This document shows positions 1 to 40,555 of a stretch of DNA of 40,555 nt, piece by piece; position 1 is the stretch's first letter; the number at the start of each line of letters is the position of its first letter. The notes under the pieces were generated by a model. The model did not search any database and was not told the origin of the DNA. It was given only the letters and a program-made list of their open reading frames with translations. Source of the stretch: Elusimicrobiota bacterium (GTDB lineage: Bacteria > Elusimicrobiota > Elusimicrobia > UBA1565). The position numbers and the translations under genes are program-made. The stretch is from NCBI GenBank assembly GCA_043827405.1, contig JBDRPD010000094.1, positions 1-40,555 on the forward strand. Direction: 5' to 3'.

Positions 1-2
1 TA

Positions 3-530
3 TTGAAGCTGCGCGAGCACGTCGCCATGGTCAAGGACCGAGAGCGATGTGCCGCCTATATCCCGGAGACCGAAACGAAATCGAGCTACAACTCCGCTAC
101 GGGGAAAAATGAGTCCTATGATGTCCCGTACGAGCAGGGGAAGAAGGAAAAGGCACGGTTCCTCAAGTTCGCGGAATATGAGGCAAAAGCTCAGGAAAAA
201 CTGCTGGCCTCCTTGGAACCGCACTGGTGTCAGCGCCACGGCTGCCAGAGCAATGTCACCGACTTTTCCGTCGCCCGCAAGCGCATCAGCGACGCTCGGG
301 AGGGCTTCAGCACCTGGTCGGACAGAATTCCGGATGTCGTCTATCAGGTAAGCACCGCGGACGCACACATGATAAAGGCGGAGCAGTTCTCCGCCAATCC
401 CGCGGGTAACGAGAGCCGCAACCTCTTCCTGGCGGGGGAGTACTTGAAGAAGGCCAACGACAACCTCGCTCAGGCCAGAGGCCAATGGGGAATGCATAAG
501 AGCAATGCCTGCCGTGAGGTATTAAGATAA
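3..530 (+). CDS. Hypothetical Cys-containing protein, 5'-truncated by the window edge; paralog of the C-terminal domain of the next gene
   Basis: Open frame from the window start. Shares KARF..FA.YEAKAQ..L.PHWCQRHGC and PAGNESRN...AQARGQWGMH..NAC with 530..2350 (AKEQFEAFATHQAKVQ..LKPTWCQRHNC; PAGGQSRN...AQQAGAMWPKHVEQAC). Its stop overlaps the next start (TAATG). Confidence 0.85.
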   Translation: MKLREHVAMVKDRERCAAYIPETETKSSYNSATGKNESYDVPYEQGKKEKARFLKFAEYEAKAQEKLLASLEPHWCQRHGCQSNVTDFSVARKRISDAREGFSTWSDRIPDVVYQVSTADAHMIKAEQFSANPAGNESRNLFLAGEYLKKANDNLAQARGQWGMHKSNACREVLR

Positions 531-2350
531 TGTCTGACCAGCCGCAACGCCCCGGCGAACTGCGCGGTCCCAACACCAAGTGGAAGGACATGCTCCAAGG
601 CTTCGAGAAGCAGAAGCGCGGCTTCTCGCTGCGCAGCGTATTCACCGGCAAGAACGCCCTTGCCGCCGGAGCCGGCTTCTGCTGCCTGAGCATGCTGGGC
701 GGCTATGCCGTCTGGCACTACGGCTTCAGCGATGCCAACGGCCGCTGGGGCCGAAGCGGTCAAGCCTTCGCCGATATGGAAAACCAGCGTATGCTGGCCC
801 GCAAGTACCATGACCGCCTCACCGGGGTCAACACCTCGGGAAGCTCGCTCTACCAACGCCCCGACATCGGCGACTTCAATTTCGCCGCCGGCGACGCCCC
901 CCGCGGCGGCGGACCCGGCGCCGAAGGCGACATCAAGACCGCCGATAGCCGCTATGACGGCAAAGGCGCGGACGGCGGCAGCGGCGCCGACGGCGATGCG
1001 GGGGCTTACGGCTCAGGGCGGGCGGAGTTCGAGGACAAATCCTTTTCCTCTTCCCGCAGCGGCGGCAACGGCTACGACGGCCGGCGGCGCATGCTCGGCG
1101 GCAATTTCGGCGGCCGGACCGGCGGCCTTGGACGCGGCGGCAAGTTCGGCGGCCGCTCATCGGCCTACGGTGGACCGGGGGGCAGCTCCGGCGGACGCGG
1201 CGGCGACATTACCAGCCGCGGCTATGCCAGCCGCGACGGCTCGCAGATCTTCGGCCGCGGCTCGGTACGCGCCGAGTTCAGCGCGGGAGGCGGCGGCCCG
1301 GGCACGGCGGGAGGCGGTTCGCCCCTGTCCGCGGTTGAACGCCCGGACGGCCGCGCCTTCAGCGACATGCCCAACGGCGGATTCACCAGCGACGCCGGGG
1401 GCGGCGCCCTGGGCGGCGGCGACCTGACCGTCGGCAAGGGCGAGATTGGCGCCTGCACGATCGAGGGTGAAACCAAATGCTCGCTCTACATCTGCGGCGA
1501 GCGCAAGACCAATGAGCTGTCGCAGAAGTTCACCGGCATCCGCGCCGCGATCAGCAAAACCATGAGCGGCATGATGGGCTCGGTCGCGTCGGACTATCAG
1601 GGAGCCATAGCCAAGCAGAAGTCGATTATCAGCAAGGGCAGCGGCGTCGACACCGGCTGCGAGGGCTGCGAGGGATTAAGCGCCTGCCTGGGCTGGGGCC
1701 AGAGCAGCGTCAATAATATCGTCTCGGAGTTTCAAGCGACCAGCCAGGCGGTCATGGCGGCTAAAGGCTGTTTCGCCGGCGGCAACCCCTCGCCCGGCTG
1801 CCACCAGCAGGCGCTCAAAGCCCTGGAGATGGAGCGTAAAATGGTGCAGGGAACCTTGCCCGAGCACCAGCGGCTCAGCTCATCTTACGCTTCGAACTGC
1901 GCCAATAGCGTCGAAACAACAATGAGCGTACAAAACTCCGACGGCACGAGCTCGGAAGAGGTCAATGAAGAGGCGGCGCGGGCAAAGGAGCAGTTCGAGG
2001 CCTTTGCCACCCACCAAGCCAAGGTACAGAAAGAGGTTATAAACGAACTTAAGCCGACCTGGTGCCAGCGCCACAACTGCAACGCCTCATCGATGCTGTC
2101 CGAAGTGGATAAGGCGCAGAAGAACGGCACCATCGCCGAGCTCGGCGCCCAGGCGCCGGGCGATGTCAGCGGACAAATCGCCGGAGCCAACGCCAACCTC
2201 CAGCAAGGCAGCGCCCTGCTCAAAGCGCCGGCCGGCGGCCAGAGCCGCAATATGATCAACGGCAGCCTGCAGCTCTCGCTCGCGGCGCAGCGCGCCCAGC
2301 AAGCCGGCGCCATGTGGCCCAAACACGTCGAGCAAGCCTGCAGCGAGTAG
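530..2350 (+). CDS. Hypothetical membrane-anchored protein: N-terminal TM helix, long Gly/Ser-rich linker, Cys-rich C-terminal domain
   Basis: 606-aa ORF; hydrophobic ALAAGAGFCCLSMLGGYAVWHYG near the N-terminus; low-complexity Gly-rich middle; 12 Cys after the linker. Confidence 0.85.
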   Translation: MSDQPQRPGELRGPNTKWKDMLQGFEKQKRGFSLRSVFTGKNALAAGAGFCCLSMLGGYAVWHYGFSDANGRWGRSGQAFADMENQRMLARKYHDRLTGVNTSGSSLYQRPDIGDFNFAAGDAPRGGGPGAEGDIKTADSRYDGKGADGGSGADGDAGAYGSGRAEFEDKSFSSSRSGGNGYDGRRRMLGGNFGGRTGGLGRGGKFGGRSSAYGGPGGSSGGRGGDITSRGYASRDGSQIFGRGSVRAEFSAGGGGPGTAGGGSPLSAVERPDGRAFSDMPNGGFTSDAGGGALGGGDLTVGKGEIGACTIEGETKCSLYICGERKTNELSQKFTGIRAAISKTMSGMMGSVASDYQGAIAKQKSIISKGSGVDTGCEGCEGLSACLGWGQSSVNNIVSEFQATSQAVMAAKGCFAGGNPSPGCHQQALKALEMERKMVQGTLPEHQRLSSSYASNCANSVETTMSVQNSDGTSSEEVNEEAARAKEQFEAFATHQAKVQKEVINELKPTWCQRHNCNASSMLSEVDKAQKNGTIAELGAQAPGDVSGQIAGANANLQQGSALLKAPAGGQSRNMINGSLQLSLAAQRAQQAGAMWPKHVEQACSE

Positions 2351-2376
2351 CCCCTGCCGGTCGCGTCGGCGGCAAA

Positions 2377-2385
2377 TGTTAGAAT
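2377..2385 (+). promoter_or_regulatory. Extended -10 element (TGtTAGAAT) 5 nt before the MFS ATG; probable leaderless promoter
   Basis: TGTTAGAAT at 2377-2385, ATG at 2391, no Shine-Dalgarno between them. Confidence 0.55.
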
Positions 2386-2390
2386 CCGGC

Positions 2391-3614
2391 ATGCTTTTTT
2401 CCGGCAGCCCGCGCGCGCATAAAACCCTGCGCCTCGATATCGGCCGCGGCGCGCTGGAAGGCCTGACCCAGGCCGGCTGGCAGTCGCTGACCCTGCTGAT
2501 CCTCATCGAGGTCTTCCTCAAGCCGGCGGGAGACAAAGGCGAAATGGCGCAGGCGCTGATGTTCGGCGCCGGCTTTTTCGGCATGGTACTGGCCGTCTTC
2601 TACACCAGCGCCGCCGGACGGTGGCGGGCCGACAAGAGCGCCTGGGCGGCCTGGCCGTCATTTTTCGCGGCCGCGGCTTTGGGGCTCTCCGCCGCCATGC
2701 CTTCGGCCTGGACCTTCGTGGCCGCCGTCGGCATCGGACATATGCTGCTGCCCCTGCGCATCCCTTTTCTCACCGAGATTTACCACGAGAACTATCCCGC
2801 CCGCCGGCGTGGGACCTATCACAGCATGTCGCTGGCCGCCGCCCAGCTTACCACCGTCGTTTTCAGCTATCTGGCCGGCAAGTGGCTGACCGCCGACCTG
2901 GAGGCCTGGCGCTGGATTATGCTCATCATCGCCGCCGGCGCCGCCGCTTCGGGGCTCTTGGTCGGGCGGATCCCAAGCTCGCCCCCGCGCACCGAGCGCG
3001 GCGCCGGCCTGCTGACCGCCTTCAAGTGGGCATGGAAGGACCCCGTCTTCGGCTACCTATTGGCGGTGTGGTTCATCTTCGGCTTCGCCAACCTGTGGAT
3101 CATGCCGATCCGCATCAGCTATCTGGCCGGGGACCTGGGGCTGAGCCCCGCCGCGGTGGCGATGCTCGCCGCCGTCATCCCCGAGGCGGCGCGCCTGGTT
3201 TTTCTTCCTCTGTGGGCCTACCTGTTCGACCGTATGAACTTCATCGTCATGCGCATGCTGCTCAACTCGTTTTTCGCCGTAGGCATCTGGATATTCTTCA
3301 CCGCCGAGACCGCGACGGGCATCGCGCTGGGGGCGCTGCTGCACGGCATCGGCTTCGCCGGCGGCCGCCTGGCCTGGGCGCTGTGGGTGACCAAGATGGT
3401 GCCCCAGGAGCGCAGCGCGCAGTACATGTCGGTGCACCTGGCGCTGACCGGGGTGCGCGGCACCTTCGGTCCGATGCTGGGCTTCTGGACCTTGGGCTAT
3501 ATCATGCGCGCCGGCGGCGGGCACGCCCACCTCGCCGCCATCTCCTGCGGGCTGTTCATCCTGAGCATCCTGCTGCTGGTGCCGGTGATCAAGCACGGCC
3601 GCCGCGAGGAGTGA
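2391..3614 (+). CDS. MFS transporter
   Basis: About 12 hydrophobic segments; YHENYPARRRG and WAYLFDRMN loop motifs typical of MFS. Start placed at ATG 2391 (alternative 2376). Confidence 0.85.
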   Translation: MLFSGSPRAHKTLRLDIGRGALEGLTQAGWQSLTLLILIEVFLKPAGDKGEMAQALMFGAGFFGMVLAVFYTSAAGRWRADKSAWAAWPSFFAAAALGLSAAMPSAWTFVAAVGIGHMLLPLRIPFLTEIYHENYPARRRGTYHSMSLAAAQLTTVVFSYLAGKWLTADLEAWRWIMLIIAAGAAASGLLVGRIPSSPPRTERGAGLLTAFKWAWKDPVFGYLLAVWFIFGFANLWIMPIRISYLAGDLGLSPAAVAMLAAVIPEAARLVFLPLWAYLFDRMNFIVMRMLLNSFFAVGIWIFFTAETATGIALGALLHGIGFAGGRLAWALWVTKMVPQERSAQYMSVHLALTGVRGTFGPMLGFWTLGYIMRAGGGHAHLAAISCGLFILSILLLVPVIKHGRREE

Positions 3615-3630
3615 AGCGGCGGGCGAAGGC

Positions 3631-4656
3631 TCAGTAGCTCGTCGAGTCGAGCTTGACCTTGCCGCGGAACAGCCAGTAGATGCCGACGGTGTAAGAGAGC
3701 ACCAGCGGCATCCCGATGAGCGCGATGATCAGCATAATGCCCAGGGTCTTCTGCGACGACGCCGCATTGTAGATCGTCAGGCTCAGCTCGGGATAGGGGT
3801 TGGAGTAGACGAGATTGGGGAACATCCCGATTCCCAGAAGCGCCATCAGCACCGCCATCGCGGCGCAGGACGAGAAAAAAGCGCGGAGCTCGCGCTGGTG
3901 GAAAATCTCGCGCGGGATATTGGCGATGGCCAAGACATTGAGCGCCGGCAGCAGGAACAGCGCCGGATACTCCACGATCAGCGCGCTCATATGCGGCAGA
4001 TAGAGCAAGGTCGCCATGGTGACCAACACATAGCACAACACGAAGAAGATGATCGCATTGCGCACCCACTCCCTAATCTTGGTCTGAAAAGCGCCCTCGG
4101 TCTTAATCAGCATAAAGATCGCGCCGTGCATCATAAACAGCGCCACCGCCGTCACGCCCATGAGGATCGAGTACGGATGCAGCAAAGCCCAGAAGCCGGC
4201 GGCATAGTGGCGGCCGGCGGTTAGCGGGATGCCCCAGGCGAGGTTGCCCATGGCGACGCCGATCAGGAAGCTGGAGAGCACGCTGCTGCTGCTGAAGCCG
4301 ACATCCCAAGCGCTCTTCCACCAGGCCATGGGCTGCTTGCCGCGAACCTCGATGGATACCGCGCGAAAGATCAGGGACGCCAGCAGCAGCATGAAGGCGG
4401 TATAGAAGCCGGAGAATACGGTAGCGTAGGCTTCGGGGAACGCCGCGAACAACGCGCCGCCGCCGGTGACGAGCCAGACCTCGTTGCCGTCCCATACCGG
4501 GCCGATGGCATTGAGCATAATGCGGCGCTCCTTGTCGCTCTTGGTAAACAGGTGGAGCGCCCCCACGCCGAGATCGAAGCCGTCGAGCATCACATAGCCG
4601 GTAAAAAGCACGCCCACCAGCAGAAACCACACCAAGTTGAGATCGAGGCCCATCAT
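3631..4656 (-). CDS. cydB: Cytochrome bd ubiquinol oxidase subunit II
   Basis: [28 protein letters not shown] motifs; ATGA overlap with the cydA stop. Confidence 0.97.
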
Positions 4657-6002
4657 GCCGACTGCCCCTCCGGCTGCTGGTCCGCATCCAACGGACCTTT
4701 GCGGATTTTATGATCGAGCAGGAAGATGAAAACCAAAAACAGCAAGGCGTAGATGAGCGTGAACATGATCATGGAAAAGAGTACCTGCTGCGCGGAAACG
4801 ACCGCCGACAAGCCTTCGCTGGTGCGCATCAGCCGGTACACGATCCAGGGCTGGCGTCCGACCTCGGCCGCGAACCAGCCCGCCTGATTGGCTACCTGCG
4901 GGCCGAGCACCGCGGGGACGAAGACGGCCAAGAGCCACCGCTGTTCAAACAAGGTCCCGCGCCACCAGAAGAATATTCCCCCCAGGCTCAGTCCGATTAA
5001 AGCGAAGCCGACCGCGATCATCACATGGTAGAACTGAAAGCTCAGGTTGACGGGAGGCCGGTCCTCCGGCTTGAAGGCCTTAAGCCCGGCGAGCGGCTTG
5101 CTGCGGTCATTGAAGACCAGCTGGCTCAGCATCCCCGGCAAGCCCAGGCCGAAACGCACCCGCTCTTCTTTCTCATCCACCCAGCCGAACATATAGAGGT
5201 CGCCCGGCGCCGATACCGGATAATGCCCTTCAAAAGCGGCGAGCTTCTCCGGCTGATTCTTCGCCACGCCGATGGCGCTGACATGGCCGGTCAGGAGCTG
5301 GCCCAGCGAGCCCGCCAGCGCCACGCACAAGGCGATCTTCATCGACGCCTTGGCGAATTCCTGATGCTTATTCTTAAGCAGATAGAAGGCGCTCACGCTC
5401 AGCACCAAGAAAGCGCCTGCCTGCCAGGCCCCGCACAGCACATGGCTGAGCCGCTCCATAGACGACGGATTGAAGACCATGGCCCAGAAGTCCGTGATCT
5501 CGGCCCGCGCGCTCAGGCCCTCGCCGACGATATGGTAGCCCGCCGGCGTCTGCTGCCAGGAGTTGGCCACCACTATCCATACGGCGCTGAAATGCGCGCC
5601 CAAACAAACCAGCAAGGTGGATAGAAAGTGCAGGCGCGGCCCGACTCGATCCCAGCCGAAGAGCAGGATGGCAAGGAATCCCGACTCCAGGAAGAAGGCG
5701 AATATCCCCTCGGCCGCCAAAGCGCTGCCGAAAACGTCGCCGACATAGCGCGAGTAGGCGGCCCAGTTGGTCCCGAACTCGAACTCCATAACGATGCCGG
5801 TGGCCACGCCCATGGCGAAGATCAGCCCGAAGACCCGCACCCAAAAGCGCGTCATCTGGCGGTACAGCGGCTTGCGGGTCCGCAGGTACAGCCCTTCCAT
5901 AATGACCAGGACCAGGCCGAGACCGATGCTCAGCGGCGGGAAGATATAGTGGAAAGAGATGGTGAAAGCGAACTGCAGCCTGGACAGCAGGAGTGCATCC
6001 AT
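4653..6002 (-). CDS. cydA: Cytochrome bd ubiquinol oxidase subunit I
   Basis: [50 protein letters not shown] motifs. Confidence 0.97.
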
Positions 6003-6009
6003 CACTCGG

Positions 6010-6018
6010 ACTCTAGCA
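6010..6018 (-). promoter_or_regulatory. Extended -10 (TGcTAGAGT) 7 nt before the cydA ATG; probable leaderless promoter
   Basis: Minus strand reads TGCTAGAGT-ccgagtg-ATG; no convincing SD. Confidence 0.5.
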
Positions 6019-6024
6019 AAACCT

Positions 6025-9000
6025 TTACTCCACTATCCAGAAGTCGCGCGGGTAGAGCCGCACCAAGCCGTCGGCCTCGCCGTTCTTCTTGAGCAGCTGC
6101 TCGTAGTCCTTGAGGACGCCGTCGGGACCGATCACGAAGCCCGACGCCCCCGGCGCATCCTTCATCTTGATCCCGTAGCCGACCAGCACCGAGCCGAGCA
6201 CGCGCGGCAGCCGCGCCTTGAGCTCTTTGAGCGCGCCGTCCGCTTTGGCCGCGGCGACCAGCGCTTTCTTGAACCGGCGCACGATCTGCGGCGACCGGCC
6301 GTCGGCGAAGTCCGCCGCCATCGCCGCGCCGCGCGCGGAGTAGGTGGCCGCGCCGCGATAGTCCGAAAAGGCGTTGGCCAAAGCGTGCTCAACGATCGCG
6401 GGCGTGTCGAGCGCCGTGGTCTTCGCCAGCTGGGAGACGAAGCGCATGGTGGCGCTCAGGTCCGAGCAGCGCTCCGCGTAGTACAGCACCCGTCCGCGCG
6501 AGGGAGACGGCCGCGTCCCGTTGGAGTAAGCCAAGCCGGCGGACCAGGTCTTCATGAAGAAGGAATGCGGCGCCCCGCCGGCGAAAACCTCCGCCGCGAG
6601 ATAGTCGAGCACGGAGTCCCGGTCCGCGTCGCCGTAGGCCGGGCCGTCCGCCGACAGCACGAACACCCCCGACTTCGCGTCGTTATTGACCAGGCCGACA
6701 TGCACGGGCGGAGCGGCCAGTCCCTTGATGCGCTCCTGGAGCCGCCGCGTAACGACTCCGGTCTGGCGCAGCGGCTTGTTCTTTACCTTGGCGCCGGGCT
6801 GCAGCTTCTTTATGAAGGTCTCGACGAGGCCGGCGGCGGCGGCGGCGTTCTTCTCGGTGCCCGTGATCGCCACGCGCATATTGCCCCGCGTCAGGATGCC
6901 GCGCAGCATGCCCTTCATATGCTTCATTTCCCCGGCCGGCGGCCGCCCGACATCCTCCTTGGTCTCCCGGATCAGCCGCTCGATATCCCGCCGCCAGGTT
7001 GTCTCCGGCAAGTAGCGGAACGTTGCAGAGAAATAGCTGCCGAATTCCCTGAGGAAGCGCGACGCCGGCAGCGTCGGAGGAAGCCCGGCGCCGGACGCCA
7101 GCCGGCTGAAGCGGTCGGCCATCCGTTCGCGCGGCGCCTGGCGCTCCCCGGTATCCGCCAGGAGATCGTCGAGGATCTGCTCCGCCAGCAGCCGGGTCTT
7201 GGCGTCGGGATACTCCGTCAGCCGGAAGTACAGCCGGTGCAGCAGGTGCAGGCGCGTCAGCGGACTGCGCACGCTCATCCACTGCGGGTCCCGCTGATGC
7301 AGGTAGGCGTCGGCGGCGCTCTCCGCCCATTCCTCTTCCGCCGATTGAAACAGATTCGTCAGCGATTGGATCTCGTCGCGCAGCAGATCGCGCAGGCGGC
7401 CGGCCGTGGCCGCGGAGATATCCGAACGCCGCAGCGCCGACTCGATCCAGTCCGCGGACTTGCGGATTTCCGCGGGTCCGGCGCCGGAGGCGGAGATCGA
7501 CAGCTCCAGCCGCCGGGTGCGCGGATCGGAGACGATGCGCGCGCTCAGCGCGTAGATCTCGGAGCGCCAGCGCTCCTCCATGCCGACGTAATCGAGCTTC
7601 TCCCCCCCCGCCGTCGCCGCGCCCATCTCGGTCAGCAGCCGCGAGAAGGCGGGAAGGTAGAGCCAGTCCGCCTCGGGCACGCCCCGCAGGTTGAAGAACA
7701 GGTGGATATCGGTGAACGGGGTCGAGGGAAAGCGGCTGATCACGGCGGGGACCCGGCCGCCGAGCTTGCGCGTCTCAACGTCGATGGACTCATCGAGCGT
7801 CAGCGGCGGCTGGTCCACGAACTGCGGCGAGCCGATCGAGGCGTCGCGCGCCTTGAGCTCCGCGGTCTTCTGCGCATACTCCTCGGCGTGGCGCGCGAAC
7901 ACCGCCTGCTCGTCTTTAAGCTTATAGAGCTTCTTCAGCTCAGCGGCGGCCTGGGCCATGCGCGCGAGCTTGGCCGCCCGATCGGCCGCGAGCAGTTCCG
8001 GAGCGGGCACAACGGCGCTGACGATCATCGGCTCCCGCAGGCCGCCGGAGCGGATGACGTCCTGCCAAATATTCTTCCCGTCCCGCAGGGCGCCTTCGAT
8101 CTCGTCGTAAACCGCGGCCTCCGCCAGGTTTTTACGGAAGCCTTTGGCGCGCGCCAGCTCGTCGAGATGCTGATGCCAGCCCGTCCCGCCGTGCCGGAAG
8201 CCGAAGCGCGGCGGGCTGTCGATAAACTTGAGCATGGACCGGCGCCATGAGCTCAGCAGGGATAGCGCCTTTTGGTTGAACTCCTTAAGCTCCGGAGAAC
8301 GTCGTCCGGCCTTCTCCAGCGCGGCGACGCGGCGCAAAACGGCTTCGCGCACGACGCCGAGATGCTCCGGCGTAAGCTTCGACGACGGCAGGCCGGTCAG
8401 AAACAGCAGCGGCACATTGCCGGGCTCGCGGGTGAAATACGAACCGATATTGGCCGCGCCGGAATCCAGCTCCCGGGTCTTGCCGTCCACCAGCACGCGA
8501 TACAGCACCGAGGTATCGCCGTCGGCAAGGACGCTGAGAAACAGCGTCAGCTCCAGCCGCTCGCGCATCGTCGGCGTACGGGGCAGCGGTTTCCAGGAGA
8601 AAACGGCCTCCTGCGGCAGCTCGGTCGCGGCGCTGGGGAACTTGCCGATCACGATCGGCGCGCCCTCGGCCGGAGCAAACGGCGGCAGGCTCGCGTAGGC
8701 GCCGCACTCGCCGCCTCCGGGCCGGCAGCCCGGCTGGGCCTTGACGGCCGCGGGTTCGAGCTCCTCCATGACGGCGCTCAGACGCGTAAGGAACTCGGCC
8801 TGCGGGTAGTCCGGCGGCAGCGCGGCGATGATGGAGAGATTGCTGCCGAAGTGGTAGTTGGCGGCATGGAAGCGGCGTATATCCGCGGGCTTCATGCGGC
8901 GGATGTCGTCGGGAGCTCCGCCCTGGTTGCGTGCCAGCGGATGGCCGGCGCCGTAGAGCTGGCGCTTGAGCTGCTCCCAATTGACCCACTGCGCTTTTTC

Positions 9001-9588
9001 CATCGACGAGATCATTTCCAGGTAGACCGACCCTTTTTCCTCCAGCCGCAGCTTGCCGGTGCCGGCATCCGTCTCGGTTCCGATATGCGCGACCTCGCGC
9101 CGGATCTCCTCGTCGCTGTAGTCCGGAAGGATCAGCGCCCGCAGGTACTGCCGCAGGAGCCGGTAGAAGGTCTCTTTGTCCCCGGCGCTGTTGAACTGGT
9201 AGTTCGTCAGCTCCTGGTGGGTCGCCGCGGTATGCGCGCCGAGGCTCATGGAGATGAGGCTGTTGAAGTATTGGCCGACCTTGCCCTTGCCCAGCAGCAG
9301 ATGCTCCTGCGTATGCGGCTCGCCCATATCGGAGGTGGGAAGGGTCCCGACGTTCAGGGATACCTGAGGCACCGAGGCGACGCGCAGGATATCGACCACC
9401 ATCCCGTTGGGGTGCACGTAGCGCGCGCCCATCGGTTCTCCCTCCGCGTCCAGATACAGGCTTTGCACGCGGTAGCCCGCGACGTTCTGGCCTTCGTCGT
9501 AGCCGCCGAGCTCGGTGCGGACCGCCGCCGGGCATTCGCGGGCCGCCAGCAAGGCGAGAGATAAAACGGCGGATGTCATTGCATTCAT
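6025..9588 (-). CDS. Exported M16 (insulinase/presequence-protease-like) zinc metallopeptidase
   Basis: Inverted zinc motif [11 protein letters not shown] (HxxEH), downstream RREV and KGSVYLEM; N-terminal signal-like segment; 1187 aa. Confidence 0.88.
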
Positions 9589-9607
9589 CGTTGTTGCACG
9601 CTCCGGT

Positions 9608-10393
9608 TCAAAGTCCCGTCATGGCTCCCGTATCGCGCACCTTCTTGAACAAGGTCGCGGCTCCGATCAGGAGCGTCTCCAGCTCTTTGCTATCGAACAC
9701 TTCCGTCGACTCGATCTTCATCTGCGGTCCGCTGATATGAACATGGATGTCGCGGGCTTTCGTGCGCAGGCTGAGGATGTCGCTGAGCGCCGCGAGCGTC
9801 CGGATATCCAGCAAGGTGAAGCCGTGATCTTCAGGCAAGGCGCGCACGACGATATCCGGCGTCAGCCCGGGCAGCCCCGACAAAGGCTCCTTTTCCGCGA
9901 GCATCGGGTCGGGCCCGAGCCGCGAATCCGGCGTATGGCAGGACAGGATGCCCTTGGGGGCATTCTCGGAATAGGAACTGACAAGCACGCGAAAATCCTC
10001 ATCCTCCGCCCCGACAAATTCCAGCCGAATCTGCAGATCCTTCTCCGGCATCAAGGTCCAAACGCCCATATACTTCCCGCTCAAATCGGTCTCCGCCCGC
10101 AGCGTCGACGCCTCGCCGTCAAGCTCGACGTAGGCGCAGGCGCGCAAGGAGGCCTGCAGGCGTGAACGCGGGTTCTTGTGGAAGACGATGGGCGTCGCGA
10201 GAAAACCCAGCACCACCAGCCAGGCGGGAAGCTGGAAAGCATAACCGACCCCGCCGTACAGAATAGCGCAGCCGATAGGAACCGCCCACGACCGCACGGT
10301 CCGGCCGCCGAAATAAAACATGCCCCCGCCGACCGCCGCCGCGCCCATAACGGCCATGACCAGCACGTCCATCGTTTCCATGGAAATTTTCAC
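9608..10393 (-). CDS. Hypothetical membrane protein (about 3 N-terminal TM helices)
   Basis: GTG start overlapping the upstream stop (GTGA); hydrophobic N-terminal third. Start could instead be ATG 10381. Confidence 0.7.
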   Translation of the reverse strand: MKISMETMDVLVMAVMGAAAVGGGMFYFGGRTVRSWAVPIGCAILYGGVGYAFQLPAWLVVLGFLATPIVFHKNPRSRLQASLRACAYVELDGEASTLRAETDLSGKYMGVWTLMPEKDLQIRLEFVGAEDEDFRVLVSSYSENAPKGILSCHTPDSRLGPDPMLAEKEPLSGLPGLTPDIVVRALPEDHGFTLLDIRTLAALSDILSLRTKARDIHVHISGPQMKIESTEVFDSKELETLLIGAATLFKKVRDTGAMTGL

Positions 10394-10971
10394 AGCGCTC
10401 TCCGCACTTCGTCCGCCGCCGCCGCGAGGCCGGCCGCGACGCCCTCGTCCTTGATGGAGTCGACATTGATCTGCACGTTCTCCAGCGCGCACAGCGCGGC
10501 CGCCCGCAGCAGGTGCGCCGCGCAGCTCATGTCGGCGGCGACCGTGCCGGCCGCCAGGCCGCGGCCCGCGCCGACCTTGCGCAGCCCCGCGAGCGCCTGG
10601 CGCGCCGTCTCCAGCGGCACCTCGCCCGCGGCCTTGAGAGCCGCCTGGATCCGCTCCCGCCGGCCGGGCTCCTCCTTGGACATCCGATAGGCGGCCATCA
10701 CCGCATCGAACGCCGCCGCATCGGCCGCGGTCAGCCGCTCGAGGTCCTCCCGCAGGGCCGCCAGCTCGGCGCGCAGTTCCTCCAGCGCGGCCCGCCGCGC
10801 GGCGTCGATTTTTTTGCCGCGGGCGCTGATGCCGGCCGCCATTTCACCGAGGCCGCAGCCCATGGCGCCCGCCGCGCCGGCGGCGGAACCGCCCCCCGGA
10901 GTCGCCTCCGTGTTCGCCAGCGCCGCCGCGAACCGCGCCGCCGCCGTGAGCCAAACCTTGTTATCCGTCAC
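10390..10971 (-). CDS. Formiminotetrahydrofolate cyclodeaminase/cyclohydrolase family protein (FTCD_C)
   Basis: ATPGGGSAAG, DAAAFDAVMAAYRMSK, AGEVPLETAR, ALENVQIN motifs; lies in the hutI operon. Confidence 0.9.
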   Translation of the reverse strand: MTDNKVWLTAAARFAAALANTEATPGGGSAAGAAGAMGCGLGEMAAGISARGKKIDAARRAALEELRAELAALREDLERLTAADAAAFDAVMAAYRMSKEEPGRRERIQAALKAAGEVPLETARQALAGLRKVGAGRGLAAGTVAADMSCAAHLLRAAALCALENVQINVDSIKDEGVAAGLAAAADEVRRAL

Positions 10972-11677
10972 GACCGTTCTCCTTGACCCCGAACCAGCTC
11001 AGCCACAGCGCGAGATCACGATAGTCCTTGGCCAGGTAATCCGGTTTCGCCGCACACAGGTGCTCCCACTTCGCGTAGCCGGTCCCGACGCCGACGGTTT
11101 TAAAGCCGGCGGCGCGCCCCGCCTCCACATCGAGCGGGGTATCGCCGATCACGAATACGTCGCGCGGCCGCAGGCTTTTCCCCTGCGGCAGCTTTTTGGC
11201 GCGCCGGAAAGCCGTCTGCAGCAGCACCGGACGCGAAAAGGAGTCCGAACCAAAGCCGCCGAACTTGAAATAGCCGTTGAAGCCGGAAGGCTCCAGCTTG
11301 ATCCGGGCGCCCTGCTCCATGTTCCCGGTGCCCAGACCCAGCAGAACGCCCGGCTCACTCCCCAAGCGTTTGAGCAGACGCCGGACACCCCGGGGATAGC
11401 CGTACTTTTTGCCGCGCCGAGCCACCCGAACGTAATGCGGCAGCCGCCGCAGGTAGGCGCGGTGCACGCGCTCGAGCGCCGCGCGGCTCGGCCGGCGGCC
11501 GGTGACCGCCTTGATCGCCTCGGAGAAGTTCCGCAGATCCGTCTTGCCGGCCAGGCTGTAATCGGCGGGGCCCGGCCGCACGCCGTAGACGTCGCGGATC
11601 GCCCGGTCCAGCGCCTTTCTCCCCGCGCCGCCGGCACGCACCAAAGTCCCATCGAGGTCGAACAGCAGCAGCTTCAT
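10961..11677 (-). CDS. HAD-superfamily hydrolase (phosphoglycolate phosphatase-like)
   Basis: LLLFDLDGTL, LGTGN, GGFGSD, VIGDTPLDV motifs; ATG overlaps the hutI stop. Confidence 0.9.
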   Translation of the reverse strand: MKLLLFDLDGTLVRAGGAGRKALDRAIRDVYGVRPGPADYSLAGKTDLRNFSEAIKAVTGRRPSRAALERVHRAYLRRLPHYVRVARRGKKYGYPRGVRRLLKRLGSEPGVLLGLGTGNMEQGARIKLEPSGFNGYFKFGGFGSDSFSRPVLLQTAFRRAKKLPQGKSLRPRDVFVIGDTPLDVEAGRAAGFKTVGVGTGYAKWEHLCAAKPDYLAKDYRDLALWLSWFGVKENGRDG

Positions 11678-12939
11678 GCGTCTCTCAGCTCCCGGCGCGC
11701 ATGCACCATGTTCCCGGCCTTGAACGCCATCACCAGCAGGTTGGCGCCGAACCAATAAGGCAGCTCCCGGTAGTCCCGGCAGTCGAGCACGATGACATCC
11801 GCCGCCTTGCCGCTCTCGAGACTGCCGAGCGTCCGGCCCATGCCCAACGCGTAAGCGCCGTTAATCGTCGCCGCGGTGATCGCTTCCTCGGGCGTCATCC
11901 GCATGCGCGTCGCGGCGATAGAGATGATCTCCTGCATATTCCAGCACGGGCAGGAGCCGGGGTTGAAATCGGTCGCCAGCGCCACCGGCAGATCCGCGTC
12001 GATAATGCGGCGCGCCGGCGGATAGTCCCGGCTGCCGAGAAAATGGTTCGAGCCCGGCACCAGCGCGGCGATGGTCCCGGACGCCTTGAGCCGCGTCAAA
12101 TCGTCGTCGTCGACATGATCCAGGTGATCCGCGCTCACCGCCCCGAGCCGGCCGGCCACCGCCGCGCCGCCGCTGTGCGAGAGCTGCTCGGCATGGATCT
12201 TGACCGCCAGCCCCGCCTTGGCGCCGGCGCGCAGAAAGGTCTCGGTCTCGGCGGGCGTGAAGTAGCCGTTCTCGCAGAAAGCATCCACGAACACCGCCAG
12301 CTCCTCCCGCGCCACCACCGGCAGGACCTCTTCGCACATCATGCGGACGTAGTCCCCGGAGCGCCCCGCATACTCGGGCGGGACGGCATGCGCGCCGAGG
12401 AAGGTCGGCACGATCCCGAGCGGGGACCCCTGCGCCGCATGCCGCATCACGCGCAGGGCCTTAAGCTCGGAGTCTTTATCCAGCCCGTAGCCGCTCTTGC
12501 CCTCGATCGTCGTCGTACCGCATTCCAAAAACAGCCGGGCCTGCCGCCGCAGACGGCGGGTCAGCTCCTCCTCGGTAGCGCCGCGCATGGCATGGATGCT
12601 GGAGCGGATGCCGCCGCCCTGCTCGGCGATTTCCTCATAGCTCTTGCCGCGCACGCGCAGCGCGAAATCCTGCAGCCGTTCGGCGCCGAAGACGGGATGG
12701 GTATGGCTGTCGACAAAGCCCGGCATGACGACCCGCTCTTCGGCCCGGTAGCGCATGGCGTTCTTCGCTTCCGGCTGCTGGCGGACATAGTCTTGCGGAC
12801 CGACGGCCAGGATCTTGCCGCCGCCCATAAGGACCGCCCCTTGGCGTACGATCCCGAGGCTTCCCATGTCCCGGCCGGACCGCGGACCGGGGGGCCCGGC
12901 CAGCGTCAGCAAAGTGGCATCGTAGATGAGTTGATTCAT
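11674..12939 (-). CDS. hutI: Imidazolonepropionase
   Basis: PGFVDSHTHPVF, GGGIRSS, GTTTIEGKSGYGL, TFLGAHAVP, KIHAEQL, SADHL, ALATDFNPGS. Confidence 0.95.
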   Translation of the reverse strand: MNQLIYDATLLTLAGPPGPRSGRDMGSLGIVRQGAVLMGGGKILAVGPQDYVRQQPEAKNAMRYRAEERVVMPGFVDSHTHPVFGAERLQDFALRVRGKSYEEIAEQGGGIRSSIHAMRGATEEELTRRLRRQARLFLECGTTTIEGKSGYGLDKDSELKALRVMRHAAQGSPLGIVPTFLGAHAVPPEYAGRSGDYVRMMCEEVLPVVAREELAVFVDAFCENGYFTPAETETFLRAGAKAGLAVKIHAEQLSHSGGAAVAGRLGAVSADHLDHVDDDDLTRLKASGTIAALVPGSNHFLGSRDYPPARRIIDADLPVALATDFNPGSCPCWNMQEIISIAATRMRMTPEEAITAATINGAYALGMGRTLGSLESGKAADVIVLDCRDYRELPYWFGANLLVMAFKAGNMVHARRELRDA

Positions 12940-12956
12940 AGACGCTCGACCCGCTG

Positions 12957-13019
12957 ATTCTACAATATCGCGGATATAACTTAAAAATAAAGTATAATTT
13001 CTTTAGGACCTAGGGCCTA
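12957..13019. promoter_or_regulatory. AT-rich divergent promoter region with a near-perfect 16-bp palindrome TAGGACCTAGGGCCTA (13004-13019)
   Basis: TAGAAT on the minus strand (12962-12957) toward hutI; TATAAT at 12993-12998 toward the kinase; 14 of 16 palindrome positions are symmetric. Confidence 0.5.
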
Positions 13020-13085
13020 CGAAAGGCGTTCCCGAACGGCACTTCCAGCATAAGCCCGGCCGGTGGTAACCTGATAGGTGGAAGG

Positions 13086-14324
13086 ATGACTCAGAACCCG
13101 CAAGATGTCCGCATTCTAGCCGTCGACGATACCGAGGAAGACTGCCGCCTGCACGAGATGGTGCTCACCGAGGCGGGGTTCCAGGTCGATACCGCTCAGA
13201 CGGCCCGCGAAGCGCGCGCGCTGCTGGAAAAAACGGCCTACGGCGTCCTCCTGGTGGATCTGCAGATGCCGGACGGCAGCGGCCTCGATCTCCTCGCGCC
13301 GGCCCGGCGACGCGATCCGCACGCCGTTGCCGTAATCCTCACCGGCCACGCGTCGATGGATACCGTCGTCGCGGCGCTGAAAGCCGGAGCCTACGACTAT
13401 CTCACCAAGCCCTGCAAGGCCGAAATTCTGGTATCGGTGATCATGCGGGCGGCCGAAAAATACAATTTATCGAGCACCCTGAACGCGCGCACGCGCGAGC
13501 TGGAGGAGCTCAACGACACCCTGGACCGCCGGGTACGGGACGCGACACAGGAGATTTTCTCGCTCAACGAGAAGCTCAAGCGCTATATCGCCGATCTGGT
13601 GGAAACCAACAACTCCCAGACCCATGCCCTCGAGGAGATGGCGCATGAGCTGAAGAATCCGCTGTCCGTCATTTCCGGCTACAGCAGCTTTCTGCTGAAG
13701 TCGCCGATGGAGGACTGGACGACCGCCGAGCTAAAGCGCAGCCTGACCAGCATCCGCAAGAACGCTTTTCACCTGCAGGTACTCATCGATGCGCTGCTCG
13801 ACTCCGCCCGGCTCTCCAGCAAGAAGATCATGCTCGAAAAGAAGGTCTTCCCCGCCCTGGAAGCCGTGGAAGAAGCGATCGAGAGCGTGCACCTGCAGGC
13901 CGAGGAAGCCGAGATCATCCTCACCGCGGAGTGCGAGGACAAGCTGCAGGTCAGCGCCGACCGCATCCGTCTGCGCCAGATTCTCGTTAATCTGCTGACC
14001 AATGCGCTCAAGTACACCCCCCCCGCAGGCACCGTCTGCATCTCCGCCCTTTCGTCGGCCGACGACGGCACGCTGTTCACCGTCACCGACAGCGGCAAGG
14101 GGATGGAACCGGAGCAGCTCGAGCACGTCTTCGAGCGCTTCTATCAGGTCCGCGGCAAGGGCATTCGCAACCGCGGCCTCGGGCTCGGCCTCAATATCGT
14201 CGAGGGCCTGGTCAAGCTGCACAAGGGCCGGGTATGGGCCGAGAGCAAGCCCGGAAACGGCTCGAAGTTCTTCGTCTTCCTGCCCGCGGAACGCGTCCCC
14301 GCCACCAACGCCGCTACCAACTGA
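13086..14324 (+). CDS. Cytoplasmic hybrid response regulator/histidine kinase (REC-HisKA-HATPase)
   Basis: ILAVDD, LVDLQMPDGSG, DYLTKP; H-box AHELKNPL; N/G boxes NLLTNALKY, DSGKG, GLGLGL; no TM segment. Confidence 0.93.
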   Translation: MTQNPQDVRILAVDDTEEDCRLHEMVLTEAGFQVDTAQTAREARALLEKTAYGVLLVDLQMPDGSGLDLLAPARRRDPHAVAVILTGHASMDTVVAALKAGAYDYLTKPCKAEILVSVIMRAAEKYNLSSTLNARTRELEELNDTLDRRVRDATQEIFSLNEKLKRYIADLVETNNSQTHALEEMAHELKNPLSVISGYSSFLLKSPMEDWTTAELKRSLTSIRKNAFHLQVLIDALLDSARLSSKKIMLEKKVFPALEAVEEAIESVHLQAEEAEIILTAECEDKLQVSADRIRLRQILVNLLTNALKYTPPAGTVCISALSSADDGTLFTVTDSGKGMEPEQLEHVFERFYQVRGKGIRNRGLGLGLNIVEGLVKLHKGRVWAESKPGNGSKFFVFLPAERVPATNAATN

Positions 14325-14387
14325 AGCCCGCCCGCCGGTACGACGCCGAATTCCGCTCCTCGATTTCAAAGCGGACCTCGCGGGGGG

Positions 14388-14663
14388 TCATGCGGGACGC
14401 CGCCGGCGGATATCCCGCTCCAGTTCGGCGATGCGGTCCGCCATGTCGAGCAGCATCGATCCGATGCAGGCGTCGACGTCGAACGCGCCGCAGACGCGCT
14501 GCAGCCGGCGCAGCCGGAGCACGTCGTCGTCCCGCAGGTCCACGCGTTCCTCCGTCGCAACCAGACAGATCGCCGAATACTCGACGCAGTCCGCCAGGAA
14601 TTCGGCGGTGATATCCAGCCGTCTCGCCAGCCCCAGGAGATCAGCGTCCTCGCGCTTTGCCAT
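14388..14663 (-). CDS. cbpM: Chaperone modulator CbpM-like (MerR-like HTH)
   Basis: 91 aa directly downstream of a DnaJ-class gene; RLRRLQRVCGAFDVD...LLDMADRIAELE pattern. Confidence 0.75.
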   Translation of the reverse strand: MAKREDADLLGLARRLDITAEFLADCVEYSAICLVATEERVDLRDDDVLRLRRLQRVCGAFDVDACIGSMLLDMADRIAELERDIRRRRPA

Positions 14664-15642
14664 GGAGTTCCTCCCGCAGCTCTTTGAGGAGCGCCTCGGC
14701 CCTGGGCGTCAACGACGGCGGCATCGCTATTTCGATGCGCGCCAGCAGATCGCCCCGGCCGCCGCTTTTCCGGCCGAGGCCCTTCGCCGCGAGCCGGAGC
14801 GTCTTTCCCGCCGCGCTGCCCCGGGGGATTTTCACGCGCACGTCGCCTTCGAGGGTTTCCACCGCCACTTCGCCGCCCAAGGCGGCGTCCCAAGGCATAA
14901 CCTTGATGATGGTCTCCAAGTCGGAGCCCCGGAGCGTGAACCGCGGATCGGGCTTAAGCCCGATCCGCAGGTACAAGTCGCCCGCGGGCTCGCCCGGCCT
15001 CCCGTCATTGCCTTTGCCCTTGACCCGAATGCGGGTTCCGTCGCGCACCCGCGGGGGGATGCGGACCCGGACGTCTCGGCGCGTCTGTGCCTCGCCCGCG
15101 CCGCCGCAGACGGGACAGAAGGAATTCTCGCGGCGGCCGGTACCGCGACAGGAAGGACAGAGTCCCACCGCCGTTAGGGAGAACGCGTTCTCTCCGCCCC
15201 TAACGGCGTCTTGCAGCGAAATTTCCAGGACGGCCTCGATGTCCCGGCTGGACGGCGCCGATTTCCATTGGAATCCGGACCGGGCATCCGCCCCCCCGCC
15301 GAAGACGCTGCGGAAAAAGTCGCTGAACGCCGCGTCTCCTCCGGCTTCGGGCCCGGGGGTAAAACCTCGCCCGTCCTGCGCTGGGCCGGGAGGAGGCGCG
15401 AACTCCTCTCCGCCCTGCCAGTTTTCGCCGAGCTGGTCATACTTGGCGCGCTTCTCCTTGTCGCCGAGGACATCGTAGGCTTCGTTGATGGCCTGGAAGA
15501 CCTCGGTCTGCTTCGCCCGGTCCTTCTCCGGGTGCAGATCGGGATGATGCTCCTTGGCCAGCCGGCGATAAGCCCGCTTGATCCGCTCTGCCGCGGCGTC
15601 GCGCGGCACCTGGAGGGTCTCGTAGTAGTCCTTGAATTTCAC
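14641..15642 (-). CDS. cbpA: DnaJ-class co-chaperone, CbpA-like
   Basis: KFKDYYETL, HPD motif, INEAYDVLGD, FSDFF, C-terminal DnaJ_C (PWDAALGG); only two CxxCxGxG repeats. Confidence 0.85.
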   Translation of the reverse strand: MKFKDYYETLQVPRDAAAERIKRAYRRLAKEHHPDLHPEKDRAKQTEVFQAINEAYDVLGDKEKRAKYDQLGENWQGGEEFAPPPGPAQDGRGFTPGPEAGGDAAFSDFFRSVFGGGADARSGFQWKSAPSSRDIEAVLEISLQDAVRGGENAFSLTAVGLCPSCRGTGRRENSFCPVCGGAGEAQTRRDVRVRIPPRVRDGTRIRVKGKGNDGRPGEPAGDLYLRIGLKPDPRFTLRGSDLETIIKVMPWDAALGGEVAVETLEGDVRVKIPRGSAAGKTLRLAAKGLGRKSGGRGDLLARIEIAMPPSLTPRAEALLKELREELHGKARGR

Positions 15643-16253
15643 GGATTGGCCGCCCCGCCCGATACGATGATCTTCACGGCGTCTTCCATTGAAATGTCGA
15701 GCGGGACCACATCCGCCAGCGGAAGCATTAAGAGATAGCCGGAGGTGGGGTTGGGTGTCGTCGGAAGAAAAATGTTAACCAGATTCTTGGCGGCTTTCGC
15801 ATTAATCTCGGCCACGACTTCGGAGGTCATAAAGCCGATGACGTAGATTCCTTTCCTCGGATATTCGAACATGACGACCCGCGCGATCTTCTCGCCTTCC
15901 CGGCGGCTGAAGAGATTCGTCAATTTTCGGATGGAGGTGTAAATCCACGCCAATAGGGGAACTCGACCCAGGTAGAGCTCAAACCCCAAAAAGAGCCGGC
16001 TGGCGACCATGTTCGTAAGGAGCGCCCCCGCGGAGAGAAGGATGACTACGGTTCCGAAAAAGCTGAGAGTTTCGAGAAGGAACGGTTTATGGATCAGGCC
16101 CGGAACGAGACGGAGAAAGGGCCTCGCCAGACCCGTGGCCACGCTGAAGATGGCGTAAAGAATGTAATACGTGAGCCAGAGCGGAAGGATCGCGAACAGG
16201 CCCGCGATCAGATACTTCTTCAGTTTGCGCCCGATACGCATCATGACGGTCAT
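15639..16253 (-). CDS. DUF502 family membrane protein
   Basis: YLIAGLFAILPLWLT, VMFEYPRKGIY.IGF, FLPTTPNPTSGYL, MEDAVKIIVSGG. Confidence 0.9.
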   Translation of the reverse strand: MTVMMRIGRKLKKYLIAGLFAILPLWLTYYILYAIFSVATGLARPFLRLVPGLIHKPFLLETLSFFGTVVILLSAGALLTNMVASRLFLGFELYLGRVPLLAWIYTSIRKLTNLFSRREGEKIARVVMFEYPRKGIYVIGFMTSEVVAEINAKAAKNLVNIFLPTTPNPTSGYLLMLPLADVVPLDISMEDAVKIIVSGGAANP

Positions 16254-16376
16254 GTTTTATTCGCAACCGCCGGCTAATATAGCCTCAATTCTTGCCATCG
16301 GCGAGCTTATTGAACACGCTTAAGAAATCCATCGGTGTAGGAAAAGATCACCGTCACGGCCGGCGCCGCCTGCGTG

Positions 16377-16817
16377 CTAATTCTTACCTAACTTCACCCG
16401 GAATTCGACGATATTCCCCTGCGCTACTATCGCGTCGTCCGCGCTCAGCCGGGCCACGGCCGTATGCCGGCCGGGCTGATAGCCGGACCAATCGAACCAC
16501 CAGTATCCCTGACTGCGGCGGCAGGACTGCCATGGGCCGCCGTCCAAAGACACCTCCATCCGCCCGCCTTCCTTCGTCCCGATACGCAGGGTGTAGCGCT
16601 CCGAGGTTATGGTTTCTCCCCCGAACGGGTAGTCGATCCTGACCTGGCAGCCCGCCTCCTCCTCTTCCTCTTTTCGCTTCGGCACGGCGTGGCGCCGCCG
16701 CCCATTATTCTTCCCTTCCTTTGCGATCCGCCCCCCCTCATCCTCCCACACGGCGACTTTGCCCTTCACGGGCGGCACCGTCGCAGCCCTCTTCGGTTTG
16801 TTGTTTTTTCCGGCCAT
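16377..16817 (-). CDS. Hypothetical protein with a C-terminal Ig-like beta domain
   Basis: Strong SD GAGGAGG; charged N-terminus with VWEDEGG; VRIDYP...EVSLDGGPW...GYWWFDW...GRHTAVAR. Confidence 0.7.
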   Translation of the reverse strand: MAGKNNKPKRAATVPPVKGKVAVWEDEGGRIAKEGKNNGRRRHAVPKRKEEEEEAGCQVRIDYPFGGETITSERYTLRIGTKEGGRMEVSLDGGPWQSCRRSQGYWWFDWSGYQPGRHTAVARLSADDAIVAQGNIVEFRVKLGKN

Positions 16818-16925
16818 AGGTCACGTCCTCCTCTATTCTCACGCTGCTGCGCTGAATCACACAGCGGTTGAAATCGATCCTGAAGTACTGGAGATTTTGC
16901 ATGCCTTAGCCCCCCCCTCAGACGT

Positions 16926-17008
16926 CCATCCCCTACAGCATACTCCGGGCGAGAAGTGTTATAAAATAGATAATCTCAAGGAAGTTCATTTAGAAAATAG
17001 ATGATTTC
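16926..17008 (-). promoter_or_regulatory. AT-rich promoter with LysR-type box, copy A
   Basis: Minus-strand -10 TATGCT (16942-16937); TCAT-N11-ATGA dyad (16986-17004); aligns without gaps to 18301-18383. Confidence 0.65.
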
Positions 17009-17120
17009 TCTCACGGGCCGAACGCCTGTCCCGCCAGGATCGAAAGCGAGAAACGCGAGCCGCTTTTGTTGTCGCTGAGCGCATAAGCCAGGTCGATGCG
17101 CTCCGGAATCGAGGATGCCC

Positions 17121-17639
17121 CTAGCGGTCTGCCAGACGCCTCAGGTCGGACTCCCCGTAGCGTCCAAGCTCCCCGCCGGCAGGATCTCTCACGATCACCG
17201 TCTGCCCATCTGTGCGGGCCCCGGCCAGCAGGCGCCCCCGGCCATCACGCGCCACCATGCCCTCGGGACCCGGCTCGAGCATCACGGTGGAGAGATGCTT
17301 GCCCTTATCGAAGGTGTCCACCCTCAGCCGACGCTCATCCGGACGGTAAGTCAGGACAGCCTGCTCGTCCCCGGCACGGATGGACTTGAGGCGCTTGGCC
17401 GTGATCGGATTGTTTCCGGTCCAGAACTCGAGGGAGTTAAAGACCACGGCGTCACCCAGCGTTGCAAAGAAGTACACCGGGAAGATAACCATCCCCAGAA
17501 ATACAGCCTCTTTGGCCCACTTCTCACCGACTTCGCCGTTCCACTGATGGAGCTTCTTGGTCAAACGAAACGGCCCATAACAGCCCGCCACAGCGACCGT
17601 CGCTGCCAGGACCACCGGTATCCATGACTTCTTAAGCAT
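17121..17639 (-). CDS. DUF3332 family lipoprotein
   Basis: SD AGGAGG; lipobox VAGC; CYGPFRLTKKLHQWN, PVY..ATLGDAVVFNSLEFWTGNNPI. Confidence 0.85.
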   Translation of the reverse strand: MLKKSWIPVVLAATVAVAGCYGPFRLTKKLHQWNGEVGEKWAKEAVFLGMVIFPVYFFATLGDAVVFNSLEFWTGNNPITAKRLKSIRAGDEQAVLTYRPDERRLRVDTFDKGKHLSTVMLEPGPEGMVARDGRGRLLAGARTDGQTVIVRDPAGGELGRYGESDLRRLADR

Positions 17640-17684
17640 CAGAAACCTCCTTAATGATGTGATTTTCCTCGCCCAGCACCGCGT

Positions 17685-18266
17685 TCATTCAGGCCTTGCT
17701 CGTGAGACGCTCCTTGATCGCTTTCTTTCCGTTGCCGCCTCCGCCGGAGAAGTTCGCCTCGGTCTTGCGGCTTGCGACCGGCCGCCGCGTCCCCGAGCGA
17801 CCTCAGCGAGCAGCTCGTCGATCTTCGCGGTCTCCTTGGGCAGCAGCCGCCGCGCCAGCTCGATCCACTCCGGAACATTCGTCGCGAGATCCGCGTCATT
17901 GCCCTGGTTCTTGATCCCGGCGGCGTCATGGTCCGCGAGGGTGAGCTGGTATATCCTGGCGATGAGGTACGCGTCGTCGAGATATCTAAACAGCCCCAAG
18001 TCTTTCGTGGGCAGAAAGTCTATGGGGACATAGAGGTAGTCCAGGGCGAATCGCTGCATGCGGGTGACGCGCACCGGCAGGCCCGACCGGTCGCTCCAGG
18101 CGCGCAGCTGGGCGATCATGGGGGGCATGGCCAGGATCATCCGGCGCAGCGGCTGACCGTAGCGCACCGCTTCGCGCGGCCCCGTCAGTCGGCGCAGGGC
18201 CACGGCGAAGTTATTCCTCGGGTCCGCGGCCAGCAGCTTTAGCTGCTCGCCCAACGCTCTCAGCAT
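17685..18266 (-). CDS. YkvA/DUF1232 family protein
   Basis: ALDYLYVPIDFLP..DLGLFRYLDDAYL motif. Confidence 0.75.
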   Translation of the reverse strand: MLRALGEQLKLLAADPRNNFAVALRRLTGPREAVRYGQPLRRMILAMPPMIAQLRAWSDRSGLPVRVTRMQRFALDYLYVPIDFLPTKDLGLFRYLDDAYLIARIYQLTLADHDAAGIKNQGNDADLATNVPEWIELARRLLPKETAKIDELLAEVARGRGGRSQAARPRRTSPAEAATERKRSRSVSRARPE

Positions 18267-18300
18267 CCGGTGTCCGCGCGCGCGACGATCGGGATAATAT

Positions 18301-18383
18301 CCATGCCCTACAGGATACTCCGGATGAGATATTTTATAAACTAGATAATATGGAGTAAGATCATCTATAAAATTTATGATTCC
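18301..18383 (-). promoter_or_regulatory. AT-rich promoter with LysR-type box, copy B
   Basis: Minus-strand -10 TATCCT (18317-18312); ATCAT-N11-ATGAT dyad (18360-18380); 65/83 identical to copy A by manual count. Confidence 0.65.
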
Positions 18384-18431
18384 ATTCAGCGGCCGTCACC
18401 GCTGTTACTTCTCCATGGCCGCGATCCCCAA

Positions 18432-18475
18432 CGGCACCTTCCTCGCCGCACCTTCCTACACGCCGCACCTTCCTA
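18432..18475 (+). repeat. Three direct repeats of GCACCTTCCT abutting a -35 box
   Basis: Copies start at 18434, 18448 and 18465 (periods 14 and 17). Confidence 0.85.
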
Positions 18476-18504
18476 TTGACAAAATAGGCTTCTCCTGTTA
18501 GACT
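18476..18504 (+). promoter_or_regulatory. sigma70 promoter TTGACA-17-TAGACT with extended TG
   Basis: TTGACA 18476-18481, TG 18496-18497, TAGACT 18499-18504. Confidence 0.8.
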
Positions 18505-18515
18505 TAGTGAGCAAT

Positions 18516-18557
18516 TAACGTCGAGACCCGTTCGCGGGTCCCGGCGTTATTTTTTTT
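18516..18557 (+). terminator. Intrinsic terminator in the 5' leader of 18574..19140
   Basis: TAACGTCGAGACCCG-TTCG-CGGGTCCCGGCGTTA hairpin followed by 8 T. Confidence 0.75.
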
Positions 18558-18573
18558 GGGGGGAGGGTATTGA

Positions 18574-19140
18574 ATGGTATTGTTCCGCTACTGTCTGTTG
18601 GTGACGTTTTTCGTCGCCGTCGCCGCACCCGCACAGGCGCAAACCTACTCCTGGGATATCGATGGCTCGCTCACCGATGATTCCGGTCACCGTTTAACCG
18701 GAAACTACCTGCTCAATTTCAGCTTATCCCGCTGCCAGGATCACCCCGACAAAAGCTGGCGCCTGTTCCGCTATATCCGCGTCACCAAGGGAGACTACTC
18801 GCTGCGCATCGGCACCGATGATTTCCTGCCGGAGAGCGCCGCGCCGCCGCAAAGATGTCATCTCCAGATAGCCGCACCCGCGGGGGCGCCGTGGCGCGTC
18901 AACGGCGTCAGCATCCGCCGGCATGTCCTGGCGAAAAATGACAACCGCGCGCACCGCGCCGAAATGGAGCGCCTGCGCGCCGCCGTGGAACGCGATAGCG
19001 CGGACGATCCGTTTCGTGACGCTCTCAACAGCACGCTCGACCCGCGGGCGCGCAAGAAAGCACTGCGCCTGCGCCGCATCAACAGCCGGGAAGCCAAACT
19101 GCTCGACCGCCGGCTAAAGAGCGCTATGCGCAAGCACTAG
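18574..19140 (+). CDS. Hypothetical exported protein
   Basis: SD GGGAGG; signal peptide ending APAQA; beta-rich N-terminal half, basic helical C-terminus. Confidence 0.75.
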   Translation: MVLFRYCLLVTFFVAVAAPAQAQTYSWDIDGSLTDDSGHRLTGNYLLNFSLSRCQDHPDKSWRLFRYIRVTKGDYSLRIGTDDFLPESAAPPQRCHLQIAAPAGAPWRVNGVSIRRHVLAKNDNRAHRAEMERLRAAVERDSADDPFRDALNSTLDPRARKKALRLRRINSREAKLLDRRLKSAMRKH

Positions 19141-20048
19141 CGCCGGCGGAGGACGTGGCGCAGGGCGCCGTCGAGCTCGGGATGCGCGAAGCGGTAGCCC
19201 GCTTCCGCCAGCCGTTTGGACCGTACCGGCGCTCCGCCGAGCAGCAGCGCCTCCCCCATCTCGCCGAGCAGCAGCCGCACGGCGAAGGCCGGCAGCGGCA
19301 GCAGGACGGGGCGGCCGAGCACGGCGCCCAAGGTCCGCGCGAACTCGCCGTTGGTCACTAGGCCCGGAGCCGTAAGGTTCACCGGCCCGCTCAGGGCGGC
19401 GTTTTCCAGAACGAACTCGATGGCGCCGACCGCGTCGTCCAGCGCGACCCAAGCCATGGGCTGGCGGCCGCCGCCCACCGCCCCCCCCGCACCGAGCTTA
19501 AAGGGCGGCAGCATCTTTTTCAGCGCCCCGCCGCGCGGGCTGAGGACCACCCCGATACGCAGCAGGACGGTGCGAATGCCCGCCGCCGCCGCGGGCTCGG
19601 CGGCGGCTTCCCAGGCGCGGCACAGCGCGGAAAGAAAGCCCGCCCCCGGCGCGCTGTCTTCATCGACCTCCTCTTCCCGATCCCCGTAGAAGCCGACCGC
19701 CGAAGCGCAGACGAAGACCTTGGGCTTGCGCCGCAGGCCGGCCAGCGCGCCGGCCAGCAGCCGGGTGCCGCCGACGCGGCTCTCGTAAATCAGCTCCTTC
19801 CGGCTTCTCGACCAGCGGCCGCCGGCGATATTCTCCCCGGCCAAATGCACCACCGCCTCAACACCCTCCAGCCGCAGGTCGTCGATCACGCCTTCCCTGG
19901 GAGCCCAGAAAACATCATCGGACGTCAGCTTGTCCTGACCGCGCCGCAGGCGCATAACCCGGCGTCCTTTCATTTCGGCGGCGGCGGCAAAAGCGCTGCC
20001 GATTAAACCGCTGGAGCCGCTTACGGCGATACGCCGGGAAGAGTCCAT
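19137..20048 (-). CDS. TIGR01777 family NAD(P)-dependent epimerase/oxidoreductase
   Basis: SGSSGLIG, VVHLAGENI..RW, ASAVGFYG, WEAAA, LRIGVVLS..GGAL, GPVNLTAP. Confidence 0.93.
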   Translation of the reverse strand: MDSSRRIAVSGSSGLIGSAFAAAAEMKGRRVMRLRRGQDKLTSDDVFWAPREGVIDDLRLEGVEAVVHLAGENIAGGRWSRSRKELIYESRVGGTRLLAGALAGLRRKPKVFVCASAVGFYGDREEEVDEDSAPGAGFLSALCRAWEAAAEPAAAAGIRTVLLRIGVVLSPRGGALKKMLPPFKLGAGGAVGGGRQPMAWVALDDAVGAIEFVLENAALSGPVNLTAPGLVTNGEFARTLGAVLGRPVLLPLPAFAVRLLLGEMGEALLLGGAPVRSKRLAEAGYRFAHPELDGALRHVLRRR

Positions 20049-20159
20049 CCGGCATCCCCCTTTTTACTGGAAAAACAAGCCGTTTTGAAGATTCTTTATA
20101 CTTAAGTCAGCGTGGGAATACAACCGGACATTTTGCTAACTTATCCGCGGAGGCCTAAT

Positions 20160-21800
20160 GTGAATTCCCCTAAAACTTCGATACTCCTTTTGGGCTGCGA
20201 GGCGGTCGCCCAGGCGGCCATGGACGCGGGCATTAAGGGCGCTTACGCCTACCCCGGCACCCCGTCCACCGAGATCATGGAATACCTCGTATCCGCGGCG
20301 CAGGCGGACGGCGCTTTCCATGCGCGCTGGTCGGCCAATGAGAAAGTCGCCTTTGAGGAAGCCCTGGGGATGTCGCTTATCGGCCGGCGCGCCATTGTAT
20401 GCATGAAGCATGTGGGCCTCAACGTCGCCGCCGATCCGTTCATGAACTCGGCGCTGACCGGCGCCGGCGGCGGCCTGGTGGTGGTCGTGGCCGACGATCC
20501 GGGAATGCACTCATCCCAGAACGAGCAGGACAGCCGCTACTACGCGGAGTTCGCCAAGATTCCCTGCTTCGAGCCGGCCGACCAGCAGGAATGCTACGAC
20601 ATGACCCGCGAGGCTTTCGCCCTATCGGAGATGTGCCAAACGCCGGTCATGGTGCGGATCGTCACCCGCATCGCTCATGCCCGCTCTCCGATCGAGACGC
20701 ATGCGCCCGAGACGCCGTCCGGCGACGCGCTGGAGGATTTCCGCTCCAACAGGGAGCTGAGCAGGCGCTGGACGCTGCTTCCCGCCAACGCCCGGAGGCA
20801 GTTCATAAAGCTCCTGGAACGGCAGACCGAGCTGGAATCATATTCGCACGACTCCAACTTCAACGTCGAGACCGGAGGCGGCGGCAAGCTCGGCGTCCTC
20901 TGCTCCGGGGTGGGCGCCGCCTACGCCACAGAGGCGCTGGCGCTGGCGAAGCTGGACCTTCCGTCGCTGAAGCTCGGCGTCTACCCGATATCCAGGAAGA
21001 AGCTCAAGAGCTTCATCGGCCGGCTGGACGAAGTGCTGGTGGTGGAAGACGGCTACCCTTTCATCGAGGAGCGCCTCCTCGGCTGGATCGGTGCAGGTCC
21101 CCGCATCCGCGGCCGGCTGGACGGGACTCTGCCGCGCACCGGCGAGATGGATACCAACAAGGCGCTGCGGGCGCTGGCCGCGCTGACCGGCAAGCCCGCA
21201 CCGGCGGAGGCGCGCGCCGTCAGCGGACTGCCGCCGCGGCCGCCGGCGCTATGCGCGGGCTGCCCCCATACCGACACCTTCAGAGCCCTCAACGAAGCCG
21301 TGGCGGGTAAAAAGCCTGCCAACGTATTCTCCGACATCGGCTGCTACGCTCTCGGGGTGCTCCCCCCTCATCAGGCCATCAACTCCTGCGTCGAGATGGG
21401 CGCCAGCCTCGGCATGGCCAAGGGCGCCAGCGAGGGCGGCCTCACGTATTCGGTCGCGGTGCTGGGCGAGTCCACCTTCGCGCATTCCGGGCTGGCCTCG
21501 CTGCGCGGCGCGGCCATCGAGAACACGCCGATGACCTTAATCATTCTCGATAACGGCACCGTCGCCATGACCGGCGGCCAGGAGAGCGCGGCCACCGGCG
21601 AGGCGCTGGTATCCATGGTCAAGGGACTGGGCGCCGACCCGCGGCATGTCCGCCTCATCGATCCGCTACCGCGGTCGCACGCCGAGAACGTCAAGATCAT
21701 CCGGGAAGAGCTGGAACACCGCGGGCTTTCGGTGATCATCTCGCAGCGGGAATGCGTGCAGACGGCGCGCAAGAGCAAGAAAAAGGGGAGGTCCAAGTGA
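20160..21800 (+). CDS. iorA: Indolepyruvate:ferredoxin oxidoreductase alpha subunit
   Basis: AYPGTPSTEI, NEKVAFE, MKHVGLNVAADP, SSQNEQDSR, LCAGCPH, SDIGCY, VAMTGGQ; GTG start after GGAGG. Confidence 0.93.
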   Translation: MNSPKTSILLLGCEAVAQAAMDAGIKGAYAYPGTPSTEIMEYLVSAAQADGAFHARWSANEKVAFEEALGMSLIGRRAIVCMKHVGLNVAADPFMNSALTGAGGGLVVVVADDPGMHSSQNEQDSRYYAEFAKIPCFEPADQQECYDMTREAFALSEMCQTPVMVRIVTRIAHARSPIETHAPETPSGDALEDFRSNRELSRRWTLLPANARRQFIKLLERQTELESYSHDSNFNVETGGGGKLGVLCSGVGAAYATEALALAKLDLPSLKLGVYPISRKKLKSFIGRLDEVLVVEDGYPFIEERLLGWIGAGPRIRGRLDGTLPRTGEMDTNKALRALAALTGKPAPAEARAVSGLPPRPPALCAGCPHTDTFRALNEAVAGKKPANVFSDIGCYALGVLPPHQAINSCVEMGASLGMAKGASEGGLTYSVAVLGESTFAHSGLASLRGAAIENTPMTLIILDNGTVAMTGGQESAATGEALVSMVKGLGADPRHVRLIDPLPRSHAENVKIIREELEHRGLSVIISQRECVQTARKSKKKGRSK

Positions 21801-22390
21801 AGCGCGACATCATATTGGCCGGGGTCGGCGGCCAGGGCATCCTCACCGCCGCCAAGCTCATCTATACCGCGGCCTCCCGCGAGGGCCTCAATATGAAGCA
21901 GACCGAGGTGCACGGGATGAGCCAGCGGGGCGGCTCGGTGGAATCGCATATCCGCATTTCCGACGGGGAGATCCACAGCGCGCTGATCCCCGAGGGCGCC
22001 TGCGACCTCATCATCGCCACCGACCCCCTCGAATCGCTGCGCTATGTCCGCTTTCTCGCCGCCGACGGAGCCATGGTCGTCAACAAGACGCCGTTCAAGA
22101 ATATCGCCGACTACCCCGCCGAGGACTTTATCACCGCCGAGCTCGGCAAGCTTGCCGGGTCGCTGACCGGCCCCGTACACGTAGTGGACCCGGCGGCGAT
22201 GGCGAAGGAGGCCGGCAGCGCCTACGCGCAGAACGCGGCGCTGCTCGGCGCGGCCTGCGGGCTGACCGGGCTCAAGCCCGAAAGCTTCCGGGCGGCCATC
22301 GCCGAAGTCTTCGCCGGTAAGGGAGATAACGTTATCGCAATAAATACCGTCGCCTTTGACCTGGGCCTGCGTTCGCTGCAGCCGGCGTGA
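21797..22390 (+). CDS. iorB: Indolepyruvate:ferredoxin oxidoreductase beta subunit
   Basis: IILAGVGGQG, EVHGMSQRGGSV.SH; GTGA overlap with the iorA stop. Confidence 0.93.
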   Translation: MKRDIILAGVGGQGILTAAKLIYTAASREGLNMKQTEVHGMSQRGGSVESHIRISDGEIHSALIPEGACDLIIATDPLESLRYVRFLAADGAMVVNKTPFKNIADYPAEDFITAELGKLAGSLTGPVHVVDPAAMAKEAGSAYAQNAALLGAACGLTGLKPESFRAAIAEVFAGKGDNVIAINTVAFDLGLRSLQPA

Positions 22391-24642
22391 TAGCTAAGAG
22401 CCGGCTGGACCGCATCGAGACGATCTTCGACGACGCCGCCGCCCGGGGACGCAATGTACTGCTCGAGCCGGAGGCGTACGACGTACTGTCGCTGCTGTCG
22501 CTGTCCGCCCCCCGCCATGTCTATATCCGGTCCGGCGCTCCCCTCACTTTCTCCGCCGCCGGCTCTTTCCACGGGAAGGATGCGGTGGTCAAGGTCGCCT
22601 CCTCCAAGCATCTGCACAAGACCGACTCAGGCGGCGTGGCGATCGTCGGCAAGAACCGCGGCGAAATCACGGCCGCCCTCGACCGCATGTTCAAGAAGTT
22701 CCCTGAAGCCGAAGGCGTGCTGATAGCCGAGTTCGTGGAATACGGCGGCTCCTCGCTGGGCCACGAGCTCATCCTGGGCGCCCGCCACGATGAGGCGTTC
22801 GGCCCGGTGCTGTCCTTCGGTCCCGGCGGCACCGGCGTCGAGGAACTTACCGAAGCGCTCAAGGCCGGGCTGTCGCCCGCCATCGCCGAATGCGGCCGCT
22901 TGGGCAGCCTCGGCGCGCGTGATTTTCTCAGCAATGCCTGGATTTGGCGCTACCTATCGGGCGGCGTGCGCGGCAGCCGGCGGCTGGTAACGGACGAAGA
23001 AATGGAGAAATGGCTGCGGGCTTTCGCCGAAGTAATGCGGGCCTTCTCCGACGGCAATAAACGGAAGTGGACGATCGAAGAGCTCGAGGTCAACCCGCTC
23101 GTGGTATCCGGCGGCCGGCTTTCGGCGCTGGACTGCCTGCTGCGCTTTCGCCCCGCCGCTGACGGCAAGCGCCGCGCCCGGCGGCCGCTCGACAGCATCC
23201 GCCGGCTCATGAACCCGCGGCACGCAGCCTTCGTCGGTGTCGGCGGGCCGGCGCATGTCGGCCGCATCATCCTCAATAATGTGGTAAGCGAAGGCTTCGA
23301 CATAAAGAATCTCCACGTCATCAAAGAGGGCGTGGACGCCGTCGACGGCGTGCCCTGCGTCCCTTCGATCTCCGAGCTTCCGCACAAAGTCGACATGCTG
23401 GTGATGTCCACCTCGTCCGCCGCCGTCCCCCAGCTGCTGCGGGAAGCCGCGCAGAGCGGCAAGGTGGAGGGCGCCGTCATCATCAGCGGCGGCATGGGCG
23501 AGAAAGCCGGCACCGAGTCTTTGCAGGACGCAGCCCGCGAGGTTATCCGCGATGCCCGGGCCAAAGGCAGCGGCTTCGTGGCGGTCGGCGGCAACTCGCT
23601 CGGGATCATCTCGGCCCCGGCCAAGCTCAACACCTTCTTTATCCCGCCGTACAAAATGGAGCCGCGCCGTCCGCCGGCCGGACGAACCGCCGACACGGCC
23701 TTCATCAGCCAGAGCGGCGCCTTTATCATATCGGCGATGAGCCGGCTCGACTGGTTCGCTCCGCTCTACGCCGTCTCGGCCGGCAACCAGCTCGACGCCA
23801 CCATCGCGGACTACACCGAGTGCGTGCTTAACGACCCGAAGGTCAAAGTCATCGTGCTCTACATCGAGGGCTTCATGGAAGGCGACGGCGAGCGGCTGAC
23901 CACGCTCATCCGCCGCGCCCGCCGCTTGGGCAAAACCGTGATCTGCTACAAGGCCGGCCGTACGCCCACCGGCCGCCAGGCCGTCCGCGGCCATACGGCG
24001 TCGATCGCGGGCGAGTATCCGACCGCGCGCGCGGCGCTTTCCACCGCGGGGGCCGTCGTAGTCGAATCCTTCGACGACTTTGACGATGTCCTGAAGCTCG
24101 CCTGCGCGTTCTCGGAGCTGAAGGGCAAGGGACGCCGCACTTACTTCATCACCAACGCGGGCTTCGAATCCGCCGGCATGGCCGACTCGCTGGGCCCCCG
24201 GGGAACGCTGCGGCCGGCGGCCATCGGCAGGGCGCTGCGCACGAAGCTGAAGAAGACGCTGGCGGCGCATAAACTGGACAAGCTGGTGGACCCCCATAAC
24301 CCGCTCGACCTCACCCCGATGGCGGGCGACGACGCCTACTGCGAGCTGTTGGAGCATGTCCTGACCGACAAGGCCGTGGACGCCGTCATCTTGTCCGCGG
24401 TCCCGCTGACTCCGGCGATGCAGACTTTGCCGCCCGGCAAGGAGCATCCCGAGGACCTGGCGGCATCTTTGATCCCGCGGCTGGGAAAAGCCTTCAAGCG
24501 CTGCGGGAAGCCCATCGTCTTCTGCGTCTCATCGGGCGCGCTCTACGACGACTACGTACGGGCGGCAGAGGCGCAGGGCCTGCCGGTCTTGCGCAACGCG
24601 GACCGCGCGGCCCGCGCTTTAGCGAGGTACCTGCAAACATGA
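22387..24642 (+). CDS. ADP-forming acetate/acyl-CoA ligase (ACD), fused, with the ATP-grasp domain N-terminal
   Basis: VVKV.S..LHKTDSGGV, FGPVLSFGPGG, ELEVNPL; then CoA-binding and ligase domains GGNSLG, FISQSGA, phospho-His GHTASIAG, NPLDLT. Confidence 0.9.
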   Translation: MIAKSRLDRIETIFDDAAARGRNVLLEPEAYDVLSLLSLSAPRHVYIRSGAPLTFSAAGSFHGKDAVVKVASSKHLHKTDSGGVAIVGKNRGEITAALDRMFKKFPEAEGVLIAEFVEYGGSSLGHELILGARHDEAFGPVLSFGPGGTGVEELTEALKAGLSPAIAECGRLGSLGARDFLSNAWIWRYLSGGVRGSRRLVTDEEMEKWLRAFAEVMRAFSDGNKRKWTIEELEVNPLVVSGGRLSALDCLLRFRPAADGKRRARRPLDSIRRLMNPRHAAFVGVGGPAHVGRIILNNVVSEGFDIKNLHVIKEGVDAVDGVPCVPSISELPHKVDMLVMSTSSAAVPQLLREAAQSGKVEGAVIISGGMGEKAGTESLQDAAREVIRDARAKGSGFVAVGGNSLGIISAPAKLNTFFIPPYKMEPRRPPAGRTADTAFISQSGAFIISAMSRLDWFAPLYAVSAGNQLDATIADYTECVLNDPKVKVIVLYIEGFMEGDGERLTTLIRRARRLGKTVICYKAGRTPTGRQAVRGHTASIAGEYPTARAALSTAGAVVVESFDDFDDVLKLACAFSELKGKGRRTYFITNAGFESAGMADSLGPRGTLRPAAIGRALRTKLKKTLAAHKLDKLVDPHNPLDLTPMAGDDAYCELLEHVLTDKAVDAVILSAVPLTPAMQTLPPGKEHPEDLAASLIPRLGKAFKRCGKPIVFCVSSGALYDDYVRAAEAQGLPVLRNADRAARALARYLQT

Positions 24643-25472
24643 AAATCACGGTCTGGGGCGCCCGGGGCTCGATCCCCGTATCCGGGAAGCAGTACCTGAA
24701 GTACGGCGGGGACACAACCTGCATCGAGATCGAAACCAAAAACGGAGACACCGTCATTCTCGACGCCGGCACCGGCTTGCGCGCCCTGGGCAACAAGTTG
24801 TGGAAAGCGGGCAAGCGGAACTTCCATTTCATGATCACCCACAGCCACTGGGACCATCTGATGGGATTTCCCTTCTTCAAGCCGCTGCACCACAAGGGCG
24901 TGCATATCCACTTTCACGGCTGCACCTTCGCCCAGCAATCCATCAAGAATATCCTCAAAGAGACCCTGCGGGCGCCCTTTTTCCCCGTCGACCTGCAGGA
25001 GGTCCCGGCGACGCTCATCTACGACGACACCTGCCTGAGCACTTTCGAGGCCGCTGGGCTGAAAGTCATCAGCGTTCCGCTGTGCCATCCGAATCAGGGC
25101 TACGGGTTTCTTATCGATGAGGACGGCAAGCGCCTGGCCTTCTTCCCCGACAACGAACTGGACTACCCGCACAAAGGAGGCCGCACCTTCGCCGAATACG
25201 CGCAGGCCTTCACGGGGACGGACGTGCTGATCCACGACGCGGAGTACCTGCCCGAGGAATATGCCGAGTTCGCGAAAGGCTGGGGACACTCCGTCTACTC
25301 GGACACGGTACGGCTCGGCTCGGAGGCCGGGGTCAAGCGCCTGATACTCTGGCACCTCAACCAGGAACGGACCGACGAACAGGCCGACGCCATGCAGGCG
25401 CAGGCCCGCGCCGTCGCCAAGAACGGCACGCAGTGCGACATGGCCTATACCGGCATGTCATTCGAACTTTAA
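24639..25472 (+). CDS. Metallo-beta-lactamase fold hydrolase
   Basis: WGARGSIP, YGGDTTC, LDAGTG, THSHWDH, LIHDAEY, GWGHS. Confidence 0.92.
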   Translation: MKITVWGARGSIPVSGKQYLKYGGDTTCIEIETKNGDTVILDAGTGLRALGNKLWKAGKRNFHFMITHSHWDHLMGFPFFKPLHHKGVHIHFHGCTFAQQSIKNILKETLRAPFFPVDLQEVPATLIYDDTCLSTFEAAGLKVISVPLCHPNQGYGFLIDEDGKRLAFFPDNELDYPHKGGRTFAEYAQAFTGTDVLIHDAEYLPEEYAEFAKGWGHSVYSDTVRLGSEAGVKRLILWHLNQERTDEQADAMQAQARAVAKNGTQCDMAYTGMSFEL

Positions 25473-25487
25473 TCAGGAGGCACCTCC

Positions 25488-26516
25488 ATGCAGCTGCTCA
25501 AGGAACTTTGCGAGACATCCGCCATCGCCGGGCGCGAGCAACCGATGATCGATCTCATGACCCGGGAGCTCAAGAAGACCTGCGACGAGGTGAGCGTCGA
25601 CGGGATGGGTAATGTCATCGGCCTCAAGCGCGCCAAGAAGAAGGGCGCCAAGAAAGTGATGATCGCCGGCCACATGGATGAGATCGGCTTCATCGTCACC
25701 CATATCGACAAGAGCGGCTTTATCCGCTTCGCCCCGCGCGGCGGCCATGCCCCCCGGGTCCTTATCTCGCAGCGGGTCCTGATCAAGGGCCGCAAGGACG
25801 TCCTCGGCGTCGTCGAAGGCTCGCCGTGGCTGATGAAGCGCGAGGACATGCAAAAGGTCCCCGATCTCAAAGACCTGTTCATCGACGCCGGGCTGACGCA
25901 CAAGGAGCTCGCGAAGCTGATCGGCGTGGGCGACATTATCGTTCTCGACCGCGGCTTTGTCGAGCAGGGCGGAGCCCTCATCTCCAAAGCCTTCGACGAC
26001 CGCATCGGCTGCTACGTCGTTCTGGAAGCGATGCGGCGGATCAGGAAGCCGGACGCCGACATCTACGCGGTCGGCACCTCGCAGGAGGAGGTCGGCATCC
26101 GCGGCGCCATCGGCGCCGCTCGTACGGTGGTACCCGACATCGGGATCGCGGTCGACATCACCCTCGCCTGCGATACTCCCGGCGTGCCCGAACATGCGCA
26201 GATCACTCAGCTCGGCGGCGGCGTCGCCATCAAGATCAACGACATGGCCTCCATCTCCAACCATGGGATCGTCGAGCACCTGAAAAATCTGGCCCGCAGG
26301 AATAAAATCAAATACCAGATGGAAGTCCTGCCCTTCGGCGGCACCGATGCCCGCGGGATGCAGTGGTTCGGCGAGGGTCCGGTATGCACGCTCTCGGTGC
26401 CGACCCGTCACGCGCACTCCCCCAACGAGCTGATCCACAAGAAGGACGTCGAGGCGACGATCAAGCTGCTGGTAAAGTTCCTGGAAAACGTCTCGAGCTG
26501 CCGGCTGGAATTCTAG
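25488..26516 (+). CDS. M42 family aminopeptidase
   Basis: AGHMDEIG, KAFDDR, QEEVGIRGA, AVDIT, GGTDA, PTRHAHS; SD AGGAGG. Confidence 0.93.
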   Translation: MQLLKELCETSAIAGREQPMIDLMTRELKKTCDEVSVDGMGNVIGLKRAKKKGAKKVMIAGHMDEIGFIVTHIDKSGFIRFAPRGGHAPRVLISQRVLIKGRKDVLGVVEGSPWLMKREDMQKVPDLKDLFIDAGLTHKELAKLIGVGDIIVLDRGFVEQGGALISKAFDDRIGCYVVLEAMRRIRKPDADIYAVGTSQEEVGIRGAIGAARTVVPDIGIAVDITLACDTPGVPEHAQITQLGGGVAIKINDMASISNHGIVEHLKNLARRNKIKYQMEVLPFGGTDARGMQWFGEGPVCTLSVPTRHAHSPNELIHKKDVEATIKLLVKFLENVSSCRLEF

Positions 26517-26528
26517 ACCTCGGCTTCT

Positions 26529-27605
26529 TCAGCGCGGCAGGGGCGCGGCGGGACGCAGCTCGGCGATGTGCCGGATTTCCTCGGCCAGCCGGCGGAAAGC
26601 CCGCGTATCCATGGTCTGCGCGCCGTCCGACCAGGCCCGATCGGGATCGGTATGGACCTCGATGAGCAGCCCGTCCGCTCCCGCCGCCACGGCCGCGCGC
26701 GCCATCGCCGGGACATAGGCGCGGTTGCCCGCGGGGTGGCTCGGATCGGCGATGACGGGGAACGGTGAGCGCTCTTTGAGCACCGGAAACGCCCCGACAT
26801 CCAGCATAAACCGCGTCGCCTGTTCGTAGGTGCGGATCCCTCGCTCGCATAGGATGAGGCCCGTATTCTCCCGCTCGGCGCAGAAGCGGCCGATGAGGAT
26901 ATACTCCGCCGCCTGCAGGAACTCATCGATAGTGGAGCCGAAGCCGCGCTTGAGCAGCACCGGCTTGCCGGAAGGGTGCTGACCCGCCTTGAAGAGCAGC
27001 GGGAAATTCTGCATATTGCGCGCCCCGATCTGGATCGCGTCGGCATAGCGCGCCACGACGTCGAGGTCTTCCGGCTCCAGCGCCTCGGTGACGATCGGCA
27101 GGCCCGTGCGCTCGCGCGCCAGCGCCAGATACTCCAGGCCGCGCTCCCGCAGCCCGGCGAACGAGTAGGGAGATGTCCGCGGCTTGAAGGCGCCGCCGCG
27201 CAGCGCCGAGGCTCCCGCCTCCTTAACCGCCTCGGCGATCTCGCAGATCTGGCTCTCGCTCTCCACGCCGCAGGGACCGGCGATGATTACGGCTTCCGGA
27301 CCGCCGACCCGCACGCTGTCGGACAGCGGCACAACGATGTCCGGCTGGCCGTTGCGCCGCACGACCATGCCGCGGGGATCGATCATCGCCGTCCGGCGCG
27401 CGCCCGGCATGGACCGCACTTCCTCGAGCTGGCTCTTCCGGATCGGGCTCTCGAGACGGAAGGTCAGAAAATTGGGGCCGAAGCACCGGCACCGGTTGTC
27501 TGAATCGCTGATCAGCCCCCATTTCATAAGCGCCGGCCCGATACGCTTATGGAAAGAGTCGCCGTCGAAACAAACCGCCAGTATCCCCGTCTCTTGTCCT
27601 TCCAT
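26529..27605 (-). CDS. aroF: DAHP synthase (type I-beta) with a divergent N-terminal domain
   Basis: IIAGPCGVES, RGGAFKPRTSPYSF, QIGARNMQNF, LLKRG, LCERGIRT, IADPSH, LIEVH, SDGAQ; SD GGGAGG. Confidence 0.92.
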   Translation of the reverse strand: MEGQETGILAVCFDGDSFHKRIGPALMKWGLISDSDNRCRCFGPNFLTFRLESPIRKSQLEEVRSMPGARRTAMIDPRGMVVRRNGQPDIVVPLSDSVRVGGPEAVIIAGPCGVESESQICEIAEAVKEAGASALRGGAFKPRTSPYSFAGLRERGLEYLALARERTGLPIVTEALEPEDLDVVARYADAIQIGARNMQNFPLLFKAGQHPSGKPVLLKRGFGSTIDEFLQAAEYILIGRFCAERENTGLILCERGIRTYEQATRFMLDVGAFPVLKERSPFPVIADPSHPAGNRAYVPAMARAAVAAGADGLLIEVHTDPDRAWSDGAQTMDTRAFRRLAEEIRHIAELRPAAPLPR

Positions 27606-27614
27606 AAGTCCTCC

Positions 27615-28712
27615 CTAAACAGCGGCGACGGCTTCCAGCTCGATGAGCAAATCGTCGCGGCAAACGTCTCCGATGACCGCGACCACCGGCAGTGCGGGCA
27701 GCCGATGCTTGCGGCTGAACCGGCGCCAGGCCGCGTACGCCGCACGGTCCTTGCAGTACAGCGTCGCGCTCAAAATATCCTTCGCCCCCGCGCCCTGCTC
27801 CTTCAGTATCGCCAGCACGCTGGCATACGTTTGGCGGCTCTGCGCCTCCGGGTCATCGAGGAAAACGGTGTCGCCCTTGGCGTTGATGCTCGCGGTGCCC
27901 GAGACGTGGATGGTCTTGCGTCCGTTATGGCGCAGCACCATGGCGCGGGAAAAGGCCGACCGGTAGGCGAAGGCCTGTCCCTGCCGCGCGGTCTTGAGCA
28001 CCGGCTGGAAGCTGACGCCGCTCCCCTTTTGGGCGTCGACGGCCAGAACGTCCATCGCGCATTCCGCCCGGCGAACGCTTCCCTGAATGCCGGTACTGGC
28101 GGGCAGCACGGATGCGTGCCTCCGGCCGAGGTAGTCGCGGCGCCGGTAGAGCGCATTCCGTACCCGGTTGAAATCGTCGTACCAGTCCAGCAGGCGGCGG
28201 AGGTAAATCCAGGTTCGCACGACTTGGTCATAGGCAAAGCCGTGCGCCCGCAGGGCCGCGTGCGCGCGCCGGAACATCCGCTCCGCCTGGCGCGGCGCGC
28301 CTCCGCTCCCGGTCCCAAGAACTTCGGGCAGATAAAGCAGGCGAAAACCGGCGCCTTCCCACAACCGCCCGCGCAGCCCTCCCGGACAGCGGACCGTCCG
28401 CACGGAACCCGAACGGGTTCCCCAGACCCTGACGCCGGCGGTCTCATCCGCCCCGAACGGCTCGCCCTGCACATAGGTCGCGGGAGCGGCATGCTCGAGG
28501 CCGCGCCGCCGGTAGGCCGCCTTACGGGCGGCCAAGACCTTGGCCCGGTCGCGGTCGCGGCCGTAGATGATCTCCTGGATGGGCGCGATGCGCTTATTGC
28601 GCATGACGTCGCCGAGCTCGGCGAAAAGCTTCTTGGCGCTCCCGCCGCGAACCTCAGCCGTCATGAAATACTCCTGATGCGTGCCGTAATCGACGGCTTT
28701 TAGGCGTATCAT
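27615..28712 (-). CDS. Multi-domain Rid-fold protein, FkbO/Hyg5/XanB2 chorismatase-like
   Basis: VVRTWIYL...YDDFNRVR, LPASTGI, AFSRA, VSGTASI, DVCRDDLLIELE; directly upstream of the DAHP synthase. Confidence 0.72.
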   Translation of the reverse strand: MIRLKAVDYGTHQEYFMTAEVRGGSAKKLFAELGDVMRNKRIAPIQEIIYGRDRDRAKVLAARKAAYRRRGLEHAAPATYVQGEPFGADETAGVRVWGTRSGSVRTVRCPGGLRGRLWEGAGFRLLYLPEVLGTGSGGAPRQAERMFRRAHAALRAHGFAYDQVVRTWIYLRRLLDWYDDFNRVRNALYRRRDYLGRRHASVLPASTGIQGSVRRAECAMDVLAVDAQKGSGVSFQPVLKTARQGQAFAYRSAFSRAMVLRHNGRKTIHVSGTASINAKGDTVFLDDPEAQSRQTYASVLAILKEQGAGAKDILSATLYCKDRAAYAAWRRFSRKHRLPALPVVAVIGDVCRDDLLIELEAVAAV

Positions 28713-29692
28713 TTTCCATCCTTCCCTTCGCCCGCGCCGCGCGCGCAGCGAAATCCCACATCAAGATGCGCATAGTCCGGATTGCTCCACAGACGGCGCG
28801 AGGTCCGCGCATTATACTGCGCGACGTACGGGATCACCCCCGACCAGGCCCCGCCGCGAATAACCTTTCTCGTGTCGGGCTCGCGGCCCTGCAGCGGGCT
28901 GCGCAGGCGATCGGCGCGCTCCCAGCCCGGCATGCTGTACCAGTCGGCGACCCATTCCCAGACATTGCCCGCCATATCCAGACAGCCGTAGGGACTCGCG
29001 CCGCCGGGTAGGCTTCCCACCGGCACGGGACCGGCCTCTCTCTTCAGCCCGCTGCGGCTCAGCCCCGGCCGCCAATCCTCTCCCCAGGGGAACGTCCGTC
29101 CGTCGGCGCCGCGCGCCGCCTTTTCCCATTCCGCCTCGGTCGGCAGGCGCTTGCCGGCGCGGCGGCAGAATGCCTCGGCGTCGGCCCAGGTGACATTGCG
29201 CACCGGCAGCCGGGACTGCTGCGCGGCCAGTTCCTTGAACTCCGCGCGCGCTCTGAGCTGGTCTATCGGCTCAAGCCCGTCGTAGTTGAGCATGTCGAAC
29301 AGCGCGAAAGAAGCCGCGCGCCAGCGCGCGATCACCTCCTCACGGGCATAGACGTCGTCTTCCTGAAAGGCCTTCAGCGTCACCCCGTAGCGCTTCTCAT
29401 AGTGGGCGATCAGGTCGGCGCTGCCTTGCGCCGAATGGCGGAACCACGGCCCGCCGAGAGTCTCATAGCCGGCGCTGTCACGGACAAACTCGGCATAGGC
29501 GGCGTTGGTCACCTCGATCTTGTCGATATAAAACTCAGGCAGCGACGCCGTACGCCGCGGGCGTTCATCCTCATTGCGGTGGTCCGCGCCCATGATGAAC
29601 TCGCCCGCCGGCACGCGCGCCATATCCGGCGCGCCGGCGGCGGAAAGCCCGGCCGGCAGCAGCGCGACAAGCAGCAGAAGTCTTAGGGTCAT
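28709..29692 (-). CDS. Exported FGE-sulfatase (SUMF1/EgtB/PvdO) fold protein
   Basis: Signal peptide; VPAGEFIMG, EVTNAAY, RLPTEAEWEKAARG, DMAGNVWEW, RGGAW, GFRCA; no catalytic Cys cluster. Confidence 0.9.
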   Translation of the reverse strand: MTLRLLLLVALLPAGLSAAGAPDMARVPAGEFIMGADHRNEDERPRRTASLPEFYIDKIEVTNAAYAEFVRDSAGYETLGGPWFRHSAQGSADLIAHYEKRYGVTLKAFQEDDVYAREEVIARWRAASFALFDMLNYDGLEPIDQLRARAEFKELAAQQSRLPVRNVTWADAEAFCRRAGKRLPTEAEWEKAARGADGRTFPWGEDWRPGLSRSGLKREAGPVPVGSLPGGASPYGCLDMAGNVWEWVADWYSMPGWERADRLRSPLQGREPDTRKVIRGGAWSGVIPYVAQYNARTSRRLWSNPDYAHLDVGFRCARGAGEGKDGK

Positions 29693-30732
29693 AAATCCTT
29701 CGCGCAGCGAAAGCCCAGCGTATAGCCCCGGTATTCGGGCTCGCGATAAGCGCGTTTGGCGCAGCGTACCGAACTCGGCGCGCTGCGTGAACTGCCGCCC
29801 CGTACGCCGCGGAAGCTTCCGCGCTGGGGACCGCCCGGATTGCGGCTCGGGGCCCCGGAATAGTAGCCCGCGTCATACCAGTCCGCGACCCACTCGGCGG
29901 CGTTGCCCGCCATATCGGAACAGCCGTAGGGGCTGCGGCCGTCCATAAACTGTCCCACCGCGGTCCACTGTCCTTCATAGCTTCCCACCGGAGCGGGATA
30001 GATATAGCCGTCCTTCTCAAAGCCCTTGAACTCCAGATAGCCGTCAAACGACTCGACGCCGCGCGCGGCGATGTCGAGCCCCTTCTTCTCCCAGCCCGTG
30101 TTCGCGCGCCCCCAATCCCAGAAGCTGCCCCAGGGCCAGCGCCGGCCGTCGTGCCCGCGGCAGGCTTTTTCCCACTCTGCCTCCGTCGGCAGCCGCTTTC
30201 CCGCCCAGGCGGCATAGGCATAGGCGTCGAACCAGTCGACGCCGACGACCGGATTTTCATCTTTGCGGAAAGTGTCTCGTCCGAACGGCGCGGCAGCCGC
30301 ATAGGCGCGATCTTTGAGCAGCGGGTTGTATTCTCCCCAGTAGCGCGGCGTATGATCCTTGCCTTTGGGCTCGTCCGCATGGCACTTTCCGTGATCACGC
30401 GTCTTCTCGATCCAGTCGAGGAACTTCCGGTATTGGGCGTTGCTTACTTCATAGCGGTCGATGGCATAGCCGCGCAGCGTCACCCTGCGCTGCGGCCGCT
30501 CTTCCGCATGCTCCCAGCCGTCGTGCGCCCTATGGATCAGCGCGTCATGAGCGCTCAGCGGCTTGCTCCCGTCCGGCCAATCCTTGGGCGCATCGGGATG
30601 CTTTTCCGCCGTCCCCATGAGAAACTCTCCGGCCGGGATCACGATCATATCGGCGCCGACCGCGTTTTTGGAGACGGCAGACGGCGCCAGGACCATGCAC
30701 AGCACGAAACCAAGCGGCAGCGCTCTCCTCAT
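29689..30732 (-). CDS. Exported FGE-sulfatase (SUMF1/EgtB/PvdO) fold protein
   Basis: Signal peptide; IPAGEFLMG, EVSNAQY, RLPTEAEWEKACRG, DMAGNAAEW, RGGS, GFRCA. Confidence 0.9.
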   Translation of the reverse strand: MRRALPLGFVLCMVLAPSAVSKNAVGADMIVIPAGEFLMGTAEKHPDAPKDWPDGSKPLSAHDALIHRAHDGWEHAEERPQRRVTLRGYAIDRYEVSNAQYRKFLDWIEKTRDHGKCHADEPKGKDHTPRYWGEYNPLLKDRAYAAAAPFGRDTFRKDENPVVGVDWFDAYAYAAWAGKRLPTEAEWEKACRGHDGRRWPWGSFWDWGRANTGWEKKGLDIAARGVESFDGYLEFKGFEKDGYIYPAPVGSYEGQWTAVGQFMDGRSPYGCSDMAGNAAEWVADWYDAGYYSGAPSRNPGGPQRGSFRGVRGGSSRSAPSSVRCAKRAYREPEYRGYTLGFRCAKDL

Positions 30733-33700
30733 TCGATCGTCCGCAGGAAATTAACCAAGTCGTCGAGCTCACGCGCGCTGAGCTGCGATGTCCCGCCATG
30801 GGTGTCGAAGCCGATGCGCGAACCCCCCTCGATGCTGGCGCGCATCTGCGGCGATGCGCAGCAGACGGCGAACGTCTCATTGAAGCCGACCTCGCGCCGG
30901 CCCGGACGCTCGGCTTCGCCGCCCAGCAGGGGTTCGTACTTAAACTTCCGCAGGCCCATATGGCCGCGCGCAGACACGGATTCCCGCAGCGTCCGCGCCA
31001 GCCCGTTATGCAGAAAAACCGGCGGCCGGTCCCACAAGCCGCGCAAGCCGAGAATAGTTATATGTCCCTGCGTCTCCTCGACGCGGCCCTTATCCCAGGG
31101 TTCGAGGTCGCGCTTATAATCGTTGAGTGTGTCGAGATAGTTCATGCCGATCAGGGTAAATGCCGCGTCGCGCTCGGTAAACAGCACCTGCGGAGTGATC
31201 GCCTGCTGACGGTTGCCGTCCAGGTCCTTTTTCGCGAAATGCGGCGGCGGATGGCAGGAGTTGCAGCCGAGCTGCGCTTCCTGGTAGAGCTTCAGCCCCC
31301 GGCGCACCGACTCGCTGCGCGGATCAAACGGATTCGGCATCAGCCGCGGCTCATGCATTTGCCATTCCCCGACGAAGCGCTGAAAGTCGCGCAGCGTGAA
31401 GCCCTTGCCGAAATGACGCATGCCGACATTGCGAAACATTTCGTCGCGCCGCTCCTCCAGGGTGGTCCGGAAATCGGTGGACGCGCTCATGCTCGACTGC
31501 ACATCGTCGACGCCGAACATCACGAAGTCGGCCTCGATGCCGGTATAGTCGCCGTCGGGGACCGGACGGCGGAAGTCATCGGCGGGATTATGCTCCATGA
31601 TCATCGAGCGCGGCTCGTAGCCGGAAATGACGCCCTCGAAAAAGAACGGCTGCAGCCCGAACAGGCCGCGCATCTGCGGAACGTTCATCGTGCCGCCGAT
31701 AATAAACTGCCCCTCCTCCTGGTAGCGCTGTACGTACTCCTGGCCCAGCACCTGGCTGACGCCCCAGGGCCTGCCGTCGCCGGTATCCGCATTGTGGCAA
31801 TGGGCGCAGGAGGTGTCGCCGTCGGAGGAGTAGAAAGACGTATGGGCGAAGAGCTCGCCGCGTTCGGCGCTGGTGTCCGGGAACGGCCGCACCGGGATGC
31901 CGGGGTCGATCACCACCTCGCGCGACTCCCCGCTTTCGCGGTCGATGACGCTGAGCGTGCCGCCGAGGAAGTTGGCGGTGAAGGCCTTGCCCGCCGAAGG
32001 CGTTCCCGGCCGGCCCAGCACGAGGCCGATGGGCAGCAGGCCGGTCTCATAGACCCGCTCGGGTATGAGGTAATTGCTCGGATCGGCCGCCGTCGGATTG
32101 ATCCGCCACTCCTGGACCTGCGAGGTCGACTGCATATTAACCAGCAGCCGGTCGCCGTCGAGCGCCATCATGGCGGGCGTCGCCCCGATCACGCGCATAA
32201 GATCGGGCGGGATGTCGCCCTTGATGTCGCCGTGGGTCGACTCGGCGGTATCCGAGGTGTAGCGCGTCCAGCCGCGATGCGCCTCGTAGCGGTTGGCCCG
32301 CAGCAGATACGGCAGGCCGTCCGGCGCGGCCGGCGGCCGCTGCGGCAGCTCAAGAGCGCCGACGTCGATGAAGACGACGTCGTTCTGGATATCGCGGAAC
32401 TTGATCCCCGCGGTCCCGTCTACGGCATCGAACGGGCCGAGGATATTCTGCTCATCTTTTGGCAGCACGCGGCCCGTTGCCGAATCACGCAGAACGGTGT
32501 ACTGCGCCGCGGGATTTTCCGGGTCGCGGCTCTCGCCGCCGTACGGGTCGCGTTCATTGGTGGTGCCGAAGCCGACGCCCTGGGTGCCGACCATGAGATA
32601 GTCCCGCCCGGTCGCCGTCGAATGATAGACCTGCAGGTCGCTGATCCCGTTCTGGATGTAAATCCCGCCGACCTCGCGCAGGTGCTCGGTGCTGACGATC
32701 GATATGTCCTGGGTCCCGGCATTGCCCACGAACAGCAGCTTGCCGTCGGTGCTCAGCGCCAGCTCCTTGGGCTTGCTGTGGGGATTGCCCACGGGGATAC
32801 CCGGTCCATCCCCCGCCGCCGCGATCCAGTCCCGAATCTGCCGGTAGTCCGGGTCCTCGTCCGGCTCGGCGAATACCACGGTCCGCATGGTCAAAGTGGA
32901 GGTAAAAACGTTGCGATCGGCATAACCGCCGTGTTTGACCGGCAGCGCCGCCCGCAGCAGGATGCTCTCTTCCGGTTCGCCCGGACGGACATGCGGCACG
33001 GCCGACAGCAGGCTCTTGACGGCATCCTCACCCGCGTAAAACTCGCCCTTTTGCGGATCCGCATGGCAGGAACCGCAGCGTTTCACGAGGACCGGATGGA
33101 CGCGGGCGAAAAATGTCTTATCGTCGAGGCCGCCGAGAACCCGCATGTCGGCGGTGAAGGTCTTCTTGTCCGCCTGGATATCGACCACGAAGACCTGGTC
33201 GAGATAGCGGTTGGCGACGAATGCCCGCCGCCCGTCCTGGGCGAAAACGATATCCTGGGCGTAGAAGTCGAGCGGGATTTCCGCGACGACTTTATCGGTT
33301 TTGGTGTCGATCACGCTGGCGAAGTTGGAAAAACGACTGGTCACGATCAGGAACCGCCCGTCCGGATGCAGCCGCAGATGGAAGGGGGCGGAGGCGGGCG
33401 GCCCTTTCTCGCCCTTTATTTTCAGCGCGATGCGGCGGATGATTTCGTCCTTGGCCACGTCGTAAACCGCCACCTCCGAACCCGGTCGAAGTTCCGACCC
33501 CAGAAGGGCGATATAAACTTTATTCCCATCCTGCGAAACGGCGAGGTCGAAGGGATGGTCCCGGCGCGGCTTTGGCTCGGGACCGGGGTTGGGATTGGGA
33601 ACCGGCCGCAGGTTCTCCCGGACATAATGCTCGCCGTAAGCCCAGCGGCGGCTGGTCAGCCGGCCGAAGAGCGAGGGCGGGGTCGCTCCGCTTTGGGCAT

Positions 33701-33800
33701 AGCGGGCGAACGGAACAGTCTCATCGGCCGCGAACGCGGCCAATGCCAGCACCGGCACGGCCGCCAGCAAGACCAGGAGGTTAATCTTTTTCCCGTTCAT
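30729..33800 (-). CDS. Exported YVTN-type beta-propeller / tri-heme c-type cytochrome (inserted mono-heme domain plus C-terminal peroxidase-like diheme)
   Basis: Start placed at MNGKKINLLVLL (signal peptide); repeated xDGxx(V/L)(Y/F)VxN blades; CxxCH motifs CGSCH, CAHCH, CNSCH; PPVFLHNG. Confidence 0.85.
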   Translation of the reverse strand: MNGKKINLLVLLAAVPVLALAAFAADETVPFARYAQSGATPPSLFGRLTSRRWAYGEHYVRENLRPVPNPNPGPEPKPRRDHPFDLAVSQDGNKVYIALLGSELRPGSEVAVYDVAKDEIIRRIALKIKGEKGPPASAPFHLRLHPDGRFLIVTSRFSNFASVIDTKTDKVVAEIPLDFYAQDIVFAQDGRRAFVANRYLDQVFVVDIQADKKTFTADMRVLGGLDDKTFFARVHPVLVKRCGSCHADPQKGEFYAGEDAVKSLLSAVPHVRPGEPEESILLRAALPVKHGGYADRNVFTSTLTMRTVVFAEPDEDPDYRQIRDWIAAAGDGPGIPVGNPHSKPKELALSTDGKLLFVGNAGTQDISIVSTEHLREVGGIYIQNGISDLQVYHSTATGRDYLMVGTQGVGFGTTNERDPYGGESRDPENPAAQYTVLRDSATGRVLPKDEQNILGPFDAVDGTAGIKFRDIQNDVVFIDVGALELPQRPPAAPDGLPYLLRANRYEAHRGWTRYTSDTAESTHGDIKGDIPPDLMRVIGATPAMMALDGDRLLVNMQSTSQVQEWRINPTAADPSNYLIPERVYETGLLPIGLVLGRPGTPSAGKAFTANFLGGTLSVIDRESGESREVVIDPGIPVRPFPDTSAERGELFAHTSFYSSDGDTSCAHCHNADTGDGRPWGVSQVLGQEYVQRYQEEGQFIIGGTMNVPQMRGLFGLQPFFFEGVISGYEPRSMIMEHNPADDFRRPVPDGDYTGIEADFVMFGVDDVQSSMSASTDFRTTLEERRDEMFRNVGMRHFGKGFTLRDFQRFVGEWQMHEPRLMPNPFDPRSESVRRGLKLYQEAQLGCNSCHPPPHFAKKDLDGNRQQAITPQVLFTERDAAFTLIGMNYLDTLNDYKRDLEPWDKGRVEETQGHITILGLRGLWDRPPVFLHNGLARTLRESVSARGHMGLRKFKYEPLLGGEAERPGRREVGFNETFAVCCASPQMRASIEGGSRIGFDTHGGTSQLSARELDDLVNFLRTIE

Positions 33801-34074
33801 TCCTGAGCAGAATCGCCATTCCCTTGGACATAGCCGTCGCGACCTTCTTGCGTGCCGAACCCAGCAGCCGCTGCACGGTACCGCGGGACACACCCATGCT
33901 CACACCCGCTTCCGACTGCATGAAGCCCTCCGCATCGCACAGCCTAAATGCCTCCAACTCGTCGCGGTACAGCGTGATCTTCTTCAGCTCGGGCATAGGG
34001 GTACCGGTGGGCTTGAAGGCGCTGCCCTTGAAGGTACAGCCGCATTTTCTAGGCTTCGGGAGTCTAGGCGCCAT
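33781..34074 (-). CDS. DUF134 (UPF0251) HTH protein, putative transcriptional regulator
   Basis: PRLPKPRKC, FKPTG.P, DELEAFRLCD.EG..Q.EAG.SMGVSRGTVQRLL.SARKKVA; SD AGAGGAAG. Confidence 0.92.
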   Translation of the reverse strand: MAPRLPKPRKCGCTFKGSAFKPTGTPMPELKKITLYRDELEAFRLCDAEGFMQSEAGVSMGVSRGTVQRLLGSARKKVATAMSKGMAILLRNEREKD

Positions 34075-34089
34075 ACTTCCTCTTTAATT

Positions 34090-34111
34090 TGTGCATATGC
34101 ACATTATAGCA
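34090..34111 (-). promoter_or_regulatory. Extended -10 (TGcTATAAT) overlapped by the palindromic operator TGTGCATATGCACA
   Basis: Minus strand TGCTATAATGTGCATATGCACA, 15 nt before the DUF134 ATG; identical 19-mer at 36004-36022. Confidence 0.85.
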
Positions 34112-34115
34112 GGCC

Positions 34116-35903
34116 TCATAGCGTCTTAACGAACGCTATCAGGTCGTCGAGCTCCTGCGGCGTCATATCCGAGGTTATGCCGTGGAGATCCTTCGGGTTA
34201 TGGTCGGTGAAAATCGCGCGCAGCGTCTCCGCCCGCCCGTCGTGCAGGTAGGGCGCGGTCCGGTAGGTCTCGCGCAGAGACGGCGTATCGAAATCGTCGC
34301 GCTGGTCCAGGACGCCCCGCAGTCCCAACTTGTACATCTTCATATCGGTATAGGTCGGCGGCGGATGGCAGGTCACGCAGAGCGCCCGGGAGAATAACTC
34401 GCGGCCGCGTTCAATCACCTCCGGCTCGGTATGCCGGAGCCAAGGATTGGGAGCCCGCGGAGGATTACCCAAGAACTCCACCAAAGCATCATGCCGGTCC
34501 TGACGCGGCAGAAAGCCCAGGAAGCGCTGGCCGCCCTTAATGCCTTCCACCATGGAATCGCGCACCGTGGTCCACATGGCCGGCGGCGTGTCCACAGCGT
34601 CGTGCAGGGACTTCGCGTTCTTGGGATTCTGCAGGCCGTCGTTGTGCAGGTCCCAGTTCAAGCCATCCATCGTCGCGTCTTCCTGATGGCAGCTGGCGCA
34701 GCTGTACCACCGTTGGAAGCAGTAGCCGGCATCGTTTATAAGGAGAGAGCCCTTGCGGTAAAGCGTCATGTCCTGCGCCGGGCCAAGCGGAATCCGGGCT
34801 CTGACCGCGCCGGTCTCCGCATCAAGTACGGAGATATCGTCGCTGTAGTAGTTGGCGGCATAAAATTCACCGGCCTTTTCGTTGAGCGCAACCCCTCGCG
34901 GTACCAGGCCCTCGACCTTCACGCGCCGGGCGATCCCGAGCTGACGTACGATTTCCACATTCTCTTCGAGGTGCCGGACGGCGTCCCCCGCGGTCTTCTC
35001 GACCAGCGCCAGCGCCTTCGCGGTATCGACGATGGCGATCTCATGCGCGCCGGAAAGCGAGATATAGAGCCGCTTGCCGTCGGCCGACAGCGCCATGCCC
35101 CAGGGATTGGCGGCGCCGTCGAGCAGATGGTCCAGCAGCAAAGTCACCCGGTGCCCGGGCTTGCTGAGGTCCAGCACCGAGAAGCCGTTGGAGTTGATCC
35201 AGCCGCGCTCGAGCTGCAGCGTCGGCACCTCGTCATGCCCGACGACATGGTTGACGTACGCCCAGCGCCCGTCGGGAGATACCGCGAGCTGCCGCAAATT
35301 GGAGGCACGGCTCAGGCTCCGGTGCTCGAGCACGCGGCCGTCGGCCGCGTCCAGAATGGACACCCCGCGCCCCAGGCCGTTGGCGACTATCAGCTTTTTG
35401 CCGTCGGGCGTCGCCGCGATGAACCGGGGCTCGCGCTTGACCGGCGCCTCGACGACGGTCTCGCCGCTCTCGACATCGATAATCGAGACGCTGTCGGACT
35501 GCGAGTTGGCGACATAAAGCCTTTTCCCGTCGGCCGAGAGCAGCAGACCATAGGGTTCCAGACCCGTCCGCAGCGAACGCATGACGCGGCGCTTCTTTAG
35601 GTCGACTACGGCGACGTCATCGGCATAGCGCCGGGTCACATACAAGACGCGACCGTCGGGCGCCAGCGCCGCCTGCGCGGGGGCGGAGCCGACATAAATC
35701 TCATACAGCGCTTCACGCCCGGCCACATCCAGAACCGATACGGTCCCCGAGGTATGGTTGACCGCATAGGCCCGCTTGCCGTCCGGCGCCAAAAGGATGT
35801 CCAGCGGCGAGTGATACTGCGACTCATCTCCCCATGCGCCAAGGCAGGGAGCTGCGCCGAGCAGCAGCAGAGCGACGATATGCGGAAAATATCGCACGCT
35901 CAA
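34116..35903 (-). CDS. Exported YncE/YVTN beta-propeller fused to a peroxidase-like diheme cytochrome c domain (HzsB/C-like architecture)
   Basis: TTG start after GAAGGAAGG; signal peptide; many PDG/ADG..YV.N blades; YCFQRWYSCASCH, CVTCH, FDTPSLRE..TAPYLHDG. Confidence 0.88.
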   Translation of the reverse strand: MSVRYFPHIVALLLLGAAPCLGAWGDESQYHSPLDILLAPDGKRAYAVNHTSGTVSVLDVAGREALYEIYVGSAPAQAALAPDGRVLYVTRRYADDVAVVDLKKRRVMRSLRTGLEPYGLLLSADGKRLYVANSQSDSVSIIDVESGETVVEAPVKREPRFIAATPDGKKLIVANGLGRGVSILDAADGRVLEHRSLSRASNLRQLAVSPDGRWAYVNHVVGHDEVPTLQLERGWINSNGFSVLDLSKPGHRVTLLLDHLLDGAANPWGMALSADGKRLYISLSGAHEIAIVDTAKALALVEKTAGDAVRHLEENVEIVRQLGIARRVKVEGLVPRGVALNEKAGEFYAANYYSDDISVLDAETGAVRARIPLGPAQDMTLYRKGSLLINDAGYCFQRWYSCASCHQEDATMDGLNWDLHNDGLQNPKNAKSLHDAVDTPPAMWTTVRDSMVEGIKGGQRFLGFLPRQDRHDALVEFLGNPPRAPNPWLRHTEPEVIERGRELFSRALCVTCHPPPTYTDMKMYKLGLRGVLDQRDDFDTPSLRETYRTAPYLHDGRAETLRAIFTDHNPKDLHGITSDMTPQELDDLIAFVKTL

Positions 35904-35951
35904 TTATATTCCTTCCTTCATAACCTGTCTGTCGGGCGAAATGCTTCTTGT

Positions 35952-35971
35952 TTGTAGTTGGAATCCTACAA
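35952..35971. promoter_or_regulatory. Inverted repeat TTGTAG-N8-CTACAA in the divergent intergenic region
   Basis: Seen directly; lies just upstream of the -35 at 35981. Confidence 0.4.
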
Positions 35972-35980
35972 GGTTATTAA

Positions 35981-36022
35981 TTGCATTCTCTCCCCGTGAG
36001 AGGTATAATGTGCATATGCACA
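35981..36022 (+). promoter_or_regulatory. sigma70 promoter TTGCAT-17-TATAAT with overlapping operator TGTGCATATGCACA
   Basis: TTGCAT 35981-35986, TATAAT 36004-36009, palindrome 36009-36022, SD GGAGGAG, ATG 36036. Confidence 0.88.
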
Positions 36023-36035
36023 CTACGGAGGAGCC

Positions 36036-36389
36036 ATGCCGAAAATCGCCATCCTGCACTGCAAGAAGATCAAGGACCATTCATGCATCGCCTGCGCCAA
36101 GTGCCATAAAGGTATCAAGGAAAAAAACGGGGAGTTCGCGCGTCATGAAGAGATCGATCTAGCCGCCATGACCGACTGCGGCGACTGTCCGGGACTGACC
36201 GTTCCCCGGGTCAAGATGCTGACCGAGCTCACCAAGGGGCTGGGCCGGGATATCGAGGTCCTGCACCTGGGGACCTGCATGAAACTGGCCATGGAAACGG
36301 CGCAGTGCCCGATCGAATACGAAGACCTGAAGACGACGCTGGAAAATAAATTCGGCATTAAGGTCATCCTGGGCACGCACAGCTACTAA
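36036..36389 (+). CDS. CGGC domain putative metal-binding protein
   Basis: KIAILHC, CIACAKC, TDCGDCPG, LHLGTC, CP, VILGTH. Confidence 0.88.
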   Translation: MPKIAILHCKKIKDHSCIACAKCHKGIKEKNGEFARHEEIDLAAMTDCGDCPGLTVPRVKMLTELTKGLGRDIEVLHLGTCMKLAMETAQCPIEYEDLKTTLENKFGIKVILGTHSY

Positions 36390-36403
36390 ACGAGGAGAGA
36401 GTT

Positions 36404-36796
36404 ATGAAAATAGTTTTTCCAGTTAAGACGTACGCGGGATTGGACAGCAAGGTTTATGCGCATTTCGGCACCGCGCCGATGTTCGTCACCGCCGATTCGG
36501 ACAACAACGAGATCGCTCCCCTGGGCGGCGACGACTGCAAGCATAACGGCGGACAGTGCGGCCCGGTGCGGGAGCTGGCGAACAAGGGAGTAGATTGCGT
36601 AGTCGTCGGCGGTATCGGCGGCGGCGCGCTCAACGGACTGCGCGCGGCCGGGATCGAAGTGTATCTGGCGGCCGCCGCGACCATACGCGAGAACCTGGAA
36701 CTGTTGAAAGCGGGAGGACTGCAGAAGGTCGGAGCCAATGCCGCCTGCCCGGGCGGGGGCCACGAGCACGGCGGCGGCTGCGCCCACCACGCATAG
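36404..36796 (+). CDS. NifB/NifX family (Nitro_FeMo-Co) metallocluster-binding protein
   Basis: MKIVFPV, HFGTAPMF, VVGGIGGGA..LRAAGIEVY; Cys/His tail CPGGGHEHGGGCAHH; SD AGGAG. Confidence 0.9.
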   Translation: MKIVFPVKTYAGLDSKVYAHFGTAPMFVTADSDNNEIAPLGGDDCKHNGGQCGPVRELANKGVDCVVVGGIGGGALNGLRAAGIEVYLAAAATIRENLELLKAGGLQKVGANAACPGGGHEHGGGCAHHA

Positions 36797-36801
36797 GCTC
36801 G

Positions 36802-36847
36802 CGACCGTCCCTACACGACCGCCCCCCCTACACGACCGTCCCCCCTA
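36802..36847 (+). repeat. Three direct repeats CGACCG(t/c)C(n)TA(CA) abutting a -35 box
   Basis: Units start at 36802, 36816 and 36833 (periods 14 and 17). Confidence 0.85.
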
Positions 36848-36876
36848 TTGACTCGCTTTGTCGCGGTAGATATACT
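36848..36876 (+). promoter_or_regulatory. sigma70 promoter TTGACT-17-TATACT
   Basis: TTGACT 36848-36853, TATACT 36871-36876; ATG at 36886 without SD. Confidence 0.8.
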
Positions 36877-36885
36877 GCAACCGAA

Positions 36886-37647
36886 ATGCAAATAACACGA
36901 TATTTCGGTTGGCTCTTGATCCCGGCGCTGGCGGTTTCCAGCCTCGCCGCGCAGACGGATGAGGAGGCGCTGCTCCATACGGGGCAGATACCTCCGCTCG
37001 ACATGGTGCACAGTCTCGACCAAGCGAAGACTTTGAGCTCGTATCTCCCCCGCTGCAAAGGCTCCGCGATGCGCCCGCCGTACGTCTACACGACGGAATA
37101 CCAGCTGTCGAAAAAGGACAACAAGGAAATCGGCCGGATCCTGGCTGCGCTCAATAAATTCGCGGACGTGAGCAAAGCGCGGGCGGCGGGCTACCTTCTC
37201 GGAACGGACTTCGAAAACGGAATGGGCATCCCCTTCCTGAACCAGGAACGCATCATCCGGGGCGAAGTGGACTGGACCCGGCCGACCATCCTGTACTACA
37301 TAAAATCGCGCAAGGAGCCGAAGTACAGCTTAATCAGCGCCGGCTACTACGCCGCCGGCGAGAAACCCGCCGCCGGCTTCGACGCCTACCGCAAGAAGAA
37401 GACCAAGACGCCCGAGCTCCAGTGGCGGCCGTTCAACGGCGCATGCCTGCATGTCGAGGGCGGCCAAGCCGGCTACACCCTGCCGAAAGACGGCGCCGCG
37501 GGCTGCAAAGGCACCTTCCTGGAGAAGGGCTGGCTGCTGCAGTTGGGACTGCCCTTTTACAACCCCTCGGGTTTGTTCGCGCAGCAAAACCCGATCGCCG
37601 ACTACCTGGACCTGAGAGAGAGGGAATTCCGCTTCTGCTATGAGTAA
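36886..37647 (+). CDS. Hypothetical exported protein
   Basis: Start placed at MQITRYFGWLLIPALAVSSLAA (signal peptide); the upstream part of the 36556 ORF overlaps another gene, the repeats and the promoter. Confidence 0.8.
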   Translation: MQITRYFGWLLIPALAVSSLAAQTDEEALLHTGQIPPLDMVHSLDQAKTLSSYLPRCKGSAMRPPYVYTTEYQLSKKDNKEIGRILAALNKFADVSKARAAGYLLGTDFENGMGIPFLNQERIIRGEVDWTRPTILYYIKSRKEPKYSLISAGYYAAGEKPAAGFDAYRKKKTKTPELQWRPFNGACLHVEGGQAGYTLPKDGAAGCKGTFLEKGWLLQLGLPFYNPSGLFAQQNPIADYLDLREREFRFCYE

Positions 37648-39274
37648 GGCGGGGGGCTTGCCCCTCTCGCTGGCGCTCGCCGTATCCTGCGGGCTGCTGT
37701 TCTGGCTCGCCATGCCTCCCTACGGCCTATGGCCGCTGTCGATTATCGGCTGCGCCCTGCTTACCGCCGCGCTGGCGCGCAGCCGCAGCGCGGCGCAGGC
37801 CGTGGTCCTGGCCGCCCTCAGCAAGGCCGCCTACATGCCGACCTCGCACAGCTACCTGGGAAGCCTCGCCCCTTCGGTGATGATCCTTTATACTGCGAAC
37901 CAAGTCCTGGTATGGGCCTTATTCGGCGCCGCCTTCCACGTGATCAGAACCCGGCGGGGAACGATCGCCGCCGTATCCACGCTGCCCTTCTTGTGGGTCC
38001 TATTCGATTGGCTGACGCTGCGCCTGCACTTCCTGCCTTCCGAGCTCGTCAACTGGGGCGGCGTATTCGGCCATACGCCGCTGCGGCAGCTGGCGCCCTG
38101 CGTCGGCGTCTACGGCGTCACTTTGCTCGCCGCCGCCGCGGGAGCGGTGCCGGTACTGGTCCATCTGATCCGCTCCAACGGCACGAAGCGCCCGCGAACG
38201 GCATTGCGCCCGGCCGGCGCGGCCGCCGGCCTGCTCGCCCTGGCGCTGGCGGCCGGTCTGCTCGCGCTGCATACGGGCGGTAAGCCCGAGGCGGCGCCCG
38301 CCCCGCTGCGCGTGGCCACGGTCGGTCTCGACCGGACATGGGAAAAAGGCATCGCGGCCTGGGACGAGATATCGTCGCTGAACCCGAGGATTCGCGGCGT
38401 ATTTAAGGATTTCGTCCGCTTGCGGCTCGAGCGCATTGAACGGGCGATCCCCCAGCCCCCGCCGGATATCATCGTCCTGCCCGAAGACGCGATCGACGTC
38501 TTCATGCTGGGCGACCGCTCGCCGCAAGCCTTCGCGCGCTGGGGAATCGAAAACAACGGCCTCCTGATCGAGGCTTACCGCGATTTCGCCCGCCGCGCCG
38601 GAGCGGCGGTGCTGGTAGGGCTGACCACGCGCCGGCAGGGCGCGCTGCACAATACCGTGCTGCACATCGGCCGCGATGGGGCCTTGCTCAACCGCTACGA
38701 CAAGGTCCGCTTGACCGCGGGCTCGGAATACTGGCCCCTGGCGCATGTTCTGCTCCCCTACTGGAAGCTGTTTCACGCCCACCCCGACTTCGTCTTATTT
38801 GATCAGCAGTACTCCCGGGGAAGCGAGCCCGCACGTCTGCTTGAACATGGCGGCCGCTCCTTCGCCGCGCCGGTCTGCCTCGAAGCCCAAATGCCCGGCC
38901 GGGTGCTGGCATGGAGGCGCGCGGGAGCGGAGTTTCTGACCGTGCTCACGAACTCGTCCTGGTTCGGCGACCGCCCGCTGATCTACAACCGGCAGACCCT
39001 GGGCTTAAACCGTCTGCTGTCCGCCGCGTACGGCATCCCGATTTTTCTATCCGGGAAGTCGAACTACTACGGCTTCATAGACCCTGCGGGCGCCGTCTCA
39101 GTCCGTCCGGCCTTCGGCGGGAAAGAGGCCGCCGGCGTCGTCATACATGAGCTCGGAGCCGGCGCCCGCCGCACCGCCGCCGTTCGTCTCGGCGAGTTCA
39201 CCCTGCCGCTCAGCCTGCTCGGCCTGCTGCTGATCCCGCTCGCCGGCGGAGCAATCCGGCCAAGAGAGAAATAA
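37640..39274 (+). CDS. lnt: Apolipoprotein N-acyltransferase-like protein (TM domain + nitrilase domain)
   Basis: N-terminal TM helices with GVYGVTLL; catalytic triad contexts LPED, YDKVRL, VCLE; TNSSWF. Confidence 0.75.
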   Translation: MSKAGGLPLSLALAVSCGLLFWLAMPPYGLWPLSIIGCALLTAALARSRSAAQAVVLAALSKAAYMPTSHSYLGSLAPSVMILYTANQVLVWALFGAAFHVIRTRRGTIAAVSTLPFLWVLFDWLTLRLHFLPSELVNWGGVFGHTPLRQLAPCVGVYGVTLLAAAAGAVPVLVHLIRSNGTKRPRTALRPAGAAAGLLALALAAGLLALHTGGKPEAAPAPLRVATVGLDRTWEKGIAAWDEISSLNPRIRGVFKDFVRLRLERIERAIPQPPPDIIVLPEDAIDVFMLGDRSPQAFARWGIENNGLLIEAYRDFARRAGAAVLVGLTTRRQGALHNTVLHIGRDGALLNRYDKVRLTAGSEYWPLAHVLLPYWKLFHAHPDFVLFDQQYSRGSEPARLLEHGGRSFAAPVCLEAQMPGRVLAWRRAGAEFLTVLTNSSWFGDRPLIYNRQTLGLNRLLSAAYGIPIFLSGKSNYYGFIDPAGAVSVRPAFGGKEAAGVVIHELGAGARRTAAVRLGEFTLPLSLLGLLLIPLAGGAIRPREK

Positions 39275-39275
39275 T

Positions 39276-39644
39276 ATGCCCAAACTTGCCCGCCACTATT
39301 TGCTTGAGTTTGATTCCTGCGACCGCGCCGCTATCGATTCCCCGCGCGCGGCGATGCGGGCGCTGCGCGAACTGTGCCGCGAAGCCCCGCTGCACCCTTT
39401 GCGCCGGGCCTCGCATCGCTTCAAGCCGCAGGGGCTGACCGTGATCATGATACTCAGCGAGAGCCATTTGGCGTTCAGCACCTGGCCGGAGTACGGCTAC
39501 GCCACTTTGCACCTGTTTCTCTGCGGCCGCACCCCGAAGCTGAAGCAGGCGATCGCCGCCTTCGCGCGCCGCATCGGAGCGCGCAAGCGGCGGCAGCGCA
39601 ACTGGAGCTGCGCGACGGCGGCGCGCCGTCCTAAGGGGTCATAG
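39276..39644 (+). CDS. SpeD-like pyruvoyl-dependent decarboxylase proenzyme (divergent)
   Basis: HRFKPQGLT, ILSESHL cleavage motif, TWPE.GYA, FLCG; the usual HTWPE His and DxFTCG Asp are substituted. Confidence 0.8.
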   Translation: MPKLARHYLLEFDSCDRAAIDSPRAAMRALRELCREAPLHPLRRASHRFKPQGLTVIMILSESHLAFSTWPEYGYATLHLFLCGRTPKLKQAIAAFARRIGARKRRQRNWSCATAARRPKGS

Positions 39645-40555
39645 GGCAGGCGGAATGCACCCCGCGCATTAAGGGGCAGGCGGCGGACTTCTCCTGCAGT
39701 ATCGGGGTGAGCTCTTCCCGGCACAGACGTTTGACCTCGTCCCGGGTTTCAATGCACCACTCGTACTTCCCGCGGTACCTCACGCCTTCTTCGCACCAGA
39801 AAGTCTGCAGCTGCCCTTCGCACTGCACGTCGGGGTCATTGCGGCAGTCTTCGCACTTCTGCTCGTACTCGATCATCTTCTGCCGGTAAATCTCGACGTT
39901 CTCCTCGCTGACGCATTGGATCATCAGCTCCCGCGACAGCTCGTCGAGCTGCTCGATGGCGGCGAACTTGCGCGCATTGAAGCGCTCCTCCGCCTCCTCG
40001 CAGGCGACCATATCGGTTTCCAAGCGGCCCACCTCTTCCATCAGCTGCGCGTACTGGTCTCCGGTCCCGATGCTCGGCGGTCCGGCGCCGCCGCCTTCCA
40101 TCCCCAAACCGGCGACGCTGATCGGCTGGCCCCGCAAGGCTGAAGAGCCGGTACTGCGCGAATCCTCCGGCGAGCAGCCGGAACATTTGCCGGTAGGGAT
40201 CGGCGCCCCGGCCTTGCTGTAGCCCCAGCTGACGAAAAGCTGCGACAGCACGCTCGACAAGGTATGCGGCGCGGCGCCGCCGCCCGCCCCCGCGGCCCCT
40301 CGCACCTGGCCCCGCCAAGAGCGCAGATTGAGATTGACGAGCGCCCCGCTGCCGCCCGCGACTCCCCCGCCGCCGTAATTCCCCGCGGGCGCGGGGTTGT
40401 TCGTCCCGCCCGCCACCGGCGTGCCGCCGCCCACTTGGACGCCGCCGTCGGTCAACCCTCCCCCGTCGGCGTTGGCGGCGGCGGCCGCCGCGCCGGTGCC
40501 GTTGGCCGCGCCGGTACCTTTGGCCGCGCCGGTGCCGCTGGCCGCGCCGGTGCCG
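39631..40555 (-). CDS. Hypothetical Gly-rich/Cys-rich protein, 5'-truncated by the window edge
   Basis: The frame stays open to the window end; GTGAAx repeats, Gly-rich linker, 12 Cys in the C-terminal region. Confidence 0.8.
   Translation of the reverse strand, partial: GTGAASGTGAAKGTGAANGTGAAAAAANADGGGLTDGGVQVGGGTPVAGGTNNPAPAGNYGGGGVAGGSGALVNLNLRSWRGQVRGAAGAGGGAAPHTLSSVLSQLFVSWGYSKAGAPIPTGKCSGCSPEDSRSTGSSALRGQPISVAGLGMEGGGAGPPSIGTGDQYAQLMEEVGRLETDMVACEEAEERFNARKFAAIEQLDELSRELMIQCVSEENVEIYRQKMIEYEQKCEDCRNDPDVQCEGQLQTFWCEEGVRYRGKYEWCIETRDEVKRLCREELTPILQEKSAACPLMRGVHSACPMTP
40487..40555. repeat. In-frame 18-bp tandem repeat (at least 3.8 copies) encoding GTGAA(S/K/N)
   Basis: gccgcgccggtgccgttg / gccgcgccggtacctttg / gccgcgccggtgccgctg / gccgcgccggtgccg (cut by the edge). 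Confidence 0.9.

Follow-up and report, generated by a model that had tools for sequence, protein, structure and literature searches.

The hydrazine synthase (HZS) of Kuenenia is an α–β–γ complex (PDB entries 5C2V and 5C2W); its γ-I site is proposed to reduce NO (PMC12607021), and Asp168 of the γ subunit is the proton donor. Related clusters outside anammox bacteria have been assigned to clades I–IV (Hagglund et al., 2025; PMC12758564) or described as hzs-like genes (Suarez et al., 2023; PMC10732223), and share with the locus reported here a fused β–γ gene with Trp at the site of γ His144. The clades are defined by an adjoining α gene, which is absent from our window (the 40,555-nucleotide stretch of DNA that was analysed) and from its source genome, G000. 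The published α homologues all lack the haem ligand Tyr591, and neither 'chorismat' nor 'formylglycine' occurs in the main text of that study (PMC12758564). No paper was found that pairs hydrazine-synthase-like haem proteins with a chorismatase. The comparisons below suggest that HZS-like haem enzymes outside anammox bacteria depend on a home-made aromatic acid.

The cluster runs prop1 > DUF134 > prop2 > FGE1 > FGE2 > chorismatase-like gene > DAHP synthase, seven open reading frames on one strand (Table 1). This order, proposed in a preliminary description of the locus, was confirmed, as were the junctions (a 20-bp overlap, three ATGA overlaps and a 9-nt gap) and the Pfam and NCBIfam assignments (PF03781 twice, PF02001, PF00793 with NF006421, and PF01042). 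The four proteins taken to be exported do have hydrophobic, signal-like N-termini, as judged by eye. Run X1 may be the source sample; its contigs cover the window completely, in two pieces. In run X2, from another study, a single contig of a related strain joins prop2, DUF134 and prop1 (33542-34718).

Table 1. Features of the cluster and of the adjoining region.
Feature	Position	Strand	Description
prop1	34116-35903	minus	Exported, fused HZS-β–γ-like; 7-bladed propeller and dihaem CCP/MauG-fold domain; 595 aa
DUF134 (UPF0251) protein	33781-34074	minus	Helix-turn-helix; PF02001, E 6.8e-16
prop2	30729-33800 (start ATG at 33800)	minus	Exported propeller protein; 1023 aa; three CxxCH
FGE1	29689-30732	minus	Exported FGE-fold (C-type-lectin-like); PF03781, E 1.6e-51
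FGE2	28709-29692	minus	Exported FGE-fold; PF03781, E 7e-56
Chorismatase-like	27615-28712	minus	Cytoplasmic two-domain Rid-fold; PF01042 and weak PF21168/TIGR04444
DAHP synthase	26529-27605	minus	Type I-β; PF00793, and NF006421 above cut-off
Palindrome, 14 bp	34090-34103		Directly after TATAAT, before DUF134; candidate DUF134 operator
Palindrome, second copy	36009-36022		After TATAAT, before divergent CGGC and NifX-like genes (36036-36796)

prop1 is colinear with the β and γ subunits of the Kuenenia enzyme (phmmer E of 1.6e-52 to 5c2v_B and 1.8e-20 to 5c2v_C) and carries CxxCH motifs at residues 402 and 509. Its modelled propeller aligns well with HzsB (TM 0.90, r.m.s.d. 1.7), the haem domain of the model being of low confidence. 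prop2 is a paralogue of prop1 (hhalign to the prop1 family 99.96%, E 9.1e-39) with an inserted monohaem domain and a C-terminal dihaem domain, and its top Foldseek match is HzsB. Homologues of prop2 at E ≤ 1e-20 numbered 205 among 8000 candidates, the best 120 being 52–64% identical with self excluded; the haem Cys and His residues and the distal His1001 are invariant in 47 of 47 family members. prop1 retains both HZS CxxCH motifs together with the distal His ligand of the second haem, and so does prop2. The two proteins belong to the HZS β–γ-like fold family, in which a propeller of HzsB geometry is fused to a γ-type domain with two CxxCH motifs and a distal His. prop1 also resembles MauG and the bacterial dihaem cytochrome c peroxidases (CCP) in its dihaem fold and in an inter-haem Trp, which occupies the γ His144 position in 35 of 35 family members. 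It differs from them in its weak scores, its fusion to an HzsB-type propeller and the HZS-type distal His on its second haem and, unlike the situation for MauG, no MADH or other protein-substrate gene lies near the cluster.

The possibility that the cluster encodes a hydrazine synthase was rejected. HZS_alpha (PF18582) has no match in G000, which is 98% complete, and none of the NCBIfam β, γ and fusion models reaches its cut-off (for prop1, 240 bits against 1250 for the β–γ fusion model NF052342, and 189/560 and 89/625 for the others; for prop2, 53/1250). In addition, γ-I residues are replaced throughout the prop1 family (35 of 35): Arg143 by Met, His144 by Trp and Asp168 by Phe, with Cys165 absent. 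Where HZS has an α subunit, the G000 cluster has none and instead holds two β–γ paralogues with FGE-fold and chorismatase partners; conversely, a chorismatase was found in none of 22 anammox-like genomes (nine rechecked).

The resemblance to HZS nevertheless bears on a nitrogen-transfer chemistry, in which NO would be reduced to a hydroxylamine-level species at a γ-I-like haem and the nitrogen passed to hydroxybenzoate, by amination or nitrosation, instead of to ammonia. The NO reduction proposed for HZS γ-I (PMC12607021), the fusion-model score of prop1 (two other chorismatase-linked relatives reach 154 and 156) and the pairing of prop2 with an HZS-α-like gene in genomes G003 and G025 argue for such a reaction. 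The prop2 family also has a motif like the γ-I distal loop (Cys in 26 of 47 members; three positions further along, 45 of 47 have an acidic residue), although it is placed by motif likeness only, hhalign puts the loop in another register and the prop2 of the window has Asn at the Cys site. With all four γ residues missing from prop1, no HZS_alpha domain in G000 and no nitrogen-oxide gene recurring beside the cluster, we consider nitrogen transfer very unlikely.

FGE1 and FGE2 share their fold and export with PvdO, FGE/SUMF1, pFGE and the C-terminal domain of EgtB. Their identification as formylglycine-generating enzymes was rejected: the catalytic cysteine pair is absent from the matching loop, as it is in PvdO and pFGE. 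Comparison of FGE2 with PDB structures shows that its counterpart of the FGE catalytic loop is free of Cys, and the only Cys conserved in at least 95% of 39 FGE1 family members is a C-terminal structural one. Conserved Arg/Trp-rich inserts (QGR..TRK and R..RR.W.NP) are present in a 36-member FGE2 alignment. The match to PvdO itself is weak (34–43 bits; cut-off 500), and in contrast to PvdO the two proteins are paralogues with inserts of their own and no pyoverdine or sulfatase context.

The cytoplasmic partner had been described as chorismatase-like and compared with the FkbO/Hyg5 family. This likeness holds for the catalytic and signature residues but not for the family model TIGR04444, against which the protein scores 51 bits (cut-off 325). 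It shares the two-domain Rid fold with the CH-II enzymes Hyg5/Nat-hyg5 (3-hydroxybenzoate synthase, EC 4.1.3.45; PDB entries 5AG3 and 5A3K) and with FkbO (4BPS) and XanB2, although the relationship is distant. The best PDB match of the family profile is Hyg5 (5AG3, E 2e-13); a single-sequence search of the PDB found one-domain Rid proteins only, and databases label the protein RidA-like. Residues Y178, R185, G208, R256, G272, C351 and E358 align with Hyg5 Tyr147, Arg154, Gly173, Arg220, Gly240, Cys327 and Glu334. Hyg5-type residues are present in 134–138 of 138 sequences, the misses being two substitutions and truncated ends, and E358, G208, G272 and C351 are invariant in 21 of 21 family sequences. 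The CH-II catalytic Glu334 and signature Gly173, Gly240 and Cys327 (numbering of PMC7170507, transferred through Nat-hyg5 and the sequence of 5AG3) are all matched. On the strength of these residues, the enzyme probably makes 3-hydroxybenzoate. It is quite unlikely that the protein is instead a Rid-fold hydrolase of some other enol ether, imine or enamine arising from the substrate or product of the haem enzyme, with a secondary link to DAHP synthase. The low TIGR04444 score, the RidA-like label, the short one-domain versions that adjoin some β–γ genes and the placing of some loci among sugar-catabolic genes would fit such a hydrolase, but every Hyg5 substrate-binding, catalytic and CH-II signature position is kept and the partners are DAHP synthases of two classes and an aro operon. 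In genome G013 the chorismatase gene follows aroF-aroC-aroB-aroA.

Judged by its sequence, the DAHP synthase belongs to a cluster-specific type I-β subfamily. It exceeds the cut-offs of NF006421 (384 bits against 335) and TIGR01361 (343 against 268), keeps the catalytic motifs GPC, KPRT, GARN, CERG, DPSH and EVH, and is 52–58% identical to six cluster-linked copies. A search for a housekeeping aroF found a second copy in G000, on contig C38, where it forms part of a trp/aro operon. It is 50% identical to the cluster copy in one comparison and 45% in another; in the cluster copy, the N-terminal domain, where type I-β enzymes can carry a feedback-regulated ACT domain, is remodelled by comparison. 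In G000, as in five of five genomes checked, the cluster gene is an additional copy, and cluster-linked DAHP partners fall into two classes, I-β and I-α.

XanB2 supplies the head group for ubiquinone, and the chorismatase might similarly supply that of a membrane quinone feeding electrons to the haem complex. In favour of this, G000 has cytochrome bd, yet no MqnA/D, UbiC or MenD match. This role is highly improbable, as the best scores of the three UbiA-family genes of G000 are to haem o synthase, the MenA-like type and the NF006088/DPPR-synthase type, the UbiD and UbiX genes belong to a mevalonate operon, MqnA/D is absent from 41 of 41 relatives searched, with or without chorismatase, and no prenyltransferase recurs in the loci.

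The cluster was compared with 39 other related loci, of which 25 extend 5 kb or more downstream and 27 extend 3.5 kb or more upstream. Among the 25, both FGE-fold genes are always present, the chorismatase-like gene occurs in 19 (and elsewhere in the genome for five of the other six) and a DAHP synthase, of two different classes, in eight. The order prop1 > prop2 > FGE1 > FGE2 > chorismatase is found again, at 36–63% protein identity, in Verrucomicrobiota, Planctomycetota, Hydrogenedentota and delta proteobacterium records, and without the chorismatase in Myxococcales records; because it recurs at such identities in several phyla, the cluster is more than a chance arrangement. A membrane-anchored dihaem cytochrome c gene lies upstream in 24 of the 27 loci, and no orthologue was found here. 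The coupling of chorismate enzymes to the haem/FGE cluster put forward in the preliminary description therefore stands, as homologous clusters carry the chorismatase and often the DAHP synthase, and a second aroF exists. Three corrections apply: the DAHP synthase is accessory and can be absent; DUF134, present in none of the 39 loci, is not core; and the usual dihaem cytochrome c is missing here.

Pfam analysis of 55 chosen neighbours identified no ligase, prenyltransferase, exporter, receptor, tailoring or other enzyme that recurs across the 39 loci. The lack of a PKS, NRPS or CoA ligase partner, noted earlier for this locus, extends to the relatives, and a chorismatase cluster of the rapamycin/FK506/xanthomonadin type was rejected. 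The CH-II enzymes differ in this respect from the present family, which has no such partner or prenyltransferase and is linked instead with haem proteins that are exported. The last steps of pyoverdine formation are carried out in the periplasm by PvdP and PvdO. On this model, which corresponds to the main idea of the preliminary description, the haem and FGE-fold proteins could convert 3-hydroxybenzoate stoichiometrically into a released metabolite, for example a catechol or quinone acting as chelator, redox shuttle or signal. There is precedent in the FGE-fold protein PvdO, which is needed in periplasmic oxidation of an aromatic chromophore (PMC6206403); the extra DAHP synthase suggests real flux, and the CCP/MauG-type Trp of prop1 is also consistent with such a pathway. 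We nevertheless regard a released product as unlikely, given the lack of a recurrent exporter, receptor, ligase or tailoring enzyme, the Phe of prop1 at the HZS proton-donor position and the sharing of one chorismatase family by very different haem architectures, often in trans.

This sharing emerged from wider genome comparisons. A chorismatase match (E ≤ 1e-12) is present in 35 of 39 prop2-bearing genomes and absent from four, the completeness of which is not given. Within the class of G000 (151 genomes), an orthologue occurs in four of four genomes with prop2 and one of 147 without. In the family of G065 (151 genomes), all 16 genomes with an orthologue (E ≤ 1e-160) have an HZS-β–γ-like or HZS_alpha gene, which frequently lies on a different contig or ~0.9 Mb away, and none of the 134 genomes lacking such genes has an orthologue. 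The wider family also has other roles: a distant paralogue occurs in 27 of the 151, 26 of these without a full-length β–γ-like gene, and many of 80 metagenome loci have no haem gene within the available DNA. In the phylum of G047 (331 genomes), a match was found in 22 of 43 genomes with a fused β–γ-like gene versus seven of 288 without; the genes are within ~1.5 kb of each other in nine genomes, and six more have a short chorismatase-like gene 1.3–2.4 kb from the β–γ-like gene. Among the 43 planctomycete genomes that have a β–γ-like gene, 14 yield no chorismatase with either model; like the four prop2-bearing genomes without a match, they show that the dependence is not absolute. The large searches scored only 4–13 candidates per genome and, because the sampled genomes are kin, the counts overstate independence.

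The pairing is not special to this architecture: members of the chorismatase family occur with hydrazine-synthase-like clusters of several kinds, frequently in trans. Loci L057, L059, L065, L108 and L178 match the description of clade III (an FG-GAP gene, α, β–γ and two binding proteins) and have the same chorismatase, and HZS_alpha::FGE fusions adjoin β–γ and/or chorismatase genes in L189, L192 and L204. A single chorismatase may have several haem partners, as in G003 (two prop2), G296 and G329 (three and four β–γ matches). That two independent modules travel together by chance is scarcely credible: in many loci the chorismatase–DAHP pair does stand without haem genes nearby, but adjacency is repeated in four or more distinct architectures of the cluster and across the chorismatase tree, and co-occurrence extends to genes in trans.

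Since the same family occurs with several cluster kinds, often in trans, supply of a cofactor explains the pairing better than a pathway to one product does. Our preferred reading, held tentatively, is that this operon specifies a multihaem oxidoreductase of the periplasm together with its own aromatic-acid supply, cytoplasmic 3-hydroxybenzoate serving as cofactor or co-substrate. The two HZS β–γ-like proteins and two FGE-fold helper proteins would form the oxidoreductase, which would make no hydrazine. In the cytoplasm, the Hyg5-type enzyme, the residues of which are conserved, would convert chorismate to 3-hydroxybenzoate and pyruvate, and the extra DAHP synthase, if feedback-resistant, would keep shikimate flux when aromatic amino acids shut the housekeeping enzyme. 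As no carrier is conserved, the acid may cross the inner membrane without a dedicated one. At the open haem sites it could then serve as a small-molecule cofactor, as a ligand or as a co-substrate that is recycled, perhaps after oxidation to a quinone-type form. The conserved His-ligated second haems would carry electrons out, joined in most hosts by the membrane-anchored dihaem cytochrome c. One chorismatase gene could feed several haem enzymes per genome, as a cofactor pathway feeds its apoenzymes.

A more general reading, which we think somewhat unlikely, is that the non-anammox HZS relatives are widespread periplasmic haem enzymes run on a chorismate-derived aromatic, hydroxybenzoate being a new haem-enzyme cofactor or an acceptor of haem-bound nitrogen species. 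It fits the pattern in that the anammox-like genomes lack the chorismatase and the α homologues lack Tyr591, a phenolate that external hydroxybenzoate could supply. If it is true, anammox hydrazine synthase would descend from such an enzyme and have dropped the aromatic partner.

Only one other genome, G025, was found to combine DUF134 with the cluster; there DUF134 precedes the HZS-α-like gene. In the window, prop1 and DUF134 are separated by 41 nt, in which a TATAAT is followed by the 14-bp palindrome; the DUF134 gene of G025 is likewise preceded by a palindrome, and the two palindromes share an 8-bp core. DUF134 is a candidate lineage-specific autoregulator, with the palindrome as its candidate operator. 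The full palindrome has only two copies in the 4.3-Mb genome (its relaxed 10-bp core has 16), and the second, before the divergent CGGC gene, is probably under the same regulator.

The cluster in the window is real, conserved and apparently undescribed, and its chemistry is directly testable. When the ORFs were re-read on the sequence, the seven minus-strand genes, the haem motifs and all junctions matched the preliminary description. Family scans returned two propeller-cytochromes (prop1 and prop2), DUF134, two FGE-fold proteins (FGE1 and FGE2), a two-domain Rid protein resembling chorismatases and a type I-beta DAHP synthase. The window is the entire contig C94 of a 4.33 Mb genome (G000; 98% complete), and prop2-DUF134-prop1 is spanned by one contig from a related strain in a second study. 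No RNA data covering the cluster were found; the matches in two RNA runs were short conserved motifs only. The stretch between prop1 and DUF134 holds TATAAT followed by a 14 bp palindrome, which suggests that the genes from DUF134 to the DAHP synthase probably have a promoter of their own. The palindrome has one further copy in the genome, 5′ of a divergent CGGC gene; a promoter scan gave two sites against 2.3 expected by chance, and both TATAAT-palindrome sites were absent from its list. The CGGC-domain and NifX-like genes behind this second copy form a small candidate DUF134 regulon. The 2-oxo-acid module near the cluster was rejected as part of it, as it lies on the opposite strand and does not recur in any cluster listed for at least three loci.

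Coordinates of the cluster and of other features in G000 and related loci
Sequence	Position	Strand	Feature
Window	530-2350		Long ORF, no or weak match in the library scanned
Window; C25	3631-6005; ~39-52 kb		Cytochrome bd and ACIII/oxidase-like cluster
Window	6025-9588		Long ORF, weak M16C-associated domain match
Window	9608-10492		Long ORF, no or weak match in the library scanned
Window	20112-24642	+	Indolepyruvate:ferredoxin oxidoreductase alpha/beta and ADP-forming acyl-CoA ligase (aromatic 2-oxo-acid module)
Window	26529-35903	-	Cluster, prop1 to DAHP synthase
Window	27615-28712	-	Chorismatase-like gene
Window	36009-36796		CGGC-domain and NifX-like genes
Window	36556-37647		Long ORF, no or weak match in the library scanned
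Window	39631-40555		Long ORF, no or weak match in the library scanned; Gly-rich start, Cys-rich tail
C53	~31.9-63.2 kb		Ten tandem ORFs, ~1020-1160 aa
C53	89158-91332		Further copy of the tandem-ORF family
C108	46811-49870		Further copy of the tandem-ORF family
C54 (L214)	96661-104315		Operon: type 2 IDI, HMG-CoA reductase, mevalonate kinase, UbiX, UbiD, AcnX-like pair, isopentenyl phosphate kinase
L017 (G003)	4358-5116		Crp/Fnr-family regulator
L131	2586-4259		Exported PD40 propeller

Among 8000 candidates scored, 205 homologues of prop2 were found at E ≤ 1e-20; the best 120, the query itself excepted, are 52-64% identical to it, and the gene is present in the cultured hosts Lacunisphaera limnophila, Actomonas aquatica and Pelagicoccus spp. 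With each species represented by one genome, a scan recovered 35 loci, in records named Verrucomicrobiota, Planctomycetota, Myxococcales, Hydrogenedentota, Nitrospirota and a delta proteobacterium, and three relatives of G000 added four (39 in all). Because of contig ends, downstream counts refer to the 25 of 39 loci with at least 5 kb 3′ of prop2 and upstream counts to the 27 of 39 with at least 3.5 kb. Downstream, both FGE genes are present in 25/25 loci, the chorismatase-like gene in 19/25 and a DAHP synthase in 8/25 (six type I-beta and two type I-alpha); the neighbourhood search proposed in the preliminary description recovers both enzymes in relatives of the cluster. Fisher tests on the loci are inflated by kinship and carry no weight here. 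A chance linkage of two modules is very improbable. Upstream, prop1 is found in 25/27 loci, a membrane-anchored dihaem cytochrome c (two CxxCH motifs; at times fused to prop1) in 24/27 and DUF134 in 0/27. No orthologue of the dihaem cytochrome was found in G000, the best match (E 6e-12, on C53) being non-orthologous. For five of the six loci without a chorismatase the genome carries one elsewhere, one of these being distant. An HZS-alpha-like gene occupies the place of prop1 in G003 and G025; a DUF134 gene with a related palindrome is also found in G025, as is a divergent chorismatase-DAHP synthase pair. In G003 the regulator listed in the table lies between the chorismatase-DAHP synthase pair and the HZS-alpha-like gene, and at locus L188 ResB/CcsB cytochrome c maturation genes directly follow the chorismatase.

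In NCBIfam, prop1 and prop2 both match the beta-gamma fusion of hydrazine synthase (HZS) best, at scores far below its cut-off. prop1 is colinear with HZS beta and gamma, and its modelled propeller compares with HzsB at a TM of 0.90, the haem domain being modelled poorly. prop1 retains both CxxCH motifs and the second haem's distal His, but in 35/35 family members gamma Arg143 is replaced by Met, His144 by Trp and Asp168 by Phe, and there is no Cys at the position of Cys165. In HZS, Asp168 has been suggested to donate the proton (PMC12607021), and Trp at the gamma-His144 position is a CCP/MauG-type residue present in other homologues too (PMC12758564). prop2 is a paralogue of prop1 with an inserted haem domain; its loop resembling the gamma-I distal loop, in an uncertain register, has Cys in 26 of 47 members and Asn in the window copy. 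The HZS_alpha domain is absent from G000 in a search of the 98% complete genome, which has two cytochrome c assembly genes. The window system is not hydrazine synthase. A transfer of nitrogen onto the aromatic ring is distinctly unlikely. FGE1 and FGE2 are without the catalytic cysteines; for a helper in oxidation built on this fold, PvdO is the precedent (PMC6206403). Elsewhere in G000, each of the twelve copies of the tandem-ORF family combines a WD40-like propeller with four CxxCH motifs in two CCP-type domains, at 53-63% identity to the first copy, and contigs C12, C105, C68 and C87 hold open frames with 8 to 19 CxxCH motifs.

The family profile of the chorismatase-like protein has Hyg5 as its best PDB match (E 2e-13); the single sequence finds one-domain Rid proteins only and scores 51 bits on TIGR04444, against a cut-off of 325. 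E358, G208, G272 and C351 of the window protein correspond to the catalytic Glu334 and CH-II signature residues described for Nat-hyg5 (PMC7170507). Like the Tyr/Arg/Arg binding residues, they occur in 134-138 of 138 sequences. With the low score on one side and the retained residues on the other, it appears unlikely that the Rid-fold protein catalyses a non-chorismate reaction. In a quick-mode tree (138 rows, long branches) haem-linked copies are scattered throughout, and an orthologue is present in the cultured Opitutus terrae. Apparent fusions at L167, L184, L205 and L179 were rejected, their long frames being merely open frame upstream. A housekeeping aroF, which the preliminary description had proposed to look for, is part of a trp/aro operon on C38, making the cluster DAHP synthase a second copy; further copies occur in 5/5 other cluster genomes checked, and the I-beta enzymes linked to such clusters group as a separate subfamily whose N-terminus is remodelled.

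The link between chorismatases and HZS-like genes is general and wider than this cluster. A reciprocal chorismatase scan gave 543 metagenome hits, of which the best 80 were retained: some lie inside this cluster type, some adjoin a type I-alpha DAHP synthase, some adjoin another HZS-like cluster (FG-GAP, HZS_alpha, beta-gamma and two binding proteins) whose make-up agrees with clade III of PMC12758564, and many are without a haem gene in the flanking DNA covered. Profiles over whole genomes settle this mixed picture, in samples made up of kin and with few candidates per genome scored. In the class of G000 (151 genomes) the orthologue occurs in 4/4 genomes with prop2 versus 1/147 without, the exception, G013, carrying it downstream of aroF-aroC-aroB-aroA. 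Within the G065 family (151 genomes, including Opitutaceae-named records) each of the 16 genomes with the orthologue also carries a beta-gamma-like or HZS_alpha gene, in many cases unlinked; the 17 genomes with such a gene comprise these 16 and one with a distant paralogue. The other 134, which include three weak HZS_alpha matches and one partial beta-gamma match, hold no orthologue, though a distant paralogue is present in 26 of them. In the phylum of G047 (331 genomes) a chorismatase match is present in 22/43 genomes with a fused beta-gamma-like gene (E ≤ 1e-70) versus 7/288, is adjacent to that gene in nine, and occurs in operons such as HZS_alpha::FGE > beta-gamma > chorismatase; the remaining 21 comprise six with a short chorismatase-like gene beside beta-gamma, one with an unlinked short gene and 14 with none. 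No chorismatase match was found in 22 genomes whose propeller-only pattern is that of true HzsB (assigned by pattern, not name; nine rechecked with TIGR04444), and Bacteroides thetaiotaomicron was the sole one of 14 control genomes to match both PF18582 (HZS_alpha) and TIGR04444. Short one-domain chorismatase-like ORFs lie 1.3-2.4 kb from fused beta-gamma-like genes in G350, G502, G532, G336, G289 and G306. Exported PD40 propellers, several with one CxxCH, adjoin chorismatase-like genes of other clades (L131, L197, L198, L107, L133 and L167); the one-CxxCH form gave no PDB match, and likeness to HZS alpha was not demonstrable. Planctomycete HZS-like/chorismatase operons (L189, L204, L193, L194 and L187) lie amid DhaK/DhaL, LsrF-like, sugar-binding, GH123 and sulfatase genes, a context that hints at sugar-related substrates.

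With composition, conservation, residues and co-occurrence established, a route may be proposed in which the Rid-fold enzyme would make 3-hydroxybenzoate, the extra DAHP synthase would secure flux, and the aromatic acid would reach the periplasm for use by the haem complex. We tentatively favour 3-hydroxybenzoate as a cofactor or recycled co-substrate of that complex, at somewhat short of an even chance, because a single chorismatase goes with several haem enzymes of the same genome, frequently in trans and in dissimilar architectures, and because no ligase or exporter follows it. A released product made from 3-hydroxybenzoate is possible but doubtful; no ligase, prenyltransferase or transporter recurs across the related loci. 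Non-anammox HZS-like genes have been published as unexplained, their role and the ancestor of hydrazine synthase being an open question (PMC12758564; PMC10732223). The main text of PMC12758564 contains neither 'chorismat' nor 'formylglycine', and chorismatases are treated in known contexts only in the available parts of PMC12235509 and PMC4433059. In a literature search of partial coverage, no paper was found that links chorismatases to HZS-like proteins, nor any characterised pathway in which the product of a chorismatase goes to exported c-type haem enzymes with neither ligase nor prenyltransferase involved. A positive result would therefore mean that the cofactor, or else the aromatic haem chemistry, is new. 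The folds are known; what appears new is the system as a whole. The chorismatase as recurrent partner offers a testable handle (one soluble enzyme, one molecule to trace, cultured hosts), and a positive result would also show such hzs-like genes to be false markers of anammox.

Supply of a quinone by the chorismatase was also examined and is quite improbable, the searches taken together speaking against it. G000 has cytochrome bd, an ACIII/oxidase-like cluster and, on C3, a MenA-like gene with a polyprenyl synthase, and MqnA/D, UbiC and MenD have no match in this genome; MqnA/D is absent from all 41 relatives searched. The operon on C54 resembles the modified mevalonate pathway of archaeal type, here in a bacterium.
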